From: an uncultured bacterium
GTDB taxonomy: Bacteria; Bacillota_I; Bacilli_A; RFN20; CAG-826
Length of the DNA stretch: 64,000 nt
Direction of reading: 5' to 3'
Assembly: GCA_949299195.1 (NCBI GenBank)
Contig: CASFZN010000020.1
Coordinates: 48,903-112,902 of the forward strand
Shown here: piece by piece, positions 1 through 64,000 of the stretch
Numbering within the stretch: position 1 is the first letter of the stretch
Layout of the letters: each line of letters opens with the position of its first letter
Notes under the pieces: generated by a model
The model's input: the letters and a program-made list of their open reading frames with translations, nothing else
The model's database searches: none
What the model was told of the DNA's origin: nothing
Position numbers and translations under genes: made by a program

Positions 1-2
1 CT

Positions 3-869
3 TTTAATAATGCTGGTATCGATATTTTAGGTCCTACTAGTTTAATTAATTATTCTAACGACCATTACTTACTTTTTATTACATCTTTATTAATTATTTT
101 AGGTGGTATTGGATACTTTGTTATTGTTGATGTCGTTAGAAATAAATTTAGATTTAAAAGATTATCTTTACATACTAAAGTTGCTATTTCTTATTCTTTA
201 TTTTTAATTATTTTTGGAACTTTAGTTATCTATATTACTGAATTATTTAATAGCGTTAGCGTTGTTTCAGCAATGGATGCTTATTTTTTAAGCGTTAGTG
301 CTAGAACTGCAGGTTTTACGTCAGTTGATTTATATACTGTTAGAAATGCGTCCTTAATTATTATATGTATATTAATGTTTATTGGTGCTTCTAGTGGCGG
401 ATCTGGTGGCGGTATTAAGGTTACTACATTCGCAATCTTTATTGCATACATGAGAAGCTTAATAACTGGGAAACCGTCGACATTATTTAAAAGAAATCTT
501 CGAGATGATTTAATTAAAAAAGCTATGGCTTTAACGATGCTTGGATTCTCTTTCTTCCTTTTAGGATTATTCTTAATTAGTGCTATTGAAGGAAATAGAG
601 TTTATGTTCTTGATGGAGTAAGAATTTATGAAGAAGCTGAAGGAGCTTTATCTTTTACTACCATCGACTTTGCTTTTGAAGCGATGTCAGCTTTTGGAAC
701 AGTAGGTTTAACAACTGGATTTACTCCATATTTTTATGATGCATCTAAGTTTATTTTAATTTGTTTAATGTATATTGGTAGAGTTGGTCCAATGACTATC
801 TCAATCATGTTTAAGCCAAGAAAAGAACAACTATATCGCTATGTTAGTGAAGATATAAGTGTTGGTTAA
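3..869 (+). CDS. ktrB: Ktr/Trk K+ uptake membrane subunit, 5'-truncated by the window edge
   Basis: The frame of ORF 273..869 is open back to base 3 (FNNAGIDILG..., IILGGIGY). It carries pore-loop motifs RTAGF, GASSGGSGGGIKVTT, SAFGTVGLTTG and MYIGRVGP. Confidence 0.85.
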   Translation, partial: FNNAGIDILGPTSLINYSNDHYLLFITSLLIILGGIGYFVIVDVVRNKFRFKRLSLHTKVAISYSLFLIIFGTLVIYITELFNSVSVVSAMDAYFLSVSARTAGFTSVDLYTVRNASLIIICILMFIGASSGGSGGGIKVTTFAIFIAYMRSLITGKPSTLFKRNLRDDLIKKAMALTMLGFSFFLLGLFLISAIEGNRVYVLDGVRIYEEAEGALSFTTIDFAFEAMSAFGTVGLTTGFTPYFYDASKFILICLMYIGRVGPMTISIMFKPRKEQLYRYVSEDISVG

Positions 870-957
870 TTTATTAACTAAAAAATAAATAATTTTTAAT
901 AAAATTTATATATAAATTAAGGATAAATATTTAAAAGATTCAAGGAGTGTAATTTAT

Positions 958-1617
958 ATGAGTAAGATTAAAAGTTCTATTGGAATTATTGGGCTAGGAA
1001 AATTTGGTTCCTATATTGCCCAAGAATTAGGTAAAAATGGGAAAAGTATCGTCTGTATTGATAAAGATGAAAATAAGGTAAAAAAGATTCTTCCTTATAG
1101 CGATGCCGCATATGTAAGTGAAGATTTATCAATCAAAACCTTAGAAGATACAGGTTTTAAAGAATGTGATTATATTTTAATTTGTATCTCTGAACACTTA
1201 GATACTGCGATTTTTGCTACCTTAAATGCCTTAAATTTAGGAGTAGAAAAAGTTATTTCAATTGCTAATAGTGAAGAACAAGGATTAGTCTTAGAAAAAC
1301 TTGGTGCTGAAGTTATTTATCCTTATAAAGATAGTGCTGATAGACTTGTTAAAAAGATTTTGAATAATAACTTTTTAGATTATATTGCCCTTAATGATGA
1401 TGTTGAAATTATTGAAGTCAAGGTTCCTAAATCCTTAATCGGAACTAGTGTTATTGAATCTGATATTAGACAAAAATACGGCATAAATATCATTGCTATT
1501 GAAAGCGAAGACAAAATTACAACCCGTATTCATCCTAACTATAAATTTAATAAGGAAGACGCTTTAGTTGTTATTGGTGATACTGATCAATTAAAGAAAT
1601 TCCAAAATAAAGAATAA
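958..1617 (+). CDS. ktrA: Ktr/Trk K+ uptake regulatory subunit (RCK_N + RCK_C)
   Basis: Rossmann IIGLGKFG motif and C-terminal RCK_C (DIRQKYGINIIAI); AAGGAG RBS; follows ktrB. Confidence 0.85.
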   Translation: MSKIKSSIGIIGLGKFGSYIAQELGKNGKSIVCIDKDENKVKKILPYSDAAYVSEDLSIKTLEDTGFKECDYILICISEHLDTAIFATLNALNLGVEKVISIANSEEQGLVLEKLGAEVIYPYKDSADRLVKKILNNNFLDYIALNDDVEIIEVKVPKSLIGTSVIESDIRQKYGINIIAIESEDKITTRIHPNYKFNKEDALVVIGDTDQLKKFQNKE

Positions 1618-1698
1618 TACTACCCAAAATGAGATATTTTACTCTATAATATTGGTAGAAAATTAATAAATATTTAAGAAAAACGGAGTATCTTAAAA

Positions 1699-3597
1699 AT
1701 GGCTTATGGATTACTTTATGACTTTCTAAGCGGTCAAACTATTGAAGCATATAAATATTTTGGTGCTCATTTCACCCAACGGGAAGTCGAAGAGGATATG
1801 GAAGTTCCTCTTAAAAAAGACCAAACAAGGTCAAAGACAATTAAACATAAAAAGTTAGTTGATGGTGTAGTTTTTAGACTTTATGCACCAATGGCAAGCG
1901 ACGTAAGTGTAATAGGAGACTTTAATAACCGGGATCCTTTTGTTCATAAAATGAATAAGATTGATGATTCTGGTGTTTTTGAACTTTTTATTCCTAATTT
2001 ACACAATTATTCTTCTTATAAATTTCACTTTAAAAATGCACATGGAGAATATGTTGATAAAGCAGACCCATACGCATTTTTTAGTGAATATCGTCCAGGA
2101 ACATGTTCAAGATTATTTAATATTGAAGGATTTATTCGGCATGATCGTCCATATTTAAATACTAGAGACCGTAATTTTGACCGCCCAGTTTCAATTTATG
2201 AAATGCATTTAGGTTCTTGGAAAGGAAAGGTTGATGGAAGAAATCTTTCTTATGAAGAAATCGCAGATTATTTAATTCCTTATTTAAAGGATTTAGGTTT
2301 TACCCATATTGAAATCATGCCAATTGTTCAATATCCTTTTGATGGTTCATGGGGATATCAAGCAACAGGTTTCTTTAGTGTTGACTCTCGATATGGTAAT
2401 CCATTCCAACTTATGAGTTTTGTCGATAGAATGCATCAAGCTGGAATCGGAGTTATTTTAGATTTTGCTCCAGTTCATTTTGCAACTGATTCATGGGCAT
2501 TAACAATGTTTGATGGTACTCCGATGTATGAATATGGAGATTCTCATATGTATTCTCCTTGGGGTAGTAAACAATTTGACTTAGGAAAAGATCCAGTTAG
2601 AAGTTTCTTAATGTCAGCAATGAACTATTTCCTTGATTATTTCCATTTCGATGGCATTAGAGTTGATGCTGTTAGTAATATTGTTTATTGGGATGGCAAT
2701 AAGAATAATGGAGAAAATACCGGAGCTACCGAATTTATTAAAAGATTAAACGGTAAAATTCATATTGCTCATTGTAGCGTAATGATGATTGCTGAAGATT
2801 CTACCGATTTTACAATGGTTACTAAACCTACCGATTGGAATGGCTTAGGATTTGATTATAAATGGGATTTGGGATGGATGAATGACACCTTAAAATACTA
2901 TAAACTTGATCCTATTTATAAAAAATATGACCATAATAAGCTTACTTTCTCGATGGCATATTTCTATAGTGAAAATTTCATGCTTCCTTTATCTCATGAT
3001 GAAGTAGTCCATGGAAAAGGAACTATTTTAAATAAGATGTATGGAGATTATGATACTAAATTCGCATTAGTTAGAAATCTTTATACCTATCAATTTGGTC
3101 ATCCAGGTAAAAAGCTTAACTTTATGGGAAATGAACTTGCTTCTTGGGATGAATGGAATGAAAATAAATCACTTCCTTGGGATTTAAAACGTTTCCCTAA
3201 ACACGATAGTGTCTATAGACTTGTAAGAGATTTAAATCTTATCTATAGAAACGAAGAAGCAATGTATTTTGAAGAATATAATCCAGTTCATTTTAACTGG
3301 CTTATGGTTGATAATGCTAATGATAGCGTCTTTGCTTTTGAAAGAAGAGTTAAGGATTCTCATTTAGTATTTATCTATAATATGACTCCTAATTACTATG
3401 AATATTATGATATTGGTTTAACTAGAAGTGGAACTTATGAAGAAATATTTAATAGTGATAAGGATGTTTATGGCGGATCTAATGCATATAATGGACTTCC
3501 TTTAACAAGTAGTGAATGGGGACCTGAAAATAAACCTCATAAATTAACTGTTAAACTAGCTCCTTATGCAGCAATGATCTTTAAATTTAAAGAATAA
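1699..3597 (+). CDS. glgB: 1,4-alpha-glucan branching enzyme (GH13_9); contains 3 in-frame CGG codons
   Basis: IYEMHLGSW, SWGYQATGFF, DGIRVDAV (nucleophile), IAEDST (acid/base) and LSHDEVVHGK motifs. Confidence 0.97.
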   Translation: MAYGLLYDFLSGQTIEAYKYFGAHFTQREVEEDMEVPLKKDQTRSKTIKHKKLVDGVVFRLYAPMASDVSVIGDFNNRDPFVHKMNKIDDSGVFELFIPNLHNYSSYKFHFKNAHGEYVDKADPYAFFSEYRPGTCSRLFNIEGFIRHDRPYLNTRDRNFDRPVSIYEMHLGSWKGKVDGRNLSYEEIADYLIPYLKDLGFTHIEIMPIVQYPFDGSWGYQATGFFSVDSRYGNPFQLMSFVDRMHQAGIGVILDFAPVHFATDSWALTMFDGTPMYEYGDSHMYSPWGSKQFDLGKDPVRSFLMSAMNYFLDYFHFDGIRVDAVSNIVYWDGNKNNGENTGATEFIKRLNGKIHIAHCSVMMIAEDSTDFTMVTKPTDWNGLGFDYKWDLGWMNDTLKYYKLDPIYKKYDHNKLTFSMAYFYSENFMLPLSHDEVVHGKGTILNKMYGDYDTKFALVRNLYTYQFGHPGKKLNFMGNELASWDEWNENKSLPWDLKRFPKHDSVYRLVRDLNLIYRNEEAMYFEEYNPVHFNWLMVDNANDSVFAFERRVKDSHLVFIYNMTPNYYEYYDIGLTRSGTYEEIFNSDKDVYGGSNAYNGLPLTSSEWGPENKPHKLTVKLAPYAAMIFKFKE

Positions 3598-3657
3598 GAA
3601 TAAAATAGAATAAGACTATTAATTTTTATATAATTATTAAGTTGTTTTAAATAAATT

Positions 3658-3692
3658 AAATTCATTTCTCTTTTATAACGAGAAATGAATTT
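3658..3692 (+). terminator. 13-bp hairpin between glgB and glgP (terminator or mRNA-stabilising stem)
   Basis: AAATTCATTTCTC (3658-3670) pairs with GAGAAATGAATTT (3680-3692); 9-nt loop. Confidence 0.5.
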
Positions 3693-3734
3693 ATTATTTA
3701 TATAAAAGAAAAGAAAAAAGAAGAAGGAGAAAAT

Positions 3735-6146
3735 ATGTACTTTTCAAATAAGGAAGAATTCAAAAAAGAGTACACTAATAGAATTATTGCAAAATATGGT
3801 AAAAGTCCAGAAGATGCACATATTAGTGAACAATTCGATATTTTAGGAGAACTCGTTAGAGATTATAGCGGTGTTAACTGGAGAAATACTCGTCAAAGTG
3901 TTACTCAACATGGTGGTAAACAACTTGTTTATTTCTCAATGGAATTTTTAATTGGCAGACTCTTAACTTCCAATATGATGAATTTAGGTATCTTTGATGT
4001 TGTTAAAGAAGGACTTAAAGAATTAGGAATTGATATTGGAAGACTTGAAGATGAAGAAGCTGATGCTGGATTAGGAAATGGTGGCTTAGGTAGACTTGCT
4101 GCATGTTTTTTAGATTCTATCGCATCTTTAGGTTATCCAGGAAACGGTAACTGTATCCGTTATGAATATGGTTTCTTTAAACAAAAGATTATTAATGGGG
4201 CTCAAGTAGAACTTCCAGATCAATGGTTATCTAATGGATTCGTTTGGGAGGTTAGAAAACCTAAACATTCCTGCGAAGTTAACTTTTATGGAAACGCAGA
4301 AACTTATTTAAAATCTGATGGAAGCTATGCAATTAGAACTTCAAATGCTATTAAAGTTAAAGCTTGTCCATATGATGTTTATGTTGCTGGATATAAAAAT
4401 GGTATTGCTAATACTTTAAGATTATGGAGTGCACAACCAAGTGAAGAAAATATTCCAACCAACCAATCTTTTGAAGAATATTTACAAACTTTAAGTGAAT
4501 TATGTCATGGTCTTTATCCAGATGATTCAACTGAACATGGAAAATTATTAAGATTAAGACAACAATATTTCTTCGTTTCAGCCGGATTACAATCAGTTAT
4601 TAGAACTCATAAAAGAGTTTGTGGAACCTTAGATAATTTACCTGAAAAATACGTTTTCCAACTTAACGATACCCATCCAATCTTAGCAATCCCAGAATTA
4701 ATGAGACTTTTAATGGATGAACATGGTTATGGATGGGATGATGCTTATGCAATTGTTGAAAAGTGTTTTGCTTATACCAACCACACAATCATGGCAGAAG
4801 CCTTAGAAAAATGGCCAATTAGATACGTTCAACAATTATGCCCAAGATGTTATATGATTATTGAAGAAATCAATAGAAGATTCCTTCTTTGGTGTAATAA
4901 AAATAACATCAGTGACGGCGAAAAATTCAATATGTCTATCATTAAAGATGGTATGATTCATATGACAAATTTGGCTTGTTACGTTGTTTTCTCAATTAAT
5001 GGCGTTGCAGCATTACATACTGAAATCTTAAAGAAAGATACGTTAAAAGAATTCTATAAATATTTCCCAAATAAATTTAATAATAAAACTAATGGTGTTA
5101 CCCATAGAAGATGGTTAATGTATGCAAACCCAGAATTATCTGATTTTATTACCAAAAGAATCGGAGAAGATTGGAAAAAACATCCAGAACAATTAGAAAA
5201 ATTATTAGAATTTAAAGACGATAATGAATCTTTAGTTGAATTAAGACAAATTAAATATAATAACAAGGTTAAGCTTGCTAAATATATTAAAGAACATAAC
5301 GATGTTGAAGTTGATCCTAATTCAATCTTTGATATTCAAATTAAGAGATTACACGCTTATAAAAGGCAATTATTAAACGTCTTTAAAATCATTCATTATT
5401 ACTATCAAATTAAAACTAATCCAGAGTTTAAGATGGTTCCTCATACCTATATCTTTGGTGCAAAAGCTGCCCCTTCATATGCTTTTGCTAAAGAAATCAT
5501 TTTACTTATTACTCAAGTAGCAAAAGTAGTTAATAATGATCCAGTAGTTTCTAAATATATGAAAGTTGTATTTATCGAAAACTATGGCGTTTCTTTAGCA
5601 GAATTAATGATTCCTGCAGCAGATATTTCAGAACAAATTTCAACCGCTGGTAAAGAAGCTAGTGGTACTGGTAATATGAAATTTATGATGAATGGTGCTT
5701 TGACTTTAGGTACTTTAGATGGTGCTAATGTTGAAATTAATGAAAGAGTTGGAGATGAAAATTCATTTATCTTTGGATTAAAGGTTAAAGATATTGAAGA
5801 TATTAAGGCTAAAGGATTATATAATCCATGGGATTTGTATAATAATAATCAATATATTAGAGTCGTATTAGATTCATTATTTAAAGGTCCATGGTGTGAA
5901 AATATTCCTAATAGATTTAGAGGAATTTTCGATGAAATCATGAATCATAATGATGAATATTTCACTCTCTTAGACTTTGATGCTTATATTAAAGAAAATG
6001 TTAGAGTTGATGAATATTATTTAAAGAGAGAAGAATGGTTCAAATCTACTTTAATTAATATCGCATTAAGTGGATATTTCTCAAGTGATAGAACAATCGA
6101 AGACTATAATAGAGATATCTGGCACTTAAAGAAAGTAGAACTTTAA
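3735..6146 (+). CDS. glgP: Glycogen/maltodextrin phosphorylase (GT35)
   Basis: LGNGGLGRLAACFLDS, QLNDTHP, KTNGVTHRRW, IKRLHAYKRQ and EASGTGNMKFMMNG (PLP lysine) motifs. Confidence 0.97.
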   Translation: MYFSNKEEFKKEYTNRIIAKYGKSPEDAHISEQFDILGELVRDYSGVNWRNTRQSVTQHGGKQLVYFSMEFLIGRLLTSNMMNLGIFDVVKEGLKELGIDIGRLEDEEADAGLGNGGLGRLAACFLDSIASLGYPGNGNCIRYEYGFFKQKIINGAQVELPDQWLSNGFVWEVRKPKHSCEVNFYGNAETYLKSDGSYAIRTSNAIKVKACPYDVYVAGYKNGIANTLRLWSAQPSEENIPTNQSFEEYLQTLSELCHGLYPDDSTEHGKLLRLRQQYFFVSAGLQSVIRTHKRVCGTLDNLPEKYVFQLNDTHPILAIPELMRLLMDEHGYGWDDAYAIVEKCFAYTNHTIMAEALEKWPIRYVQQLCPRCYMIIEEINRRFLLWCNKNNISDGEKFNMSIIKDGMIHMTNLACYVVFSINGVAALHTEILKKDTLKEFYKYFPNKFNNKTNGVTHRRWLMYANPELSDFITKRIGEDWKKHPEQLEKLLEFKDDNESLVELRQIKYNNKVKLAKYIKEHNDVEVDPNSIFDIQIKRLHAYKRQLLNVFKIIHYYYQIKTNPEFKMVPHTYIFGAKAAPSYAFAKEIILLITQVAKVVNNDPVVSKYMKVVFIENYGVSLAELMIPAADISEQISTAGKEASGTGNMKFMMNGALTLGTLDGANVEINERVGDENSFIFGLKVKDIEDIKAKGLYNPWDLYNNNQYIRVVLDSLFKGPWCENIPNRFRGIFDEIMNHNDEYFTLLDFDAYIKENVRVDEYYLKREEWFKSTLINIALSGYFSSDRTIEDYNRDIWHLKKVEL

Positions 6147-6169
6147 TCAAAAACTTATTCAAATTTTAT

Positions 6170-6203
6170 AACACCTAAGTCAGTTTGATTTAGGTGTTTT
6201 CTT
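6170..6203 (+). terminator. Rho-independent terminator of glgP
   Basis: AACACCTAAGTC / GATTTAGGTGTT stem followed by a T run. Confidence 0.7.
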
Positions 6204-6423
6204 ATTGGTCAAAAATCATATTATTAGGAGTTTTTTAGTGAACTTTGACCTATTTTAAAACTACTGAAAATCGACTAGCGATTTTACTAGTCAATTTTCA
6301 GAGTATATTTTTAAGATTATTTTACGATAATTTCGTTAACGAATTTTAACTTATTTAAAATTTATTTAAAAAGCGAGAGAAGTTAAAAAATAACGAAAAT
6401 TATCGTGTTTTTGAATACACAAA

Positions 6424-6480
6424 AAAACTACTAGTTTATTCGCTAGTAGTTTTCTAGTAGTTTTTTAGTAATTTTCTAGT
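6424..6480. repeat. 11-bp tandem array CTAGTARTTTT (x3.5) plus one inverted copy; also forms a minus-strand terminator-like hairpin
   Basis: Units at 6443, 6454, 6465 and 6476; exact inverted unit AAAACTACTAG at 6424-6434. Confidence 0.7.
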
Positions 6481-6483
6481 ATA

Positions 6484-6915
6484 TTATTCTTCAATATTTA
6501 CATGCCCTAAAGCATCTTGAACACGACTTCTTAAATATGAAAGGATCGATTTTCTAGTAATGATACCAATAAAGACACCTTTATCATCAACAACAGGTAC
6601 AAAGTTTTGTTCCATTGCCATATTAATTAAGGCATCCATAGGTTCTAAAACGTTAATAGCAGTATAACTTCTATAGGTTGGAACTTCTAAAACATTAATA
6701 TTGTTATATTCATTAACGTTAAACTTTAAATTATTTTTAACATAATATAATAAGTCACCTTCATTAATAGTTTTAATATAACAACCATTTTCATCAATTA
6801 TTGGAAGTACTGTATATCGATAGTGTTCAAATATTTCTAATACTTGTCTTATAGACATATTAGAAACTATCGATTTAATCTTAGATTTTGGGGTTAAAAA
6901 GAAAAGAATATTCAT
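6484..6915 (-). CDS. Tandem CBS-domain protein, YkuL/DarB(CbpB)-like
   Basis: Start moved to ATG 6915 (MNILFFLTPK) behind an AGGAGG RBS. Two CBS motifs: YTVLPIIDENG and FVPVVDDKGVFIGIITRKSIL. Confidence 0.8.
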   Translation of the reverse strand: MNILFFLTPKSKIKSIVSNMSIRQVLEIFEHYRYTVLPIIDENGCYIKTINEGDLLYYVKNNLKFNVNEYNNINVLEVPTYRSYTAINVLEPMDALINMAMEQNFVPVVDDKGVFIGIITRKSILSYLRSRVQDALGHVNIEE

Positions 6916-6959
6916 AACAACTAATTTCCTCCTAAATAACAACTTATCTATTATTTTAT

Positions 6960-7532
6960 CTATTTTTCATAAACATATCGATTCAAAATTTTTAAATCTT
7001 TAAAAATAAAGATAAATACTAACGAAATTGATACTCCAATAACTCCTTGAATAACATCATATCCACTAGAAATTAAAGAAGTAGTTAAATCAAAATTATA
7101 AACGATTAAATAATAGATAAAATAAGATAAAACCATTGGAATAAAGGATAGATAAATAACTAAGTATTTTATTTTAGTTTTATATAAATATTTATAGATT
7201 AAAAAAGCTAATAAACATTCTAACGATTTAGCAATTATAGTAAAAGGGATACAAGTAAAATATCCTCCTACTAAATCCCCTAATCCACATCCAATAATAG
7301 TAGAAAATATCCCAATTATTGGACCAAAACTAATAGTTAAAAATATTGCTATTCCATCACTTAAATTAAAATATCCTAATCCCCCTAAATAAGGTATTTG
7401 AATAAAATAAGTAAAGATAAAAATTAAAGCACTAGATAGTGCTAAATAGGATATTTTAATTATTATATTTCTAACATTAAAATGATGAACACGTTCATCA
7501 TTTTGATTATTTATTTTTAATAAATTCTTCAT
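6960..7532 (-). CDS. ECF transporter S component (substrate unknown)
   Basis: About 6 hydrophobic segments; ALSSALIFIFT, GYFNLSDGIAIF, GCGLGDLVGGY and IIAKSLE patterns typical of S components. Confidence 0.7.
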   Translation of the reverse strand: MKNLLKINNQNDERVHHFNVRNIIIKISYLALSSALIFIFTYFIQIPYLGGLGYFNLSDGIAIFLTISFGPIIGIFSTIIGCGLGDLVGGYFTCIPFTIIAKSLECLLAFLIYKYLYKTKIKYLVIYLSFIPMVLSYFIYYLIVYNFDLTTSLISSGYDVIQGVIGVSISLVFIFIFKDLKILNRYVYEK

Positions 7533-7950
7533 AAAATTCTTCTATTGTATAAACTTCAATATTATGTTCTTTTAAAAACTTAGTAAAGATTCCTTCCCCT
7601 TTAAGTAAGCCTCCATCAAATCTACCATTATGAATTTCATGGACCCCACAAGAAGGAGATCTATCAGTTAAAATAGCTTTGGTACAGTGTTTATATGAAA
7701 TTGGATTCATACATTTTCTCGCACCTTCTTTAAAATAATGGGTTACATCCTCCCCTTCTTTATTAATAACAACTCCACTTCTAATTTCACTAGGAATTCT
7801 AGGAATTCCTAATCCACCCATAACTTCTGGACAAAGTGGAAGAAGTTCAAATTTCATTAATATTTCTTTAACTAAAGGATTATATTTTCCTTTTCCATCA
7901 TATCTAACTTTATCGCCAACTAAACACGCACTAATAATTACCGTTTCCAT
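7507..7950 (-). CDS. DUF523 / YbbK family Fe-S protein (2-thiouracil desulfurase TudS-like)
   Basis: ISACLVGDKVRYDG, LCPEVMGGLGIPR and DRSPSCG motifs with the conserved Cys residues. Confidence 0.85.
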   Translation of the reverse strand: METVIISACLVGDKVRYDGKGKYNPLVKEILMKFELLPLCPEVMGGLGIPRIPSEIRSGVVINKEGEDVTHYFKEGARKCMNPISYKHCTKAILTDRSPSCGVHEIHNGRFDGGLLKGEGIFTKFLKEHNIEVYTIEEFYEEFIKNK

Positions 7951-8021
7951 ATTCTATTAAATTTATTTTACCCTTAAAACAAACTCAAATTATAGATTAA
8001 TTTAAGGTATAATTCTAGATA

Positions 8022-8747
8022 GTGAACTCAAAATTAACTCTTTTAGGAAATGTAGATATTAATGGAAGTGTTTATAAGGTATATTTAAACACTTCTTTAA
8101 AACATTTTAAAAGAATCTCTTATCGCTATAAAAATGGTGAATTCATCGTTAATTACCCTCTTAAAATCTTAGTTAATAAAGAAAAAGTATTAAAAGAAAT
8201 TAAAGAATGGGGAATTAAACTAGATAAAAAGAATCGCCTTATAAATGAAAGTGATGATTTTATTAAAATAGATGAATATAATCATAGATTTATCTATATT
8301 TTAGGTAAAAGATATTATTTAAATGAAAATAGTGAAATAACATTTAAAAATATTAATATAAAGGTTGAAAATAAAGACATATTCTATAAAAGACTCTCTA
8401 AATATATTTATAGTGATTTAGAAACTAGATTTAGAGAATATGAAATAAAAATGGATATACCTATTAAATATAATTTAAAACTAAAGAATACTAAAACTAG
8501 ATATGGTAGTAACTCTAAAAAAACCAATACCATTTATCTTTCATATATGCTTTTTCCTTATGATTTAGAAATAGTTACCTCTACCATTGTTCATGAACTC
8601 GCCCATTATTACGTATTTAATCATTCCAAAGAATTTTATAAAGTAATTAATAAATACTTTAAAGAATATAAAAAAATGGATTATTATTTAAAACATAAGA
8701 TTTATGAATTAAATAAGAAAGAAAATAAAGAAGATGGAAAAAAGTAG
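8022..8747 (+). CDS. YgjP/DUF45-like zinc metalloprotein (HExxH)
   Basis: TRYGSNS and IVHELAHYYVFNHSKEFY motifs; GTG start 8 nt after TATAAT. Confidence 0.7.
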   Translation: MNSKLTLLGNVDINGSVYKVYLNTSLKHFKRISYRYKNGEFIVNYPLKILVNKEKVLKEIKEWGIKLDKKNRLINESDDFIKIDEYNHRFIYILGKRYYLNENSEITFKNINIKVENKDIFYKRLSKYIYSDLETRFREYEIKMDIPIKYNLKLKNTKTRYGSNSKKTNTIYLSYMLFPYDLEIVTSTIVHELAHYYVFNHSKEFYKVINKYFKEYKKMDYYLKHKIYELNKKENKEDGKK

Positions 8748-9567
8748 TAATAGTAGTAACAATAAAAATATTATTAGAATAACTAGTAAAGATAATAAAC
8801 TCATTAAATTTCTTTATAAATTAAGAACTAATTATAAAGAAATAAAGAAGAATAATATCTTTATAGTAGAAGGAGAACATTTAGTAAAAATGGCTAATTT
8901 TTCTAAAGTTTTAGAATATGTTCTGACTTTAGAAGAATTAAACTATTTATCATCTAATATTATTCAATATTTAGTAAATGAAGAAATAATGAAGAAATTA
9001 TCGATTAATAAAAGTATTTCTAAAGTAATTGGAGTAGTAAGAATAAAAGATAATAATATAGATAATATCATTGATAATTTAACTAATAATAGTGGTAGTA
9101 ATACTAATAATAAAAACACAATTATTTATTTAGATAACCTTCAAGATCCTGGTAATGTAGGAACTATTATAAGAACTTCATTAGCATTTAATCTTAATAC
9201 TGTTATTTCTACTAACTTTCCTATTTTTTATAATGAAAAAACTATTCAAGCATCTCAAGGAGCTATCTTTAATATGAATTTAATAAAAGGTGATATAACT
9301 TTATTAAATTCATTAAAAGATAAAGGATATAAAATAGTTGCTACTACCTTAAATACTCATTCTATAGATCTAGAAGAATTTAAAACTATTTATAAAAATG
9401 AATTAGATAATATAGTCTTAGTAATGGGTAATGAAGGACAAGGAATAAGTAAAAAAATCGAAGAAATAGCAGATTATTTCGTTAAAATTAATATCTCTAA
9501 TACCATAGATTCTTTAAATGTTGCGATAGCTCATTCAATAGTTTTATATACATTAAAAATAATGTAA
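8734..9567 (+). CDS. TrmH/SpoU family RNA 2'-O-methyltransferase
   Basis: LDNLQDPGNVGTIIRT, VMGNEGQGIS and DSLNVAIA SPOUT motifs. Confidence 0.88.
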   Translation: MEKSSNSSNNKNIIRITSKDNKLIKFLYKLRTNYKEIKKNNIFIVEGEHLVKMANFSKVLEYVLTLEELNYLSSNIIQYLVNEEIMKKLSINKSISKVIGVVRIKDNNIDNIIDNLTNNSGSNTNNKNTIIYLDNLQDPGNVGTIIRTSLAFNLNTVISTNFPIFYNEKTIQASQGAIFNMNLIKGDITLLNSLKDKGYKIVATTLNTHSIDLEEFKTIYKNELDNIVLVMGNEGQGISKKIEEIADYFVKINISNTIDSLNVAIAHSIVLYTLKIM

Positions 9568-9645
9568 AAAGGATGTTGAAATACTAATTATTAATAATAA
9601 AATACCTTTTGTTTTTCATTTTAAAAATCAAAAGGTATTTTATTT

Positions 9646-10875
9646 ATGACTATTTCCTTACTTATTGTTATTTATTTAGTATTTATATCTTTAGGGCTAC
9701 CAGATTCTATTATTTCATCGGCATGGCCTTCTATTAGTGAATCCTTAGGAGTAGAAGCTTCCTATCAAGGAATATTATCTTCATTTATTTCAATAATGAC
9801 GATCATCTCGGCATTTTTTTCTCCTTATTTAATAAAAAAGTTTACTACAAAATATGTAGTTTTATTTTCAATTCTTTTAACTTGTTTAGGATTAATTGGC
9901 GCTAGTTTTATCCCTAATTTCTGGTTATTTTTACTTATTGCAATTCCTTTAGGACTTGGAGGAGGAGCAATAGATAGCGCTTTAAATAACTATGTAGCGC
10001 TTCATTATAAAGCCTTACATATGAACTGGCTTCATAGCTTTTGGGGAGTCGGAGCTTTTGTTTCACCTTTAATTCTTTCTAGTTTTTTAGAAAGCGATAT
10101 TAATGGATGGAGGGTCGCTATAAGAATTTTGGCTTTGATTCAAATAAGCATCTTTTTAATTACTTTATTAACCCTTCCTTTATGGAAGAAAAGTGAAATA
10201 ATTTTCGAAAATAGAGAAAAAATAGTAGAACAAAAAGAAGAAGATAAAAAAGCAGATATTACCCTTAAACAAACCTTTAAAATTAGAGCCTTATTCCCAG
10301 CTTTATTTGCTTTTTTTAGTTATATTGCAATTGAATCATTAACCGGATTTTGGTTTTCTTCAATGATTACTTATGGATTTGTTGATAGTAATGGTAATTC
10401 ACTTGTTCCATATGATTTAGCAACTGAATGGACAACATATTTTTATCTAGGTATTAGTGCTGGAAGATTTATAGCTGGACTTTTATCATTAAAATTTAAT
10501 GAAAAAACTATGATAAGAATTGGAGAAAGCGTTCTTTTTATCGGGGTTATTTTAATGATGATGCAATTTGAAATCTATTTAATGCCGGTTGCTTTAGTTT
10601 TAATTGGATTAGGCTGCGCTCCTGTTTATCCAGCAATTATTAAATCTACTCCTATTAGATTCTCAAAAAAATATTCTCAAAATATTATGGGATTAGAAAT
10701 GGCTTTTGCTTATATTGCTAATTTTACGATTGCTCCACTTTTTGGTCCTATTGCTAATGCCACAACTTTTTTAATACTTCCATATGTAGTTTTTGGCTTC
10801 TTAATCATTCTTATATTAGGTAATGAAATTACCAATTATAAGGTTAAAAAAGTTCCAGAAATTGTATTAAATTAG
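9646..10875 (+). CDS. MFS transporter
   Basis: About 12 TM segments; LGLPDSIISSAWP, GLGGGAIDSALN and MNWLHSFWGVGA motifs. Confidence 0.85.
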   Translation: MTISLLIVIYLVFISLGLPDSIISSAWPSISESLGVEASYQGILSSFISIMTIISAFFSPYLIKKFTTKYVVLFSILLTCLGLIGASFIPNFWLFLLIAIPLGLGGGAIDSALNNYVALHYKALHMNWLHSFWGVGAFVSPLILSSFLESDINGWRVAIRILALIQISIFLITLLTLPLWKKSEIIFENREKIVEQKEEDKKADITLKQTFKIRALFPALFAFFSYIAIESLTGFWFSSMITYGFVDSNGNSLVPYDLATEWTTYFYLGISAGRFIAGLLSLKFNEKTMIRIGESVLFIGVILMMMQFEIYLMPVALVLIGLGCAPVYPAIIKSTPIRFSKKYSQNIMGLEMAFAYIANFTIAPLFGPIANATTFLILPYVVFGFLIILILGNEITNYKVKKVPEIVLN

Positions 10876-10924
10876 ATAGAAATATCTAATAAATTACGAT
10901 ATTATATTAGTTGTTTAAAAATGG

Positions 10925-11135
10925 CGATGAAGAGAAGTAGTAATTAACTTTAATTCTTTTACCAGTGAAGAGTGATGGTGAGAAACTCAAAAAGAATGGT
11001 TAATGAATTCGTCTCAGAGCTTCTTTGATGAAGACGTGTACTTTTACGTAAATAAAGTAAATTAAGTAAGAATTAGGATGGTACCGTGTAGAAGATAATT
11101 TCTTTGCACTCCTATACACTAATTCTTTTTTTATT
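10925..11135 (+). ncRNA. T-box riboswitch, Phe specifier (UUC)
   Basis: Stem I with AG bulge and GGTGAGAA apical loop; specifier TTC at 11008-11010; T-box AATTAGGATGGTACCGTG at 11071-11088; upstream of pheS. Confidence 0.85.
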
Positions 11136-11166
11136 TATTTAAACTATTTTTAAAGATAAAGGGGTA

Positions 11167-12216
11167 ATGGATATGGATCCAAAACAAAAATTTGAAGAAC
11201 TAAGAAATAATGCTAAAAAAGATTTAGAAAATTTTAGTGATTGTCTTCAAGAACTCATTCTTTTAAGAAATAAGTATCTTGCTAAAAAAGGACTTATTCC
11301 TTTAATGATGAATAATATTAAAGATGTCGAAGATAAGAAGGCTTTTGGAGAATTATATAATTCTTGTAAAAACGAAGTTGAAGCCTTATTTAATGCTAAA
11401 ATTAGTGAACTTGAAGCTAAAAAATTAAATGAAGAATTAAAAAAAGAAAAGATAGATATTACTCTTCCTGGAAATAATTATGATAGGGGGGTTGCTAATC
11501 CTTTTTATAAAGTAATTAATGAAATTGAAGATATCTTTTTAGGAATGGGATATTCAATTGAAACTGGTCCAGAGGTAGATTTTGATAAGTATGTTTTTGA
11601 ATTATTAAATATTCCTCATGATCATCCTGCTAGAGATATGCAAGATACTCTATATATTGATAACAATTTATTACTTAGAAGCCATACTTCAAGTGTTCAA
11701 GCTCACGTTATGGAAAAAGCAAAAGGAAAACCAATTAAAATTATCTGTCCTGGAAAAACATATCGTAGAGATAACGATGATATGACTCACTCCCATCAAT
11801 TTGCTCAAGTTGAAGGCTTAGTTATCGATAAAAATATCAATTTAGGTAATTTAAAAGCTACTTTAGAATTATTTGCTCAAAAGATGTTTTCTAAAGACAC
11901 CAAGGTTAGATTTAGATCTTCTTTCTTCCCATTTACAGAACCATCTGTAGAAGTAGATATTTCTTGTTTTAACTGTAAAGGCAAGGGATGTAATATCTGT
12001 AAAGGTACTGGATGGATTGAAATTTTAGGTGCTGGAATGGTCCATCCTAATGTTTTAAGAATGTCAGGATATGATCCTGAAGTTTATAGTGGATTTGCTT
12101 TTGGAATCGGCATTGAAAGAGTCACAATGCTTAAATATGGAATCTTAGATATTCGTAAATTTTATCAATCAGATTTAAAGTTTATAGCAGAATTTAAGAA
12201 GGTAGTGGAGGAATAA
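11167..12216 (+). CDS. pheS: Phenylalanyl-tRNA synthetase alpha subunit
   Basis: HPARDMQDT, HSHQFAQVEG, FFPFTEPS and GFAFGIGIER motifs. Confidence 0.98.
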   Translation: MDMDPKQKFEELRNNAKKDLENFSDCLQELILLRNKYLAKKGLIPLMMNNIKDVEDKKAFGELYNSCKNEVEALFNAKISELEAKKLNEELKKEKIDITLPGNNYDRGVANPFYKVINEIEDIFLGMGYSIETGPEVDFDKYVFELLNIPHDHPARDMQDTLYIDNNLLLRSHTSSVQAHVMEKAKGKPIKIICPGKTYRRDNDDMTHSHQFAQVEGLVIDKNINLGNLKATLELFAQKMFSKDTKVRFRSSFFPFTEPSVEVDISCFNCKGKGCNICKGTGWIEILGAGMVHPNVLRMSGYDPEVYSGFAFGIGIERVTMLKYGILDIRKFYQSDLKFIAEFKKVVEE

Positions 12217-12221
12217 AATTT

Positions 12222-14633
12222 ATGTTAGTAAGTTTAAAAGAGGTCGGAAAATACGTAGATATTTCTTCATTAACTCCTGAAGAAATCGCTTCAAAATTAA
12301 CTTTTGCTGGAATTGAGGTAGAAGAAATTAAAAAAAGTGCTAATGCTACTAATTTAGTAATTGGCGAAGTTTTAACTTGTGAAAATCATCCTAATAGCGA
12401 CCATTTACATGTTTGTAAAGTAGATATAAAAGGCGAAATATTAGATATAGTTTGCGGCGCTCCTAATGTTAGAAAAGGATTAAAAGTAATTGTTGCTAAG
12501 GTTGGAGCAAAATTAGGTGATAAAACTATAAATGCTGGTGAAATTAGAGGCGTTAAATCTAATGGAATGCTCTGTGCTTTAAATGAACTTGGAGTTGACC
12601 CAAAATACTTAAAACCTGAACAAATCGCAGGTATTGAAGAATTAAGCGATGATGCAGTTGTAGGAAATGAAGATGTTTTAGGTTATTTAGGACTTGATGA
12701 TACTATTTTAGAATTAAATCTTTTAGCAAATAGAAGTGATTGTTATTCCCTTTTTAATGTTGCTAGAGAAATTGGAGGATTATTTAATCTTCCAGTTAAT
12801 ATTCCTGAATATGACGAAATTAAAACCTATGAAGATAATGAATTTGTTATCTCTAGTGAAAGTGATAATTCTCCGCTATTTTATGGAAAAATCTTTAAAG
12901 GAATCGAAGTAAAAGAATCACCATTATGGCTTAAAAATGTTCTTCAAAGTGAAGGGATTAGATCTATTAATAATTTAGTAGATTTAGGAAATTATGTAAT
13001 GCTTTTAACTGGTCAACCAGTACATCTATATGATTATGATAATTTAAAGAAAAAAGAATTAATTATTAAAGATGATATTAGTGAAGAGTTTGTAGCTCTT
13101 GATGATAAAACCTATTCAATTATTCCAGGAGACTTATGTGTTACCTCTAATAATGAAACCATGTGTTTAGCAGGAATTATGGGTGGAAAATATAGTGAAA
13201 TTGAACAAACAAGTAAAAACTTTGTTTTAGAAGTAGCTAATTTCCATTTTGCGTCTATTAGAAAAACATCTACTAGACTTGGATTAAGTAGTGATTCATC
13301 TTTAAGATTCTCTAAAGGTATTAATAAAGATCAAGCAGATTATGTTATTAATCTCTTTACTCACTTACTTAAGGAAGTGAGTAAAGTAGATAGTATCTCT
13401 CAAACAATAATTTATGATACTTTAACTCATGAAAATAAAGAAATTGAATGTTCTTTATCTTATATAAATAATAGATTAGGAAGTAATTTTACTATTAATG
13501 AAGTAAAAGAATGTTTAACTAGATTATCATTTAAAGTTATAGATTTAGATGAAACTAATAATACATTCAAAGTATTCGTTCCTTCTTTTAGAATCGATGT
13601 TAATGAAAAAGCTGATTTAAGTGAAGAAGTTATTAGATTCTATGGTTTTGATAGAATCACTAACGAACTTCCAGTTATGGAAACTACTCGTGGTACTTTA
13701 TCTCCTTTAAGAGTTAAAGAAAGAATGATTGAATCCTATTTATTAAGTAATAATTTTAATGAAGTTTTAACCTATACCCTTATTTCTAAAAAAGATAATG
13801 AAATGTTTAATTATTTAAATAATAGTGAATCTATTCGTATTTTTAACCCATTAAGTGAAGATAGATCAATCATTAGAAAGAATTTATTATCATCCCTATT
13901 AAGAAACGTTGAATATAATTTAAATCATCAAAACTATGATTTTAATGTCTTTGAAATTTCTAATGTTTATTTTGGGGTTAATAAAGAAGAAACTCATTTA
14001 GCTTTAGCGATGATTGGAAATAAATTACTTCAAGATGATATCGTTTTAGGTCCTAAAACTTTTTATGATGCTAAAGGTGTTTTTGAAGGCATCTTAAATA
14101 TGCTTAATATCGATTCTAACCGTGTTAAATATAATTTATTAAGCGAAGAAGAACTTTCAAGAAATGAGTTCCATCCTTATAGAAGCACAAAAGTAGTTAT
14201 TGATGGAAAAGTTGTTGCAGTTATTGGAGAAATTCATCCACTTAAAAGAAATGAATTCTCTATAAAAAAAGACTGTGTTGTATTAATGGAAATTAATTTA
14301 ACTAATTTATTTAATGTAAGAAGTGCTAATAATAAATATTTAGAATTCTCTAAATATCCTAGTGTTACTAGAGACTTTGCATTCATTGTTAGTGAAGAAT
14401 ATAAATATATTGATATTAGAAATGAAGTTAAAAAATGTTCTTCGTTAATTAAAGATGTTAAATTATTCGATATTTATAAAGGTGAACATGTTGAAAAAGG
14501 ACATATTTCTCTTGCTTTATCAATTACATTAGAAAAACTTGATTCTACTTTAAAAGAAGATGAAATTAATGCAGTTGATAATAGAATTAAAGAATCTTTA
14601 ATTAATAAATTTAAAGTTAAATTTAGAGGATAA
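12222..14633 (+). CDS. pheT: Phenylalanyl-tRNA synthetase beta subunit
   Basis: IVCGAPNV, SNGMLC, ANRSDCYS, RIDVNEKADLSEEVIRFYG and a C-terminal FDX-ACB domain (SVTRDFAF). Confidence 0.98.
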   Translation: MLVSLKEVGKYVDISSLTPEEIASKLTFAGIEVEEIKKSANATNLVIGEVLTCENHPNSDHLHVCKVDIKGEILDIVCGAPNVRKGLKVIVAKVGAKLGDKTINAGEIRGVKSNGMLCALNELGVDPKYLKPEQIAGIEELSDDAVVGNEDVLGYLGLDDTILELNLLANRSDCYSLFNVAREIGGLFNLPVNIPEYDEIKTYEDNEFVISSESDNSPLFYGKIFKGIEVKESPLWLKNVLQSEGIRSINNLVDLGNYVMLLTGQPVHLYDYDNLKKKELIIKDDISEEFVALDDKTYSIIPGDLCVTSNNETMCLAGIMGGKYSEIEQTSKNFVLEVANFHFASIRKTSTRLGLSSDSSLRFSKGINKDQADYVINLFTHLLKEVSKVDSISQTIIYDTLTHENKEIECSLSYINNRLGSNFTINEVKECLTRLSFKVIDLDETNNTFKVFVPSFRIDVNEKADLSEEVIRFYGFDRITNELPVMETTRGTLSPLRVKERMIESYLLSNNFNEVLTYTLISKKDNEMFNYLNNSESIRIFNPLSEDRSIIRKNLLSSLLRNVEYNLNHQNYDFNVFEISNVYFGVNKEETHLALAMIGNKLLQDDIVLGPKTFYDAKGVFEGILNMLNIDSNRVKYNLLSEEELSRNEFHPYRSTKVVIDGKVVAVIGEIHPLKRNEFSIKKDCVVLMEINLTNLFNVRSANNKYLEFSKYPSVTRDFAFIVSEEYKYIDIRNEVKKCSSLIKDVKLFDIYKGEHVEKGHISLALSITLEKLDSTLKEDEINAVDNRIKESLINKFKVKFRG

Positions 14634-14635
14634 TT

Positions 14636-15151
14636 ATGGGATTAATTTTTAATATAGAGTCTTTAAAAGATCATAAAATTGAAGTAATTAATTATAGTGA
14701 AAAGGATTATTTAGATTCTTTAAATAAACTTAATCATTGTGGTGATATTAAATCTTTTAAAGGAATTGAAGGTGAAATTAAAATCATTAAAATTAAAGAT
14801 TTATATGATATTAAGTTTAATGTAAAAGTAGAAATAGAAGCTATTTCTACTTATACCTTTAATGAATTTATTTATACTGAACATTTAACTGATGAATTAT
14901 TTATAACTAATAATAAAGATATGGAAGATGATGAAGTAATTTATGAAGAATCAACTTCCTTAGATTTAGACCAATTAGTCTATTCCTTAGTAGTTGTTAA
15001 AATACCTATTGATTTGCATAAAGAAGGTGAAACTCTTCCTAGTGGAAAAGGCTTTAAAGTATATTCCGAAGATGAATTAGAAGAAGAGCTTGCTAAAGAA
15101 GAAAGTGAATCTTCGCCTTTTGATGTATTAAAGGATTTAGACCTAGATTAG
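14636..15151 (+). CDS. YceD/DUF177-like protein
   Basis: Size, acidic composition and C-terminal SPFDVLKDL resemble DUF177; the Cys pairs are absent. Confidence 0.55.
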   Translation: MGLIFNIESLKDHKIEVINYSEKDYLDSLNKLNHCGDIKSFKGIEGEIKIIKIKDLYDIKFNVKVEIEAISTYTFNEFIYTEHLTDELFITNNKDMEDDEVIYEESTSLDLDQLVYSLVVVKIPIDLHKEGETLPSGKGFKVYSEDELEEELAKEESESSPFDVLKDLDLD

Positions 15152-15202
15152 TGCTAGATAAGTACTAGACTAGTAAAGAATCGGTAGTTTTATAAAGCAT
15201 AT

Positions 15203-15232
15203 AAGTGGGGGTTTTCCTCCACTTTTTAATTT
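15203..15232 (+). terminator. Terminator of the pheST-yceD operon
   Basis: AAGTGGGGG / CCTCCACTT stem followed by T runs. Confidence 0.6.
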
Positions 15233-15342
15233 TTTCTCCCACTTTGCTCCTTTTATGTCCAATTTGATTAGCTTATAATATGCTTAGTTTAAAAAAAGTA
15301 CGATAAAATACGTACTTTTTAAATTAAAAACTTTTATACTTA

Positions 15343-15386
15343 AAAACTACTAGAAAACTACTAAAAATTTACTAAAAAACTTTAAA
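15343..15386. repeat. 11-bp phased array AAAAYTACTAR (x3-4), reverse complement of the 6443 array
   Basis: Units at 15343, 15354, 15365 and 15376. Confidence 0.6.
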
Positions 15387-15392
15387 AAGTGC

Positions 15393-15454
15393 TTGTGTTT
15401 ATTTATATATATAGTAAAATATAGTCATGTGGTAGAAAGTGGGATAATTTGGAA
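15393..15454 (+). promoter_or_regulatory. mraZ promoter with three 10-bp-spaced MraZ boxes
   Basis: TTGTGT-16nt-TAAAAT, then GTGG (15429), GTGG (15439) and TTGG (15449), matching the GTGG-type 10-nt-period MraZ operators of Firmicutes and Mollicutes. Confidence 0.7.
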
Positions 15455-15456
15455 TT

Positions 15457-15894
15457 ATGTTTATCGGAAGCTATGATTACACTATCGATTCAAAATCTAG
15501 ATTAGTTATTCCATCCAAATTCAGAAATGAAATTGGTAACGAAACTAATGTTTATTTAACTAGAGGTTTTGATGGTTGTATCTCAATTTATAAAGAATCC
15601 GATTTCCAATCCTTTATCCTAAGGTATCAAGCCCACAGTTATGAAAAAAGTGAAGTTCGTCAAGCTCTTCGTAGTTTCTTAGATTCTGTGGTTCAAATTA
15701 CAATCGATTCCCAAGGAAGAATTCTTATTCCAACTAAAGTATTAGAAAAGTATAAGATCAAATCCAAGGTTCATATTCTAGGAGCCATTGACCATTTCGA
15801 AATTTGGGACAATGAAATCTGGAATAAACAAGAAGACGAAATCGATTCTAAATTTGAATTAAATGCCGAGAAGATATTCAAAAATGAAGAGTAA
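15457..15894 (+). CDS. mraZ: Division/cell-wall cluster repressor MraZ
   Basis: Two AbrB-like repeats: IDSKSRLVIP and IDSQGRILIP...DHFEIW. Confidence 0.93.
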   Translation: MFIGSYDYTIDSKSRLVIPSKFRNEIGNETNVYLTRGFDGCISIYKESDFQSFILRYQAHSYEKSEVRQALRSFLDSVVQITIDSQGRILIPTKVLEKYKIKSKVHILGAIDHFEIWDNEIWNKQEDEIDSKFELNAEKIFKNEE

Positions 15895-16825
15895 TGAGCA
15901 TTATTCAGTCCTTCTAAAAGAATCAATCGAAGGATTAGAAATTAAAAAGGATGGTATCTATGTCGATATGACCTTAGGAAGAGGCGGCCATAGTGAAGAA
16001 ATCCTTAAAAGGTTAGATAAAAATGGAAGACTATATTGTTTCGATCAAGATAAAGAAGCGATTGAATATTCCTATGAAAGATTAAAAAAAGTTAGTGATA
16101 ACTTTGAAATAATCTATTCTAACTTCAAAAATGTAAAAGAAGAACTTCATAAAAGACACGTTGATAAAGTCGATGGCTTCTTATTCGATTTAGGTGTCTC
16201 ATCTCCTCAGTTTGATGAAGATTATCGCGGTTTCTCTTATCGATACGATTCAACACTTGATATGAGAATGAATCTAAATAATAAGTTAAGCGCTAAAGAA
16301 GTTATCAACACCTATTCTTTAAATGATTTAGTTAAAATCTTTAAAGAATATGGAGAAGAAAAATACTCATATAGTATTGCTAAAAAGATTGTAGAAACTC
16401 GAAAAGTAAAAGAGATTAACACTACATTTGAATTAGTAGACCTAATAAAAGCTTCAATTCCGGCAAAAGAACTTTATAAGGACAAACATCCTGCTAAAAG
16501 AATCTTCCAAGCATTAAGAATTGAAGTTAATGATGAGTTAAATGTCTTAAAAATCGCACTTAATGATTCGCTATCGATGTTAAATAAAAACGGAAGAATC
16601 GTAGTCATCTCCTTCCATTCCTTAGAAGATAGAATCGTTAAAGAAATCTTTAAATCCGTCAGTGTTATTAAAGGAAATAGAAATAACGATTATATCCTTC
16701 CTAAAGATATGAAAGAAGCTGATTATGAATTAGTTAATAAAAAAGTAATTCTTCCTAGTAATGAAGAAATCGAAGAAAATCATCGAAGTAAAAGTGCCAA
16801 ACTTAGAATCTTAAAAAGAAAATAA
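15884..16825 (+). CDS. rsmH: 16S rRNA m4C1402 methyltransferase
   Basis: HYSVLL, VDMTLGRGGHS, DLGVSSPQ, FQALRIEVNDEL and ISFHSLEDR motifs; likely start ATG 15884. Confidence 0.97.
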   Translation: MKSNEHYSVLLKESIEGLEIKKDGIYVDMTLGRGGHSEEILKRLDKNGRLYCFDQDKEAIEYSYERLKKVSDNFEIIYSNFKNVKEELHKRHVDKVDGFLFDLGVSSPQFDEDYRGFSYRYDSTLDMRMNLNNKLSAKEVINTYSLNDLVKIFKEYGEEKYSYSIAKKIVETRKVKEINTTFELVDLIKASIPAKELYKDKHPAKRIFQALRIEVNDELNVLKIALNDSLSMLNKNGRIVVISFHSLEDRIVKEIFKSVSVIKGNRNNDYILPKDMKEADYELVNKKVILPSNEEIEENHRSKSAKLRILKRK

Positions 16826-16888
16826 AATTGAAATTCAAGATTTAATTAAAAATATTTAAAAAAACAATAATAGGAGTGTAAAAGTCAT

Positions 16889-17104
16889 ATGGAAATGAAA
16901 GATAAAATTTATAGAACAAATCATAAAAAAGGTTATTACTATTTAAAGAAAATTGGTCTTTATACCTCAATTGCTATTGGAGTTTCAGTTTTATTTGCAA
17001 TTCCTGTTTCTATTGTTAAAAGTTTAGTTAGAGTTGAACCAATTAGTGAAACTATTTCTAACCCAACTTTAGAAGATAAAGAAGTAGGAACTTTAGAATT
17101 CTAA
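16889..17104 (+). CDS. Small bitopic membrane protein at the ftsL position
   Basis: AGGAG RBS; basic N-terminus and a single hydrophobic segment IGLYTSIAIGVSVLFAIPVSIV. Confidence 0.65.
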   Translation: MEMKDKIYRTNHKKGYYYLKKIGLYTSIAIGVSVLFAIPVSIVKSLVRVEPISETISNPTLEDKEVGTLEF

Positions 17105-17332
17105 TTTTCTTTTCTTGTTAATTTAAAAATTAATTCTTTTAGAATCCTTAATATATAATTTCCCCCTTTAAATAAAGAGTCGCTAAAATAAAGTAGTTCG
17201 CGACTTTTTATTTTTATATCTTTTTATATATTTTTAAATTCAAAAATACCGATAACTACTATAAGTAATATATTACTTATAAAGTGTTATATTTCATTGT
17301 TTTTTATTCATTTTCATATTAAAATTATCAAT

Positions 17333-18571
17333 ATGGATAAAACTGTAGCTGCAATTGAGATAAAAAATAGTAATTTTAAATTATTAATTGGATATCTTTT
17401 TGAAAATAAGATCAATGTTTTATATAAAAAGACCTATCCTTTAAGAATTTCTAATAAAGATGGGGATATTTATGATTTAAATTCTTTAAGTGAAGACTTA
17501 AAACAAATAAAAAATATCTCTGACCCTAAAAAAAGATTAAGAGTTGATATCAATGAGGTAGTTTTGGCGCTCCCTCCTTTTGGACTTGAAGTATATGAAG
17601 CTAGTAAAACAACTTCAACTGTTGATATCGATGCTAAAATCAATAAAACTGATATCTCTAACTGTTTAAATATGTTTAAAAAGTTATCATATGATACTAC
17701 TAATTCATCAATAGTTGATATTGTTCCTTTTGCTTTTAGTGTCGATGATAATCGTACATTTTTTACTCCACCTTTAGGAGAAACTTCTAAATCCTTAATG
17801 ATTAACGCTCATATTTATATGATGCCTACTAGAATCGTTGATTCTTTTAAAAAAGCAATTAAAAATGCTGGATTAGAAGTAAGTAGAGTGGTTATTGAAC
17901 CTTTAGGCGTTAATTCATTACTCAATTTAAATAAGATTGAATACGATAACTATTTACTCGTTGATTATAATAAAGACAATACTGTTGTTTCATTTTTAGG
18001 TAATAACCGTTTATATGCTTCAAAATTCTTCTCGGTTGGTGGCAACGAAATTACTAAATCAATTGCAAATTCCTTTGAAATTTCAATGGATAAAGCTGAA
18101 GAAATTAAGTGTTTATATGGCCTTGATTTAAGAGAAACTGCTTTTAATGCGCCAATATTAAGTGTTATTGGAGAAGATAATGTTTCCCGTAAACACAACA
18201 TTAAAGAATTAAGAGAAATCATTGAACAAAATCTTGTTCAATGGAATGTTTTATTTTTAAACTGCATCAATACTCTTTTATATGATTATGGTGATTTAAA
18301 AGAATCAATTCCAATTGTTTTTACGGGCGATGCAACACTTTTAAACGGATTTAAAGATTTTATCTATAAAAATTATCCTAATAACGATGTTAGATTCTAT
18401 AGTAATGATTCAATTGGTGCTTTAAAACCTGGGGATGTAAATTTACTTGGAAGTGTCGCTTTTGTTTCAACCTATAAAGGTAGTTTAGAAGATGAAGTAA
18501 GAGTTGAAATTAAACACGTCTCTAGAAAGAAAGAAAAAGAAATCTATAGAGAAGATGAAGATGAATTATAA
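17333..18571 (+). CDS. ftsA: Divergent cell division protein FtsA
   Basis: Directly upstream of ftsZ; retains GGNEITKSIA...AEEIK.LYG and FSVDD; likely start ATG 17333. Confidence 0.8.
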   Translation: MDKTVAAIEIKNSNFKLLIGYLFENKINVLYKKTYPLRISNKDGDIYDLNSLSEDLKQIKNISDPKKRLRVDINEVVLALPPFGLEVYEASKTTSTVDIDAKINKTDISNCLNMFKKLSYDTTNSSIVDIVPFAFSVDDNRTFFTPPLGETSKSLMINAHIYMMPTRIVDSFKKAIKNAGLEVSRVVIEPLGVNSLLNLNKIEYDNYLLVDYNKDNTVVSFLGNNRLYASKFFSVGGNEITKSIANSFEISMDKAEEIKCLYGLDLRETAFNAPILSVIGEDNVSRKHNIKELREIIEQNLVQWNVLFLNCINTLLYDYGDLKESIPIVFTGDATLLNGFKDFIYKNYPNNDVRFYSNDSIGALKPGDVNLLGSVAFVSTYKGSLEDEVRVEIKHVSRKKEKEIYREDEDEL

Positions 18572-18650
18572 AATATAAAAAATATACGATATTATTCGTT
18601 AAATATAATTAAAGTAGAAAAAATAATAAGTAATAAGGAAGGGTAAAAAT

Positions 18651-19814
18651 ATGAACGTACATGAATTAGATGGATTTGAACCTGTAGCCCGAATTGTAGT
18701 TATTGGAGTTGGTGGAGCTGGAAATAACGCAATTAATAGAATGATCGATGAAGAAATTAGAAACGTTGAATTCTATGTTGCTAATACCGATAAACAAGCT
18801 TTATCTTTATCAAATGCTCCTAATAGAATCATTTTAGGCGAAGATGTTACTGGTGGACTTGGTGCAGGTGGTGATCCAGAAACCGGAAGAAATGCTGCTG
18901 AAGCTAGTGCTGAAGATATTAGAGAAATTGTTAGAGGTGCTAACATGGTCTTTATTGCAGCTGGAATGGGTGGAGGAACCGGTACTGGTGCTACTCCAGT
19001 TATTTCTAGAATCGCAAGAGAAGAAGGTGCTTTAACTGTTGCTATTGTTACTCGTCCATTTACTTTTGAAGGTAAAAAGAAGGTTGAATCTTCAATTCAA
19101 GGTTTAAATGATTTAAGAGCTGTTTGTGACTCTTTAATCGTTGTTAGTAATGATAAATTGTTATTAAGTAGCGGAAATCTTCCTATTGGAGAAGCTTTCT
19201 CCTTAGCAGATGGAGTTTTAACTCAATCAGTTAAAACTGTTACTGATTTAATTTTAATGCCTTCATTTATTAACTTAGATTTTGCTGATGTTAAAGCTAC
19301 TTTAAAAGATAGTGGCGTCGCTTTAATTGGATTTGGAAGTGGAAAAGGACCAAATAATGCAATTGATGCTGCTGATAGTGCACTTTCTTGTCCGTTAATT
19401 GAACAATCAATTGAAGGCGCAAGAAAAGCAATTTGTCATATTACCTGCGGTCCAAAAGTATCCTTACTTGATTGCCAAACCTGTGTAGATCATATGGTTT
19501 ATAGCTGTGGTGGTAATTTAGATTTAAAATTTGGAATTTCTGTTAATGACCAATTAGGTGATGAAATTTTAGTTTCAATTATTGCAGGTGATTTCAATAC
19601 TGAATTTGATTTCTCAGTTGCTCCTGGAACAAAACTTGATTTAACTGCATTAAGAGAAGAAAAGAGCCGTATGCAACAAGCATATTTTGAGAAAAATGTT
19701 GAACAATCTCGCTTAATGGAAGAAGAAATGCAATCAAGAATTGAAAAACAAAATTCCTTAAATAGTGAAGAAAATTCAATTATTCCAGATTTCTTAAAAG
19801 ATGATTTTGAATAA
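18651..19814 (+). CDS. ftsZ: Cell division protein FtsZ
   Basis: GVGGAGNNA, GMGGGTGTGA, INLDFADV and C-terminal IPDFL motifs. Confidence 0.98.
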   Translation: MNVHELDGFEPVARIVVIGVGGAGNNAINRMIDEEIRNVEFYVANTDKQALSLSNAPNRIILGEDVTGGLGAGGDPETGRNAAEASAEDIREIVRGANMVFIAAGMGGGTGTGATPVISRIAREEGALTVAIVTRPFTFEGKKKVESSIQGLNDLRAVCDSLIVVSNDKLLLSSGNLPIGEAFSLADGVLTQSVKTVTDLILMPSFINLDFADVKATLKDSGVALIGFGSGKGPNNAIDAADSALSCPLIEQSIEGARKAICHITCGPKVSLLDCQTCVDHMVYSCGGNLDLKFGISVNDQLGDEILVSIIAGDFNTEFDFSVAPGTKLDLTALREEKSRMQQAYFEKNVEQSRLMEEEMQSRIEKQNSLNSEENSIIPDFLKDDFE

Positions 19815-19893
19815 AATAAATTTAATACTATAATATTTTTAACCTCCTGCGTTTGGATTATTTTTAAAAAACTTAATTCCAAGCCTGACATAA

Positions 19894-19943
19894 AAGAAAA
19901 GATCCCTTTCTTAGTTATATTAACTAGATTGGGATCTTTTCTT
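19894..19943. terminator. Bidirectional terminator between ftsZ and the convergent membrane-protein gene
   Basis: AAGAAAAGATCCC / GGGATCTTTTCTT 13-bp stem with an inner TAGTTA/TAACTA stem. Confidence 0.7.
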
Positions 19944-20012
19944 ATTATTTAGAAGATTTTATGAACAACTACAAAACGTTTTTACCTTAATTGACTATAT
20001 TATAACTAGAAA

Positions 20013-20450
20013 CTATCTTAAATATGTAGTCTTTTTTACGGTTATTATAAAAGTAAGATAAGAAGTCATCTCAGTTATTAATAATAATCCAATAGTTAAA
20101 AATAAAAGACCTAACTTATTATCAAGTAATATAAATTGTTCAATTATTCCAATAATTAAAGAAGCAATACCTAAAATAAGTAAAATAATTACTACTATAA
20201 AGGCAAATCTATTGATAGACCCATCTCTTTCGAATGCTAAATCATAAAGCATTGAATTATTCTTTTTTAAGGTAATAAAAGAAACAATAGAAGTTAATAA
20301 ATTAAGTAAAAATGAAACTAAGATAGCTATTAAAACAATTAAGCTATCGGTTTCAATTTTACTTAAATTTAAATACATAAAATAAATATAAAATGGGATA
20401 GGAATAAGATTGATAATTGCACTTATTATCCTAAAAGGTTTAAGGTTCAT
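20013..20450 (-). CDS. Hypothetical 4-TM membrane protein
   Basis: Four hydrophobic segments; no family recognised; resembles 32622..33083. Confidence 0.7.
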   Translation of the reverse strand: MNLKPFRIISAIINLIPIPFYIYFMYLNLSKIETDSLIVLIAILVSFLLNLLTSIVSFITLKKNNSMLYDLAFERDGSINRFAFIVVIILLILGIASLIIGIIEQFILLDNKLGLLFLTIGLLLITEMTSYLTFIITVKKTTYLR

Positions 20451-20501
20451 GACTACTATTTTGTTTACTAGATAACTACTAAGTTTTTATTAAATTATCT
20501 A

Positions 20502-21824
20502 CTAATTCTCCGTTTTTTTAATTGTTTCTGCTTTAAATAAATAAAGTGGCTCTTTAACTTTAATAGATTTATTTTCAATAACATAAACCTTATTAGTTAA
20601 ATAATCAATATAGGCTCCATCTTCTAATTCTTCGGATTTAATAATTGAAGAAGTAAGAGAAGAAGAAAGGTTAAAGAGTCCATACATTTTACTACCATCT
20701 TTAAAGTTATTTCTAATAACTATGTTATTACCTTTACTAGGTAAAATAGAAGAAGTTAAAACATCTAAATTAAATTCTTCTTTTTTAAAGTTAATTACTT
20801 TTTTAACATAATTAAACCATTCTGTATCTATAGTATCATCCATTAAATCTTTAGTAAAAAGTGAAAGATTATGATCAGCCTTAGTTTCAAGTCCATTATA
20901 TATAAACATTGGACCTTTCATAAAGACTGGAAGTGCTAAAAGAGTATGTAATAATCTTTCATTTTTAGTATATTCAATTAAACGAGGTTGATCGTGATTT
21001 TCTAATCCTCTAATCCTTAGATTAGAGGATGGATTATAAGCTTCTTCGTATTCTAGTAATACCTTATAAATATCTAAATATGAAGAATCTTTCTTAATTA
21101 AATAATCTTTTAAATATTCAAAGTTATTATATGTATATAATAAATCAAATCCTAATTCATATAATTCAGCATCACTTAAAGCATTAAATCCTAAACTACG
21201 AGTATAGGTAGCAAAATTAGGGTGGATTGATTCGGCTAATAAAATAGTATCAGGATGATATTTATCTAACATTTCTTTTAACTTTATATAAAAAGAAGAA
21301 GGTATTAAACTAGCAACATCAAAACGATATCCATCAACTCCTAAATCGCTATAATATTTAATAACATCTACTAAATAATCTATTAATTCCGGATTAGAAT
21401 AATCTAAATCATAGACATCACTCCAATCTCCGACCTTATTAGCCATCTTTCCTTCATTATTTTTATACATCCATTCAGGATGATTTTTAACAATTTCACT
21501 ATCTCTAGATGTATGATTAAAAACGATATCAATCATTAATTTCATATTTTTAGAATGAGTTTCATTAATTAATTCTTTAAAGTCTTCTAAAGTACCTAAT
21601 TCACTATTAATTTCATAATAATTCTTAATTGAATATGGACATCCTAAATCTCCTTTTTTTCCATAACTTCCAATAGTGTTAATAGGTAATAGATAAACAA
21701 TATCTACTTTTAATTCATCTTTTAGATAATCTAATTTTTTAGTGACTGCTTTAAAAGTTCCTTCTTTAGAGAAGTTTCTCACATAAACTTGATAAATAAT
21801 CTTAGTTTTTAATTCGTTCTTCAT
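20502..21824 (-). CDS. Cytoplasmic GH13 alpha-amylase-family enzyme
   Basis: IYQVYVRNF, DIVFNHTS, DGYRFDVA (nucleophile), LLAES (acid/base) and LENHDQPR motifs; no signal peptide. Confidence 0.9.
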   Translation of the reverse strand: MKNELKTKIIYQVYVRNFSKEGTFKAVTKKLDYLKDELKVDIVYLLPINTIGSYGKKGDLGCPYSIKNYYEINSELGTLEDFKELINETHSKNMKLMIDIVFNHTSRDSEIVKNHPEWMYKNNEGKMANKVGDWSDVYDLDYSNPELIDYLVDVIKYYSDLGVDGYRFDVASLIPSSFYIKLKEMLDKYHPDTILLAESIHPNFATYTRSLGFNALSDAELYELGFDLLYTYNNFEYLKDYLIKKDSSYLDIYKVLLEYEEAYNPSSNLRIRGLENHDQPRLIEYTKNERLLHTLLALPVFMKGPMFIYNGLETKADHNLSLFTKDLMDDTIDTEWFNYVKKVINFKKEEFNLDVLTSSILPSKGNNIVIRNNFKDGSKMYGLFNLSSSLTSSIIKSEELEDGAYIDYLTNKVYVIENKSIKVKEPLYLFKAETIKKTEN

Positions 21825-21876
21825 ATGTAATAATTTTATACAAATTTATCAAATTTTCAATTATAATATTTATCTA

Positions 21877-23400
21877 ATGAAAGAGAGTGGAATCTTATTA
21901 CATATCACCTCATTACCTAGTAAATATGGAATTGGAACACTTGGCAAAGAGTGTATAAAATTCATCGATTATATCGCTGAATGTGGTTTTTCTTATTGGG
22001 AAATATTACCGCTTGAAGATACTGGTTTTCCAAATTCTCCATTTTTAATTAAAAGTCCTTTTGGACATAATTCTTTATTAATTGATTTTGAAGAGTTAAT
22101 TGAAGAAGGATTACTTTCTAGTCGAGATTTAACTGGAATTGATTTTGGGTCTAATCCTCGTCAGGTAGATTTTTCAAAATTATTTAATACTAAAGAAGCA
22201 ATATTAAAAAAAGCCTATAAACGATTTGATAAAGAGAATATTGAATTTATTAATTTTAAACAAAACAATAAACATCTATATAATTATTGTTTATATAAAA
22301 CTATTAAAGATCATAACTATCATAAAGCGTGGTTTGATTTTGCTCTTGAAGATAGGTATTATTCTAGCGAAGTCAAAGAACACTATGAAAGACATTATAG
22401 TGATGAAATAGATTTCCATCAGTTTTTAGAATTTATCTTTAAAAAGCAGTGGGATAAGATACATAATTACGCTAAAAGTAAAAACATTGAAATAGTAGGA
22501 GATTTACCTCACTTTTTAGGATATGATAGCGATGCTGTTTATTTTGAACCAGAACTCTTTATGGTTGATAAAAGAAATTTAATTACTTTTGTTGCGGGTT
22601 TCCCACCAGATAACTTTAAACCTCAAGGTCAAAAATGGGGATATCCATTATATGATTGGGATTATATGAAACTTAATAACTATAAATGGTGGAAAGAAAG
22701 AATAGGAGCCTCTTTTCAATATTACGATAGATTAAAACTTAATCATTTCCGTGGTTTTTTAGAAGTTTATGCGATTCCTTTTAGATCTAAATCTGCTAAA
22801 AGAGGAAAATATATTCAAGGGCCAGGATTAGAATTTATTGAAGAAATTAAAACAACAAGTGAAAACTTAATCGCAAGTGATATTGGAACCAGTAGTGAAA
22901 AGGTAAATTCTTTTGTTAAAAAAACCAATCTTCCTTCAATGAAGATTTTAATTCCTACTTTATTTGATAATGAAAAGGTTAAATGTATTCCTAGCGAAAT
23001 CGAAACAAATTGTTACTATTATTTAGGAAATCATAATAATACTCCAATAAAAACTAAACTCGAAGGATTAAATGAAGAAGAGAAAGAGAAGTTATTAATC
23101 TTTATAAAGGAAGAATGTCTAAAGTTAAATGTTCCTTATTTTGAAGATGATGTAATAACTCTTTATGATGTTTCTAAAAAGATTACTGAATTAATGTTTG
23201 CTTCTAATGCGGAACATTTAACTCTAACATTAATTGATCTTTTATATAAAGGAGATGAAGCTAGAATGAATCATCCAGGTACTATTGAAGGTAACTGGGA
23301 AGCTAGGTTTTTAGGGTTTGAATTTAGCGATTCTCTTAAAAATAGACTCGTTGATTTAAATACTAAATATAATCGTTTTAATAAAAGAAACATTAAGTAG
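21877..23400 (+). CDS. 4-alpha-glucanotransferase (GH77) paralogue, predicted catalytically inactive
   Basis: Full-length MalQ fold (ESGILLHITSLP, AGFPPDNF..GQKWGYPLYDW), but the catalytic motifs read LNHFRG, IASDIG and GNHNN. Confidence 0.85.
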   Translation: MKESGILLHITSLPSKYGIGTLGKECIKFIDYIAECGFSYWEILPLEDTGFPNSPFLIKSPFGHNSLLIDFEELIEEGLLSSRDLTGIDFGSNPRQVDFSKLFNTKEAILKKAYKRFDKENIEFINFKQNNKHLYNYCLYKTIKDHNYHKAWFDFALEDRYYSSEVKEHYERHYSDEIDFHQFLEFIFKKQWDKIHNYAKSKNIEIVGDLPHFLGYDSDAVYFEPELFMVDKRNLITFVAGFPPDNFKPQGQKWGYPLYDWDYMKLNNYKWWKERIGASFQYYDRLKLNHFRGFLEVYAIPFRSKSAKRGKYIQGPGLEFIEEIKTTSENLIASDIGTSSEKVNSFVKKTNLPSMKILIPTLFDNEKVKCIPSEIETNCYYYLGNHNNTPIKTKLEGLNEEEKEKLLIFIKEECLKLNVPYFEDDVITLYDVSKKITELMFASNAEHLTLTLIDLLYKGDEARMNHPGTIEGNWEARFLGFEFSDSLKNRLVDLNTKYNRFNKRNIK

Positions 23401-23478
23401 AAACATAAAAATTTTTAACTAATTCCAAATTAGGTAAAAATTTACTTAATTTAACCAAAATTGTTGTCAATAAAAAAT

Positions 23479-23502
23479 AAAGCCATAATTATGGCTTTTT
23501 TT
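23479..23502 (+). terminator. Terminator after the malQ-like gene
   Basis: AAAGCCAT-AATT-ATGGCTTT followed by a T run. Confidence 0.65.
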
Positions 23503-23645
23503 AAAACATTATGAAAAGTTAAAATAATACGACAACCACCGACATTATTTTAATTTGATGTAAAAATTGACCCAAATTTTTTAAAATTTTTTCAAATTTT
23601 TGCAGATTTCATTAATTTTAATGTATCTTCCTTACTTTTTTGTGT

Positions 23646-23687
23646 TTGACACACCAACTTTTCAATTTTATAATGAAAGCGCTTACA
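23646..23687 (+). promoter_or_regulatory. Consensus sigma-A promoter of malQ with an overlapping cre/LacI-family operator
   Basis: TTGACA (23646-23651), 17 nt, TATAAT (23669-23674); TGAAAGCGCTTACA (23674-23687) fits the cre consensus TGWNANCGNTNWCA. Confidence 0.85.
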
Positions 23688-23722
23688 TAAATTAAGCATT
23701 TATTTTATTTAGTGAGAAATTT

Positions 23723-25249
23723 ATGAAAATTAGAGAAAGTGGAATTTTATTACATATCTCATCATTACCAAGTAAATATGGTATTGGTACCTTAGGAAAA
23801 GAAGCTTATAAATTTGTTGATTTTTTAAGTCTTTGTAGATGTAGTGTATGGCAAATCTTACCTCTTAACGTAACAAGTTATGGAGATAGTCCATATCAAT
23901 CTCCATCTAATAATGGCTTAAACTATTACTTTATAGATTTAGAAACCTTAATTGAAAAGAAGTTACTTACTTTAGAAGAAGTAGAATCCATTAATTGGGG
24001 AGATGATGAAGGAAGAGTTGATTACTCCCTTATATATAAAAATAGATTAGGAATCTTAAAGAAAGCCTTTGAAAGATTCAATCGTAACGATGAATCTTTC
24101 AAAAAGTTTATTAAAGATTACCCAATCTATAAAGACTTCGCAGTATTTATGGTATTAAAAGAAATTAATAATTTAACTGCATGGTATACCTGGGAAGAAA
24201 AATACCGTAAATACTCTTTAGAGTTAGAAGAAAAAATTATTAAAGAACATAAAGACTTAGTCTTATTCTATATCTGGACTCAATATGAGTTTAGAAGTGA
24301 ATACGATAAACTTAAAAAGTATGCAAACGATAAAAACATTAAGATTATGGGAGATCTCCCAATCTATGTTGCATTTGATTCACTTGAAGTACGGAAATAT
24401 CCTTCACTTTTTGAACTCGATGAAGAACATTTCCCTAAAAGAGTAGCTGGCTGTCCTCCTGATTGTTTTTCAAAAGATGGTCAATTATGGGGTAATCCTT
24501 TATATAACTGGGCTTATCATAAAGCTACTAACTATAAATGGTGGAATGAAAGAATAAATTATGCCTTATCCTTATTTGATTATTTAAGAATTGATCACTT
24601 TAGAGGATTTAGTGGCTATTATGCAATTCCTTTTAAAGATAAAACTGCTAAAAACGGTACTTGGGTAAAGGGTCCTGGATTTGATTTATTTAAAGATAAG
24701 TTAGATTATCCAATCGTTGCTGAAGATTTAGGAATGATTGATGATGACTTTATTAAATTCTTTAACTCTTGTGGTTATCCAGGAATGAAGATTGTAACTC
24801 AAGCATTCGATGATCCTGATAAAGAAAATATCTGGAGACCATCAAATTATACTTATAATTTCTTCTCATATAGCGGAACTCATGACTCTCAAACTACAAA
24901 ACAATTTATTATAGAAGTATGGCAAGATCCTAAAAGAAAGAAATTATTCTTAACTATTTTAGAAGAAGAATGTAAACACTTTAGAATTCCATTTGTTAAA
25001 ACTTTAAGTGAAGATGATTTAACTTTAAAGATTTGTGAACTTAACTTTGCAAGTGGTTCTAAATGTGCAGTTGTTCCACTTCAAGATTTATTAAAGATTG
25101 GAGCAGAAGGAAGAATGAATTTCCCTTCAACATTATCAACATCTAACTGGTCATGGAGAGTTAAACCAAATTTAATTAAAAAAGAAAAAGAAACTCTTCA
25201 AGACTTACTTACTAGATGGAATGATAATTATGAAAGAGGAGATTATTAA
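23723..25249 (+). CDS. malQ: 4-alpha-glucanotransferase (amylomaltase, GH77); contains one in-frame CGG
   Basis: Intact catalytic triad LRIDHFRG, VAEDLG and GTHDS; GDSPYQSPS and GQLWGNPLY motifs. Confidence 0.95.
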   Translation: MKIRESGILLHISSLPSKYGIGTLGKEAYKFVDFLSLCRCSVWQILPLNVTSYGDSPYQSPSNNGLNYYFIDLETLIEKKLLTLEEVESINWGDDEGRVDYSLIYKNRLGILKKAFERFNRNDESFKKFIKDYPIYKDFAVFMVLKEINNLTAWYTWEEKYRKYSLELEEKIIKEHKDLVLFYIWTQYEFRSEYDKLKKYANDKNIKIMGDLPIYVAFDSLEVRKYPSLFELDEEHFPKRVAGCPPDCFSKDGQLWGNPLYNWAYHKATNYKWWNERINYALSLFDYLRIDHFRGFSGYYAIPFKDKTAKNGTWVKGPGFDLFKDKLDYPIVAEDLGMIDDDFIKFFNSCGYPGMKIVTQAFDDPDKENIWRPSNYTYNFFSYSGTHDSQTTKQFIIEVWQDPKRKKLFLTILEEECKHFRIPFVKTLSEDDLTLKICELNFASGSKCAVVPLQDLLKIGAEGRMNFPSTLSTSNWSWRVKPNLIKKEKETLQDLLTRWNDNYERGDY

Positions 25250-25428
25250 TTAATTTCTTAATTCCTATTTATTAATAGGTATTAAGAAATTGATAATAGA
25301 AAATTTCTTTTCTTTCTTATATATAATATAAAGATAGAAAAGAAATACATATTTAATTACTTTAGGTTATTAAACTCATTTTGAGTTAATAATATAAAAT
25401 TTTCTTAAAATAATTTAGGAGGAATAAA

Positions 25429-26877
25429 ATGAAAAAGAGGAAATTTTTAGCTTTATTAGCTTGCTGCTCGATAGCAGCTGGTACAATGACAGCCTTAAGT
25501 TCATGTAATGGAACTTTTGAAGGGATTTTGTTATGGGGACCAGCAGAACATGCTGAAGTATATACTCAACTTTGGCAACAATTTATCACTGAAAACCCAG
25601 AATATGCTGATATTGAATTCCAATACGGTAACAATGGTGATGCAGGCGCATATGACAATTTAGCTGTTGACCCACAATCTGGTGCTTCAATCTATACTTT
25701 TGCTAATGACCAATTAGCAAATATTAGAAGAATCGGTGCTATCGCTCCAGTTGCTGGTGAAAATGAAGAATGGATTTTAGCTAACCATTCACAATTCTCT
25801 TGTGATGCAGGTAAGATCGATAATACTTATTATGCATATCCAGTTTCTCAAGATAATGGTTTCGTTTTCTGTTATTCAAAAGATGCATTTAGAGATACAG
25901 CAGTTTGGGATGAAACAACTGACTCTATTAGAGCAGATTACACATTTAGAGACTTATTTGCAGCTTTAGATGAAAGAGGAACCCAAGCTGGTCATGAAAA
26001 ATGGGGTAACGGATTAGTTCTTTGGCCATGTGGTTCAGCATGGTATGAAGCTGGTGTCTTCTTTGCAACTGGCGGAGATTATAGTGTTGAATACGACAAA
26101 AGTGGCAACCAAGTTTCAGCAGAATGTTCATTCGGTTATACAGAAAGCGGCGGACAAAAAGATTACACAATCGGTTTAGAAGCTGCTCGTTGTATGGTTA
26201 ACTCTTATACAAATGAAGATGGTACAGTTTCAAGCCACTTTATGTATACTGATGATAATACTCCACCATATAATGATATCGTTTCTCAATATATTACAAA
26301 TGAAACACAACCTTTAGCTGGCATTATTTCTTGGAACAATGGTGATGCATTCTCCAATTGGGGTGATGATTATGATGCAACTATTTTACCAATGTTAGAA
26401 AGTGACACTGTCCAATTAGGTGGAACTGGTAAACAATATAGAATGAAGACATTCGGTGGTTGTAAATTAATGGGTGTTAATCCATATTCTGCATTCGCTA
26501 GAAAGAGTCCAGAAAATTTACAAATGTTACACGATTTAGCTAAATTCATGACTGGTTATGATGCTTCTATGGCTAGATTCGAATCTTCTGGATTAGCTCC
26601 ATCTAATTTAGAAGCTGCTCAAAATGAAGATGTTTTAGCTAGCCCATTCGTTGAAGCATTAAATGCTCAAATGGCTTTAACAGATGAAAATGGAAATGAA
26701 ATTGGCTACCGTGTCCAAGATTCAACTCCAACTAACTTCTGGGATCCAATTGCTGCTTTCGGATTAGGTTTATTCACAAATACTAATGATGGAACAGATA
26801 ATGGTTATGGAAGTGAAGATTCCATTCTTCCAACATTAGAAAACTTACAATCTGATATTGAATCAGCTACAGTATAA
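25429..26877 (+). CDS. Maltodextrin ABC transporter solute-binding lipoprotein
   Basis: AGGAGG RBS; lipobox LSSC; SBP family-1 features (IYTFANDQL, YAYPVSQDNG, FGGCKLMGVN); acidic; context of sugar permeases. Confidence 0.85.
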   Translation: MKKRKFLALLACCSIAAGTMTALSSCNGTFEGILLWGPAEHAEVYTQLWQQFITENPEYADIEFQYGNNGDAGAYDNLAVDPQSGASIYTFANDQLANIRRIGAIAPVAGENEEWILANHSQFSCDAGKIDNTYYAYPVSQDNGFVFCYSKDAFRDTAVWDETTDSIRADYTFRDLFAALDERGTQAGHEKWGNGLVLWPCGSAWYEAGVFFATGGDYSVEYDKSGNQVSAECSFGYTESGGQKDYTIGLEAARCMVNSYTNEDGTVSSHFMYTDDNTPPYNDIVSQYITNETQPLAGIISWNNGDAFSNWGDDYDATILPMLESDTVQLGGTGKQYRMKTFGGCKLMGVNPYSAFARKSPENLQMLHDLAKFMTGYDASMARFESSGLAPSNLEAAQNEDVLASPFVEALNAQMALTDENGNEIGYRVQDSTPTNFWDPIAAFGLGLFTNTNDGTDNGYGSEDSILPTLENLQSDIESATV

Positions 26878-26888
26878 AAATTAACTTT

Positions 26889-26923
26889 AAATCAAGGGGT
26901 TTGTTTTAATAACCCCTTGATTT
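26889..26923 (+). terminator. Intra-operon hairpin after the SBP gene (stabiliser or partial terminator)
   Basis: Perfect 13-bp stem AAATCAAGGGGTT / AACCCCTTGATTT with a weak U tail. Confidence 0.6.
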
Positions 26924-26944
26924 GCTTTATAGTGAGGATTTTTT

Positions 26945-28444
26945 ATGACAGATTTAAACTATTTGGGTTTATCTAAGCCTAGAAAATTAATGTATAGAAC
27001 AAAAAGAGGATTTAGAAATTCCGGAAAAGCTATAAAGAAATTTTTTAGATCGATTCCAACAAAAATTTCTGAAATATTTCATAAATTTATTAGTTCTTTC
27101 TCAGTCGTCGGTGATGCGATGTTATACGGTGATTGGAAAACAAAATTATCATTTATTATTTTCGGTTTCGGAAATATATCTCGCGGGCAACTTTTAAGAG
27201 GCTTCTTGTTCCTTGTTTATGAAATAGTTTTTATTTTATACATGGTTTTCTTCGGTGGAGGATACCTTGCTAAATTTGGCACTTTAGGAACGGTTACTAC
27301 AATCACTGACGAAAACGGTTTCGTTATTCCTGGTGATGATTCTTTCAATATTCTTCTTTATAGTGTTATGACCATTTTAGTCATTGGCTGTACATTATAT
27401 GTTTGGTTCCAATCAATAAAACAAGCTTATAGTGTTCAAGAAATGACTGAAATTAATAAAAAATTATCAAAAGGAAGAGATGATCTTATTAATTTGGGAA
27501 ATAGATATTATCATACTACCCTTTTAGCATTACCTATGTTTGGCCTAGTATGTTTTACTATTATTCCATTAATTTTCATGATCTTCGTCGCTTTTACAAA
27601 CTACAATACTCAACATTTACCACCTGAAAGATTATTCACATGGGTTGGGTTTGAAAACTTTGGAACTGTTTTAAATGGTGGCGGTATTGGTGGTGGCAAT
27701 TCTGCTAGATTTACTTACACCTTCTGGGCTTTATTAGGATGGACCTTACTTTGGGCAGTTCTCGCTACATTTACCAACTTTATTATTGGTATGGTAATTG
27801 CAGTTATCATTAATAAAAAAGGATTAAAATTAAAGAAATTCTGGAGAACAATCTTAGTTATCACTATCGCTGTTCCTCAATTCGTCTCTCTTTTATTAAT
27901 GAACAAAATGTTACAAGATAATGGTATTTACAATCAATTATTAATGGCAATGGGTTTAGAACCAATAGGCTTTTTAACCGATCCATTAATTGCAAAAATA
28001 ACAGTAGTTATTGTCAACCTTTGGATTGGTGTTCCATATACTGTTTTAAGTTCAACTGGTATTTTAATGAATATTCCTGATGATTTATATGAAGCAGCAA
28101 AAATCGATGGTGCTAATCCATATAGAATGTTCACATCTATTACTCTCCCTTATATGTTATTCGTTATGACTCCATCACTTATTACAACATTTGTTGGAAA
28201 TATTAATAACTTTAACATTATTTACTTATTAACAGGTGGTGGACCAAAACTTGATCCTAATATGATGTCAAGCGCTGGGCAAACTGACTTATTAATCACT
28301 TGGTTATATAATTTGACAGTTACTGAACAATCATATGATATGGCTTCTGTTATCGGTATTTTAATCTTTATTATTTGTGCTGTTTTCTCTCTTATTTTCT
28401 ATTCAAGAAGTAACAGCTTGAAAAATGAGGAGGACTTCCAATAA
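26945..28444 (+). CDS. Maltodextrin ABC permease, MalF/MalC-like
   Basis: EAA loop LYEAAKIDGANP; AFTNY, NLWIGVPY and NINNFNIIYLLTGGGP motifs. Confidence 0.9.
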   Translation: MTDLNYLGLSKPRKLMYRTKRGFRNSGKAIKKFFRSIPTKISEIFHKFISSFSVVGDAMLYGDWKTKLSFIIFGFGNISRGQLLRGFLFLVYEIVFILYMVFFGGGYLAKFGTLGTVTTITDENGFVIPGDDSFNILLYSVMTILVIGCTLYVWFQSIKQAYSVQEMTEINKKLSKGRDDLINLGNRYYHTTLLALPMFGLVCFTIIPLIFMIFVAFTNYNTQHLPPERLFTWVGFENFGTVLNGGGIGGGNSARFTYTFWALLGWTLLWAVLATFTNFIIGMVIAVIINKKGLKLKKFWRTILVITIAVPQFVSLLLMNKMLQDNGIYNQLLMAMGLEPIGFLTDPLIAKITVVIVNLWIGVPYTVLSSTGILMNIPDDLYEAAKIDGANPYRMFTSITLPYMLFVMTPSLITTFVGNINNFNIIYLLTGGGPKLDPNMMSSAGQTDLLITWLYNLTVTEQSYDMASVIGILIFIICAVFSLIFYSRSNSLKNEEDFQ

Positions 28445-29316
28445 TGACAATGTCTAGAAAAGTTGGCGTCAGAGCACGCCGTCATATTGTTAATGGTATT
28501 ATTTATATCTTTTTAACTATTCTATCAATCATTTGGATTTTCCCATTCGTTTACATTTTTGTTCAATCGATTAGAGGAGATACAACTGGTATTGCTTTGA
28601 CTTTCTTCCCTGAAGGCTTCAATTATACTTTAAATAATTATGTTAATCTTTTTACTGACCATCTTTATAGCTTTGGAACTTGGTATTTAAATACTTTAAT
28701 TATCGCTTTAATGACAACAGTAGTTCAAACAATTTTAGTTTTGATGACAGCTTATACCTTATCAAGATTAAGATTTAAAGGAAGAAAAGGAATCATGAAA
28801 TTAATGCTTATTTTAGGTATGTTCCCTGGATTCCTTGGCATGATTTGTATTTATAGAATCTTACAAGCAGCCGGCTTACAATCAAGCGTTTTTGGTTTAT
28901 TCCTTGTTTATATTGCTGGATCAGCTATGAATTATTACATCTCTAAGGGCTTCTTTGATACAATTCCTCGTTCACTCGATGAAGCTGCATTAATTGATGG
29001 TGCAAATAGAAATACTGTTTTCTGGAAAATTATTATTCCATTATCAAAGCCGATTGTTGTTTATACGGTTTTAACAGCTTTCTTAGCTCCTTGGGGAGAT
29101 TTCATGATGGCTAGCTACCTTGTTGGTAGAGGCGCACAAACTAGTTATACAGTTGCTATCGGTTTGAGACAATTTGTTCAACCAACCTTAGCAGCAAGCT
29201 ATTTTACTAGATTCTGTGCTGGTGGAATTTTCGTTTCGATTCCAATTGTTATCTTATTCTTCTTCTTACAAAGATATTATGTTGAAGGAGTTACTGGAGG
29301 AGCCGTCAAAGGCTAA
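28444..29316 (+). CDS. Maltodextrin ABC permease, MalG/MalD-like
   Basis: EAA loop KGFFDTIPRSLDEAALIDGA; overlaps the upstream permease stop. Confidence 0.92.
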   Translation: MTMSRKVGVRARRHIVNGIIYIFLTILSIIWIFPFVYIFVQSIRGDTTGIALTFFPEGFNYTLNNYVNLFTDHLYSFGTWYLNTLIIALMTTVVQTILVLMTAYTLSRLRFKGRKGIMKLMLILGMFPGFLGMICIYRILQAAGLQSSVFGLFLVYIAGSAMNYYISKGFFDTIPRSLDEAALIDGANRNTVFWKIIIPLSKPIVVYTVLTAFLAPWGDFMMASYLVGRGAQTSYTVAIGLRQFVQPTLAASYFTRFCAGGIFVSIPIVILFFFLQRYYVEGVTGGAVKG

Positions 29317-29330
29317 TATAGGAGAAATAT

Positions 29331-31862
29331 ATGGCAAATTTACACTTAAAAAACATATATAAAGTTTATCCAAATGGCGCTAAAGCTGTTTCAAACTTTA
29401 ATATGGAAATCAAAGATAAAGAATTTATTGTTTTTGTCGGTCCTTCTGGATGTGGCAAATCAACTACATTACGTATGATCGCTGGCCTTGAAGATATCAC
29501 TGCTGGTGAATTATATATTGGTGATGAACTTGTTAATGATGTCGAACCTAAGGATAGAGATATCGCAATGGTTTTCCAAAACTATGCACTTTATCCTCAT
29601 ATGACTGTTTATGATAATATGGCTTTCGGTCTTAAATTAAGACATGTTCCAAAAGAAGAAATTCATAAAAAAGTCTTATGGGCAGCCGACGTTTTAAAAC
29701 TTACCGAGTATTTAGATAGAAAACCTAGAGCTATGTCTGGTGGTCAAAGACAAAGAGTTGCTTTGGGTAGAGCTATTTTAAGAAGCCCAAAAGTCTTCTT
29801 GCTCGATGAACCTCTTTCCAACCTTGATGCTAAATTAAGAACTGAAATGAGAGCTGAAATTGCTAAGATTCATAACCAATTGCAAACAACTTTCATTTAT
29901 GTTACCCATGACCAAACGGAAGCTATGACTCTTGGAACAAGAGTTGTTGTTATGAAATTAGGTGAAGTACAACAAATTGATACACCTCAAAATCTTTATA
30001 ATTATCCATCAAATAAATTCGTTGCTGGATTTATTGGAACTCCACAAATGAATTTCTTTGAAGCAACATTAAAGAGAAATGGCGATACTGTCGAAATTAT
30101 TTTCGATTATTGTGATAATAAACTCTATGTTCCTTTCGAAGATTTATTAAAAGTCACCCCAGCTTATTTAAATGGTAAAGAACATGTTTGGGTTGGTTTA
30201 AGATGTGAAGATATTTCATTAGAACCTGAAGATATTGCTAAGAGCAAAAATATCATGAAGATAAAAGTTTCTCACTTCGAAGAACTCGGAAATGAAACTT
30301 TAATTTATGGTGATTTAAATATGGGTGGCGATGGTTTCGTTGAATCATCCACTAGAGTTATCGCTAAATCAAATCATGGTTATTTAAATTTAAAACCTGG
30401 AGACGTTGTTGAAGCTGCTTTCAATATGAAGAAAGCACATTTCTTCGATAAGAAGAGTGAAGACACAATCGTTCCACGTGTTCCAAAAGAAAATGTCTTC
30501 GATTGCAGCGTTAAAAACGGACATCTTACATTCTTAAATACAGAGATTACATTACCATCAGCTATTAAATGTAAAGATATCGAAGTCGGACGTTTTATTA
30601 TCCCAACCGATGCAATAAGTTTAACTGATGAAGGTGAATTAAGTGCTAAAGTAACTGGATTTGAAGTAGTTAACGATGTTAAACTTTGCTATTTAAATAT
30701 TAATGGAAGAACATTCTTTGCTATTACTGAAAAAGAATATGAAGTTGGCACAGTTGTAAAATTATCGATTGATTATAAGAAGATTTCTATCTTCGAAAAC
30801 GATAGTGATGAAGCAGCTGTTAAACCACTTTCTACACATGATACTTTCTTAGGTTTATTTACCAATTTAGAAAATAATACTAAAGCTATTAAATCTTTAA
30901 CTAAATTAATAGATGAAATTTCTGAAAATAAAGTTAAAGAAGTTGAAAGAGAAGAATCATTAAAACTTTCAGAATTAGGCTATAATAACTTCTTATATAA
31001 AGAATATAAAGAAGATTATAAAGATGCTCTTGATGCTAATAAAAATGAACTTACCTATAAATTATCAACATTAGATTTAGGTAAAGATGGTAAAAAGAAA
31101 GCAAGAGATGAATATAAAGCAGCTAATGAAAAAGCTAAGGCAGAATATTTAGAAAAAATTAAAGTCTTAGATGCTAAAAAATCTCAAGCTTCTGCTGATA
31201 GTGCTACAAAAGCTGATAGTATCAAAGAAACTTATTCAAAAGAAATCGCTAATTTAAAACAATATTATAAGAATATTGCTAAAGATATTAGTGATGGCGC
31301 AAGCGAACTTAAACCTCTATTTGAAGAAACTAAAGCTGAAAGTGAAGCTACATTAGCTAAAGATATGAGCGAACTTAAGGCTAAGAGAAAAGAAACTTTA
31401 GCTGCTTTACATAATGAACTTAGTAAAGCTAAGACAAGTGATGAAAAAGCTTCAATTAAAGATAAGATCGCTCGTAATAATGATCGTTTCGATAAAGAAG
31501 AAGAACTTGCTGGATTAAAAGCTAAGAGTTTCTATATCGGAATTAATGGTCACTACGTTAAATCTTCATTCGATATTACTAAACGTATTGTTCAAGCATT
31601 CGGTACTGCTTTATTTAGATCTAATTATCGCTATGAAATTTCTCATTACGATTATGTTCGCGTCAATGATGGCGGATTAATCGCTCATGTTGAAGAGATT
31701 TTAGATTATGGTAAAGAAAAATTTGCTAGATGCTTAGTAAATAAAAATGAAATTTATGTTTCTTGTAAAGACGATGTCAAAGTTGGAGATACTTTACATT
31801 TGACATTCAATTTGAATAACATTAGAGTATTCGAGAACAAATTTGATATCAGATTATTCTAA
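29331..31862 (+). CDS. Sugar ABC ATPase MsmX/MalK-like with a long C-terminal extension (extra TOBE-like segments and a coiled coil)
   Basis: GPSGCGKS, MSGGQRQRVALGR, LLDEPLSNLD and VTHDQ motifs; 843 aa versus roughly 370 aa for typical MalK. Confidence 0.92.
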   Translation: MANLHLKNIYKVYPNGAKAVSNFNMEIKDKEFIVFVGPSGCGKSTTLRMIAGLEDITAGELYIGDELVNDVEPKDRDIAMVFQNYALYPHMTVYDNMAFGLKLRHVPKEEIHKKVLWAADVLKLTEYLDRKPRAMSGGQRQRVALGRAILRSPKVFLLDEPLSNLDAKLRTEMRAEIAKIHNQLQTTFIYVTHDQTEAMTLGTRVVVMKLGEVQQIDTPQNLYNYPSNKFVAGFIGTPQMNFFEATLKRNGDTVEIIFDYCDNKLYVPFEDLLKVTPAYLNGKEHVWVGLRCEDISLEPEDIAKSKNIMKIKVSHFEELGNETLIYGDLNMGGDGFVESSTRVIAKSNHGYLNLKPGDVVEAAFNMKKAHFFDKKSEDTIVPRVPKENVFDCSVKNGHLTFLNTEITLPSAIKCKDIEVGRFIIPTDAISLTDEGELSAKVTGFEVVNDVKLCYLNINGRTFFAITEKEYEVGTVVKLSIDYKKISIFENDSDEAAVKPLSTHDTFLGLFTNLENNTKAIKSLTKLIDEISENKVKEVEREESLKLSELGYNNFLYKEYKEDYKDALDANKNELTYKLSTLDLGKDGKKKARDEYKAANEKAKAEYLEKIKVLDAKKSQASADSATKADSIKETYSKEIANLKQYYKNIAKDISDGASELKPLFEETKAESEATLAKDMSELKAKRKETLAALHNELSKAKTSDEKASIKDKIARNNDRFDKEEELAGLKAKSFYIGINGHYVKSSFDITKRIVQAFGTALFRSNYRYEISHYDYVRVNDGGLIAHVEEILDYGKEKFARCLVNKNEIYVSCKDDVKVGDTLHLTFNLNNIRVFENKFDIRLF

Positions 31863-31869
31863 GATTATT

Positions 31870-32583
31870 ATGAAAAAAAATAAAAAACTTATTTTCGTTT
31901 TATTCCCTATCCTGCTCCTTGGAGCAGGATGTGGGAATACAACTGACTTGCCAGCTGACATTTATAATTATTTAAAACAATTTAGTTTTAATAAAACTTA
32001 TGCAAATACCAATCAATGTGTTTTAACCTCTCTTTATCAAGAATTTGATAAAGATGGAAATTTAATTGGTGAGAAAAAAGAAGATCTTAATTTTTCTAAA
32101 ACAGAAGAAAATGAAGATTTAAGGTTTGATTATATTTGTCAAAATTTCGGGAACCAAGTAGAAGCTAATGATGGCTTAAACGTTAAGGAAACTACATTAT
32201 TTACTAATAATTCGGGTAAATATGAAATTCTTAAAACTGAAAACGGCAAAAGTATTTTAAATGAAGAATTGATTTTTCAAGATGCGTATTCTTATATGAT
32301 TTCTTTATTTTATACTAATGATTCGCCTTATCGTTATGGTGGATTATATTATGGAGATTATTTCCAAATTAATTCTCATACATTTGGATTGAATTATAAA
32401 ATTAAAGACGATTTTTTATATTTTGAATCCAAAAATGATGAAAATTATTTCGAAGATGCAATTGCTTCGCAAATAATCGCAATCAATAATAATGGAATGT
32501 TAGTATATTGTAATCAAACCTTAACAAATACTGTTACCGGAAATTATGCTACAATGCTTCTTGAAGCAACATATAAAAAATAA
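31870..32583 (+). CDS. Hypothetical lipoprotein
   Basis: MKKNKKLIFVLFPILLLGAGC signal with lipobox; likely start ATG 31870. Confidence 0.75.
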   Translation: MKKNKKLIFVLFPILLLGAGCGNTTDLPADIYNYLKQFSFNKTYANTNQCVLTSLYQEFDKDGNLIGEKKEDLNFSKTEENEDLRFDYICQNFGNQVEANDGLNVKETTLFTNNSGKYEILKTENGKSILNEELIFQDAYSYMISLFYTNDSPYRYGGLYYGDYFQINSHTFGLNYKIKDDFLYFESKNDENYFEDAIASQIIAINNNGMLVYCNQTLTNTVTGNYATMLLEATYKK

Positions 32584-32621
32584 CCACTATTATAATTGGT
32601 AAAATAGTGGTTTTATTATTT

Positions 32622-33083
32622 TTAAATTTTTTCTTTTTGCCAAATTATTTGATAAGTTAATGCTGCTGAACAATTTATTAATAAAGTTAGGGCGATAGAG
32701 AAGAAGAAGTAATTATCAGAAAGGAAAACGTCGATAATATTAAAAACGTTTAAAATTTGTAAGCCGAAGATAATTGAAAAAGTTAATCCTGCTAAACCAA
32801 CAATTATAAATAAAGAGAAAGAAATATAATTGATTCGAAAAGCAGCTCCTTCTTTAAAACAAATAATTGGTAAAAGCGAAGCTTCTTTATTAAAACCTCG
32901 AATATATAAATAAGCTTCAATGATATGTAAAATAACGATTACAGCTAATCCTATAGAAGTAAATAAAATACCTTCGCCTTCAGAATGTTCGGCGAATTGT
33001 AGATTTATTGCTAGATATAAGATTAAAGCTGCCGATATGATAAATAAAAAGATATATATTAAATTATAAATTTTAAGTTTCAT
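32622..33083 (-). CDS. Hypothetical 4-TM membrane protein
   Basis: Four hydrophobic segments; resembles 20013..20450; TAAAAT 6 nt before the ATG. Confidence 0.7.
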   Translation of the reverse strand: MKLKIYNLIYIFLFIISAALILYLAINLQFAEHSEGEGILFTSIGLAVIVILHIIEAYLYIRGFNKEASLLPIICFKEGAAFRINYISFSLFIIVGLAGLTFSIIFGLQILNVFNIIDVFLSDNYFFFSIALTLLINCSAALTYQIIWQKEKI

Positions 33084-33134
33084 GCAAATATTTTATAATA
33101 AAGCTAATTTAATTTGAATAGGAGTTTAATAAAT

Positions 33135-34859
33135 ATGAATTTTAGCGCAGTTGAACATATTAGCGATTCTAAATATTGCTTCGCAATTAATGAATCTGAA
33201 ATGAAAGTTAGATTAAAAGTTGATAAAAATGATCATTTCCAAAAAATCGAATGTTTGTATAACAATTCGCAATTTTTTTATAAAACTCAAAAGAGTTTAG
33301 TAATGAATAGAGAATTTGAAGATGATTATTTTGCTTATTATTCAGTAATATTTAAATGCGATAAAAATGATCCACGTTCATCATATGTCTTTTTACTTAC
33401 TGATGAAGATGGTAAAAAATATTTCTTTAGCGAAGATGGTTTGACTAAAGATTATGATTTTTCGTTCTCTTTTTACAATCGTTTTGGAATCCCATATATT
33501 AATAAAATAGATATTAAAGGGAATAAGAAATTCGAAGGTAGTTTGGTCTATCAAATTTTTCCTGAAAGATTTAATTGTTCTGATTTTTCTAAAAAATATA
33601 TTAATCAAGATTGGTATAGCCTCTCTTTAAAAGGTGATAATAATAATCGTATTCAAAACGTCTTTTTAGGTGGTGATTTTAATGGAATTACTTCTAAAAT
33701 CGACTATATTGCTGATTTAGGTTTTGATACTATTTATTTAACCCCAATTTGTCAATCACCTTCTAATCATAAATATGATGTAATCGATTATTTTAAGGTT
33801 GATGAGATGTTTGGAACAACCGAAGATTTTAAAAACTTAGTTGGTCGTGCCCATCAAAAGGGAATTAAAATTATTCTTGATTTAGTATTTAATCATTCTT
33901 CAAAATATAATGAAATGTTTTTAGATGCATTAAAAAATGGCAAAGCTTCAAAATATTTTAATTATTATTGTATTCATGATGAAGTTTTTAAAGATAGCCA
34001 AGTAAACTATGAAACTTTCGGTTTTACTGATCAAATGCCAAAATTAAATTCAAATAATTTTGATGAACATGATTATTTTGTCGGCGTCGGAAAATATTTT
34101 ATTAAAGAATATAATATTGATGGTTATCGTCTCGATGTAGCTGATGAAGTTTCTCATACTTTCTGGCGTTATTTCAAACATGAGATGAAAAGAGTAAAAG
34201 AAGATATCCTTTTAATTGGTGAACACTGGACTGATTCAACATCATATTTAAGTGCATCTGAGCTTGATAGCGTCATGAATTATCCATTCTTTGTTGCTAG
34301 TAAATATTTTTATATTGAACATAAGTTTAATGCTCAGGAATATGCTCAAAAATTAAACTCCTTATTGCTTAGATATGATGATAATACAAATAAAGTCTTA
34401 TTGAATCTTTTAGATTCACATGATACAGTTCGTTTTTATAATTTTGTTAAAAATGACAAAAATCTTTATTTAATTGCTTTTTTGACTTTGATTGTCTACC
34501 CTGGAATGAGCATGATTTATTATGGAGATGAAATCTTTATGGAAGGTGGCTTTGATCCAGACAATCGAAGAGGTATGCTTTGGAATTCTAAAGAATTTGA
34601 TAGTAAAGAACATCAAATCTTTAAAGATATTTTAAAACTAAAACAAATTGATGTTATTCGTCATGGTGATGTTAAAATCTATGCTAAGGACGATTTATTA
34701 ATTATTGATCGTTTTGATAATCAATATAGAGTTAGAACAATCATTAATAACTCTGGAAAAGATAAAAATATTGATTTAAATAATATAATTTTAATGAATA
34801 ATTATCAAAATAAGGTCTTAAAAGACAAAGGATTTGTAGTTATTAAAGAAGATATTTAA
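33135..34859 (+). CDS. Neopullulanase/cyclomaltodextrinase (GH13_20-like, N-terminal CBM34-type domain)
   Basis: VYQIFPERF, GGDFNGI, SPSNHKYD, DGYRLDVADE, IGEHW, LLDSHDT and DPDNRR motifs; ATG 33135 follows AGGAG. Confidence 0.9.
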   Translation: MNFSAVEHISDSKYCFAINESEMKVRLKVDKNDHFQKIECLYNNSQFFYKTQKSLVMNREFEDDYFAYYSVIFKCDKNDPRSSYVFLLTDEDGKKYFFSEDGLTKDYDFSFSFYNRFGIPYINKIDIKGNKKFEGSLVYQIFPERFNCSDFSKKYINQDWYSLSLKGDNNNRIQNVFLGGDFNGITSKIDYIADLGFDTIYLTPICQSPSNHKYDVIDYFKVDEMFGTTEDFKNLVGRAHQKGIKIILDLVFNHSSKYNEMFLDALKNGKASKYFNYYCIHDEVFKDSQVNYETFGFTDQMPKLNSNNFDEHDYFVGVGKYFIKEYNIDGYRLDVADEVSHTFWRYFKHEMKRVKEDILLIGEHWTDSTSYLSASELDSVMNYPFFVASKYFYIEHKFNAQEYAQKLNSLLLRYDDNTNKVLLNLLDSHDTVRFYNFVKNDKNLYLIAFLTLIVYPGMSMIYYGDEIFMEGGFDPDNRRGMLWNSKEFDSKEHQIFKDILKLKQIDVIRHGDVKIYAKDDLLIIDRFDNQYRVRTIINNSGKDKNIDLNNIILMNNYQNKVLKDKGFVVIKEDI

Positions 34860-34862
34860 AAA

Positions 34863-34954
34863 AGAAAGCACTTTCATAAATTTAAATAAAAAAAATTAAA
34901 AGAACGATATTTATCGTTCTTTTTTTAACGAAAAAATGAAAGAAAGCGTTTTCA
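34863..34954. promoter_or_regulatory. Two cre/LacI-like operator half-palindromes flanking the neopullulanase terminator
   Basis: AGAAAGCACTTTCA (34863-34876) and AGAAAGCGTTTTCA (34941-34954). Confidence 0.45.
34898..34926 (+). terminator. Terminator after the neopullulanase gene
   Basis: AAAAGAACGAT / ATCGTTCTTTT stem followed by a T run. Confidence 0.7.
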
Positions 34955-35057
34955 ATTTTTAGATTAATTTTGCTAGATTTTTTATTTTTCTTACTTTTCT
35001 TATATGATATAAGTACCTCAAAAGAGGTGAATTAATTAATATCAGGAGGCAAACTTT

Positions 35058-35204
35058 ATGATTAAAATTATGTTTAAAAAATTATTTATGAAAAAATATT
35101 TAAAAAAAGTTAATAGATCAATTGTTGGAGTTGAAAATTATAGTGTTCAATCAGGTAATTTTATTCCTCCAGTTGCATTTATTAATATTCAACAAGAATT
35201 CTAA
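35058..35204 (+). CDS. Unannotated 48-aa small protein with a cationic amphipathic N-terminus
   Basis: AGGAGG at 35044-35049, ATG 35058, TAA 35202-35204; MIKIMFKKLFMKKYLKKVNRSIVGVENYSVQSGNFIPPVAFINIQQEF; extended -10 TGATATAAG at 35005-35013. Confidence 0.6.
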   Translation: MIKIMFKKLFMKKYLKKVNRSIVGVENYSVQSGNFIPPVAFINIQQEF

Positions 35205-35254
35205 TCTTATTTATTATTTTATTTAATGAATAAATTATTAATTATCGATAATAT

Positions 35255-35283
35255 TTTACATATTATTTAAAATAAGGTATTAT
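35255..35283 (+). promoter_or_regulatory. Sigma-A promoter for the ileS leader
   Basis: TTTACA, 17 nt, TATTAT. Confidence 0.5.
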
Positions 35284-35289
35284 TTATTC

Positions 35290-35500
35290 GTTAAAAGACA
35301 CGTCTTTAAGATTAATTTTCTAACTAGAGAATGTAACATTTGGTGGAAGTTACAAGAAAATCCTTAAAGGTATCACTTTTATTATATTTTTAAAACCGTT
35401 ACTTGTTGAGGGTATATCTTTTAAGATATAAACTAAGGTGGTACCGCGGATAAGCTTAGCTATTCGTCCTTAGAAATTAAATTTCTATGGACTTTTTTAT
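35290..35500 (+). ncRNA. T-box riboswitch, Ile specifier (AUC)
   Basis: Stem I (CTTTAAG/CTTAAAG, ATTTTCT/AGAAAAT, TGTAAC/GTTACA; AGAGA bulge, GGTGGAA loop); ATC at 35372-35374; T-box AACTAAGGTGGTACCGCG from 35431. Confidence 0.9.
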
Positions 35501-35517
35501 TAGAAAGGAGAAATTTG

Positions 35518-38271
35518 ATGAGTTTGAAAGATACTTTATTAATGCCTAAAACTGATTTTGAAATGAGAGGTAATCTCAACATTAAAGAACCTAAATTCTT
35601 AGAAAAATGGGATAAAGAAGACATTTATCATAAGAATAATGAAGGAAAAGATAAAGAATTCATGCTTCATGATGGTCCTCCATATGCAAACGGAGATATG
35701 CATATGGGACATGCTTTAAATAGAATCTTAAAAGACTTTGTTGTTAGATATAAAAATATGAGTGGCTATAAAACAGAGTTTGTTTTTGGTTGGGACACTC
35801 ATGGTCTTCCTATTGAAAATATGGTTACTAAAAGTGGTGTAAATCGTAAAGCCACTCCAGTAGTTGAATTTAGAAAAAAATGTGAAGAATATGCATTAAC
35901 TCAAGTAGAAAGACAAAAAAGGAGTATTAAAAGACTCGGTTGTTTAGGAGATTATGATCATCCTTATTTAACCTTACAAAAAGAATATGAAGCTATGGAA
36001 ATTAATGCTTTTAGTAAGATCGCATTAAAAGGCTTAATTTATAAGGGTTTAAAACCAGTTTATTGGTCTCCTAGTAGTGAAAGTGCTCTTGCTGAAGCTG
36101 AAATAGAATATAAAGACATTGAATCAACAACTGTTATTGTTTCTTTTGATAGTGTTGATGGAAAAGACTTAATTCCAAGTGATGCCAAATACTTAATTTG
36201 GACTACAACTCCATGGACTTTACCTGCAAACTTAGCAATTTGCGCTAATCCAGATTTTGAATATGGATTATATGAAACTAGTATAGGTAAATTCGTCTTT
36301 TTATGTTCCTTAAAAGATAAACTTACAGAATTAATAGGTTTTAATGATGTAAAACTCATTAAAACCTTTAAAGGAAAAGACTTAGAAGGATTAAAAGCAA
36401 AACACCCTTTCTATGATAAAGAATCATTATTAATTAATGGTGATTATGTTACTGATGAAGATGGTACTGGTTTAGTCCATATTGCTCCAGGACATGGTAT
36501 GGATGACTATTTAGTATGTTTAAAATATGGCATTAAACCATATTGTCCTGTTGATGGACTTGGTAAGATGACAAAAGATGCCGGTCCTAGACTCGAAGGC
36601 TTATTTTATGAAGACGCCAATGAAGAAGTCTTAAAAATGTTAAAAGAAAATAATCATCTTTTAAATGAAAAGAAAATTGTTCACTCTTACCCACACGATT
36701 GGAGAACTCATAAACCAATTATCTTTAGAGCAACTGACCAATGGTTCTGTTCAATCGATCCAATTAAAGATGAATTAATTGAACACGTTCATAATGTAAA
36801 TTGGGTCCCTGAATGGGGTGAAAATAGAATGGTCAATATGATTAAAGATCGAAGTGATTGGTGTATTTCTAGACAAAGACTTTGGGGCGTACCTTTACCT
36901 ATAATTTACTGCGAAGACGATACTCCTTTAATTGAAAAAGAAGTATTTGATCATATTGAAGAGCTTTTTAGAGAACATGGTTCTAACATTTGGTATGAAA
37001 AAGAAGCTAAAGATTTATTACCTAATGGCTATACTAATCAACATTCTCCTAATGGAATTTATAGAAAAGAAACCGATATTATGGATGTTTGGTTTGATAG
37101 TGGAAGCTCTTGGAATAGCGTTTTAAAAGAAAGAGGAATGAAATATCCTTCAGACCTTTATTTAGAAGGGAATGACCAATATCGTGGTTGGTTTAATTCT
37201 TCCCTTATTTTAAGTGTTGCTAATAATAATGTTCCTCCATTTAAGAGTGTTGTAACTCATGGCTTTGTCATGGATGAAAAATGGGAAAAGATGTCTAAAT
37301 CTAAAGGAAACGGCATCGATCCTTTAAAAATTATTGAAACTTATGGTAGTGATACTTTAAGACTATGGTCTAGTTTAATCGACTTTAAACAAGATGCTAG
37401 AATCAGTGAATCAATTATTAAAACAATCAGTGAACAATACCGTAAAATTAGAAATACCTTTAAATTCTTATTAGGTAATATTAATAACGTAACTTTAGAT
37501 GAATTAAACGAAGTAGAAATTAAAGAAATTGTTGATTTAACCATCCTTGCTAAACTTGAAAGAGTAAAGAATGAATATTTAGACAGTATGGATGAATATG
37601 ATTTTATTAATGCTACTACTAAGTTATTAGCATTTATGAGTAGTGATCTATCAAGTTTTTATTTAGATATCACTAAAGATATTCTTTATTGCGAAGACAA
37701 AAATAGTTTAAGAAGAAAAGAAGTAATAAAAGTTTTAAATACCATCACTAATGAATTAATGATTATGTTTAATCCTATTCTTCCATTTACAATGGAAGAA
37801 GTTAATAGTTTCTATCCATTTAAAAAGTATGATAATGTAATGCTTTATCCAATGGTAAAAAAATCCCACTATTATGAAGAATATCTTCCTATCTATGAAA
37901 AATTAATGTCTTTAAGAGAAGATGTTCTTAAAGCGTGTGAAAATAAAAGAAATGAAGGAATTATTAAGTCTAACCAAGAAGCAAGTGTAACTCTTAATAT
38001 CTTTGATACTAGTATCAAAGATGCTTATAATAAATTATCTACTAAAGAAGAAAAAACTAGATTCTTTATTGTATCTTCTATAAGTGAAGATCCTTCACTT
38101 AATGAAGATACATTAAGAATGAAAGTAAGCTATGTTAAAGTAACCCATTCAACTGGAGAAAAATGTAAAAGATGTTGGAATTACTTTAATGAAAATGAAT
38201 TAACTACTTTAGATAATGGAGAAAAAGTATGTTCAAGATGTTTAAAGGCATTAAAGTTAAGGAAATATTAA
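35518..38271 (+). CDS. ileS: Isoleucyl-tRNA synthetase (type 1)
   Basis: PYANGDMHMGH, WDTHGLP, IWTTTPWT, DWCISRQR, KMSKS and a C-terminal CxxC..CxxC. Confidence 0.98.
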   Translation: MSLKDTLLMPKTDFEMRGNLNIKEPKFLEKWDKEDIYHKNNEGKDKEFMLHDGPPYANGDMHMGHALNRILKDFVVRYKNMSGYKTEFVFGWDTHGLPIENMVTKSGVNRKATPVVEFRKKCEEYALTQVERQKRSIKRLGCLGDYDHPYLTLQKEYEAMEINAFSKIALKGLIYKGLKPVYWSPSSESALAEAEIEYKDIESTTVIVSFDSVDGKDLIPSDAKYLIWTTTPWTLPANLAICANPDFEYGLYETSIGKFVFLCSLKDKLTELIGFNDVKLIKTFKGKDLEGLKAKHPFYDKESLLINGDYVTDEDGTGLVHIAPGHGMDDYLVCLKYGIKPYCPVDGLGKMTKDAGPRLEGLFYEDANEEVLKMLKENNHLLNEKKIVHSYPHDWRTHKPIIFRATDQWFCSIDPIKDELIEHVHNVNWVPEWGENRMVNMIKDRSDWCISRQRLWGVPLPIIYCEDDTPLIEKEVFDHIEELFREHGSNIWYEKEAKDLLPNGYTNQHSPNGIYRKETDIMDVWFDSGSSWNSVLKERGMKYPSDLYLEGNDQYRGWFNSSLILSVANNNVPPFKSVVTHGFVMDEKWEKMSKSKGNGIDPLKIIETYGSDTLRLWSSLIDFKQDARISESIIKTISEQYRKIRNTFKFLLGNINNVTLDELNEVEIKEIVDLTILAKLERVKNEYLDSMDEYDFINATTKLLAFMSSDLSSFYLDITKDILYCEDKNSLRRKEVIKVLNTITNELMIMFNPILPFTMEEVNSFYPFKKYDNVMLYPMVKKSHYYEEYLPIYEKLMSLREDVLKACENKRNEGIIKSNQEASVTLNIFDTSIKDAYNKLSTKEEKTRFFIVSSISEDPSLNEDTLRMKVSYVKVTHSTGEKCKRCWNYFNENELTTLDNGEKVCSRCLKALKLRKY

Positions 38272-38969
38272 AAGAACATTATAAAGAAATCTTATTAATG
38301 ATCGGATTTTCTATCCTTTTATTAATAATTGATCAAGCTACTAAATGGATTGCCTATAACTCTTTAGGACCTATTAGAACAATTGAAGGAAATGGAAATA
38401 CTCTCCCTCATCAAGTCGGAACTTCTATAGAAATTATTCCAGGCTTATTAAACTTTACTCTTGTTACTAATAATGGTGCTGCTTTTGGAATGGGTAGTGA
38501 TACTGAGTGGATGAGAGGAATATTTATTCTTATTTCTTGGTTAGTATTTATCCTTGTTCCATTCTATTTATATTATTATTACGTTAAATACAAAAAGAAT
38601 GTAAAAGTAATCTATATGATTATTGGTATCCTTATTTATGGCGGTAACTTAGGTAATTTAATTGATAGAACATTCTATTGGGATAATCCATGTGGGGTTA
38701 TTGATTTTATTGATATTTCTCCTCTTATCCCAGGTTTTGGAATCTTTAATTTAGCAGATGCATTCGTAGTAATTGGAGTATTCATCTTCTTAATTGTAAT
38801 GATTATTGAACTTTTTAAAGGGGATGAAAATTCTAAAGAAAAAGAAGAGGTTAATAAAATAAAGAGTGATGCTAATACTAATAATAGTGAAGTAATTGAA
38901 ACTAAAGAAGTAGTTGATAATGATGTTTCTATAGATAATGAAGAAAATAAAGAAGTTAAAACTAATTAA
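38229..38969 (+). CDS. lspA: Lipoprotein signal peptidase II
   Basis: DQATK, NNGAAFG, GGNLGNLIDR, VIDFI and FNLADAF motifs. Confidence 0.93.
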   Translation: MFKMFKGIKVKEILKEHYKEILLMIGFSILLLIIDQATKWIAYNSLGPIRTIEGNGNTLPHQVGTSIEIIPGLLNFTLVTNNGAAFGMGSDTEWMRGIFILISWLVFILVPFYLYYYYVKYKKNVKVIYMIIGILIYGGNLGNLIDRTFYWDNPCGVIDFIDISPLIPGFGIFNLADAFVVIGVFIFLIVMIIELFKGDENSKEKEEVNKIKSDANTNNSEVIETKEVVDNDVSIDNEENKEVKTN

Positions 38970-39092
38970 TGAATAAATAAGTGTTTTATATAAAATAGTA
39001 GGAAAGAATCTTAAGAATTTAATTGATTATTTCCTACTATTTTTAAATAAATTTGATTATTATTAATATTGTAAATAAATGAATAAATAAAT

Positions 39093-40031
39093 ATGGATGA
39101 AATAAAAAAGATTGTAATAAATGAAAATATTAATACTTTAAGAATTGATAAAGCGTTAGCTTTATTAAACGAAAACTATTCTCGAGAATATTTTTCATTT
39201 TTAATTAAGCATGAAGGAATATTAATAAATAAGAAGTTAATAAAACAACCTTCATATAAGGTTAAAACAAACGATGTTATTGAATATAAACTTACTAATA
39301 ATAAATTAAGTAATGGGGATTATACTAAACTTATAGAACTAACTCCTTATAACTTTAATCTTGATATTATATATGAAGATAATGACTTATTAATTATTAA
39401 TAAACCTAAAGGATTGGTAGTACATCCTGGTAGTGGTCATATAGATGATACTTTAGTTAATGCTCTTATATATCATAATATCCATTTATCCAAGATAAAT
39501 GGATTATATAGAGTGGGAATAATACATCGAATTGATAAAGATACTTCTGGATTACTTTTAATTGCAAAAAATGATCATATTCATAATTTACTAGGTGAAT
39601 TAATTAAAAAACATGAAGTAAAAAGAAGATATATTGCTTTAGTTGATGGAGTAATTAGTGAAGAATATGGAAAAATTGTTGGGAAAATAGGAAGAGATAA
39701 AAATAATAGGATGAAAATGAAGATTGATAATATAAATGGAAAAGAAGCAGTTACTCACTTTAAAGTATTAGAAAGATTTAAAAAACATACTCTTATTGAA
39801 TGCGAACTCGAAACTGGAAGAACCCATCAAATTAGAGTTCATATGTCTTCAATTAATCATTCTGTTACTGGAGATAAGGTTTATGGAGGAAGCACCGATT
39901 TATATGATAATGGTCAATTACTTCATGCTTATAATTTATATTTTATTCATCCTTTAACAAAAAAAGAGGTAAATGTTAAATGCGATTTACCTCAATACTT
40001 TATAGATGTCTTAAATAAATTAAAATCTTAA
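39093..40031 (+). CDS. rluD: RluA/RluD family pseudouridine synthase
   Basis: S4-like N-terminus; NKPKGLVVHP, HRIDKDTSG and ETGRTHQIRVH motifs; follows lspA. Confidence 0.88.
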   Translation: MDEIKKIVINENINTLRIDKALALLNENYSREYFSFLIKHEGILINKKLIKQPSYKVKTNDVIEYKLTNNKLSNGDYTKLIELTPYNFNLDIIYEDNDLLIINKPKGLVVHPGSGHIDDTLVNALIYHNIHLSKINGLYRVGIIHRIDKDTSGLLLIAKNDHIHNLLGELIKKHEVKRRYIALVDGVISEEYGKIVGKIGRDKNNRMKMKIDNINGKEAVTHFKVLERFKKHTLIECELETGRTHQIRVHMSSINHSVTGDKVYGGSTDLYDNGQLLHAYNLYFIHPLTKKEVNVKCDLPQYFIDVLNKLKS

Positions 40032-40033
40032 TA

Positions 40034-40077
40034 TTAGTAGAAAACTAGTAGTTTTCTAGTAATTATTTAGTATTATA
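40034..40077. repeat. 11-bp phased array (YTAGTARTTTT family, x4)
   Basis: Units at 40034, 40045 (exact CTAGTAGTTTT), 40056 and 40067. Confidence 0.6.
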
Positions 40078-40078
40078 A

Positions 40079-41005
40079 TTAAAATAATTTTTCTTCTTCA
40101 GCAGTAACTTCTTTATAGTTTTTGAAGGAGTGTTTTGAGATTTTATTAAATTCTTCAATTCCAAATTTATGAATGAAGGCTCTAGAGAAAATATTTACCT
40201 TTTCTCCAGCTCCTAAAGGAACACTAACATTATATTTTTTATTAATTTCTTCAATTTCTTTTAAAAATAAGTATCTAGCAATACAGCTAGCTAGGGCAAT
40301 AGAAGGAAAATAAGTTTCCCCCTTTTCTTTAAAAACAATATCTTTTTGAATTAATCTAACATCTTTTAAATATTCATAATATTTAGTAGGTTCACAAAAT
40401 TGATCAACATAAACATTATTAACATAAGGAACACGAGAATGAAGTTTAAGTAATACAAAATTATGTAATATTGCCTTCATTTGATTTAAATTAAAGCCTT
40501 TAGAATGGGCATTATTATATTTTTCCATCTTTAAAACTTTATATTCATAGTAAACCTTATTAATGATTAAAGGGATTATTTGTAAGATTTTTTTATCTGT
40601 TAATTTCTTAGAATCATGAATATCAAATTCTTCAATAAGTTTCATGGTTTCATTATCAACATAGGCTGCACAAACAACTACCGGTCCTAAAAAGTCTCCA
40701 GTTCCTACTTCATCACTTCCAATTTGAGAATTAACATCAATAAAAAATGGAGATTCTTTAATAATCTTTTGTTTTTTAGGGAAAGATAATGGTTCATCAC
40801 TATATTTAAGGGCTAAAGTAAGAGGATCTAATCCTTGAATAGTAACCTTATAAACATTCTTCTTTTTATTATCATAAGCAGTAATAATATAGTCGCTTGT
40901 TTTAGCAACAAAAATGATATAACCAATATTTTCTTCAATTATAAAATTAGAAAAATCTTTTCTAATTTTATCTAATACATTTTTATCAACCTTTATTGTT
41001 ACCAT
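40079..41005 (-). CDS. rnhC: Ribonuclease HIII
   Basis: N-terminal TBP-like domain; GSDEVGTGDFLGP, DSKKL, VDQF and IALASCIAR motifs; ATG 41005 is 7 nt after TGCTATAAT. Confidence 0.92.
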   Translation of the reverse strand: MVTIKVDKNVLDKIRKDFSNFIIEENIGYIIFVAKTSDYIITAYDNKKKNVYKVTIQGLDPLTLALKYSDEPLSFPKKQKIIKESPFFIDVNSQIGSDEVGTGDFLGPVVVCAAYVDNETMKLIEEFDIHDSKKLTDKKILQIIPLIINKVYYEYKVLKMEKYNNAHSKGFNLNQMKAILHNFVLLKLHSRVPYVNNVYVDQFCEPTKYYEYLKDVRLIQKDIVFKEKGETYFPSIALASCIARYLFLKEIEEINKKYNVSVPLGAGEKVNIFSRAFIHKFGIEEFNKISKHSFKNYKEVTAEEEKLF

Positions 41006-41094
41006 TGACAAAATTATAGCATAATCTTCAAAAATTATCTTGTTTAAATTTTCTTATCTCCTTTCGTTTTTTACTATTTATAGAATAAAAAATG

Positions 41095-41141
41095 AAAGAC
41101 TAGTATTAACCAAAATGTTTAATTTGTTAATACTAGTCTTT
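41095..41141. terminator. Perfect 16-bp inverted repeat (hairpin)
   Basis: AAAGACTAGTATTAAC / GTTAATACTAGTCTTT with a 15-nt loop. Confidence 0.6.
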
Positions 41142-41148
41142 TCTTTAG

Positions 41149-41385
41149 TTAATTAAATAATTTAATACTTAAAATATTTTTATAGATCAGTAAGTGGATT
41201 AATGGAAGAACAAAATCTTTAAAAAAGATATAATCACTATTAATAATCTCATATTCAAAATAAGTATTTGCAAAAAAATACAAAACTATCTTTTTTTTAC
41301 TAAAATCTAAAGAATCTTCTTTTAGTTTATATAATGTTATATATAAAGAACTTTCATTTTTTTCAATAAGAGTAGTATCTATTAT
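41149..41385 (-). CDS. Candidate 78-codon reading frame with no canonical start (small gene or remnant)
   Basis: Stop-free frame IIDTTLIEKNESSLYITLYKLKEDSLDFSKKKIVLYFFANTYFEYEIINSDYIFFKDFVLPLIHLLIYKNILSIKLFN*, ending just before the 16-bp hairpin. Confidence 0.3.
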   Translation of the reverse strand: MIDTTLIEKNESSLYITLYKLKEDSLDFSKKKIVLYFFANTYFEYEIINSDYIFFKDFVLPLIHLLIYKNILSIKLFN

Positions 41386-41464
41386 TTATTTTTATTAAAA
41401 TATTTTAGATAAATAGATATATGTATCTATATATTTATTTATAAATATATTTATTAAATTAGTT

Positions 41465-43771
41465 ATGAAAAAGAGTTTTGAATCATTAGAAATAAATAAG
41501 GTAATAGAAAAAATAAGAGTCTTTATTAAAACTAGTAGTGGATTAAAAAGAATATCTAATCTTACTCTTTCTAATGAAAGGAAATATATTAATAGAGAAT
41601 ATAGAAAGTTAGATGAATATCTAACTTTAATAAATCATTATAATGATTTACCTCTATATTCTAAAATAAATATCAAAGAAGAGATTAATCTCCTTAAAGA
41701 AGGAAGATTAATGGATGAATATAAACTTAATCTATTAAAGGACGAAATAATCACTTCTATAGATTTAAATAAATATTTCTCTAAGGTAAAAAAAGAAGAA
41801 ATAAATATTAATGAAATTAAAGAGTTATTCACATCTATTAAACCTAATTTAAATCTATATAGTAAGATTATTTCATCTATTTCTACTGATAATAGGGTAT
41901 TAGATAGTGCATCTAGTGAACTTAGTAGAATAAGAAAAGAAATAAATAATATTGATAAAAGAATCCATTCCTTAATGAATAAATATTTAAGTGATTATAA
42001 AGATAAGCTTAATGGTGATAATTATGTTATTAGAAATGGTCACTTAGTTTTACCAATTAACACTAATTTAAAAAATCAAATTAATGGAGTAATTCATGAT
42101 ATTTCTGATAGTGGCTCTACCACCTTTATCGAACCATATGAAATCGCTTCTTTAGAAAATGAAAAAAACATTTTATCTTTAAAAGAAAGAGATGAAATAA
42201 CTAAAATTTTAGAATCATTTAAGCGAGATATTCTTTTTGATGAATATCAATTAACTTTAAATAGTAAATGTATTGGAGAATTAGATTTTTTAAATGCTAA
42301 ATATAAGTATTTAAAGTTAAATAATTTAACTATTCCTTCTATTAATGAAAAACCTTCATTTTATTTTAAAAAGGCTAAACACCCTTTATTAGATAAAAAT
42401 GTTGTTGTTCCTAATGACTTTATTTTAGGAGAAGAGATAAATAATAAATCTTTAATTTTAATAAGCGGACCTAATGCAGGAGGAAAAACTATCGCTTTAA
42501 AAACAATTGCTAGTTTATGTTATTTAACTAAACTTGGACTTCCTTTAAATGTCGAAGAAGGCAGCAGTTCCTATGTTTTTAATAATATTTATGTTGATAT
42601 TGGTGATAATCAATCAATCGAAAATAATTTATCTACCTTTTCTTCTCAAGTTTCTAATATTTCATATATTTTAAAAAATGTTACCAGCAAAGATTTAGTA
42701 GTTTTTGATGAACTTTGTAATGGTACCGATCCTAAAGAAGGAGAAGCACTAGCTATTGCAATCACTAAATATTTATTATCAAAAAAATGTTTAAGTGCGA
42801 TTTCATCTCACTATCCTTTACTTAAAAAGTTTGGCATCGCTAATGAAAAAATTCTTTCAGCTTCTTTTGTTTTTGATGAAAAAAGAATTCGTCCAACATT
42901 TAAAATGTTGCTTGGAGTAAGTGGTAAATCTTTTGGTTTTTCAATTGCTAATAAGTTTGGAATTGAAGAAACTATTGTAAATGATGCTAAAAAGATTTAT
43001 GAAGAAAACTATTTAAGTGATGAAGACCGTAAAATTGAGGTATTAGAAGAAAAAGAAAGAGAACTTTCTTATAAAGAAGAAAGATTAAAAAACTATGAGA
43101 AGTCATTACAAAAAGAACAATCTAATATCGATAAAGAAAAGAATAAAATTAAGATTAGAACCGAAAAATTAAATCAAAACAAAAGCGAAGAATTTGATCG
43201 CTATTTAGATGAAAAATATCGTGAGATTAATAATATTTATAAAGAGTTTTTAGAAAATAAAAATGCTAAAAAAGCTTTAGAAAAAATGGCTAAAATCAAT
43301 ATTGAAGAAAGTGGAAGTGAAGAGATTTTTGTTGGAGATTATGTAGTTATTAAATCACTTGATACTAAGGGTGAAGTTAGTGCTATTAAGGGCAATAAAT
43401 ATACGGTAATTACTAGTGAAGGCTTTACAGTTAATACCAGTTTTGATTCTTTAAAAAAGATTCCTAAACCTCAAAAAGTATTAAAATCAGAAAAGAATCT
43501 AGATGAAGCAATATTAAATAAAAAAAGCGCTCCTTCAAGCATAAATCTTCTTGGATATCGCGCTTTTGAAGGCGTTGAAGCGATGGAAAATTATATTAGT
43601 GAAGCTGTGGTTTCTGGAAGAAATGAAATTAGAGTAATTCATGGCTTTGGTACTGGAAGACTAAAAGAAGCTTTATGGGAAGCTTTAAAAAAGAATAAAA
43701 ATGTTGCATCTTTTAAACTTGGAGATGAAACTAATGGAGGAAATGGTTCTACAATCATTAAATTAAAATAA
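41465..43771 (+). CDS. mutS2: Endonuclease MutS2 (Smr domain)
   Basis: AKHPLL, SGPNAGGKT, NLSTFSSQ, DELCNGTDPKEG and a C-terminal Smr domain (VIHGFGTGRL). Confidence 0.92.
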   Translation: MKKSFESLEINKVIEKIRVFIKTSSGLKRISNLTLSNERKYINREYRKLDEYLTLINHYNDLPLYSKINIKEEINLLKEGRLMDEYKLNLLKDEIITSIDLNKYFSKVKKEEININEIKELFTSIKPNLNLYSKIISSISTDNRVLDSASSELSRIRKEINNIDKRIHSLMNKYLSDYKDKLNGDNYVIRNGHLVLPINTNLKNQINGVIHDISDSGSTTFIEPYEIASLENEKNILSLKERDEITKILESFKRDILFDEYQLTLNSKCIGELDFLNAKYKYLKLNNLTIPSINEKPSFYFKKAKHPLLDKNVVVPNDFILGEEINNKSLILISGPNAGGKTIALKTIASLCYLTKLGLPLNVEEGSSSYVFNNIYVDIGDNQSIENNLSTFSSQVSNISYILKNVTSKDLVVFDELCNGTDPKEGEALAIAITKYLLSKKCLSAISSHYPLLKKFGIANEKILSASFVFDEKRIRPTFKMLLGVSGKSFGFSIANKFGIEETIVNDAKKIYEENYLSDEDRKIEVLEEKERELSYKEERLKNYEKSLQKEQSNIDKEKNKIKIRTEKLNQNKSEEFDRYLDEKYREINNIYKEFLENKNAKKALEKMAKINIEESGSEEIFVGDYVVIKSLDTKGEVSAIKGNKYTVITSEGFTVNTSFDSLKKIPKPQKVLKSEKNLDEAILNKKSAPSSINLLGYRAFEGVEAMENYISEAVVSGRNEIRVIHGFGTGRLKEALWEALKKNKNVASFKLGDETNGGNGSTIIKLK

Positions 43772-43808
43772 TTTTTTAAAAATAAATTATAATTTTTAAT
43801 ATATAAAT

Positions 43809-45566
43809 ATGAATGAAATAATTAAAAAAGAAATAGAACTACTTAAAGATAATCCTGGATGTTATTTAATGTATAACGATAAAAATGAGATTATCTATAT
43901 AGGAAAAGCAAAAAACTTAAAAAAGAGAGTTTCTCAATATTTTTTAAGAGTTCAAAATGGGAAAACTGCGGCTATGGTTTCTCATGTAGATCATTTTGAA
44001 ACCATTATTACAAGCAGTGAAAAAGAAGCCTTAATTTTAGAGATGAATTTAATTCAAAAACATCATCCTAGATATAATATTTTGTTAATGGATGATAAAC
44101 ATTATCCTTATATTGAACTTCATTCATCAATAAAAGATCCCTATATTTCAATTGCTCGAAACTTAAAAAATAAAAAAAGCCAATATTTTGGCCCTTATCC
44201 TTCAAGTAATAGCGCTTATGAAGTAATTAATACTATTAATTCAATCTACCCTTTAAGAAAATGTAAAAATATCCCTAAATCTCCTTGTTTATATTACCAT
44301 ATGCATAACTGTTTAGGACCTTGTATTAATAAAATAGATAATAGTGAATATCAAAAAATAATCGATAATATCGTATCTTTTTTAAAAGGAAATAATGAAG
44401 AAGTTATTAAAGAACTTAAAAATAAGATTAATGAATATAGTTTAAATCTAGATTATGAAAACGCGCTTGAATATAAGAAAAAACTAGATTCAATTCTTTA
44501 TATAAATGAAAAACAAACAGTAGAATTCTTAGATAAAATAGACCGCGATTTTATCGGTTTTTATAATAATGAAAACTATACTTCAATAACAATTCTTATA
44601 TATAGAAAAGGATTATTAATTGGTAGAAAAAATTTCTTTTTTGAAATAGTAGGAGACTTAAGTGAATTTATTTCTTCAATCCTTTTCCAATACTATCAAT
44701 CAAACATGGTTCCTAAAGAGATTTATGTTGCTAATAATGAAGTAAAACAAGTACTAGAAAACTACTGGAAAACTACTATTAAACTACCAAAACAAGGAAA
44801 AATGCTTAATATTGTAGCTACTGCAATTGAAAATGCTAAAGAAAGTTTTTCTACTAATTTGCAGCTTTCTACTTTAAAAAAATCTAACCTTGAACTATTA
44901 GAAAAGTTAGGTAAATTATTAAATATTGATACTCCTTTATATATTGAATTGTTTGATAATTCCCATTTACAAGGCACTAACGCAATAGGAGCAATGGTTG
45001 CTTTTATTAATGGGGAAGAAGTAAAGAAAATGAATAGAAAATTCAATATTGAATCCTATAATAAAAAAGATGATCTTTCTTCAATGAAAGAAGTAATTCA
45101 TAGAAGATATTCTCGAGTTAAAAAAGAAAATCAAAGACTACCAGATTTAATTATAGTTGATGGAGGAATCAATCAAATTAAGGTAACTAAAGAAGTAATA
45201 AAAGAATTAGAACTTAATATTAATATTGTAGGTTTAGTAAAAAACGATAAACACCAAACTCGTGGCTTAATGGATCAAAATTATAATGAAATTGATATAA
45301 ATGATAATGAATTATTTATCTTCCTTTCTAAAATGCAAGATGTGGTCCATAGATATGCTATTTCAACTCATATAAGAAAAAGAAATAAATCGATGTTTAA
45401 TTCAATATTTGATGATATTGAAGGAATTGGAATAAAAAGAAAAGAAATGTTAATAAAAAAATATCCTACTTTATTAGACTTAAAGAAGGTAGAGTTAGAA
45501 GAATTAAAACAATATCTTCCTAGCAAAGTTGCAAATAATCTATATAATAAATTAAAGGAGCTCTAA
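43809..45566 (+). CDS. uvrC: Excinuclease ABC subunit C
   Basis: GIY-YIG domain (PGCYLM..IYIGKAKNL), IELFDNSH, IVDGG and a C-terminal HhH (IEGIGIKR). Confidence 0.95.
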   Translation: MNEIIKKEIELLKDNPGCYLMYNDKNEIIYIGKAKNLKKRVSQYFLRVQNGKTAAMVSHVDHFETIITSSEKEALILEMNLIQKHHPRYNILLMDDKHYPYIELHSSIKDPYISIARNLKNKKSQYFGPYPSSNSAYEVINTINSIYPLRKCKNIPKSPCLYYHMHNCLGPCINKIDNSEYQKIIDNIVSFLKGNNEEVIKELKNKINEYSLNLDYENALEYKKKLDSILYINEKQTVEFLDKIDRDFIGFYNNENYTSITILIYRKGLLIGRKNFFFEIVGDLSEFISSILFQYYQSNMVPKEIYVANNEVKQVLENYWKTTIKLPKQGKMLNIVATAIENAKESFSTNLQLSTLKKSNLELLEKLGKLLNIDTPLYIELFDNSHLQGTNAIGAMVAFINGEEVKKMNRKFNIESYNKKDDLSSMKEVIHRRYSRVKKENQRLPDLIIVDGGINQIKVTKEVIKELELNINIVGLVKNDKHQTRGLMDQNYNEIDINDNELFIFLSKMQDVVHRYAISTHIRKRNKSMFNSIFDDIEGIGIKRKEMLIKKYPTLLDLKKVELEELKQYLPSKVANNLYNKLKEL

Positions 45567-45607
45567 ATTAATTAATATTATCTATTAATTAATTATTTAT
45601 TTAAATT

Positions 45608-46531
45608 ATGAAAGAATCATTAAATAAACTTTATAATAATGGAGAGTTTGAAAGAATTATTGAAGAATATAAAGATACTTCGATATATGAAGAAATGATT
45701 TATGTCATTTCTTCATATATCTCTATTGATAAAATAGGGGAAGCCTATAGTTACTATAAAGAAAGATGTGAATTTTTAGAAACTAATGATTTTATCTCTA
45801 GTGTCAATGTCTTATTTTTAATTTTAGCCTTACTTGATAAAGACTATTTAGTTGAAAAAGAATTTGAACGATTAAGAAATGAGCCATATCGAAACTATGG
45901 AGTTGAATTATATTTAAAAGATTTAGAAAAAAACTATCAAGCTGTTAAAGCTACCACCATGGATTCAAGTGAACAAACTATTAATTTTATGGATGAATTA
46001 AATAGTGGTAACTATGAAAGAATAATTAATGCAATTAACTATTTAAAAGAAAACTATTCTAAGAATTTTAATACTTTCGCGCCTCTATTTTATGAATGCT
46101 ATCAAAATAGAGAAGAATTCGATAGTATTAAGAATTTATTCTTAAAATTATTAATTGAAACTGGGTATGATGTTAATTTAACTTTTGTTAAAAACGGCAA
46201 GTTTTATATGGTCAATCCAAGTGAATTAAAAGAAGAATATGATTCCCTTTTATATCACTTACTTGATTTATTTAATATCGTAAGAAGAAACGAAAAACAC
46301 GTTGGTTTTATTAAATATATTGAAGGTTTTGTAATCGATTATATTAGTTATAATCTTCCTGATTTTCCTGAATATAGCGAAGTCAATACCATCGTATATA
46401 TGGTCATTTTAAATATTTATAAGATCCATGGAGTTAGTATTAACGAATGTAGTTATTTAAAAGAAATTGTTTTTGATGAAACTTTTATAAAAAATATTGA
46501 AATTACCCTTAATAAAATGATGGGTTTATGA
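45608..46531 (+). CDS. Hypothetical helical protein
   Basis: 307-codon ORF with genome-typical usage; no motif recognised; the only main gene here ending in TGA. Confidence 0.7.
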   Translation: MKESLNKLYNNGEFERIIEEYKDTSIYEEMIYVISSYISIDKIGEAYSYYKERCEFLETNDFISSVNVLFLILALLDKDYLVEKEFERLRNEPYRNYGVELYLKDLEKNYQAVKATTMDSSEQTINFMDELNSGNYERIINAINYLKENYSKNFNTFAPLFYECYQNREEFDSIKNLFLKLLIETGYDVNLTFVKNGKFYMVNPSELKEEYDSLLYHLLDLFNIVRRNEKHVGFIKYIEGFVIDYISYNLPDFPEYSEVNTIVYMVILNIYKIHGVSINECSYLKEIVFDETFIKNIEITLNKMMGL

Positions 46532-46642
46532 TAATATTATTTAGCGCACTTTTTAAGTGCATTTTTCTATCGTGGAAAAATTATTTTGTTGTATAATTTT
46601 AATCGGAAAAATTTAAAAAGAAATTAAAGGAGTAAAAGAATC

Positions 46643-48049
46643 ATGGCAATAGAAGCTAAAAAGACTGGTAATTGCGAATATGAGGTCAAGTACGTATTAA
46701 AAGATCAAGAATTAGTTGATGCTAGAGAAAAAGCTTTAAAAGAATTAGCAAAAAACATTTCAATCAAAGGATTTAGAAAAGGTAATGCACCTTTAAATCT
46801 TGTTAGAGAAAGAGTAAATCCAAGCGATTTATTAAATAGAACAATCAACGTTTCTATTAATCCAATCTTAAGAAAAATCTTAGCTGAAACCAAATTAAGA
46901 CCAGCAATGACTAGTGATGTTAGAGTTGATAATGTAACCGATGAAGGAATTGAATTAACCTATACAATCGTTACTGAACCAACAGTTACTTTAGGTAAAT
47001 ATAAAGATATTAAGATTAAAAAAGAAGCTGTCAAAGTAACCAAAGAAGATGTCGAAGAAGCAATTGAAAAAGAATTAAAAGATAATGCTGATTTAGTTTT
47101 AAAAGAAACTCCAGCAGAAATGGGTGATACCCTTGTTTTTGATTTTAAAGGTTATATTGATGGAAAAGAATTTGAAGGTGGAAGCGCTGAAAATTATTCC
47201 CTCGTTTTGGGAAGTAATCAATTTATTCCTGGATTTGAAGATCAATTAGTTGGTGCAACTAGTGATAGTAAGGTTGATGTTATCGTTACTTTCCCAGAAC
47301 AATACATTAAATCCTTAGCTGGAAAAGAAGCTAAATTCGTCTGTATGGTTCATGAAGTTAAAGGTCCTTCAACTCCAACACTCGACGATGAATTCGTTAA
47401 AGGTTTAGGAATTGAAAACGTCAACACCGTTGAAGAATATAAAAAACATAAAGAAGCTGATTTACTCGCTAAAAAAGAAAGAGAAGCAAATAATGTTCAA
47501 TTCAACACTTTAGTTGAAACTGTCATTAATAACGCTACTTTAGAAGTTAGTGATAAATTATTAGAACAAGAAGCTAATGCTATAAAAGAAGAAAATATTA
47601 GAAGAATTACTCAAAACGGCTTAACTTTTGAACAATATAAAGAAGTTACTGGAATTGATGATGAAGAATTCCATAAACAAGCAAAAGAAGTCGCGCTCAA
47701 CGATTTAAAAAGAGTAACCGTCTTCAATGAAATTGCTAAAGAAGAAAAATTAACAGTTACTAGAAACGATTTAGATAACTACTATCAAAACGTTGCTAAT
47801 ACCTATGGCATGAAAGTTGAAGAGGTTAAAAAAGCACTCGCAAGCAATGAATCTAACATTGTTAGAAATCTTATCGATGGAAAAATTCAAAATTTCTTAT
47901 ACACCAATAACATTGCAGATAAAAAAGAAGTAAAAGAGGCTGAAAAAGTAGAAGAAGCAAAAGAAGAAACTGAAGAAACTAAAAAAGCTTCAACTAAAAA
48001 ATCAACAAGCAAGAAATCAAGCAAAAAAGTAGAAGAAAAGGGTGAATAA
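46643..48049 (+). CDS. tig: Trigger factor
   Basis: IKGFRKGNAP ribosome-binding motif; FKBP domain FEGGSAENYSLVLGSNQFIPGFE. Confidence 0.96.
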   Translation: MAIEAKKTGNCEYEVKYVLKDQELVDAREKALKELAKNISIKGFRKGNAPLNLVRERVNPSDLLNRTINVSINPILRKILAETKLRPAMTSDVRVDNVTDEGIELTYTIVTEPTVTLGKYKDIKIKKEAVKVTKEDVEEAIEKELKDNADLVLKETPAEMGDTLVFDFKGYIDGKEFEGGSAENYSLVLGSNQFIPGFEDQLVGATSDSKVDVIVTFPEQYIKSLAGKEAKFVCMVHEVKGPSTPTLDDEFVKGLGIENVNTVEEYKKHKEADLLAKKEREANNVQFNTLVETVINNATLEVSDKLLEQEANAIKEENIRRITQNGLTFEQYKEVTGIDDEEFHKQAKEVALNDLKRVTVFNEIAKEEKLTVTRNDLDNYYQNVANTYGMKVEEVKKALASNESNIVRNLIDGKIQNFLYTNNIADKKEVKEAEKVEEAKEETEETKKASTKKSTSKKSSKKVEEKGE

Positions 48050-48075
48050 TCGGACTTTCCGATTATTCATTTCTA
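48044..48075 (+). terminator. Terminator after tig
   Basis: GAATAATCGG / CCGATTATTC stem. Confidence 0.6.
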
Positions 48076-48155
48076 TTAAATAAAAGAATTTTTCTTTTTA
48101 GGTAAAAGTAAGTGCTATATAAACTTAGATAAATAAATTATATAGAAGGTGAAAA

Positions 48156-50483
48156 ATGGCAAATACAGAATTTAAAAAAATTACTTTACCAGTACTTATT
48201 ACAAAAGGTGGAATTTGTTTCCCGAATCAAGAATTTACTCTTTTTGCCGAAAGAAGTTTTTCAATCGATGCAATTAGAGAATCTATTGAATATTTTGATT
48301 CATTAATTTTTATTGTTGCTCAAAAAGACTTCGTTAAAAATGATGATCTTAATTTTGATGACATCTATAAGGTTGGTACCTTATGTAAGATTTTATTTAA
48401 AAATGAAGCTAATAAGGTCTTAAAAGTTACTGTTCAAGGTATCGAAAGATATAAATTTAATGACCTTTATAAAGATGAAGGTTGTTACCATATAAGCGGT
48501 GAAATCTATAGTGATATAGAAGATGATCCAAACGTTGAAGTTACTTATATTAATAATATTGTTAAATATTTTGATGGTAACGACATTGAAGAATTCTTTG
48601 GAAAACAACCAAAAACCTTTTATAGTTCCATTAAAAGAGGCTTAAATTCTAAAGAATTAAGCTATCTTTTCTCTCAAGCAATTCAACTTGAACCAGATAA
48701 AAAACAAGAATTACTCGAAGCTCCTAGCGTCAATGAAAGACTTAAACTTTTAGTCTCTGATTTAGAGATTTTAAAAATTAGAAGCAAGGTAGATAGAGAT
48801 TTACAACAAACAATTCGTAAAACTAGTGAAAAAGCCCAAAAAGAATATTATTTAAGAGAACAACTCAAAGCAATTCGCCAAGAATTAGGAGAAACTCCTA
48901 CATCTAACGAAGATTCTTATGAAGAAAAATTAAATAACGGAAATTATCCAAAAGAAGTTAAAGATAAGGTTAGAGAAGAGATTAAAAGAATGAAAAATCT
49001 ACCTTCTGGAACCTTAGAATATTCACTTATTTTAGATTATTTAGATCAACTTTTTGCTCTCCCATATGAAAATCCAACTAAGGATAATGATGACTTAAAT
49101 AATGCTCAAAAAATCTTAGATGAAGATCATTATGGACTCGAAAAAGTAAAAGAAAGAATTATCGAATATTTAGCAGTTAAAAAGGTAAACGGAAACTTAA
49201 AAGCTCCAGTTATTTGTTTTTATGGTCCTCCAGGAACTGGTAAAACCTCTCTTTCGATGTCAATTGCTAGAGCTTTAGGAAGAAAATTTGTTAAGTGTTC
49301 CTTAGGTGGCATTAGCGATGAAGCAGAAATTAGAGGTCATAGAAGAACCTATGTTGGTTCAAAACCTGGAAGAATTATGACTTTTATGAAAAAAGCCGGA
49401 ACTGTTAATCCAGTCTTCTGTTTAGATGAAGTTGATAAGATTTCAGTTAATGGCTTTAAAGGCGATCCAGCTGCAGCTTTACTTGAAGTTTTAGACCCAG
49501 AACAAAACACTCATTTTAGAGATAATTATCTTGAAATTGAATACGATTTATCGAACGTTTTATTCATTTGTACTTGTAACTATTTAGAACAAGTTCCTGA
49601 AGCTTTAAGAGATAGACTTGAACTCATTCCAATTGATTCATATACCCTTTTAGAAAAGGCTGAAATTGCAACTCATCATTTAATTAAAAAAGAATGTCAA
49701 AATAATGGTCTTGATTATAAGAATGTAAAATTTACAAAAGATGCCATTATTTATATTATTGAAAGATATACTCGCGAAGCCGGAGTTAGAGATTTATCCC
49801 GTAAAATCGGTAAAATTTTAAGAAAAGTCATTGTTGATCAACTTAAAAATAATACCTTTAACGAAAAGATTAAAATCACCATTACTGGCGTTAAAAAGTA
49901 TTTAGGAGTTGAATTATTTGATCCAACCGATAAAGAGAAAAAGAGCCAAGTTGGTATTGTTACTGGACTTGCTTATACTCAATTTGGTGGCGACATCTTA
50001 CCAATTGAAGTAAATCATTTTGAAGGAAAAGGAAACTTAGTTTTAACAGGAAATTTAGGTGATATCATGAAAGAATCTTGTTCAATCGCCTTAGATTATG
50101 TAAAAGCTAATGCTAAAAAATATGGAATTGATCCAGAATTCTTTAGTAAAAATGATATTCATATCCACGTTCCTGAAGGAGCGGTTCCTAAAGACGGTCC
50201 AAGCGCTGGAATTGCGATAACTACCGCAATTATTTCAGCTTTAACCAATAAGCCAGTAAGTAGCGAAATTGCAATGACTGGTGAAGTTAATTTAAGAGGT
50301 AATGCCCTTCCTATTGGCGGATTAAGAGAAAAATCTTTAGCTGCTTTAAGAAGTGGAATTAAAACTATTATTGTTCCTAAAGGAAATCATAAAAATGTTA
50401 GTGAACTTCCTAAGGAAATTACATCCAATTTAAACGTTGTTTATATGGATAATGTCGATGATGCTATCAAGGTATGTATGTAG
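48156..50483 (+). CDS. lon: Lon protease
   Basis: GPPGTGKT, LDEVDK, KDGPSAG (catalytic Ser) and IGGLREK motifs. Confidence 0.97.
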   Translation: MANTEFKKITLPVLITKGGICFPNQEFTLFAERSFSIDAIRESIEYFDSLIFIVAQKDFVKNDDLNFDDIYKVGTLCKILFKNEANKVLKVTVQGIERYKFNDLYKDEGCYHISGEIYSDIEDDPNVEVTYINNIVKYFDGNDIEEFFGKQPKTFYSSIKRGLNSKELSYLFSQAIQLEPDKKQELLEAPSVNERLKLLVSDLEILKIRSKVDRDLQQTIRKTSEKAQKEYYLREQLKAIRQELGETPTSNEDSYEEKLNNGNYPKEVKDKVREEIKRMKNLPSGTLEYSLILDYLDQLFALPYENPTKDNDDLNNAQKILDEDHYGLEKVKERIIEYLAVKKVNGNLKAPVICFYGPPGTGKTSLSMSIARALGRKFVKCSLGGISDEAEIRGHRRTYVGSKPGRIMTFMKKAGTVNPVFCLDEVDKISVNGFKGDPAAALLEVLDPEQNTHFRDNYLEIEYDLSNVLFICTCNYLEQVPEALRDRLELIPIDSYTLLEKAEIATHHLIKKECQNNGLDYKNVKFTKDAIIYIIERYTREAGVRDLSRKIGKILRKVIVDQLKNNTFNEKIKITITGVKKYLGVELFDPTDKEKKSQVGIVTGLAYTQFGGDILPIEVNHFEGKGNLVLTGNLGDIMKESCSIALDYVKANAKKYGIDPEFFSKNDIHIHVPEGAVPKDGPSAGIAITTAIISALTNKPVSSEIAMTGEVNLRGNALPIGGLREKSLAALRSGIKTIIVPKGNHKNVSELPKEITSNLNVVYMDNVDDAIKVCM

Positions 50484-50513
50484 TTTAACTTGACTATTTA
50501 ATTAAATATTTAT

Positions 50514-51113
50514 ATGGAAAATTCTTTACATTACTTTAAATCATCAAAATTTATTAAATCGATAACCGATATTAAAGAAGCACCTGAAAAGAGACTTTCT
50601 GAGGTGCTTTTTGTCGGTAAAAGTAATGTTGGAAAATCTAGTTTAATCAACGCTTTAACTAATAATAAAAGATTAGCATACACTTCATCAAAACCTGGTC
50701 ATACTAGATTATTAAATTATTTTTTAATTGATAATTCCTTTTATTTTGTAGATGCCCCTGGATATGGATTCTCTACTAAAAAGGATTTAGATTATAAATT
50801 TTATGGAGAGATGATTGAGAATTATTTTAAAAATAATAATTACTTAAAATTAATCGTATTTTTACTAGATTCTCGTCATGAACCTACAGAAGATGATTTA
50901 GACTTTTATAACTATTTAAAATCTACTGATTATAACTTTATCTTTGTTATGACTAAGTGTGATAAGTTAAATATGTCACTTAAATCTAAAATAGTTAAAA
51001 ATTTAAAAAATGTCTTTATTGATCCTGATTTAGAAAAACTAAATCTAGTATCAATAAAGGATAATCGTAGTTTATTAGCTTTAAAAACAAAAATAGAAGA
51101 ATATATTAAATAA
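50514..51113 (+). CDS. engB: GTP-binding protein EngB/YihA/YsxC
   Basis: GKSNVGKSS, PGHT, DAPGYG and TKCD motifs; follows lon. Confidence 0.93.
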   Translation: MENSLHYFKSSKFIKSITDIKEAPEKRLSEVLFVGKSNVGKSSLINALTNNKRLAYTSSKPGHTRLLNYFLIDNSFYFVDAPGYGFSTKKDLDYKFYGEMIENYFKNNNYLKLIVFLLDSRHEPTEDDLDFYNYLKSTDYNFIFVMTKCDKLNMSLKSKIVKNLKNVFIDPDLEKLNLVSIKDNRSLLALKTKIEEYIK

Positions 51114-51177
51114 ATAGTGGTATTTAAATCAAATGTAAATATGTTTATATTAAGTGAAAAAGAAGGGGAAAAGGGAT

Positions 51178-53751
51178 ATGTTAGAAAAAAGATATGACTT
51201 TAAAAAGATTGAAGAAAATAAAGTAAAAACTTGGAAGGGAAATGGCTATTTTAAAGCAGGAGATACTTCCAAACTTCCTTTTTCAATGGTTATTCCTCCT
51301 CCAAACGTCACTGGCGTTTTACATATTGGACACGCAATTGATAATACCATTCAAGATATCATCTGTAGATATAAAAAAGCTAAAGGATATGATGTGCTTT
51401 ATCTTCCTGGAGTTGATCATGCTGGAATTGCAACTCAAGCTAAGGTCGATGCCAAACTTAAAGAAGAAGGTATCTCTAGATTTGATATTGGTAGAGAAGC
51501 CTATTTAAAAGAAGCTTATAAATGGAAAGAAGAAAAAGCTTCAACCATTCATTCCCAATGGGAAAAAATGGGCATAATGGTCGATTATTCTAGAGAAAGA
51601 TTTACTCTTGATGAAGGTTTTTCTCATGCAGTTTTTACAGTCTTTAAAACTCTTTATGATGAAGGATTACTTTATAGAGGCGAAAGAATTGTTAACTATG
51701 ATCCAATCATGAAAACCGCTCTAAGTAATATTGAAATTGTTTATAAAGAAGAGGTTGGTCAATTTTTCTATTTTAAATATAGATTTGTTGATGATAAAAA
51801 TAAATATTTAGAAATCGCAACTACTAGACCTGAAACTATGTTTGGAGATACCTGTGTTGTAGTTAATCCGAATGATGATAGATATAAAGAAATAGTAGGC
51901 AAAAAAGTTATTAATCCAGCAAACGGAGAAGAAATTCCTGTTATTGCTGATGAATATGTTGATGTTACTTTTGGAACTGGAGCTATGAAATGTACTCCAG
52001 CTCACGATCCAAACGATTTTATAATTGGTAAAAAATATAATCTTGAAGCTCCTATCATTATGAATATTGATGGAACTATGAATGAACTTTGTGGTAAATA
52101 CGCTTCAATGGACCGCTTTGAATGTCGTAAAGTTTTGCTTGAAGATATCAAAAATAACGATGATTTAATTAAAATAGAAGACATTAAACATAATGTTGGA
52201 CATAGCGAAAGAACTGATTCAATTGTTGAACCAATTCTTTCTAAACAATGGTTCGTTAAAATGAAACCATTAGCAGAAGCAGTTTTAAAAAATCAAGAAA
52301 ATGAAGAAACTAAGGTACATTTTTATCCTGAAAGATTTGAAAATGTCTTAACTAGATGGCTAAATAATATTGATGACTGGTGTATTTCTCGTCAATTATG
52401 GTGGGGTCATAGAATTCCAGTATATTATAAGGATAATAGCGATGAAATCGTTATTAGTGAAACTCCTTTAGGAGAAGGATATCATCAAGATGAAGATGTT
52501 TTAGATACATGGTTCTCTTCAGCTTTATGGCCTTTTGGAACTATGGGTTGGCCTAGTGAAACAAGTGATTATGAAAGATATTTCCCAACCTCTTGTTTAT
52601 CAACAGGATATGATATTATCTTCTTCTGGGTTGCTAGAATGTATTTCCAAAGTTTACATTTTACTAAAAAGATTCCTTTTAAAGATGTTGTTATTCATGG
52701 TCTTGTAAGAGATGAATTAGGAAGAAAAATGTCGAAATCTTTAGGAAACGGCATTGATCCAATTGAAGTAATTGATAAATATGGATGTGATTCTTTAAGA
52801 TATTTTTTAGCAACAACTGCAACTCCAGGACTTGATTTTAGATATAGTGATTCTAAAGTTAATAGTGCTAATTCTTATTTAAATAAGATTTGGAATAGTG
52901 CTAGATATATCTTAATGTATATTCCTCTAAATTATGAATTTAAGGAATTAGATTTTAATTCCTTAAATAAAATGGATAAATTCATTCTTTCTAGACTTGA
53001 TGAAACTATCAAAAAAGTAACCATTAATATGGATAAATATGAATTTGGTATTGCTTCAAGTATCCTTTATAACTTTGTTTATGATGATTTCTGTGATTAT
53101 TATTTAGAAATGAGTAAAGTCACCTTAAATAATGAATCATTTAATAAAGAATCTACCTATTTTACTTTAATAAAAGTATTAAAAGATATTGTTTTAATGA
53201 TTTATCCTTTCTGTCCTTTTATCGCAGAAGAAATCTATCTTTCTTTACCTATTCGTAAAGATTCAATAATGCTTGAAGATTATCCTACCTTTAATAATTA
53301 TGAAGACGATAATAAAGAAGTATTATTGGTAAAAGAAGTTATTGAAAAGGTTAGAGCATATAAGGTTGAAAATGAACTTGCTCCTAATGCTAAAATTTCG
53401 ATTAAAATTCAAACAGAATTAAAGATTGATGATTTATTAGCTTATATTGAAAGATTTACCTTTGCAAATGAAGTTAAATTAATTGAAAATAGTGAAGAAA
53501 ATTTAACATCAATCATCTTAAAAAACGGTGTTTTATATATCGTTGATAATATCAATAAGGATGAATTAAAAGAAAAATTAAATAAACAATTAGAAGATGT
53601 TAATAAAGAGATCTTAAGAAGTGAAAACTTACTTAATAACCCTAACTTTATTAATAAAGCAAATCCTGAAAAGGTTAATAAAGAAAAAGAAAAATATCAA
53701 AACTACTTAGAGCAAAAGAATATTTTATTAGAAAAATTAAAGAATATTTAA
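51178..53751 (+). CDS. valS: Valyl-tRNA synthetase
   Basis: PPPNVTGVLHIGH, ATTRPET, DWCISRQLWWGH, KMSKS and a C-terminal coiled coil; likely start ATG 51178. Confidence 0.98.
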   Translation: MLEKRYDFKKIEENKVKTWKGNGYFKAGDTSKLPFSMVIPPPNVTGVLHIGHAIDNTIQDIICRYKKAKGYDVLYLPGVDHAGIATQAKVDAKLKEEGISRFDIGREAYLKEAYKWKEEKASTIHSQWEKMGIMVDYSRERFTLDEGFSHAVFTVFKTLYDEGLLYRGERIVNYDPIMKTALSNIEIVYKEEVGQFFYFKYRFVDDKNKYLEIATTRPETMFGDTCVVVNPNDDRYKEIVGKKVINPANGEEIPVIADEYVDVTFGTGAMKCTPAHDPNDFIIGKKYNLEAPIIMNIDGTMNELCGKYASMDRFECRKVLLEDIKNNDDLIKIEDIKHNVGHSERTDSIVEPILSKQWFVKMKPLAEAVLKNQENEETKVHFYPERFENVLTRWLNNIDDWCISRQLWWGHRIPVYYKDNSDEIVISETPLGEGYHQDEDVLDTWFSSALWPFGTMGWPSETSDYERYFPTSCLSTGYDIIFFWVARMYFQSLHFTKKIPFKDVVIHGLVRDELGRKMSKSLGNGIDPIEVIDKYGCDSLRYFLATTATPGLDFRYSDSKVNSANSYLNKIWNSARYILMYIPLNYEFKELDFNSLNKMDKFILSRLDETIKKVTINMDKYEFGIASSILYNFVYDDFCDYYLEMSKVTLNNESFNKESTYFTLIKVLKDIVLMIYPFCPFIAEEIYLSLPIRKDSIMLEDYPTFNNYEDDNKEVLLVKEVIEKVRAYKVENELAPNAKISIKIQTELKIDDLLAYIERFTFANEVKLIENSEENLTSIILKNGVLYIVDNINKDELKEKLNKQLEDVNKEILRSENLLNNPNFINKANPEKVNKEKEKYQNYLEQKNILLEKLKNI

Positions 53752-53778
53752 AAATTAATATTTTCTTAATAAATACTA

Positions 53779-53808
53779 AAAAACACGATATTAATCGTGT
53801 TTTTTCTT
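53779..53808 (+). terminator. Terminator after valS
   Basis: AAAAACACGAT / ATCGTGTTTTT stem followed by a T run. Confidence 0.7.
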
Positions 53809-53911
53809 TTTTTATTCATTAAATTTTATATATATTTATAAAAATTTTAAAAATAAGTGAATAATTTTTAAATTTTAAGCGTTCTTGTATATAAAGGAGG
53901 TAATAGTCAAA

Positions 53912-54094
53912 ATGAATAAAATTATGTTAACCGAAGAAGAATTAGTTGCGATTAAACCCGGAGATGCTATTACTTTAGGAGCTGTTTTAGCAATCATGGC
54001 AATAGCAATTTTAGCAATCGCAGTCTATAAACTCTTCACATCAAATGAAGCAATAATTAAATTACCTGGTGGCTATCAATTTTCATGGGGTTAA
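53912..54094 (+). CDS. 60-aa peptide resembling a double-glycine-leader (class II bacteriocin-like) precursor
   Basis: AAAGGAGG RBS; ATG 53912; leader MNKIMLTEEELVAIKPG followed by a hydrophobic helix and LPGGYQFSWG. Confidence 0.6.
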   Translation: MNKIMLTEEELVAIKPGDAITLGAVLAIMAIAILAIAVYKLFTSNEAIIKLPGGYQFSWG

Positions 54095-54221
54095 AAGCTT
54101 AATTTAATTTATTGCTTACTATTTAAATTCAAATATCGAAACTTTTTAAAATAATCGTAATTTTCCTTATTTATTTGTTATTTTTTAGTTGAAAATTATA
54201 ATCACATATGATATTTTAATT

Positions 54222-54335
54222 AGCGTTGTAACTCTTTTTAAATAGAATTACAACCGCATTAAAGAGGTTACTTAATTTAATAAACGATATTATAAAAGAT
54301 ATCTACCTCCAAAGCGAGTACTTGATTTTAAAAAA
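54222..54335 (+). ncRNA. Probable ribosomal protein L21 leader
   Basis: Long 5' leader of rplU with a GTAACTCTTT / AAAGAGGTTAC stem and AACCGCA...ACCTCC..GCGAGT elements, as I recall them from Firmicute L21 leaders. Confidence 0.55.
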
Positions 54336-54347
54336 GGAGGAAGCATA

Positions 54348-54656
54348 ATGTACGCTATAATTTTAACAGGCGGTAAACAATTAAAAGTTGAAGTCGGTCA
54401 AAAAATCTATGTCGAAAAATTAGATGTTGAAGCTGGCAAAGAATTCACTTTTGATAAAGTTTTATTAATCGGCGATAAAACCGTTAAAACTGGAAAACCA
54501 TTTATTGATGGTGCTACCGTAGTTGCTAAAGTTGAAAAACAAGGTTTAGGTAAAAAAATCGATGTCTATAAATACAAGGCAAAAACAAATTATCATAGAT
54601 CTTTAGGCCATAGACAACCTTATACTTGTTTAACAATTACAAGCATTAACGCATAA
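54348..54656 (+). CDS. rplU: 50S ribosomal protein L21
   Basis: [14 protein letters not shown] and GHRQPYT motifs. Confidence 0.97.
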
Positions 54657-54970
54657 TGATTGAAGTAAAAGTTATTCAAAATAACGATAATATCTTATCT
54701 ATTGAATCTAGTGGCCATGCTAATTATGATGAGAAAGGTAAAGATATTGTATGTAGTGCTGTAAGCGCAATATTAATTGGTGGCTTAAATGCTATTAAAG
54801 ATATTGATTCTTATAAAGTCACTCAAAGAGAAGGTTATCTAAAGCTTGAATTAGTTGGTGATAATCAACTAAAAGAAGATAACATTGTCTTAAAGACATT
54901 GATTATTCAACTTAAAACAATTGAATATTCATACAAAGATTATTTAAAACTATTAGTAATAAATAAATAA
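54656..54970 (+). CDS. prp: Ribosomal-processing cysteine protease Prp (YsxB)
   Basis: SGHANY...DIVCSAVSA catalytic His/Cys; lies between rplU and rpmA. Confidence 0.92.
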
Positions 54971-54983
54971 GGAGAGAACGATT

Positions 54984-55274
54984 ATGGAATTAAGATTTAT
55001 ACTTGATTTACAACTCTTCGCTTCACATAAAGGTGTCGGTAGTACTAAAAACGGAAGAGATAGTGCTGGTCGTAGATTAGGCGCTAAAAGAAGCGATGGC
55101 CAATATTGTAAGGCAGGTGCAATTATTTATAGACAACGTGGAACCAGAATCTATCCAGGTTTTAACACCAAAAAGGGTGGAGATGATACCATTTTTGCTA
55201 CTAAAGCAGGTATTGTTAAATACGAAAGAGTTGGCAAAAATAGAAAACGTGTCAGCGTCTATGAATTAGCATAA
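54984..55274 (+). CDS. rpmA: 50S ribosomal protein L27 with a Prp-cleaved N-terminal extension
   Basis: [21 protein letters not shown] and RQRGT motifs. Confidence 0.97.
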
Positions 55275-55293
55275 AATTATGTAAATAATTTTT

Positions 55294-55325
55294 AACCGCC
55301 TAATCTTTTAGGCGGTTTATTTTTT
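55294..55325 (+). terminator. Terminator after rpmA
   Basis: AACCGCCTAA / TTAGGCGGTT stem followed by a T run. Confidence 0.75.
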
Positions 55326-55380
55326 AAAAAAACAAGATTTATTAATATTTATTTTAAAAAGAAAAAAAGAAGTTAACCCC

Positions 55381-56643
55381 ATGTTTATTGATCGAGCAAT
55401 TATTGAAGTAAGAAGTGGTAAAGGTGGCGATGGAATGATCGCATTTATCCACGAAAAATATCGTCCTTTTGGAGGACCTAGCGGCGGAAATGGTGGAAGA
55501 GGAGGCTCAATTTATTTAAGAGCTTCAAATACTACTACAACCCTCGTTAATTTTCGTCATTCAAAAGTTTTTAAAGCTGAAGATGGTGAAAAAGGTAATA
55601 TTAAAAATCAATATGGAAGAAGCGCAAAAGATGTCTATATTGATGTCCCAATTGGAACAGTTATATTTTTAGAAGATGACCATTCTTTTTTAGTCGATTT
55701 AAATGAAGAAGGCAAAACTTTTTTAATTGCTAAAGGTGGTAGAGGTGGAAGAGGTAATGCCTGTTTTAAAAACTCAAGAAATAAAGCTCCAAAAATCGCA
55801 GAAAATGGCTTACCTGGAGAAAAGAAAAGAATTATTTTAGAATTAAAATTACTTGCAGATGTTGGAATTATAGGACTTCCTAATGCTGGAAAATCTACCT
55901 TTATATCCTGTGTTTCTAATGCTAAAGCTGAAATTGGAGACTATCCTTTTACAACTACAGTTCCTAATTTAGGAGTTACCTATTTAGAAGATGGAAGTAG
56001 TTTTGTTTTAGCTGATATGCCTGGATTAATCGAAGGTGCTCATGAAGGAAAAGGCTTAGGTCTTACCTTTTTAAGACACATTGAAAGAACCAAAGTTTTA
56101 ATCCATTTAGTAGATATGAGCGAAGAAAATCCATATGAAAACTATTTAAAAATCCGTAAAGAATTAGAAAAATATGGAATGAATTTAGTTGATAGAGAAG
56201 AGATTATTGTTGCTAGTAAAATGGATGAAGAAAATGCTAGTGAAAACTTAAAAGAATTTGAGAAAAAAGTAGGAAAAGAAGTCTATCCAATCTGTTCAAT
56301 TACCGAAGAAGGATTAAAAAAAGTCTTATGTAAAGCAAAAGATTTATTAAAAACCGCTAAAACCTATCCTATATATAAAGAGGAAGAAAAAGAGGTTATT
56401 TATAATCTTGATAAAGAAGAGCCTTTATTTAAAATCGTTAAAGAAAAAGAACACCTTTATGCTATTAAAGGCGAAAGAGTTGAAAGAACTTATGATTTAA
56501 TAAATATCTCAACCGATGAAGGTATGATGAGACTCATCACTTATTTAAATAAAATCGGTGTTGATGAAGCACTTAAAAATGCTGGAGTTGAAGATGGAGA
56601 TATCGTTAAACTCAAAGAATTTGAATTTGAATATTTTGAATAA
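55381..56643 (+). CDS. obgE: GTPase ObgE/CgtA
   Basis: GPSGGNGGRGG, GLPNAGKST, YPFTT and DMPGLIEGA motifs; C-terminal DUF1967-type domain. Confidence 0.97.
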   Translation: MFIDRAIIEVRSGKGGDGMIAFIHEKYRPFGGPSGGNGGRGGSIYLRASNTTTTLVNFRHSKVFKAEDGEKGNIKNQYGRSAKDVYIDVPIGTVIFLEDDHSFLVDLNEEGKTFLIAKGGRGGRGNACFKNSRNKAPKIAENGLPGEKKRIILELKLLADVGIIGLPNAGKSTFISCVSNAKAEIGDYPFTTTVPNLGVTYLEDGSSFVLADMPGLIEGAHEGKGLGLTFLRHIERTKVLIHLVDMSEENPYENYLKIRKELEKYGMNLVDREEIIVASKMDEENASENLKEFEKKVGKEVYPICSITEEGLKKVLCKAKDLLKTAKTYPIYKEEEKEVIYNLDKEEPLFKIVKEKEHLYAIKGERVERTYDLINISTDEGMMRLITYLNKIGVDEALKNAGVEDGDIVKLKEFEFEYFE

Positions 56644-56680
56644 AAAATATGATTTTATACATTTTAATAACTAATTAAAA

Positions 56681-57229
56681 ATGTATTCTTATTTAATTGG
56701 AAAAGTTTCTTCTATTAGAGAAGGAAGTATTGATTTTGAAGTTAATAACATTGGATATTTTTTATTTGTCTCAACTAGAGATAAATATGTTTTAAACGAA
56801 GAATATCGTGTTTATATATATGATGTAATCAAAGATGATCTTTTTAAGATGTATGGATTTTTATCCCTTGAAGATCGAATTATTTTTGAAAAATTATTAG
56901 AAGTTAGTGGAATCGGCCCTAAAAGAGCATTAACTATTATTTCTCAAGCAACTATAAATGAATTGGTTAGTTTAATAAAACTTAAAAACGTTAAATTATT
57001 ATCTAAAATAAATGGCGTTGGTCGCTATGCCGAAACTATTATTTACCATTTATCTAATAAATTAGATTTTTTAGAACCAAGTCTATTTAAATATCAAAAC
57101 GTCTTTTTAGCACTTAAGGATTTAGGATATGAAGTTAATAAGATTAATGAAGCTTTATTATCGCTTCCTAGTGGCTTAAGCGATGATATTGCCTTAAAAG
57201 AAGCACTTCGAGGTATCAATAATGTATAG
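56681..57229 (+). CDS. ruvA: Holliday junction helicase subunit RuvA
   Basis: MYGF...FEKLLEVSGIGPK HhH motif and ALKDLGY; precedes ruvB. Confidence 0.9.
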   Translation: MYSYLIGKVSSIREGSIDFEVNNIGYFLFVSTRDKYVLNEEYRVYIYDVIKDDLFKMYGFLSLEDRIIFEKLLEVSGIGPKRALTIISQATINELVSLIKLKNVKLLSKINGVGRYAETIIYHLSNKLDFLEPSLFKYQNVFLALKDLGYEVNKINEALLSLPSGLSDDIALKEALRGINNV

Positions 57230-58178
57230 AAGTGAAAATATTTTAAGGCCAACTAAACTTGATTCTTTCTTTGGTCAAGATGAAATTGTTAAAAGATTAA
57301 AAGTTTATATTTATAGCGCAAGAGTTAGAGATTCAATTTTAGATCATATTCTTTTTTATGGTCCTCCTGGCTTAGGAAAAACCACTTTAGCTCAAATTAT
57401 TGCTAATGAAATGGAAACTAATCTTATTTCTATTAGTGCTCCAAGTTTAAATAAACCACTTGAACTAATCTCTATTTTAAGTCAATTAAATGATGGAGAT
57501 ATCTTATTTATTGACGAGATTCATCGTCTTAAAAAAGAGATTGGTGAAATCTTATATAGTGCCATGGAAGATTTTGTCGTTTATGTTCCTTATAAAAGTG
57601 AAGAAAACACTAAGGCAATAACTTTAAATGTATCGCCATTTACTCTTATAGGAGCAACCACTAATGGAGGCAATTTGTCTAACGCTTTAAGAGACCGTTT
57701 CCCAGTAATTTTTAAGTTTAATTATTATTCATTAAACGATTTAGTTTTAATTATTAAAGAATGTAGTAAAATCTTAGATTTAAATTTCGAAGAAAAGTGC
57801 TTTTATGAAATTGCTAAAAGAAGTAGGTTAACCCCTAGAGTTTCAAATAATTTAATAAAAAGAATTTATGATTATATGATTTATAAGGGTTTAAAAGATA
57901 TAAAATATCAAGATTTAATCGAATGTTTTAACTTTTTAAAAATAAACGAATTCGGACTTAATGAAGATGATATTTCTATCATTAAACTCATGTATGAAAA
58001 ATTTTTAAATGTAAGCGTATCTTTAGAACGGATTGCATCTTATTTAAATGAAGACGTTAATAACATTAAAAATATTAATGAACCATTTTTAGTAAATAGT
58101 GGAATTATCGAAAGAACCAAAAGAGGAAGAATTTTAACCAAAAAAGGAATTGAAATTTATAAAAAGATAAAGAAATAA
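57222..58178 (+). CDS. ruvB: Holliday junction helicase subunit RuvB; one in-frame CGG at 58029
   Basis: LRP, GPPGLGKTT, IDEIHR, GATT, LRDRF and ERTKRGR motifs. Confidence 0.95.
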   Translation: MYRSENILRPTKLDSFFGQDEIVKRLKVYIYSARVRDSILDHILFYGPPGLGKTTLAQIIANEMETNLISISAPSLNKPLELISILSQLNDGDILFIDEIHRLKKEIGEILYSAMEDFVVYVPYKSEENTKAITLNVSPFTLIGATTNGGNLSNALRDRFPVIFKFNYYSLNDLVLIIKECSKILDLNFEEKCFYEIAKRSRLTPRVSNNLIKRIYDYMIYKGLKDIKYQDLIECFNFLKINEFGLNEDDISIIKLMYEKFLNVSVSLERIASYLNEDVNNIKNINEPFLVNSGIIERTKRGRILTKKGIEIYKKIKK

Positions 58179-58253
58179 ATTAACGTTTTTTATTGATTAA
58201 TTATTCAATTTTTTATCACCATTTTTTAACGCTAAAATCGTCATTTTTTAAGG

Positions 58254-58282
58254 TTGTAAATAAGGATACTTTTCTTTATAAT
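58254..58282 (+). promoter_or_regulatory. Sigma-A promoter of the secDF-like gene
   Basis: TTGTAA, 17 nt, TATAAT. Confidence 0.55.
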
Positions 58283-58337
58283 TATTAAGACGTTTTTTAT
58301 ATTAATAATATAAAAACACTTAGAGGTTTAAATATAT

Positions 58338-61115
58338 ATGAAAAGATTAGTTGGATATATAAGCGTAGTGCTTTCTATGTTTCTTGCATTACTAGTTGGT
58401 CTTGTGCCAGCTTTAAAAGGCGTTGATGCAACTGGTGATTATGAATCGATGCATCAATATGTTTATAAAATTAGTGAAAAAAGTTATGACATTTCTAGCG
58501 GTGGAACTAGTGATGATGGAAATATCAGCGAAGATGAAAAGAAGTCACGCTTAGATGATACTGTTGAAATCTTTAAAAATAGATTAGATTTAGCAAATAT
58601 TAGTGACTATTCTTTAGAAACAAGTGGTTTAGATACCATTAAAGTTTCTTTTAAAGTCGATAACTCATTATATGATGATGTTGCTTCTTATTTAAATTTC
58701 TCATGGTCGTTTATGGCTTCAACTTATACTGGTGACCCAGCTGTAGGTCAAGAAGCTGCTCAAATCGCATCAAATAGTGGAAACGATAATTTCTTCGATA
58801 CTGGCAATGCTAGAATTGAATATCGTGATAACTATCCTTATGTTGTTATACCTTTAAAAGATCCAGAAGCTTTCAAACAAGTATTTGTTGCAGCGAGAGA
58901 TGCTGAAGCTCCAAGCGATCCTTCAACCGAAGATGATTCAAGTGAAGATTCTACCGAAGAAGAAACAACCGCAAATGAAAATAAAATATTCATTTTAAAC
59001 GACTGGGTAACTGGTTTATCAATTGAATCTTTATTAAGCGAAACCGGTAACGAGTTTGTTCAAGATAAAGAAGTAAAAGAACATATTTTATTTGAATTTG
59101 ATGCTACAAATCCTTCTTCATTCTATTGGGATTATGATTCAACCCTTTCAACCGATGATCAAAATAATGCTGTTTATGAAGAAATTTATTTTGGTGGTTA
59201 TAATCTTTTAGATTCTTCTAGTGAAAAATCTTATTATGGTTCAACTGAAACCGATAGAGTCTTAGCTTATCAAAAAGCTAGTATCTGGCTTGGAAAATTT
59301 AATAGTGAAAACTTAGATTATCAAGTTACATTAATTAATGTTAATGGTGATAATAATACTTCAACAATCATTCCCCCATTTTATGATTATTTAGTCTTTA
59401 TGAATGAAATAAATTGGAGTAATGGCTTATTTGTTGGAACTTTAATCGCAACAATTGTTGTTTCGCTCTTCTTAATTTTAAATTATGGATTAAATGGAGT
59501 GAGCGCTATTTTAAATGCAGTTGCAATATTTATCTCTTCGATTGGATTATTTAATGCCTTTGGTAGTGAATTTAATATCGGAGCAATCTTAGGATTAATT
59601 TCTGTTGTTGCAATTTCATTATTCTCATCTACCGTATATTTTAAAAAGATTAAAGATGAAGCATATTTAGGTAAAAATTTAAGAAAAGCATATCAAGATG
59701 GTTCTAAAAAAGCTTTAGTTCCTCAAGTTGATATTAGCGTAGTTACCATTATTTTAGGTATTACCGCTTACTTAATTCCTAACTCAATTATGATTTCATT
59801 TGGTTCCTTATTAATTATTGGATCAATTATCAATATCTTACTTAGTGGCATCTTATTAAGAGCTCTTACTTGGTTATTATTTAATTCTAGTGTCGTTTTA
59901 AATAAACCAGGACTTGTTCAAATTGAAAGAAAATATATGCCTAATCTTTCTAAGGATGAAAAACCTAGATATTTTGAACAATTTAATAAAAAAGCTTCAC
60001 CAAAATTTAAGAAAACTAGCTTGATTGTCGCAAGTGTCATGCTTCTTGCTTCAGTTATTGGACTTACAACTTTCCAACTCGTAAGAGGAAATATTTATAA
60101 CGATACTTCTTCAACAAGTGGTAGTGAAATAGTTGTTAGAATTGATCAAAATAACGTCTATGAAGATGACTCATTAGAAATTCAAAATTATAGCGATTTA
60201 ATCGAAGGAGTTTTCGAAGATAGATTATATTCTGATCAAGAAAATTTATTAGTTGATAATCCTACTGTTTCAAATTATAACTATCAATATAAATTCAATA
60301 ACGTTATTAATAAGGAATATTATTTTGTTGTTGATTTAGATGGAAATTACGATTCTTCTACCTCTGTTTATTATTTAGATAATAACGGAAATATGGTTAA
60401 TTCTACCTTAGAAGAAGCGGTCAACGTCTTAGTTATGAACGTTGTTCCTGCTAATAAGATTGATGTTAATATTGTAGAAAACGTTAATAATGATTCTAAT
60501 AACTATTACGCTTTAATCTTTGCTTCAATAGGAATTGCAATCTCTTCAATTTATATGTTATTTAGATTCAATTTTTCAAAAACAATTACTTCAATCTTAG
60601 TAATTGGAGGCGCTTTAACTATAACTGTTGGAATCTTCTCTCTTATTAATGGACCATTTGTTTCAACCATTACTTTAGGAATTTTATTCTTAACCTTAAT
60701 TGGTTATATGATGGAAATTATCTATTTCACAAAAGAAAAAGAAGTCTATAGTGAAAAACGTAAAGAATTACAAGATTTAGCTTTAAGACGTGATACCTAT
60801 GAAGTAAGTGGTAATAATTATTATAATTATTTACTTAATACAACACTTTTAACTTCATTTATTATAATTTCAATGTTCTTTGCTCCTTCAATTGATCACT
60901 ATTTATTAATTCTTATTCTTGTAGGTATGGTTATTTTAATCTTAGCTGGTAAATGTTTATCACTTCCAATTGAATCTTACTTTACTTCAATCTTTAATAA
61001 ATTAAAGTTAAGTATTAACGCAAAAATGGAAAAGCATAACCAAAAATCCAAGAAAAAAGATAAGAAAAATGATGATGGTCCTGAAGAAGCAATATTTGTA
61101 GGAATTAATGATTAA
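58338..61115 (+). CDS. secDF: Divergent fused SecDF-like translocase accessory protein
   Basis: RND-type 1+5+1+5 TM layout with large acidic outer loops; KKIKDEAYLGKNLRKAYQDG aligns with SecD ERIKEE..GK; sits at the usual ruvAB-secDF-recJ-relA position. Confidence 0.75.
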   Translation: MKRLVGYISVVLSMFLALLVGLVPALKGVDATGDYESMHQYVYKISEKSYDISSGGTSDDGNISEDEKKSRLDDTVEIFKNRLDLANISDYSLETSGLDTIKVSFKVDNSLYDDVASYLNFSWSFMASTYTGDPAVGQEAAQIASNSGNDNFFDTGNARIEYRDNYPYVVIPLKDPEAFKQVFVAARDAEAPSDPSTEDDSSEDSTEEETTANENKIFILNDWVTGLSIESLLSETGNEFVQDKEVKEHILFEFDATNPSSFYWDYDSTLSTDDQNNAVYEEIYFGGYNLLDSSSEKSYYGSTETDRVLAYQKASIWLGKFNSENLDYQVTLINVNGDNNTSTIIPPFYDYLVFMNEINWSNGLFVGTLIATIVVSLFLILNYGLNGVSAILNAVAIFISSIGLFNAFGSEFNIGAILGLISVVAISLFSSTVYFKKIKDEAYLGKNLRKAYQDGSKKALVPQVDISVVTIILGITAYLIPNSIMISFGSLLIIGSIINILLSGILLRALTWLLFNSSVVLNKPGLVQIERKYMPNLSKDEKPRYFEQFNKKASPKFKKTSLIVASVMLLASVIGLTTFQLVRGNIYNDTSSTSGSEIVVRIDQNNVYEDDSLEIQNYSDLIEGVFEDRLYSDQENLLVDNPTVSNYNYQYKFNNVINKEYYFVVDLDGNYDSSTSVYYLDNNGNMVNSTLEEAVNVLVMNVVPANKIDVNIVENVNNDSNNYYALIFASIGIAISSIYMLFRFNFSKTITSILVIGGALTITVGIFSLINGPFVSTITLGILFLTLIGYMMEIIYFTKEKEVYSEKRKELQDLALRRDTYEVSGNNYYNYLLNTTLLTSFIIISMFFAPSIDHYLLILILVGMVILILAGKCLSLPIESYFTSIFNKLKLSINAKMEKHNQKSKKKDKKNDDGPEEAIFVGIND

Positions 61116-61131
61116 TTAAATTTATATTGAT

Positions 61132-61169
61132 ATACCTATCAAACGAATTAGTTTGATAGGTATTTTTTT
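61132..61169 (+). terminator. Terminator after secDF
   Basis: ATACCTATCAAAC / GTTTGATAGGTAT stem followed by a T run. Confidence 0.75.
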
Positions 61170-61242
61170 AATGAATTTATATTTATAGAGTGTTAAATTA
61201 ATAATTTTTTATTATTTTTTAGTATAATAATTTTTATTAGTT

Positions 61243-62832
61243 ATGAATGAATTTTTAAGTGAATTATTAAAATATTATGAACTATCAATAAAGGAATATG
61301 ATAGGTTAACTAAATCCCCTTCAAATTCATTATTTGATTTTGTTAAAAGTAATGAATATTTTTTAAGTGCAAAAAAAGTTATTGAAGAATCGATAAAAAA
61401 TAATGAAAAAATCTTAATTTTTGGCGATTATGATTGCGATGGAATTTTAGGAACTTCAATCATTTATAATTCCTTAAAAAAGAAAGGTTATACCCCAGGA
61501 TTTTATATTCCTTTTAGAGAAAGTGATGGCTATGGAATGAGTTTAGAAAAGGCTAAATATTTTGAAAGTTTAGGCTATACTACATTCATTTTAGTTGATA
61601 ATGGGATCACTCTTTTTGAAGTAAGTGAATATATAAAAAGTAAGGATAATTTAAAATTAGTTATTATTGATCACCACTTAATCGATGAAACAAAAACTCT
61701 TAAATATGATGCTTTAATTCATTGGAAATATATTAATGAATTTAATGATACCAATATTTCAGCAGGAGCCTTAGCTTTTTTATTTAGTGTCGCTTTTTTA
61801 GATGAAATAGATACATATTTATTAGTTTTAGGAGGAATTACCATTATTTCTGATTTAATGCCAATGATTGGATTTAATAGAGAAATGGTTAAACTCGCTT
61901 TAAAAGAATTAAATAAAGAGAATAATAATTTCGATAATATTCGTTATTTAATGAGAGTTAATCGACTTGAAGATGTTAATGAAGATGATGTTGCTTTATT
62001 TTTAGTTCCTAAGGTAAATTCAATTGGAAGAATAATTAATGATAATTCCTTATTCAATATTGTTAAATATTTTAATCTCGATAGCATTGAAAAACGCGAT
62101 AAAATACGCGTTTGGATTGAAAGTGTTAATGAAAATAGAAAACAACTTTTAACTGATATTGATGAAACAAGTTTTGTTGATTTTGAATTAAAAGATCATT
62201 GTCTATTTTGTTTAACAACTTTAAAAGAAGGAATGATTGGGCTTTTAGCAAATAGACTCGTAGAAAAATATCAAAAAACCGCTTTTGTAATTTCGATTAA
62301 TGAAGAAAGTGATATTTATAAAGGGAGTGTAAGAAGTTTAAAAGGTGTTAATGCTGTTGAAAAATTAAGATTATGCAGTGAATTTTTAATTAATTTTGGA
62401 GGACATGAATCTGCTGCTGGATTTAGTTTAAATAAAGTTAATTATAATTCTTTTAAAAATCGAATTAGCGAAGTTTGTGATATTGAAAAAGGAGAAGAAA
62501 AAGAAGAATTAGAAAAGGCAATTTATATAAGAATTAAAGATATAAATTACGATAATTATGAATATATTGAGAGCTTAAGACCTTTTGGAAAAGGCTTTGA
62601 ATATCCTCGTTTGGTTTTAAAACATATCCCAACTCATTCATTAACTTTATCAAAAACAAAAGAACATATTGTTTCTAAAGTTGGATTTGATTCCTTTTTA
62701 GTTTATTTTAATTATCCTCTTGATTTATTGGAGCAAGATAGTGTCAATTTTTATGGAAAAATTATTAAAAATGTCTTTAGAAATCAAGTTTCATTCCAAT
62801 TTAAAATTTATCATTTCGAAATTGATGAATAA
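61243..62832 (+). CDS. recJ: ssDNA exonuclease RecJ (DHH/DHHA1)
   Basis: GDYDCDG, LVDNG, IIDHH, ISDLMP, GSVRS and FGGHESAAG motifs. Confidence 0.88.
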   Translation: MNEFLSELLKYYELSIKEYDRLTKSPSNSLFDFVKSNEYFLSAKKVIEESIKNNEKILIFGDYDCDGILGTSIIYNSLKKKGYTPGFYIPFRESDGYGMSLEKAKYFESLGYTTFILVDNGITLFEVSEYIKSKDNLKLVIIDHHLIDETKTLKYDALIHWKYINEFNDTNISAGALAFLFSVAFLDEIDTYLLVLGGITIISDLMPMIGFNREMVKLALKELNKENNNFDNIRYLMRVNRLEDVNEDDVALFLVPKVNSIGRIINDNSLFNIVKYFNLDSIEKRDKIRVWIESVNENRKQLLTDIDETSFVDFELKDHCLFCLTTLKEGMIGLLANRLVEKYQKTAFVISINEESDIYKGSVRSLKGVNAVEKLRLCSEFLINFGGHESAAGFSLNKVNYNSFKNRISEVCDIEKGEEKEELEKAIYIRIKDINYDNYEYIESLRPFGKGFEYPRLVLKHIPTHSLTLSKTKEHIVSKVGFDSFLVYFNYPLDLLEQDSVNFYGKIIKNVFRNQVSFQFKIYHFEIDE

Positions 62833-62873
62833 GTTAAGCAAAAAAGTTAGTTCTATATTATAATTAAGAAGTT

Positions 62874-64000
62874 ATGACTAAAAAGAAAAAAGAAGAAGTA
62901 AAACAAAACGAAACTGAAGAATTATTAAAAGAAAACGGCGCCCTTTTAACTGATGGAAGAATTGATGATGTCGAATTTTCAAAGACCGATAAAGAAGGCC
63001 ATCTTTTACCAAATGGTGGCTATCCAATGCATTCTTTTGATGATTTAAAAGCAGTTTATTCTTTATATATTCATAATGAAGCTGATCAAAAATTGATTGA
63101 AGATGCTTATAACTTTGTTTCTCAAAAACATGCTGGAATTTATCGTAAAAGTGGTGAACCTTATGTTCATCATTTGATTGAAGTTGCTTATATTGTTGCT
63201 ACTCTTCAAGGTGGACCAGTTACAATAGCTAGCGCTTTACTTCATGATGTTGTTGAAGATACTGAAGTAACTGTTCAAGATATTAAAGAGATGTTTGGTG
63301 ATGAATGTGCTAGAATTGTTGATTCTTTAACCAAAATCCAAAGATTAAAATTATCAAAACGTACTCAAGAAGAATTTGAAGCTGAAGATCATCGTAAAAT
63401 CTTTTTAGGCATGGCAAAAGATGTTCGAGTTATTATTATTAAGCTTGCCGATAGACTTCATAATTTAAGAACGATTGAAGCTTTAAAACCTGAAAGACAA
63501 CACGCAATTGCTAAAGAAACTTTAGAAGTTTTTGCTCCAATCGCTCATAGATTAGGTATTTATAGGGTTGAAAGTGAACTTGAAGATTTATCTTTAAAAA
63601 TAGAAAAACCTGAAGAATATAACGCTATTTTAAAATTGTTAAACGAGAAAATTGCTAATAGAAAAGATTCTTTAAATCAATTAAGAAAGAAAATTGCTGA
63701 TATTTTATATAAAAAAGGATTTAAATTTGAAATTCAATCCCGTGTTAAATCAGTTTTCTCAATTTATAAAAAAATGTATGTTCATAATCATAGTTTTGAT
63801 AATATCTATGACGTTTTAGCGCTTAGAGTTATCACCGAAACTGAACTTAATTGTTATGAAATTTTAGGTATTATTCACCAAAACTTTACTCCTATTCCAG
63901 GTAGATTTAAGGATTATATTGCAATGCCTAAATCTAACATGTATCAATCTTTACATACCTCAGTTATTGATGGAAATTCCAATATTTTTGAAGTTCAAAT
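62874..64000 (+). CDS. relA: (p)ppGpp synthetase/hydrolase Rel, 3'-truncated by the window edge
   Basis: Not in the ORF track. ATG 62874 opens a frame with HAGIYRKSGEPYVHH, LLHDVVEDT, IKLADRLHN, APIAHRLG, RVKS and FKDYIAMPK. Confidence 0.95.
   Translation, partial: MTKKKKEEVKQNETEELLKENGALLTDGRIDDVEFSKTDKEGHLLPNGGYPMHSFDDLKAVYSLYIHNEADQKLIEDAYNFVSQKHAGIYRKSGEPYVHHLIEVAYIVATLQGGPVTIASALLHDVVEDTEVTVQDIKEMFGDECARIVDSLTKIQRLKLSKRTQEEFEAEDHRKIFLGMAKDVRVIIIKLADRLHNLRTIEALKPERQHAIAKETLEVFAPIAHRLGIYRVESELEDLSLKIEKPEEYNAILKLLNEKIANRKDSLNQLRKKIADILYKKGFKFEIQSRVKSVFSIYKKMYVHNHSFDNIYDVLALRVITETELNCYEILGIIHQNFTPIPGRFKDYIAMPKSNMYQSLHTSVIDGNSNIFEVQ

What the first reader, a model, noticed from the sequence alone, without database searches (positions are those of the whole stretch)
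1780..2139. Non-standard genetic code: CGG appears to encode tryptophan (GlgB evidence)
Seen in sequence: a manual scan of all main genes (roughly 19,000 codons, an estimate; I may have missed one) found only 5 in-frame CGG codons, at 1780, 1930, 2137 (glgB), 24392 (malQ) and 58029 (ruvB). Codon 78 of GlgB (1930-1932) reads VIGDFNN[CGG]D, where branching enzymes have G(D/Q)FNxWD. Codon 147 (2137-2139) reads EGFI[CGG]HD, where Bacillus-type GlgB has EGYSWQD. The codon at 1780 lies in a variable insertion and the ruvB codon at a usually-Thr position, so both are neutral. None of the five sits on a conserved Arg. Controls: AGG and CGA occupy invariant Arg sites (GlgP YKRQ, RuvB LRP and RSR, GlgB SRYG, RluD HRID), and TGG is still the main Trp codon. 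Established knowledge: CGG-to-Trp reassignments were reported by the Codetta screen (Shulgina and Eddy 2021) in Anaerococcus and in a clade of uncultivated Bacilli. Inference: this genome uses such a code, as a member of that clade or as an independent case, and table-11 translation miscalls these residues as Arg.
Basis: partly seen in the sequence, partly recalled or inferred. Interest (0 to 1): 0.92.

Follow-up and report, generated by a model that had tools for sequence, protein, structure and literature searches.

The report
CGG read as tryptophan (Onthovivens code)
This gut bacterium belongs to the uncultivated genus Onthovivens, already reported to read the arginine codon CGG as tryptophan, and all five CGG codons in the window behave as tryptophan codons, so standard translation mislabels them as arginine.

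Summary
The 46 ORFs of at least 100 aa (18,940 codons) contain exactly five in-frame CGG codons, at 1780, 1930, 2137, 24392 and 58029.

- All five are TGG in contigs of the same species (96.7-98.2% nucleotide identity, two independent samples). None of 167 other Arg codons is (Fisher p = 8.5e-10).
- Three sit on Trp or aromatic columns: GlgB 78 is W in 116/120 homologues, GlgB 147 in 120/120, MalQ 224 is W56/Y57.
- Across 240 GlgB and MalQ relatives, "R" is the commonest replacement at conserved-W columns. W never replaces conserved R.
- A 42-44% GC relative has 38 alignable CGG codons, and 33 align to window Trp.
- A relative with CGG on conserved Arg sites shows the method can also return "Arg".

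The closest named proteins are Candidatus Onthovivens (GTDB UBA4855, order RFN20). This is the Bacilli clade where Shulgina and Eddy (2021) predicted CGG→Trp, so the phenomenon is already known.

The decoding tRNA(CCG) was not shown. The window has no tRNA gene and my collection scans did not recover the Onthovivens tRNA.

The CGG-rich higher-GC relative may be new.

The parts
1699..3597 (+). glgB (1,4-alpha-glucan branching enzyme, 632 aa), which carries three of the five CGG codons
   Evidence: It matches NCBIfam GlgB equivalogs (NF008967, 704.8 bits against a cut-off of 577). It aligns to solved GlgB structures. Against the sister strain it has 19 synonymous, 5 ordinary non-synonymous and 3 CGG/TGG differences, so it is under purifying selection.
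1780..1782 (+). CGG, glgB codon 28, in a variable column
   Evidence: It is TGG in the conspecific contig L001. The column is K74/R32/Q5/W2 and others in 120 homologues.
1930..1932 (+). CGG, glgB codon 78, in the CBM48 motif GDFNNWD
   Evidence: The column is W in 116/120 homologues; the other 4 read 'R'. For the one of these checked at DNA level (L174), the codon is CGG. It is TGG in L001. The solved Cyanothece GlgB structure 5gqw has VIGDFNNWD here.
2137..2139 (+). CGG, glgB codon 147, in the motif EGFIWHD
   Evidence: The column is W in 120/120 homologues. It is TGG in L001.
23723..25249 (+). malQ (4-alpha-glucanotransferase, 508 aa), second of two tandem paralogues
   Evidence: It matches NCBIfam NF011080 at 499 bits against a cut-off of 477.
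24392..24394 (+). CGG, malQ codon 224, in an aromatic column
   Evidence: The column is W56/Y57/R3/L3/F1 in 120 homologues. It is TGG in the conspecific contig L002. It is CGG again in the higher-GC relative L007.
57222..58178 (+). ruvB (Holliday junction helicase, 318 aa)
   Evidence: It matches NCBIfam NF000868 at 364 bits against a cut-off of 282.
58029..58031 (+). CGG, ruvB codon 270, in a variable column
   Evidence: The column is T54/S31/A30/V4/W1. The single W is the 98%-identical sister P0241, where the codon is TGG in L003.

Best explanation
The window comes from a low-GC (27.5%) gut bacterium of the uncultivated genus Candidatus Onthovivens (GTDB UBA4855, family CAG-826, order RFN20, class Bacilli). 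In this lineage CGG has been captured as a second, rare tryptophan codon.

Shown here:
- CGG occurs only where Trp is expected.
- It interchanges freely with TGG between strains of one species, by a single T/C transition that is synonymous under this code.
- It never sits on a conserved Arg column, whereas AGA, CGT, CGA and AGG do.

Inferred from the published description of the clade:
- AT mutation pressure drove CGG to near zero.
- tRNA-Arg(UCG) was lost, so CGA, CGU and CGC are read by tRNA-Arg(ICG).
- CGG was left to a single dedicated tRNA(CCG). This tRNA lacks the Arg identity base A20, has the Trp discriminator G73, and is charged by TrpRS.

Consequence: standard table-11 translation writes Arg at these sites, in this window and in public annotations of the genus.
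For: Strain comparison:
- In 4,952 codons compared with three conspecific contigs from two sequencing runs (96.7-98.2% nucleotide identity), the CGG/TGG pair occurs 5 times and TGG/TGG 49 times. None of 167 other Arg codons pairs with TGG (p = 8.5e-10).

Family columns:
- GlgB 78 is W in 116/120 homologues, GlgB 147 in 120/120, and MalQ 224 is W56/Y57.
- PDB GlgB has VIGDFNNWD at the codon-78 site.

Clade-wide signature:
- At conserved-W columns the commonest replacement is 'R': GlgB 27 of 54, MalQ 30 of 46.
- At conserved-R columns W appears 0 times.

DNA-level checks in other species:
- Every 'R' at a conserved-W column that was checked is CGG. These are L174 (NCBI Ca. Onthovivens MAG GCA_034087725.1, same glgB codon 78), L183 and L184.

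Higher-GC relative (L004/L007):
- Of 38 CGG codons aligned to window orthologues, 33 align to W, 3 to F or Y, 1 to the window's own CGG and 1 to R.
- The other Arg codons align mainly to R and K, with R the most frequent for all but CGA (2 of 18).
- In IleRS, 8 of 8 CGG codons fall on motif tryptophans.

Negative control:
- A related species (L164-L173) has CGG on Lon GV[R]ELER and on a RuvB R/K column. The approach can therefore return 'Arg'.

Fit to the published clade:
- The window has 2.6 CGG per 10,000 codons, GC 27.5% and AGA-dominated Arg usage.
- The published clade has 0.86-2.5 CGG per 10,000, GC 0.27-0.30, and tRNA(ACG)+, tRNA(UCG)-, tRNA(CCG)+.

Taxonomy and literature.
Against: - No tRNA gene lies in the window or in about 283 kb of related loci, apart from three unrelated tRNAs in L184.
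- My pattern scans did not retrieve an Onthovivens tRNA(CCG). The decoding agent rests on the literature, not on this genome.
- Sequence alone cannot exclude ambiguous decoding (Trp plus some Arg).
- Not every Onthovivens-like species is reassigned, so genus membership alone proves nothing.
- The sister strains show no CGG in the compared stretches, a 5:0 asymmetry. Three of the five CGG codons are the first three Trp codons of one gene. Both facts are unexplained.
- Placement rests on named best hits and a single-gene neighbour-joining tree, not on a GTDB placement.
Confidence: 0.92

Rival explanations
1. CGG is decoded ambiguously or inefficiently. It might receive a mixture of Trp and Arg, or be a near-unassigned codon that stalls ribosomes, so the five sites would be slightly deleterious or regulatory rather than cleanly Trp.
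For: - CGG is very rare, at 2.6 per 10,000 codons.
- One published Onthovivens species lacks tRNA(CCG) and has almost no CGG.
- The sister strains have none in 4,952 codons.
- Three CGG codons cluster at the 5' end of glgB.
- Shulgina and Eddy state that ambiguity cannot be excluded computationally.
Against: - CGG sits on invariant Trp columns of an enzyme that is under purifying selection.
- A relative uses CGG for about 36% of its Trp codons, including catalytic-core motifs of IleRS. This is hard to reconcile with substantial mis-incorporation.
Confidence: 0.05
2. CGG still means Arg, and the five sites are real Trp-to-Arg substitutions from relaxed selection or decaying genes.
For: Table 11 gives intact long ORFs. 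Two of the five columns are variable.
Against: - Five of five CGG codons pair with TGG and 0 of 167 other Arg codons do.
- The W columns are invariant in 116-120 of 120 homologues.
- The same 'R only at W columns, never W at R columns' pattern recurs in dozens of independent assemblies.
- glgB has a low non-synonymous to synonymous ratio.
Confidence: 0.01
3. The CGG codons are sequencing or assembly errors (T read as C), or the mRNA is edited from C to U, so that the message carries UGG.
For: All five differ from the sister strains by the same single T/C change. Reads could not be inspected.
Against: - Errors would not pick only first positions of Trp codons.
- CGG at Trp sites is seen in assemblies from NCBI, ENA, JGI and Logan, made by different projects.
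- No C-to-U mRNA editing system is known in bacteria of this kind (my own knowledge).
- A dedicated tRNA(CCG) is reported in the clade.
Confidence: 0.02

Closest known systems
CGG→Trp code of the uncultivated RFN20 Bacilli clade (GTDB UBA4855, now Candidatus Onthovivens; Shulgina and Eddy 2021, eLife 10:e71402)
   Same: - Same codon and same new meaning.
- Same genome style: GC 27.5%, AGA-dominated Arg usage, CGG below 6 per 10,000 codons, TGG still the main Trp codon, CGA still Arg, TGA still a stop.
- The closest named homologues are Ca. Onthovivens.
   Different: Nothing in kind. The tRNA(CCG) and the loss of tRNA(UCG) could not be checked for this genome. The window adds strain-level evidence: CGG and TGG interchange within one species.
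Anaerococcus CGG→Trp (Clostridia; same paper)
   Same: Same codon, same new meaning, low GC and very rare CGG.
   Different: It is an unrelated lineage. The window's homologues are RFN20 Bacilli, not Peptoniphilaceae. Supporting conserved-column examples were lacking for Anaerococcus but are abundant here.
Absconditabacteria (SR1) code: UGA=Gly, CGA and CGG=Trp
   Same: CGG is read as Trp through a tRNA(CCG) with A1:U72, G73 and no A20. I recovered such tRNAs from metagenomes.
   Different: Those contigs need TGA as a sense codon. The window has intact ORFs under table 11, and its CGA sits on Arg columns.
Unassigned CGG of Mycoplasma capricolum (Oba et al. 1991, as cited)
   Same: An AT-rich Bacillota-derived lineage in which CGG has nearly vanished. 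It is the presumed intermediate stage.
   Different: Here CGG is used, at functionally constrained Trp positions.

Membership tests
Onthovivens (UBA4855, RFN20) CGG→Trp genetic code | CGG codons fall on Trp positions of conserved proteins and not on Arg positions | tested here: met
   All 5 CGG codons pair with TGG in conspecific strains. Two sit on columns that are at least 96% W and one on a W/Y column. None sits on an R-conserved column.
Onthovivens (UBA4855, RFN20) CGG→Trp genetic code | Very low GC, AGA-dominated Arg usage, CGG below 6 per 10,000 codons, TGG still dominant | tested here: met
   GC is 27.5%. AGA is 463 of 613 Arg-box codons. CGG is 2.6 per 10,000. TGG 141 against CGG 5.
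Onthovivens (UBA4855, RFN20) CGG→Trp genetic code | A tRNA(CCG) with Trp identity (G73, no A20; A/G1:U72 as support) | not testable with these tools
   There is no tRNA in the window or in the related loci. The metagenome scan found only Absconditabacteria tRNAs. The tRNA is reported present in the published clade.
Onthovivens (UBA4855, RFN20) CGG→Trp genetic code | tRNA(UCG) absent, so that CGA (Arg) and CGG can be read separately | not testable with these tools
   This needs the whole genome. Indirectly, window CGA lies on an Arg column and never on a W column.
Onthovivens (UBA4855, RFN20) CGG→Trp genetic code | Phylogenetic placement inside the reassigned part of the genus | tested here: met
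   The closest named GlgB proteins are Ca. Onthovivens sp. (84% and 82% identity). In a GlgB neighbour-joining tree the window nests among lineages that carry CGG at W columns. UBA4855 equals Onthovivens through accession GCA_002451465.1. Caveat: this is a single gene, not a GTDB placement.
Absconditabacteria code (UGA=Gly, CGA/CGG=Trp) | TGA used as a sense codon; CGA also Trp | tested here: not met
   Long intact ORFs are obtained under table 11, and treating TGA as sense adds little. CGA lies on an Arg column.
Unassigned-CGG state (Mycoplasma capricolum type; Onthovivens sp002438785) | CGG essentially absent from genes and no tRNA able to read it | tested here: not met
   Five in-frame CGG codons are present, three of them on constrained Trp or aromatic columns of genes under purifying selection. 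The tRNA part is not testable.

The most novel reading that the evidence does not exclude
The reassignment may not be frozen at the rare-codon stage described in 2021.

Within the window's species, CGG and TGG interchange as neutral synonymous alleles. An Onthovivens-like lineage at 42-44% GC (JGI samples 3300043822, 3300043933, 3300044556; loci L004-L007) uses CGG for about 36% of its Trp codons, 45 CGG against 81 TGG.

This would mean the codon rebounds once GC rises, giving a bacterial sense-codon capture seen at both ends of its trajectory within one genus-level group. I found no report of such a CGG-rich Onthovivens lineage in the papers searched.
Probability: 0.45. Interest if true: 0.6.

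Novelty: already known. Interest (0 to 1): 0.35.

Why it matters
Sense-codon reassignments in bacteria are very rare; Shulgina and Eddy (2021) reported five, all affecting arginine codons, as the first in bacteria. This window is a clean, independently checkable example of one of them.

Practically, table-11 annotation of this genome and of public Onthovivens MAGs puts Arg where the cell most likely puts Trp. One example is NCBI protein MDY2728140.1. This affects protein databases, structure prediction and any expression of these genes in a standard host.

Scientifically, two pieces go beyond the original column-based prediction and give a better handle on how codon capture proceeds. These are the strain-level CGG/TGG interchange and the CGG-rich higher-GC relative.

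Tried and rejected
- **Locating the window's own contig.** An exact look-up of its end proteins found nothing on record.
- **First tRNA(CCG) scan.** The 15 loci below 40% GC that I folded all carry Arg-type tRNA(CCG) with A20; the titles of the rest name mostly Alphaproteobacteria. Two low-GC 'Bacilli' hits (L031, L101) are also Arg-type, and L101 is not a close relative (IleRS fragment only 27% identical).
- **Second tRNA(CCG) scan.** A stricter Trp-like pattern (no A20, G73) gave 0 hits in viral contigs. In metagenomes it gave 36 hits. All of the low-GC hits large enough to test for ORFs (13 loci) need TGA as a sense codon, which marks them as Absconditabacteria; the shorter ones carry the same tRNA.
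- **Third tRNA(CCG) scan.** A tRNA-Trp-derived pattern in viral contigs hit only high-GC phage tRNA arrays.
- **Supplements.** The supplement text held for the NAR 2026 paper contains no Onthovivens tRNA(CCG) sequence.
- **Synteny route.** Loci carrying RFN20-type tRNA-Arg(CCG) (L016, L119) share no genes with the window.
- **Recombination tract.** I considered an imported tract to explain the CGG cluster at the 5' end of glgB. No donor was found, because the sister strain is the closest relative in both parts of the gene.
- **Code 4 or 25.** Rejected, because TGA is not needed as a sense codon.
- **Not run.** Structure prediction and the representative-protein search would not bear on the question.

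Full report
**1. Observation**

The window has 27.5% GC. It carries 46 ORFs of at least 100 aa, totalling 18,940 codons.

- 1780, 1930 and 2137 are glgB codons 28, 78 and 147.
- 24392 is malQ codon 224.
- 58029 is ruvB codon 270.

No further in-frame CGG occurs in credible small or partial ORFs. Gene identities are firm: GlgB, MalQ and RuvB all exceed NCBIfam curated cut-offs.

Arg is encoded by AGA 463, CGT 75, CGA 26, AGG 24, CGC 20 and CGG 5. TGG occurs 141 times. Within genes the trinucleotide CGG occurs 5 times in frame, against 21 and 104 times in the other two frames, so the codon is specifically avoided.

**2. What the five codons align to**

In 120 GlgB homologues of 75-99% identity:
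- Column 78 is W in 116. The other 4 read R.
- Column 147 is W in all 120.
- Column 28 is variable.

A solved GlgB structure (5gqw) has VIGDFNNWD where the window has VIGDFNN[CGG]D.

MalQ column 224 is W56/Y57/R3/L3/F1. RuvB column 270 is T54/S31/A30/V4/W1.

The window's other Arg codons (CGA, CGT, AGA, AGG) occupy columns that are at least 80% Arg in these three families. CGG occupies none.

**3. The strongest test: strains of the same species**

Three contigs from two independent sequencing runs (Logan ERR11534255 and SRR26926557) match window 1-6169, 22066-25416 and 53572-64000. Nucleotide identity is 96.7-98.2%.

Over 4,952 aligned codons, all five CGG codons are TGG in the other strain. 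A further 49 TGG codons are shared. None of the 167 other Arg codons pairs with TGG (Fisher p = 8.5e-10).

Both glgB 28 and ruvB 270 are Trp in the sister strain.

In glgB the remaining differences are 19 synonymous and 5 non-synonymous. The gene is therefore under purifying selection and is not decaying.

**4. The same signature across the clade**

At columns where W is conserved, the commonest replacement among relatives is 'R'. It accounts for 27 of 54 replacements in GlgB and 30 of 46 in MalQ. At columns where R is conserved, W never appears.

Wherever I fetched the DNA, an 'R' at a conserved-W column is CGG:
- NCBI MAG GCA_034087725.1, labelled Candidatus Onthovivens sp., has CGG at the very same glgB codon 78.
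- Two further species have CGG at GlgB W288, W331, W389 and at GlgP W480.

A positive extreme and a negative control frame the result.
- Positive extreme: contigs L004 and L007 (42-44% GC, syntenic with the window, 34-76% protein identity) carry 45 CGG against 81 TGG. Of the 38 CGG codons alignable to window orthologues, 33 align to W, 3 to F or Y, 1 to the window's own CGG and 1 to R. Their other Arg codons align mainly to R and K, though for CGA only 2 of 18 align to R. In IleRS, 8 of 8 fall on motif tryptophans such as DVWFDSGSS.
- Negative control: a related 31%-GC species (L164-L173; its GlgB is 81% identical to the window's) has two CGG codons. Both sit on Arg positions, Lon GV[R]ELER and a RuvB R/K column.

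The method can therefore return 'Arg'. It also shows that not every relative is reassigned, which agrees with the published table.

**5. Who this is, and what is known**

The closest named proteins are 'Candidatus Onthovivens sp.' MAGs. Others are labelled Mollicutes or Bacilli bacterium.

[quoted passage not shown] Their source data identify the clade as genus UBA4855, with these properties:
- GC 0.27-0.30.
- CGG at 0.86-2.5 per 10,000 codons.
- tRNA(ACG) present, tRNA(UCG) absent, tRNA(CCG) present.

Accession GCA_002451465.1 is 'UBA4855 sp002451465' in that table. It is 'Onthovivens sp002451465; RFN20; CAG-826' in a 2026 NAR supplement. Two 2026 papers name Onthovivens as a CGG→Trp genus.

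The window's 2.6 CGG per 10,000 codons, its GC and its Arg codon profile fit. A GlgB tree nests the window among lineages that carry CGG at W columns. The window is therefore a member of the known clade, not an independent case.

**6. Mechanism**

Shown here: CGG is used as a Trp codon, synonymous with TGG. CGA, CGT, CGC, AGA and AGG remain Arg. TGA is not a sense codon.

Inferred from the literature:
- AT pressure nearly eliminated CGG.
- tRNA(UCG) was lost, so CGA is read by tRNA(ICG).
- CGG is read by a single tRNA(CCG) that lacks A20, has G73 and is charged with Trp.

I could not show the tRNA.
- The window and about 283 kb of related loci hold no tRNA(CCG).
- The genome-collection scan was saturated by Arg-type tRNAs of other phyla.
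- A stricter Trp-like pattern recovered tRNA(CCG) genes with A1:U72, G73 and no A20, but only on TGA-recoded Absconditabacteria contigs.

Ambiguous decoding, mRNA editing and read errors cannot be excluded formally. The clade-wide pattern and the CGG-rich relative argue against them.

**7. Unexplained details**

- In glgB the first three of 16 Trp codons are CGG and the other 13 are TGG. The chance of exactly that arrangement is 1 in 560.
- Sixteen of the 27 nucleotide differences from the sister strain lie in the first 206 codons.
- No recombination donor was found.
- The sister strains have no CGG at all in the compared stretches.

**8. Verdict**

The phenomenon is real, rare in biology and already published for this genus, so novelty is low.

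What this analysis adds is strain-level evidence of CGG/TGG synonymy. It also gives a lead on a higher-GC Onthovivens-like lineage in which CGG has become a major Trp codon. That lineage lies outside the window and deserves its own follow-up.

Noticed in passing
L004 1-21905 and L007 1-11515 (also L005, L006); JGI samples 3300043822, 3300043933, 3300044556: An Onthovivens-like lineage with 42-44% GC uses CGG for about 36% of its Trp codons (45 CGG against 81 TGG). Of 38 alignable CGG codons, 33 match window Trp. Its GlgB is sister to a named Ca. Onthovivens GlgB in the tree. It looks like a rebound of the captured codon after GC rose. I found no report of it in the papers searched.
   Followed up: partly
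L164-L173 (e.g. L164 1240-3570 codon 545; 10001-10966 codon 283): A related 31%-GC species keeps CGG on Arg positions (Lon GV[R]ELER and a RuvB R/K column). Its GlgB is 81% and its RuvB 56% identical to the window's. The reassignment therefore does not cover all close relatives.
   Followed up: partly
window 1780-2139 (glgB codons 28, 78, 147): The three CGG codons are exactly the first three of the 16 Trp codons of glgB. Sixteen of the 27 differences from the sister strain lie in the first 206 codons. No recombination donor was identified. Codon 78 is also CGG in the one other species checked at DNA level (L174); three further homologues (P0096, P0098, P0101) read 'R' there at protein level.
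   Followed up: partly
L174 4952-6850 (NCBI GCA_034087725.1, protein MDY2728140.1): The public annotation of a Ca. Onthovivens GlgB carries Arg at the CGG codon that lies on the invariant Trp column. This is a table-11 mistranslation present in sequence databases.
   Followed up: yes
window 10918-11116 and 35286-35474 (+ strand): T-box leaders lie upstream of pheS and ileS. They score 75.7 and 64.5 bits, below Rfam's gathering score of 93, with E-values of 1e-14 and 1e-11. No Rfam family reaches its gathering score anywhere in the 64 kb.
   Followed up: no
window 29331-31862 (+ strand): An 843-aa MalK/UgpC-like ABC ATPase. Only residues 1-378 match the family. The roughly 460-aa C-terminal extension has no family match and is conserved in length in L004 (835 aa).
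   Followed up: no
window 1699-6146 and 20502-34859: A large glycogen and maltodextrin gene set: glgB, glgP, two tandem malQ paralogues (21877-23400 and 23723-25249), two GH13 amylase-like genes (20502-21824 and 33114-34859), and a maltose-type ABC transporter.
   Followed up: no
window 45608-46531 (+ strand): This is the only gene of 46 that ends in TGA, and a TAA follows immediately. Stop usage is TAA 36, TAG 9, TGA 1.
   Followed up: no
L128-L162 (e.g. L135 530-603, L141 6930-7003): Low-GC metagenome contigs need TGA as a sense codon, which marks them as Absconditabacteria. They carry a conserved tRNA(CCG) with A1:U72, G73 and no A20, in several loci 60 bases to about 4 kb from a tRNA-Trp(CCA). 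This is the Trp-type CGG decoder of the other known CGG→Trp code.
   Followed up: partly
L004 and L007, CGA codons: In the CGG-rich lineage, only 2 of 18 CGA codons align to window Arg (K6, N3, E3, D2, R2, Q1, H1) and none to Trp. The likeliest reading is Arg at variable surface sites, but the number is small.
   Followed up: no

Follow-up and report, generated by a model that had tools for sequence, protein, structure and literature searches.

The DNA analysed here (the window, 64,000 nucleotides from an uncultured bacterium) carries two neighbouring GH77 genes, one encoding an intact MalQ and the other a full-length paralogue in which the catalytic residues of the family are replaced, and which we refer to as the pseudoenzyme. 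The features considered below, in window positions, are as follows.

20502..21824, minus strand: cytoplasmic GH13 alpha-amylase-family gene (four GH13 motifs seen in the translation), divergent from the pseudoenzyme gene and 52 bp from its start
21877..23400, plus strand: GH77 pseudoenzyme gene, full length, 507 codons, frame unbroken
22000..22002, plus strand: codon of E42, at the C-terminal end of barrel strand beta2 (strand E40-42 by DSSP of the model); Gln in 99% of active GH77 proteins, Glu in 57/58 clade members
22735..22755, plus strand: conserved region II, K-L-N-H-F-R-G (family form RIDHFRG), with Arg291 changed to Lys (K287) and the nucleophile Asp293 to Asn (N289, codon 22741)
22870..22887, plus strand: conserved region III, I-A-S-D-I-G (family form AEDLG), with the acid/base Glu340 changed to Ser (S334, codon 22876)
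23026..23040, plus strand: conserved region IV, G-N-H-N-N (family form GTHD), with Thr changed to Asn385 clade-wide, His394 kept, and Asp395 changed to Asn387 (codon 23035) in the window's own species cluster only
23479..23498, no strand assigned: candidate bidirectional terminator 3' of the pseudoenzyme stop codon, a palindromic, GC-poor hairpin AAAGCCATAATTATGGCTTT flanked on either side by T/A runs, predicted by consensus scan only
23646..23687, plus strand: predicted malQ promoter, TTGACA-17-TATAAT (12/12), followed directly by a predicted cre/LacI-type palindromic operator TGAAAGCGCTTACA (23674-23687)
23723..25249, plus strand: intact MalQ (GH77, R/D/E/D), 322 bp downstream of the pseudoenzyme gene and its constant neighbour
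25429..31862, plus strand: maltodextrin-type ABC transporter genes encoding a binding protein, two permeases and an 843-aa MalK-like ATPase (Pfam)

The pseudoenzyme is by all measures of family and fold a GH77 protein. Its 507 residues matched Pfam PF02446 (Glyco_hydro_77) with 393 bits over residues 8-478, and its score against the malQ equivalog model TIGR00217 (238 bits) exceeded the cutoff of 205.65. It is 37% identical to the adjoining MalQ in an alignment. An AlphaFold (AF2) model had a pLDDT of 91.8 and a pTM of 0.91, and Foldseek superposed it on 1tz7 and 6m6t with TM-scores of 0.90-0.94 and an rmsd of 2.3 Å over ~506 columns. The predicted structure comprises a (beta/alpha)8 barrel with the inserted subdomains of GH77 and without domain C. 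Much of what an earlier note had read from the letters of this locus was borne out: the frame is unbroken and full length, the segments AGFPPDNF and QKWGYPLYDW are both present in the translation, the downstream malQ retains D/E/D (R/D/E/D in our alignment), the start is divergent from that of the GH13 gene on the minus strand, a terminator-like hairpin that would give the gene a terminator of its own is predicted after the stop codon, and a LacI-type regulator gene is absent among the Pfam-scanned ORFs of the window.

We placed the catalytic positions by alignment to Aquifex 1tz7, S. agalactiae 6m6t and the neighbouring MalQ. R291, D293, E340 and D395 denote the GH77 (Thermus) positions, to which K287, N289, S334 and N387 of the window protein correspond; the catalytic roles of D293, E340 and D395 are taken from published work (PMC8875642, PMC5235332; also PMC7990933). 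Of the residues expected in a functional 4-alpha-glucanotransferase (EC 2.4.1.25), the window protein has neither the nucleophile nor the acid/base, the transition-state stabiliser Asp395 or Arg291. Since these positions are occupied by Asn, Ser, Asn (Asp395, in this species) and Lys, the protein should be unable to run the canonical double displacement, and it very probably lacks catalytic activity.

The same losses run through a large clade of relatives, made up of ~60 clusters and roughly 1,100 sequences that are 40-63% identical and come from metagenome-assembled genomes of uncultured gut Bacilli and Mollicutes-like bacteria. Among 58 full-length cluster representatives (40-63% identity), the nucleophile Asp is gone from every one, being replaced by Asn in 55 and by Ser in three, and the acid/base Glu is likewise gone from all (Ser in 32, Asn in 21, Ala in four), the single Asp being the only conservative exception. 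Arg291, invariant in 190 active sequences, is Lys in 44 members and Arg in only two; K, E, M, L, V and R all occur at position 287. Judged from these alignments, the loss of catalytic residues is no chance pattern. A neighbour-joining tree recovered the clade as monophyletic, with a branching order that parallels that of the adjacent MalQ clade. Apart from the clade members, the remaining ~59 matches among those listed comprised 58 proteins with canonical R/D/E/D, a fragment of the clade (P0096) and P0061, which at first sight combined the accessory signature of the clade with an intact triad. We rejected P0061 as an evolutionary intermediate, because windowed identity revealed a chimera on a 4.5-kb metagenomic contig: residues 1 to ~250 match a clade member (P0045) at 98-100% identity, and the remainder matches a Catenibacterium-type MalQ at 95-100%. 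A search of 50%-clustered representatives found three independent nucleophile-loss variants; it contained essentially one representative of the clade (P0051) and is unsuited to sizing it. A scan of genome contigs gave mostly intact MalQs, with at least five clade loci (L001-L005) among the matches listed, a count that gives a lower bound on the number of species.

The third acid behaves differently from the other two. Asp395 is present, as HD, in all clade members outside the window's species cluster, whereas all nine members of the window's 90% cluster have Asn (GNHNN). The earlier note, which read Asn at 22741, Ser at 22876 and Asn at 23035 in place of the catalytic acids, was right on all three substitutions, and its statement that all three acids are lost holds for this species; for the clade it does not, and what marks the clade is that nucleophile, acid/base and Arg291 are lost. 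Of the changes whose conservation in orthologues, with dN/dS below 1, it proposed as a check, those at D293 (Asn, rarely Ser) and E340 (Ser, Asn or Ala) recur in ~60 clusters with dN/dS values of 0.05-0.14, and the third is confined to the window's cluster (9/9). Its central proposal, a selected full-length pseudoenzyme as opposed to an incipient pseudogene, gains support from the conserved substitutions, the retained fold and the low dN/dS, including that in the species cluster of the window itself. The specific roles of sensor, scaffold or MalQ partner, which the note offered as inference, are candidates.

That the gene is a functionless, decaying duplicate of malQ is the obvious alternative, given that catalytic residues have been lost, that such a gene would pass unflagged in public pipelines, and that one locus (L003, UMGS238) carries a 4-nt frameshifting insertion near codon 27. 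The comparative data refute it, and we regard it as extremely improbable. The 507-codon frame is intact, and ~60 clusters, down to 40% identity, keep both the full length and the same substitutions. The dN/dS of the pseudoenzyme gene (0.05-0.14 overall) is equal to or below those of the adjacent MalQ and GH13 genes. In the pair L085/L087 (dS 0.98), it was 0.074 against 0.153 for MalQ, and in L081/L088 it was 0.141 against 0.204, with protein identities of 73% for the pseudoenzyme, 64% for MalQ and 63% for GH13; we used such better-spaced pairs because L085 and L086, at 99.5% identity, are uninformative. Within the window's species cluster dN/dS was 0.05-0.07 (34-52 synonymous versus 8-19 non-synonymous differences), and even the remaining intact frame of the frameshifted L003 gene had a value of 0.073 against L089. 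The absence of the family's catalytic motifs thus coincides with an intact frame, purifying selection and conservation across species, the pattern that would be expected of a selected pseudoenzyme.

We then considered what remains of the binding cleft, using 83 positions conserved at ≥90% in the 190 active GH77 proteins as the reference. Of these, 58 are retained, and 25 are changed or relaxed. Residues S54, N465 and P467 of the pseudoenzyme align with S56, N460 and P462 of SaAM, which contact the -2 sugar, and H386 aligns with H395, which together with D396 contacts the -1 sugar (PMC7990933). The 250s-loop motif PPD.F..GQ.WG is also kept. Conservation is relaxed at D341 and on the acceptor side in P353-F360, the counterpart of the LPGMK..F region, and preservation of the cleft is therefore incomplete. 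At the catalytic positions, polar residues of nearly the same shape have come in (D to N, E to S/N, D to N), and together with the near-invariance of Asn289 these replacements fit retained hydrogen bonding, not drift.

Other positions have switched and then become conserved in the clade: Q to E42, I to H212, W to Y222 and T to N385. Instead of plain glucan binding, such switches could reflect a change of ligand or the migration of a catalytic residue, and they bear on the idea that enzymatic activity persists, either through displaced or otherwise non-canonical machinery or on a new substrate. Glu42, where beta2 ends, would make up the new active site together with D/E209, His212, Lys287 and, in clade members outside the window's species cluster, Asp395; alternatively, with two carboxylates neutralised, an anionic sugar (glucose-1-phosphate or maltose-1-phosphate, for instance) would be able to enter the -1 pocket. 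The near-exclusive use of Glu at position 42, where active proteins have Gln, the three further conserved switches and the retention of H294, H394 and, outside the window's species cluster, D395 across the clade all speak for this idea, and pseudoenzymes whose catalytic residues have migrated form a recognised category (PMC10211241). Nevertheless, the nucleophile and acid/base are both gone, the third acid is gone as well in the window species under equally strong selection, and the D209 equivalent (D, E, Q or C) and position 287 vary in a manner unlike catalytic residues. We therefore consider continued enzymatic activity improbable. In a related reading the clade would do more than bind glucan passively, and the conserved changes on the catalytic face of the barrel (at E42, a former Gln; K287, a former Arg; N289, a former Asp; S/N334, a former Glu; N385, a former Thr; H212, a former Ile; and Y222, a former Trp) would amount to a concerted rewiring that gave rise to a pocket for a new ligand or moved the catalytic centre. 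The uses proposed are recognition of an anionic sugar (glucose-1-phosphate, maltose-1-phosphate) or glycosynthase-like chemistry. We consider this reading improbable. If either use were real, the protein would be the first GH77 member to do something other than transglycosylation, and it would link the flux through MalQ or GlgP to a new activity or signal.

The genomic surroundings point to MalQ as the likely functional partner. In 12 of the 13 non-chimeric loci no more than 2 kb separates the pseudoenzyme gene from an intact malQ; L004 has no malQ within 10 kb. The GH13 gene adjoins in most related loci. The transporter, on the other hand, is an exchangeable cassette and no fixed partner: strains of one species cluster with ~97% identical pseudoenzymes differ in their transporters (MalK 50% identical), and the swap leaves the pseudoenzyme-malQ pair unaffected. 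Most loci have an unusual MalK of ~845 aa with a C-terminal extension of ~470 aa, whereas that of L088 is an ordinary 394-aa protein and L004 and L005 have no transporter nearby. A specific coupling of the pseudoenzyme to the long MalK is weakened by these cases.

Regulation of the two GH77 genes appears to be separate. The cre/LacI-type operator was found upstream of malQ in six of ten related loci and upstream of the pseudoenzyme gene in none. With its own terminator-like hairpin and no operator, the pseudoenzyme gene would form a separate transcription unit that is not strictly co-regulated with malQ. The Pfam scan of window ORFs of ≥100 aa, outside which two short ORFs (54348-54970) fall, contained no LacI-type gene; the ORFs at 11167-14633 and 15457-16825 were named only through orthologous loci (PheS/PheT/MraZ/RsmH). 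As the malQ promoter carries a LacI/CcpA-type operator and the window has no such gene, a regulator of that type would act from another location, and nothing requires the pseudoenzyme to be "the" regulator. These features are relevant to another explanation, in which the pseudoenzyme senses maltodextrin in the cytoplasm and reports to a regulator or to MalK, and is not a partner of MalQ, so that uptake or transcription is set by the internal dextrin level. Transcription apart from the operator-controlled malQ-transporter operon is what a constitutive sensor would lead one to expect, the long extension of MalK offers a possible docking site, and the window has no regulator gene of its own. The swapping of the cassette, MalK included, beneath a nearly unchanged pseudoenzyme, the ordinary MalK of L088 and the transporter-free loci count against signalling to MalK, and the operator already explains malQ regulation. 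We regard a sensor role as unlikely, though worth keeping in mind.

Comparison with known systems helps to place the protein. With canonical GH77 enzymes (MalQ of T. aquaticus, 1CWY; Aquifex aeolicus, 1TZ7; Streptococcus agalactiae, 6M6T) it shares PF02446, length, barrel and subdomains, the 250s-loop motif, the -2/-1 contacts (S54, N465, P467, H386) and a maltodextrin gene neighbourhood; it differs in lacking Asp293, Glu340, Arg291 and, in this species, Asp395, and in the alteration of the 25 family-conserved positions, including the acceptor-side LPGMK..F. The Borrelia GH77 also has substitutions at otherwise invariant positions, and these reportedly include Arg291 to Lys, the commonest state in our clade. 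It keeps D/E/D and is active, however, so a clade without the nucleophile and acid/base is not of the Borrelia type. Only the catalytic triad is described as conserved in the Borrelia burgdorferi protein (Godany et al. 2008, as cited in PMC8875642), for which a pH optimum of 5.5 is listed (PMC8875642). The T. aquaticus mutant TaqAM D293A/D395N, designed to be inactive, lacks the same carboxylates. Its cleft is nonetheless occupied over its full length by a long alpha-glucan, the behaviour that we propose for the pseudoenzyme: in the crystal, a cycloamylose of 34 glucose units spans 16 subsites (PMC5235332). The laboratory mutant keeps Glu340 and Arg291, unlike the clade, which has the additional conserved E42, H212, Y222 and N385.

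Among natural pseudoenzymes, whose general categories are covered by PMC10211241, the plant starch pathway offers parallels, in that a conserved inactive paralogue stands alongside an active one in the same pathway. The clan GH-H membership of the pseudoenzyme is shared with one of them, ISA2 (GH13_11), the inactive isoamylase subunit of the ISA1-ISA2 complex; BAM4 and BAM9 (GH14) and the phosphatase LSF1 are further non-catalytic paralogues of plant starch metabolism. The co-occurrence of inactive and active paralogues in one genome and pathway, as for ISA2, is seen here in the 12 of 13 loci with malQ close by. The plant proteins are eukaryotic, belong to other families and act in demonstrated complexes, whereas a complex of the present protein with MalQ is putative. 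The SLC3 heavy chains 4F2hc and rBAT have GH13-like ectodomains and likewise reuse the clan GH-H fold in an ancillary protein devoid of glycosidase chemistry, but they are membrane-anchored subunits of eukaryotic transporters without a glucan context.

The direct observations from which we start are that the catalytic residues are lost while fold and binding residues are kept, that the gene is under purifying selection, and that its pairing with malQ is conserved. The strong conservation over ~60 related clusters makes a sugar-chain-binding helper probable, as opposed to a broken gene, and a non-catalytic glucan-binding partner of MalQ in cytoplasmic maltodextrin metabolism is the role that we favour, with reasonable though not strong confidence. 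Most likely, alpha-1,4-glucan chains (maltodextrins) would be held in the donor subsites without being cleaved, and the protein would serve maltodextrin metabolism as a non-enzymatic partner. Its most probable mode of action would be to modulate the adjacent intact MalQ, whether by joining it in a heteromer as an accessory subunit or by holding maltodextrin chains in place for it, much as inactive paralogues such as plant ISA2 serve active partners.

GH77 is described as monospecific, and reviews place the catalytic residues in all amylomaltases (PMC7990933, PMC8875642). Our literature search turned up nothing relevant on a GH77 pseudoenzyme or an inactive amylomaltase, although a prior mention in subscription papers (e.g. 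Kuchtova and Janecek 2015) is possible. Public records name the clade proteins 4-alpha-glucanotransferase, and with the malQ-equivalog score in addition, metabolic reconstructions will count a very probable non-enzyme as an enzyme. The clade represents a conserved branch of GH77, predicted to be non-catalytic and under strong selection, in reduced-genome gut Bacilli and Mollicutes-like bacteria that live on starch breakdown products. To our knowledge, an inactive paralogue kept beside the active enzyme is rare in bacterial glucan metabolism. The pseudoenzyme-MalQ pair may thus provide a simple system for partner roles such as regulation, substrate channelling or maltodextrin buffering, and the clade, as a putative natural "substrate-trap" amylomaltase, may reveal through its second-shell changes how the fold adapts once the catalytic carboxylates have gone.

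The gene encodes the following unbroken frame and altered catalytic positions (GH77 positions in Thermus numbering).

21877..23400, + strand, pseudoenzyme ORF, 507 codons, frame unbroken
codon 22741, + strand, N289 in place of the nucleophile Asp293
codon 22876, + strand, S334 in place of the acid/base Glu340
codon 23035, + strand, N387 in place of the transition-state stabiliser Asp395

The Pfam model Glyco_hydro_77 matched the product end to end (393 bits, residues 8-478), and the protein aligned over its whole length with the solved amylomaltases of Aquifex (1tz7, E 2e-87) and S. agalactiae (6m6t, E 9e-85). Its identity to the neighbouring paralogue MalQ (23723..25249) was 37% (BLASTP). LKLNHFRG, IASDIG and GNHNN of the pseudoenzyme align with LR(I/L)DHFRG, IAEDLG and GTHD, respectively, of 1tz7, 6m6t and MalQ; thus, N289, S334 and N387 replace Asp293, Glu340 and Asp395, whose roles as nucleophile, acid/base and transition-state stabiliser are described elsewhere (PMC8875642, PMC7990933, PMC5235332). 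The otherwise invariant Arg291 is also changed, to Lys. R/D/E/D is intact in the downstream MalQ, as seen in a MAFFT alignment. The full-length GH77 frame, the coordinates of the three replaced residues and the intact malQ downstream, as described in the earlier note, were therefore all correct.

We searched 5.8 billion proteins and aligned the 120 matches listed with MAFFT. Among these, the homologues P0001-P0060 include 58 full-length matches, 40-63% identical to the query and representing about 1,100 member sequences. At position 293, 55 of them have Asn and the other 3 Ser, position 340 is Ser (32), Asn (21), Ala (4) or Asp (1), and position 291 is Lys in 44, with E, M, L, V or R in the others. 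His294, His394 and Asp395 are kept, Asn395 being confined, among the matches listed, to the window's cluster, where GNHNN is common to 9/9 sequence variants of the 90% cluster; D395N is therefore a fixed change, not an error. From P0061 onward, the listed matches have the canonical R/D/E/D, except the chimera P0061 and the fragment P0096. Thus, the loss of all three acids claimed earlier holds for the window, and as a trait of the clade it does not extend to Asp395.

Named members come from metagenome-assembled genomes labelled Mollicutes bacterium, Bacilli bacterium, Candidatus Onthovivens, uncultured Bacillales and uncultured Mollicutes UMGS238, and clustering at 50% leaves essentially a single representative of the clade. 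In a neighbour-joining tree, which with midpoint rooting is rough, the clade is monophyletic and the MalQs encoded beside its members group apart from it, in a clade with mirroring branching, which indicates an apparent old duplication and joint vertical inheritance. One sub-branch (P0006-P0013; L085/L086/L087 10001-11671) has 556-residue proteins, about 50 residues longer than other members. The nucleophile has also been lost, independently, in three unrelated proteins among the best 150 GH77 representatives, P0123 (M-S-S with HN), P0155 (R-N-H) and P0260 (R-T-H), and catalysis may thus have been lost several times in GH77. We rejected P0061 as an apparent evolutionary 'intermediate'. Its N-terminal ~250 residues share 98-100% identity with pseudoenzyme P0045, and its C-terminal part shares 95-100% with a Catenibacterium-type MalQ (P0275); the chimeric contig (L090; GCA_019973015.1, JAIFIM010005114.1) probably arose when two sequences were joined in metagenome assembly at the conserved GQxWGNPLY region.

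To evaluate constraint quantitatively, we compared related genomic loci (L numbers) with each other and with the window sequence (W).

dN/dS of the pseudoenzyme, MalQ and GH13 genes (Nei-Gojobori, own script)
L085 vs L087: pseudoenzyme 0.074 (dS 0.98); MalQ 0.153; GH13 0.083
L081 vs L088: pseudoenzyme 0.141 (73% amino acid identity); MalQ 0.204 (64%); GH13 0.150 (63%)
L003 vs L089: pseudoenzyme 0.073; MalQ 0.052; GH13 no value
W, L091, L092 (window's species cluster): pseudoenzyme 0.050-0.074; MalQ 0.04-0.10; GH13 0.12-0.16

Within W, L091 and L092, the pseudoenzyme genes have 34-52 synonymous and 8-19 non-synonymous differences, and constraint is equally strong in this species, where D395 is also lost. 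The gene is therefore not an incipient pseudogene, in line with the earlier note, and the comparative data refute decay. The changes that the note would have conserved in orthologues at dN/dS<1 are so for D>N and E>S/N/A, D395N being limited to the window's cluster. In L003 (UMGS238), a 4-nt insertion near codon 27 (10070-10090) shifts the frame relative to the 93%-identical L089, the other 459 codons being intact (dN/dS 0.073); the insertion may stem from misassembly or have inactivated the gene very recently. Synonymous divergence between the window (17001-25416) and L091 is very uneven (FtsZ 0.004, GH13 0.008, MalQ 0.075, pseudoenzyme 0.18), which suggests that tracts of recombination have their centre at the two GH77 genes.

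An AlphaFold2 model built from a 46-sequence alignment of the clade had mean pLDDT 91.8, pTM 0.91 and no disordered segments, and Foldseek matched it to amylomaltases at TM 0.90-0.94 (rmsd about 2.3 A, about 506 columns). The GH77 fold is fully retained in this predicted structure. Of 83 positions with conservation of 90% or more across 190 active GH77s, 58 are kept in the clade: these include the N-terminal G-x-G-x-x-G region, S54-P55 ('SPY' motif), H290, H386, R463, N465, P467, W474 and the 250s-loop motif (G241, P243, D245, F247, G251, Q252, W254, G255, P257), bearing out the retained substrate-binding segments noted earlier. In the S. agalactiae enzyme, H395/D396 contact the -1 glucose, and S56, N460 and the backbone at P462/N463 contact the -2 residue (PMC7990933). 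The counterparts H386, D/N387, S54, N465 and P467 are invariant or near-invariant in the clade.

The other 25 positions, changed or relaxed, lie in the catalytic centre (287, 289, 334, 335, 336, 385, 388, 209), in a few aromatics (W to Y222, W to Y/F312, W to F155, N to Y256) and in P353-F360, the most relaxed part, the counterpart of the LPGMK..F stretch that lines the acceptor side. Several positions switched and were then conserved: Q to E42 (57/58; at the C-terminal end of beta2 by the model's DSSP), I to H212, Y to F213, W to Y222 (58/58), T to N385 (56/58) and Asn289 (55/58). This pattern points to remodelling of the site under constraint and not to decay. It is improbable that E42, H212 and K287 make up an active site that is relocated or new, or bind a novel ligand, as positions 209 and 287 are variable and constraint is unchanged where D395 is lost. 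The acids are replaced by polar, near-isosteric residues (Asn, Ser, Asn), which matches the experimenters' route to binding-competent dead enzymes: T. aquaticus D293A/D395N, designed to be inactive, gave crystals in which a 34-glucose cycloamylose occupies 16 subsites (PMC5235332).

The window has the gene order FtsA, FtsZ, small membrane protein (-), 440-residue GH13 (-), pseudoenzyme (+), MalQ (+), followed by a binding protein, two permeases and an 843-residue MalK-like ATPase, with a neopullulanase-like GH13 later. The 'GH13(-) / pseudoenzyme / MalQ / ABC transporter' block recurs in L001, L002, L003, L083-L087, L089, L091 and L092; L081 and L088 have pseudoenzyme(+), GH13(-), MalQ(+). Beside pfk-pyk, L005 has MalQ directly after the pseudoenzyme (18-bp gap) and L004 has the pseudoenzyme without MalQ within 10 kb. 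Found near the pseudoenzyme in 12/13 non-chimeric loci, MalQ is thus its most constant neighbour. Genes for branching enzyme and alpha-glucan phosphorylase (GlgB, GlgP; 1699-6146) lie 16 kb upstream, and glgA and glgC are absent from the 64-kb window.

DNA of the window and L091, of the same species cluster, is 98.6% identical from 17001 to 25416, ~167 nt past malQ. Beyond this point, the cassettes (25416-31862 and 13536-21474) differ: binding proteins are 30%, permeases 51-62% and MalKs 50% identical, L091 has an extra 533-residue GH13, and the window's version is similar to the one in L089/L003 (68-79%). Recombination appears to have replaced the cassette, and with such a swap within one species cluster the transporter is no constant partner. 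The idea that the pseudoenzyme is a sensor passing signals to MalK or a regulator is weakened by the swap and by loci lacking a transporter, and we consider it unlikely. In the MalK-like ATPase (29331-31862), models of MalK/UgpC cover only residues 1 to ~375; the ~470 residues that extend the C-terminus, a charged, coiled-coil-like stretch and then a further domain, had zero family matches. The ~845-residue length is conserved in most related loci, L088 having an ordinary 394-residue MalK.

Consensus scans, the sole source of our promoter, terminator and operator calls, gave these candidate signals.

23479-23498, palindromic hairpin with T/A runs, after the pseudoenzyme gene
23646-23674, malQ promoter TTGACA-17-TATAAT, perfect sigma-70 consensus
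23674-23687, cre/LacI-type palindrome TGAAAGCGCTTACA, directly after the malQ promoter

The hairpin agrees with the terminator proposed in the earlier note. This operator precedes malQ in 6/10 related loci and in none of them the pseudoenzyme gene; the latter is therefore a separate unit outside the operator. The scanned ORFs of the window include no LacI/CcpA-type gene, as previously remarked, so the putative regulator acts from elsewhere. The divergent start with GH13 was also confirmed, the start codons being 52 bp apart (21825-21879; 120-160 bp between these genes in orthologous loci). A TATAAT hexamer (21862-21867) lies 9 nt upstream of the pseudoenzyme ATG, the interval 21825-21879 shows no recognisable Shine-Dalgarno sequence, and the mRNA may be leaderless.

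The pseudoenzyme belongs to GH77 by sequence and fold and lacks four catalytic features that define the enzyme. Annotation as 4-alpha-glucanotransferase is not appropriate, despite a score above the TIGR00217 cutoff (238 bits; cutoff 205.65) and the use of this name in public records. As its N-terminus aligns with that of MalQ, with no leader sequence, we infer that it is cytoplasmic. Its canonical catalytic residues are absent, its fold is intact, its donor-side binding residues are conserved, and it is under strong purifying selection in conserved pairing with malQ. It would bind alpha-1,4-glucan without turnover, as an accessory to cytoplasmic maltodextrin metabolism. MalQ would be the most probable target, through heteromer formation or through chains held and presented, by analogy with ISA2 and ISA1, an inactive-active pair in the same clan as GH77.

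The nearest precedent inside GH77, as quoted in PMC8875642, is a Borrelia enzyme 'with only catalytic triad conserved', which differs in that the triad is kept and the enzyme is active. We found no report of a GH77 pseudoenzyme in the full-text literature, from which subscription papers are mostly absent, and an earlier mention is possible. What we rate as new is a pseudoenzyme branch of the well-known GH77 family with a conserved genomic partnership.

What the first reader, a model, noticed from the sequence alone, without database searches (positions are those of the whole stretch)
24392..24394. Independent CGG-at-conserved-Trp site in amylomaltase MalQ
Codon 224 of the active malQ is CGG in GDLPIYVAFDSLEV[CGG]KYPSLF. 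GH77 amylomaltases have a Trp here (for example Thermus IFVAEDSAEVWAHPEWF), and the neighbouring paralogue has an aromatic Tyr (DSDAVYFEP). This is a third conserved-Trp hit, in a second gene 22 kb away, which makes three chance T>C errors or Arg missense changes unlikely given how rare CGG otherwise is.
Basis: partly seen in the sequence, partly recalled or inferred. Interest (0 to 1): 0.7.

Follow-up and report, generated by a model that had tools for sequence, protein, structure and literature searches.

The report
CGG codon read as tryptophan
The CGG in malQ is real and sits where the enzyme needs an aromatic tryptophan, because this chicken-gut bacterium belongs to, or sits next to, a group (Candidatus Onthovivens) reported in 2021 to read CGG as tryptophan instead of arginine; it is a correct sighting of an already known variant genetic code.

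Summary
Observation confirmed. 24392-24394 is CGG, codon 224 of an intact GH77 4-alpha-glucanotransferase (malQ, 23723..25249). The aligned column is W or Y in 113 of the 120 closest homologues and W in all five solved structures shown.

CGG is in frame only 5 times in 18,894 codons: glgB codons 28, 78 and 147, malQ 224 and ruvB 270. All five are Trp in the 98-99% identical database homologues. Across related loci, 12 of 16 alignable CGG codons lie on Trp-majority columns and none on Arg-majority columns. CGA, CGC, CGT, AGG and AGA all behave as Arg.

The C at 24392 is reproduced in the contigs of one public run. Eight other runs carry TGG there, so it is a strain-level TGG/CGG polymorphism.

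Interpretation supported, but not new. The nearest named relatives are Candidatus Onthovivens (Bacilli, order RFN20). That is the clade where Shulgina and Eddy (eLife 2021) predicted CGG to Trp. GC content (27.5%) and arginine codon usage match their table for it.

The decoding tRNA(CCG) is not in the window and I could not recover it. The mechanism therefore rests on the literature. No experiment has yet confirmed this reading in this clade.

The parts
24392..24394 (+). CGG, codon 224 of malQ, read as Trp
   Evidence: Searches give the sequence and frame. The position is W in the 99% identical P0001. The column is W 56, Y 57, R 4. L001 also has CGG at this column, and other relatives have TGG or TAT. 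The C is reproduced in an X33 contig.
23723..25249 (+). malQ, GH77 4-alpha-glucanotransferase, catalytically intact
   Evidence: Pfam PF02446, E 1.2e-145. PDB homologues 6m6t and 1tz7 match at E about 1e-108. The catalytic Asp, Glu and Asp are present.
1699..3597 (+). glgB, 1,4-alpha-glucan branching enzyme, carrying three in-frame CGG codons
   Evidence: Pfam CBM_48, Alpha-amylase and Alpha-amylase_C. The three CGG codons are listed.
1780..1782 (+). CGG, glgB codon 28, on a variable column
   Evidence: W in P0121 (99% identical) and P0124 (88%). More distant relatives have K or R. The C is present in contigs of runs X1, X3, X25, X2 and X33, and T in X8, X34 and X35.
1930..1932 (+). CGG, glgB codon 78, in the GDFNN[W]D motif of CBM48
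   Evidence: The column is W 116, R 5. The R in P0189 and P0218 is also encoded by CGG. Cyanobacterial GlgB structures have W.
2137..2139 (+). CGG, glgB codon 147, on an invariant Trp column
   Evidence: The column is W 120, R 1, the R being the query. The C is reproduced in an X33 contig.
58029..58031 (+). CGG, ruvB codon 270, on a column that is T, S or A in other taxa
   Evidence: W in the 98% identical P0241. C in runs X33, X2 and X25, T in X35.
57222..58178 (+). ruvB, host gene of the fifth CGG
   Evidence: Pfam RuvB_N, AAA_lid_4 and RuvB_C.

Best explanation
The organism uses a variant genetic code in which CGG specifies tryptophan instead of arginine. All other arginine codons, UGG (Trp) and UGA (stop) keep their standard meaning. 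Codon 224 of malQ therefore encodes the aromatic residue the enzyme has at that position, and the C/T difference from sister strains is a synonymous polymorphism.

Shown here:
- CGG is very rare.
- CGG sits on Trp positions.
- CGG interchanges with TGG between strains and between species.
- The other Arg codons behave as Arg.

Inferred from the literature on this clade (PMC8629427): strong AT pressure drove CGG to near-extinction. tRNA-Arg(UCG) was lost, so CGA, CGU and CGC are read by tRNA-Arg(ICG) alone. CGG was left to a dedicated tRNA(CCG) that carries Trp identity (G73, no A20) and is charged by TrpRS. CGG codons then reappear by T-to-C changes in UGG codons.
For: 1. All five in-frame CGG codons in the window are W in the 98-99% identical homologues P0001, P0121 and P0241. 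They are TGG in the conspecific loci L166 and L167.

2. Comparison across the window and 14 related loci. Of 16 CGG codons with at least 3 aligned homologues, 12 lie on columns that are at least 60% W (8 distinct columns) and 1 on a Y/W/F column. None lies on an R-majority column. None of the 1,499 CGA, CGC, CGT, AGG and AGA codons scored fell on a W-majority column, and R was the commonest majority residue for each. P(at least 8 of 11 distinct columns) is about 7e-14.

3. In 121 GlgB sequences of the clade translated with the standard code, R replaces W in 10 of 12 conserved-W columns (4.4% of cells). The rate is 0-0.4% for every other residue except K, which is 2.5%. Within one 90%-identity MalQ cluster, 5 of 15 W columns are mixed W/R.

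4. The same malQ column is CGG in L001 and TGG in L002-L005, L007, L009, L010, L067 and L074.

5. The bases are real. The C at 24392, 2137, 1780 and 58029 appears in contigs of run X33. The C at 1780 and at 58029 appears in further runs as well.

6. Genome properties match the published clade. GC is 0.275. Per 10,000 codons: AGA 245, AGG 12.7, CGT 39.7, CGC 10.6, CGA 13.8, CGG 2.6. The published ranges are GC 0.27-0.30 and CGG 0.86-2.5, with AGG, CGC and CGA also close to the table's ranges, in the Bacilli CGG-to-Trp sheet of PMC8629427.

7. The nearest named relatives are Candidatus Onthovivens sp., with shared gene order around glgB. UBA4855 of the 2021 paper is now called Onthovivens (RFN20, CAG-826), and later papers list it as a CGG-to-Trp lineage.
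Against: No tRNA gene lies in the 64 kb window or in 25 kb of conspecific flanks. My pattern scans did not recover this clade's tRNA(CCG). The decoding step is therefore not shown for this genome.

No protein-level evidence exists. Shulgina and Eddy themselves state that only experiment can establish the in vivo reading.

Two of the five CGG codons (glgB 28, ruvB 270) lie on columns that are not Trp in other taxa. They support Trp only through the nearest strains.

Support for the C at 24392 is a single low-depth contig (2.8x) from a run that may be the window's own source sample. Eight other runs have T.

Genus-level placement is approximate. Identity to the related loci over shared genes is 55-63%.
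Confidence: 0.9

Rival explanations
1. Base-call or consensus error: the true codon is TGG, and the C at 24392 (and at the other sites) is an assembly artefact.
For: Eight public runs with closely related strains all have T at 24392. The 99% identical database protein has W. The only run reproducing the C has word depth 2.8 and may be the sample the window was assembled from.
Against: An assembler-independent contig of X33 is identical to the window over 24250-24464. The same run reproduces the C at 1780, 2137 and 58029. The C at 1780 is also in X1, X3, X25 and X2 at 5.7-43x, and the C at 58029 is also in X2 and X25. Independent assemblies of other species show the same CGG-for-Trp pattern (L001, L002, L004, L081-L083). 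Random T-to-C errors would not land only on first positions of Trp codons.
Confidence: 0.03
2. Standard code: the codons really encode arginine, so this strain carries Trp-to-Arg missense changes in GlgB, MalQ and RuvB, possibly as decaying genes.
For: CGG is Arg in the standard code, and one T-to-C step turns TGG into CGG. R is also seen at the malQ column in P0004, P0030 and P0085.
Against: Every rare CGG would have to be a W-to-R replacement, and none an ordinary Arg. No CGG lies on an Arg-majority column, against 696 such cases for the other five Arg codons. Two of the sites are invariant or near-invariant Trp (116-120 of 121) in enzymes that are otherwise intact, with full-length ORFs and catalytic residues present. 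R-for-W is the most frequent 'substitution' in the clade's GlgB alignment, which makes sense only if it is silent. Where DNA was available, these R are CGG and never AGA or AGG.
Confidence: 0.02
3. Incomplete reassignment: CGG is ambiguous (a Trp/Arg mixture), is read inefficiently by near-cognate tRNAs, or is unassigned in this strain. It would be tolerated only because it is so rare.
For: The reassigned codon has not rebounded in frequency (2.6 per 10,000). One species of the published clade has no detectable tRNA(CCG) and a '?' inference. One Onthovivens tRNA(CCG) has an unusual 4-bp anticodon stem, which the authors predict could cause misreading of CGA. The conspecific loci L166 and L167 have no in-frame CGG at all.
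Against: CGG sits at invariant Trp positions of core carbohydrate enzymes and persists in several samples. That is hard to reconcile with frequent Arg insertion or stalling. Three CGG codons lie in one gene, glgB. Published tRNA identity elements for the clade are consistent with Trp.
Confidence: 0.05
4. C-to-U editing of the mRNA restores UGG at these sites while the code stays standard.
For: It would also give Trp at CGG positions. No direct evidence was found here.
Against: To my knowledge no site-specific C-to-U mRNA editing system is known in bacteria. The five sites share no sequence context beyond CGG. It does not explain the published Trp-type tRNA(CCG) or the loss of tRNA(UCG) in the clade.
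Confidence: 0.005

Closest known systems
CGG (Arg) to Trp reassignment in uncultivated Bacilli of GTDB order RFN20, genus UBA4855, now Candidatus Onthovivens (Shulgina and Eddy 2021, PMC8629427; listed again in PMC13092985 and bioRxiv 10.64898/2026.05.03.722492)
   Same: Only CGG is affected. GC is 0.26-0.30 there and 0.275 here. CGG is used about 1-2.5 times per 10,000 codons there and 2.6 here. AGA is the dominant Arg codon. UGG is still the main Trp codon and UGA is still stop. The nearest named relatives of the window are Onthovivens, and the habitat is an animal gut.
   Different: Nothing in kind. The window's species is 55-63% identical in shared proteins to the related loci I could fetch, so it may be a species or sister genus not in the 2021 set. 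The tRNA(CCG) could not be examined here. The strain-level TGG/CGG polymorphism seen here is not something I found reported.
CGG to Trp in Anaerococcus (same paper)
   Same: Same codon and same new amino acid. Also a low-GC Firmicute without tRNA(UCG).
   Different: An unrelated lineage (Clostridia-type cocci) with GC 0.33-0.36 and even rarer CGG. The authors found no supporting conserved-column examples there, whereas this window has several.
CGA and CGG to Trp in Absconditabacteria (SR1), together with UGA to Gly (same paper)
   Same: CGG is read as Trp through a Trp-like tRNA(CCG). I recovered such tRNAs (A1:U72, G73, U20) next to tRNA-Trp(CCA) on metagenome contigs where TGA is a sense codon.
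   Different: In the window CGA behaves as Arg and TGA is not a sense codon (0 in frame). It is therefore not that code or that phylum.
CGG to Gln in Peptacetobacter and CGG to Ala in RGIG3102 (PMC8629427; bioRxiv 10.64898/2026.04.02.715157)
   Same: The same rare codon is freed by low GC and by loss of tRNA(UCG).
   Different: The new meaning there is Gln or Ala. Here the aligned columns are Trp or aromatic.
UGA to Trp in Mycoplasmatales and Entomoplasmatales (translation table 4)
   Same: AT-rich Bacilli relatives gain a second Trp codon one mutation away from UGG, read by a tRNA whose anticodon is one mutation away from that of tRNA-Trp(CCA).
   Different: That is a stop-to-sense change. 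This is a sense-to-sense change, and TGA never occurs in frame here.

Membership tests
RFN20 / Candidatus Onthovivens CGG-to-Trp genetic code | CGG codons align to Trp-conserved columns and not to Arg columns | tested here: met
   12 of 16 CGG codons lie on W-majority columns and 0 on R-majority columns. All 5 window CGG codons are W in the nearest homologues.
RFN20 / Candidatus Onthovivens CGG-to-Trp genetic code | Only CGG is reassigned. CGA, CGU, CGC, AGA and AGG stay Arg | tested here: met
   The most frequent majority residue is R for each: CGA 40/68, CGC 19/40, CGT 104/216, AGG 24/55, AGA 509/1120. None is W-majority.
RFN20 / Candidatus Onthovivens CGG-to-Trp genetic code | Very low GC and CGG usage below about 6 per 10,000 codons, with AGA dominant | tested here: met
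   GC 0.275. CGG 2.6 and AGA 245 per 10,000.
RFN20 / Candidatus Onthovivens CGG-to-Trp genetic code | UGG is still the main Trp codon and UGA is not a sense codon | tested here: met
   141 TGG against 5 CGG, and 0 in-frame TGA. Stop codons are TAA 36, TAG 9, TGA 1.
RFN20 / Candidatus Onthovivens CGG-to-Trp genetic code | A tRNA(CCG) with Trp identity (G73, no A20) | not testable with these tools
   There is no tRNA in the window or in the conspecific flanks. The metagenome and viral pattern scans returned only other lineages. The feature is reported for the clade in PMC8629427.
RFN20 / Candidatus Onthovivens CGG-to-Trp genetic code | Absence of tRNA-Arg(UCG), with CGA read by tRNA(ICG) | not testable with these tools
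   This needs the whole genome. Only 64 kb plus about 11 kb of flanks were available.
RFN20 / Candidatus Onthovivens CGG-to-Trp genetic code | Phylogenetic placement in Bacilli, RFN20, CAG-826, Onthovivens | tested here: inconclusive
   The best named hits are Candidatus Onthovivens sp.: GlgB 79-84%, MalQ 63%, RuvB 57%. Gene order around glgB matches GCA_034087725.1. Overall identity to the related loci is only 55-63%, and no marker-gene tree was built.
Absconditabacteria code (CGA and CGG to Trp, UGA to Gly) | CGA also reads as Trp, and UGA is a sense codon | tested here: not met
   CGA aligns to R. ORFs are intact with TGA as stop and there is no in-frame TGA.
GH77 amylomaltase (MalQ) | Full-length GH77 domain with the catalytic Asp nucleophile, Glu acid/base and second Asp | tested here: met
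   PF02446, E 1.2e-145 over residues 10-482. RIDH, AEDLG and THD motifs are present.

The most novel reading that the evidence does not exclude
The window may come from a lineage outside the species set in which CGG-to-Trp was described, caught while CGG is being re-populated. Strains 98% identical differ by TGG/CGG at 4 of about 38 Trp codons. All four CGG states are in this strain, and the sister strains have none. That would give a population-level view of codon capture in progress. It could also hide residual ambiguity in how CGG is read.
Probability: 0.15. Interest if true: 0.45.

Novelty: already known. Interest (0 to 1): 0.3.

Why it matters
Sense-codon reassignments in free-living bacteria are very rare, and all those described so far were found by computation. 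This window is a clean, independent re-detection of one of them from 64 kb of raw sequence.

The practical consequence is annotation. Pipelines that use translation table 11 write Arg where these bacteria make Trp. In the public GlgB sequences of this clade, 4.4% of the residues at conserved Trp positions are recorded as R. These positions include carbohydrate-binding and active-site-region residues, so the error feeds into alignments, structure predictions and function calls.

The strain-level TGG/CGG polymorphism gives concrete peptides and sites for the experimental confirmation the field still lacks for this clade.

Tried and rejected
1. Finding the decoding tRNA.
- ARAGORN found no tRNA in the window. 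It found none in 13 related loci apart from an unrelated cluster in L011, none of use in 60 further loci, and none in the conspecific flanks L166 and L167.
- I took an Onthovivens tRNA-Trp(CCA) sequence from the supplement of PMC13092985 and built a degenerate pattern for a CCG-anticodon derivative.
- Those contigs have open reading frames only if TGA is a sense codon. They are Absconditabacteria-type, not this clade.
- The same pattern in viral contigs hit one 60% GC phage tRNA array.
- The tRNA(CCG) sequences of Supplementary Table S3 of PMC13092985 are not held as text.

I therefore could not show that the R at the malQ column in P0004, P0030 and P0085 is CGG. The window's own MalQ and RecJ-like proteins are not on record.

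3. I first assumed the site was Thermus Trp258 of the catalytic cleft. The numbering in PMC8465469 (D213, W258 in GQRWGNP) and the PDB offset show that it is residue 226.

4. Cluster look-up for taxon names gave no names.

5. The cluster of out-of-frame CGG trinucleotides in the maltodextrin transporter genes (25.4-29.3 kb) made me suspect foreign DNA. GC is only 0.31-0.37 and GC3 0.19-0.25, so I dropped the idea.

6. I asked whether TGG/CGG differences between strains are more frequent than other silent changes. There are 4 among about 38 Trp codons, against roughly 5% silent divergence. That is not significantly higher, so it is consistent with neutrality.

7. Rfam at the gathering threshold found nothing in the window.

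Full report
WHAT IS THERE. Positions 24392-24394 are CGG. They form codon 224 of a 508-codon ORF, 23723..25249 on the + strand. The product is a full-length GH77 4-alpha-glucanotransferase: Pfam PF02446 at E 1.2e-145, and solved homologues 6m6t and 1tz7 at E about 1e-108. It retains the catalytic Asp, Glu and Asp.

The window has 27.5% GC and is ordinary chromosome. Its genes are trkHA, glgB, glgP, pheST, mraZ-rsmH, ftsAZ, a GH13 amylase, two GH77 genes, a maltodextrin ABC transporter, ileS, lspA, mutS2, uvrC, tig, lon, valS, rplU, obg, ruvAB and secDF. It holds no tRNA and no Rfam family at the gathering score.

HOW RARE IS CGG. In 46 genes and 18,894 codons there are five in-frame CGG. They are glgB codons 28, 78 and 147 (positions 1780, 1930, 2137), malQ codon 224 (24392) and ruvB codon 270 (58029). 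A sixth apparent case lies in an antisense ORF inside ftsZ, which I treat as spurious: it overlaps ftsZ and has no Pfam match. The rpmA gene and the partial relA gene have none in frame. On the sense strand of genes the trinucleotide CGG occurs 104 times in frame 2, 21 times in frame 1 and 5 times in frame 0. Per 10,000 codons the usage is AGA 245, AGG 12.7, CGT 39.7, CGC 10.6, CGA 13.8, CGG 2.6 and TGG 74.6.

WHAT THE COLUMNS SAY. Among the query and its 120 best MalQ homologues the column of codon 224 is Y 57, W 56, R 4, L 3 and F 1. The five solved GH77 structures whose alignments were printed, bacterial and plant, all have W. By offset the position is residue 226 of Thermus amylomaltase 1CWY. 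It is not Trp258 of the catalytic cleft, which lies further on in GQRWGNP.

The column of glgB codon 78 (GDFNN-W-D of CBM48) is W 116, R 5. The column of glgB codon 147 is W 120, R 1. Cyanobacterial GlgB structures have W at both. glgB codon 28 and ruvB codon 270 lie on variable columns, K/R and T/S/A respectively.

The decisive point is that in the 98-99% identical database proteins all five positions are W. The conspecific loci L166 and L167 (98% nucleotide identity) cover four of them, and there all four are TGG. The chance of five out of five is about 2e-11.

THE SAME PATTERN IN RELATIVES. At the MalQ column, locus L001 (74% protein identity) also has CGG. Nine other related loci have TGG and three have TAT. 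The R at GlgB column 78 in P0189 (Candidatus Onthovivens sp., GCA_034087725.1) and in P0218 is likewise CGG.

I compared all ORFs of the window and 14 related loci with each other and with the database hits. Of 16 CGG codons with at least three aligned homologues, 12 fall on columns that are at least 60% W (8 distinct columns) and one falls on a Y/W/F column. None falls on an R-majority column. The other five Arg codons fall on R-majority columns (696 cases) or on variable columns, and never on W columns.

In the 121-sequence GlgB alignment, R stands in for W in 10 of 12 conserved-W columns, which is 4.4% of cells. That is more often than R replaces K (2.5%), and the rate for every other residue is 0-0.4%. 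Within a single 90%-identity MalQ cluster, 5 of 15 W columns are mixed W/R. This is the signature of a silent TGG/CGG exchange that has been mistranslated with table 11.

ARE THE BASES REAL. Contigs of eight public chicken or bird gut runs carry T at 24392. Run X33 has a contig identical to the window over 24250-24464, including the C, at depth 2.8. The same run matches the window exactly at 1780 and 2137 and at 58029. The C at 1780 is also present in X1, X3, X25 and X2 at up to 43x, with T in X8, X34 and X35. The C at 58029 is also in X2 and X25, with T in X35. At 1930 the X33 contigs break, and I found no other support for the C there.

The CGG codons are therefore natural variants that segregate among strains. 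Against L166 and L167 there are 179 silent and 64 replacement differences, and the four W/R sites are counted among the 64 only because of the standard table. Four differences among about 38 Trp codons is in line with silent-site divergence.

WHAT IT IS. The nearest named relatives are Candidatus Onthovivens sp.: GlgB 79-84%, MalQ 63%, RuvB 57%. Gene order around glgB is shared with one of these genomes. The runs that hold the sequence are chicken, bird or faecal metagenomes.

Shulgina and Eddy (eLife 2021, PMC8629427) predicted with Codetta that a clade of uncultivated Bacilli of GTDB order RFN20, genus UBA4855, reads CGG as Trp. Their source table gives GC 0.27-0.30 and CGG 0.86-2.5 per 10,000 for the species inferred as Trp. 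It also records one tRNA(ACG), no tRNA(UCG), one tRNA(CCG) and one tRNA(CCA) in those species. The supplement of PMC13092985 shows that UBA4855 sp002451465 is now Onthovivens sp002451465 (Bacilli, RFN20, CAG-826). That paper and a 2026 preprint list Onthovivens among the CGG-to-Trp lineages. The window matches this description in every feature I could test.

HOW IT MOST LIKELY WORKS. Shown here: CGG is nearly extinct, it stands at Trp positions, and it interchanges with TGG. CGA and the other Arg codons remain Arg. TGA never occurs in frame and ends one gene.

Inferred from the cited work: AT pressure depleted CGG. tRNA-Arg(UCG) was lost, so CGU, CGC and CGA are read by tRNA-Arg(ICG). CGG is read by a dedicated tRNA(CCG) that lacks the Arg determinant A20 and has the Trp discriminator G73. 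Its anticodon is one mutation away from that of tRNA-Trp(CCA).

I could not examine that tRNA for this genome. As an illustration of the type, the Absconditabacteria-type contigs I recovered carry a tRNA(CCG) with A1:U72, G73 and U20 beside tRNA-Trp(CCA). That is another phylum and another code.

RIVALS. Assembly error is excluded for four of the five sites by independent contigs, and it would not explain the other species. True Arg substitutions are contradicted by the absence of any CGG at Arg columns and by intact enzymes with 'R' at invariant Trp positions. Ambiguous or inefficient decoding cannot be excluded without proteomics, and I give it about 5%. mRNA editing has no support.

VERDICT. 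The phenomenon is the published Onthovivens (RFN20) CGG-to-Trp code, so the novelty is low. Two things add modest value. One is the strain-level TGG/CGG polymorphism. The other is the demonstration that public protein sets of this clade carry systematic W-to-R mistranslations.

Noticed in passing
window 21877-23400 (+): The GH77 paralogue directly upstream of malQ lacks the catalytic machinery. In Thermus numbering, Asp293 is Asn, Glu340 is Ser, Arg291 is Lys and, in this genome, Asp395 is Asn. The Asn293 and Lys291 replacements, and the loss of the acid/base Glu340 (Ser, or Ala in L005), are conserved in the orthologues of six related loci at 52-63% identity. It looks like a maintained, non-catalytic GH77 protein rather than a decaying copy.
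   Followed up: partly
L131 964-1172; L140 4001-4306; L125 6964-7509; also L101, L112, L161: Metagenome contigs of 26-32% GC carry a tRNA(CCG) with Trp identity features (A1:U72, G73, U20) lying 60 nt to 4 kb from tRNA-Trp(CCA). Their ORFs are open only if TGA is a sense codon. These fit the Absconditabacteria-type CGG-to-Trp tRNA, not the window's clade.
   Followed up: partly
window 1780, 1930, 2137, 58029 compared with L166 and L167: All four TGG/CGG differences to the conspecific strains have CGG in the window and TGG in the other strain. L166 and L167 have no in-frame CGG in about 8,000 codons. The numbers are too small to be significant, but the asymmetry is worth checking genome-wide.
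   Followed up: partly
window 29331-31862 (+): The MalK-like ABC ATPase of the maltodextrin transporter is 843 aa long. Only the first 300 or so residues match ABC_tran and OB_MalK. The remaining 540 or so residues have no Pfam match.
   Followed up: no
window, stop codons of all 46 genes: Stop codon usage is TAA 36, TAG 9, TGA 1. The only TGA stop ends the unannotated 307-aa ORF 45608-46531.
   Followed up: no
window 10876-11166, 34860-35514, 53752-54347: There are long intergenic regions upstream of pheS, ileS and rplU, yet no Rfam family (T-box, ribosomal leader) reaches its gathering score anywhere in the 64 kb.
   Followed up: no
L081 9299-10390 codon 91; L081 11583-12533 codon 170: In the Candidatus Onthovivens contig GCA_034087725.1, further CGG codons sit in an M42 peptidase (…KPIGG[CGG]QS…) and in the nucleophile-elbow motif of an alpha/beta hydrolase (…FG[CGG]SMGG…). 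From memory, Trp is common at the latter position and Arg is not. I did not check this against alignments.
   Followed up: no
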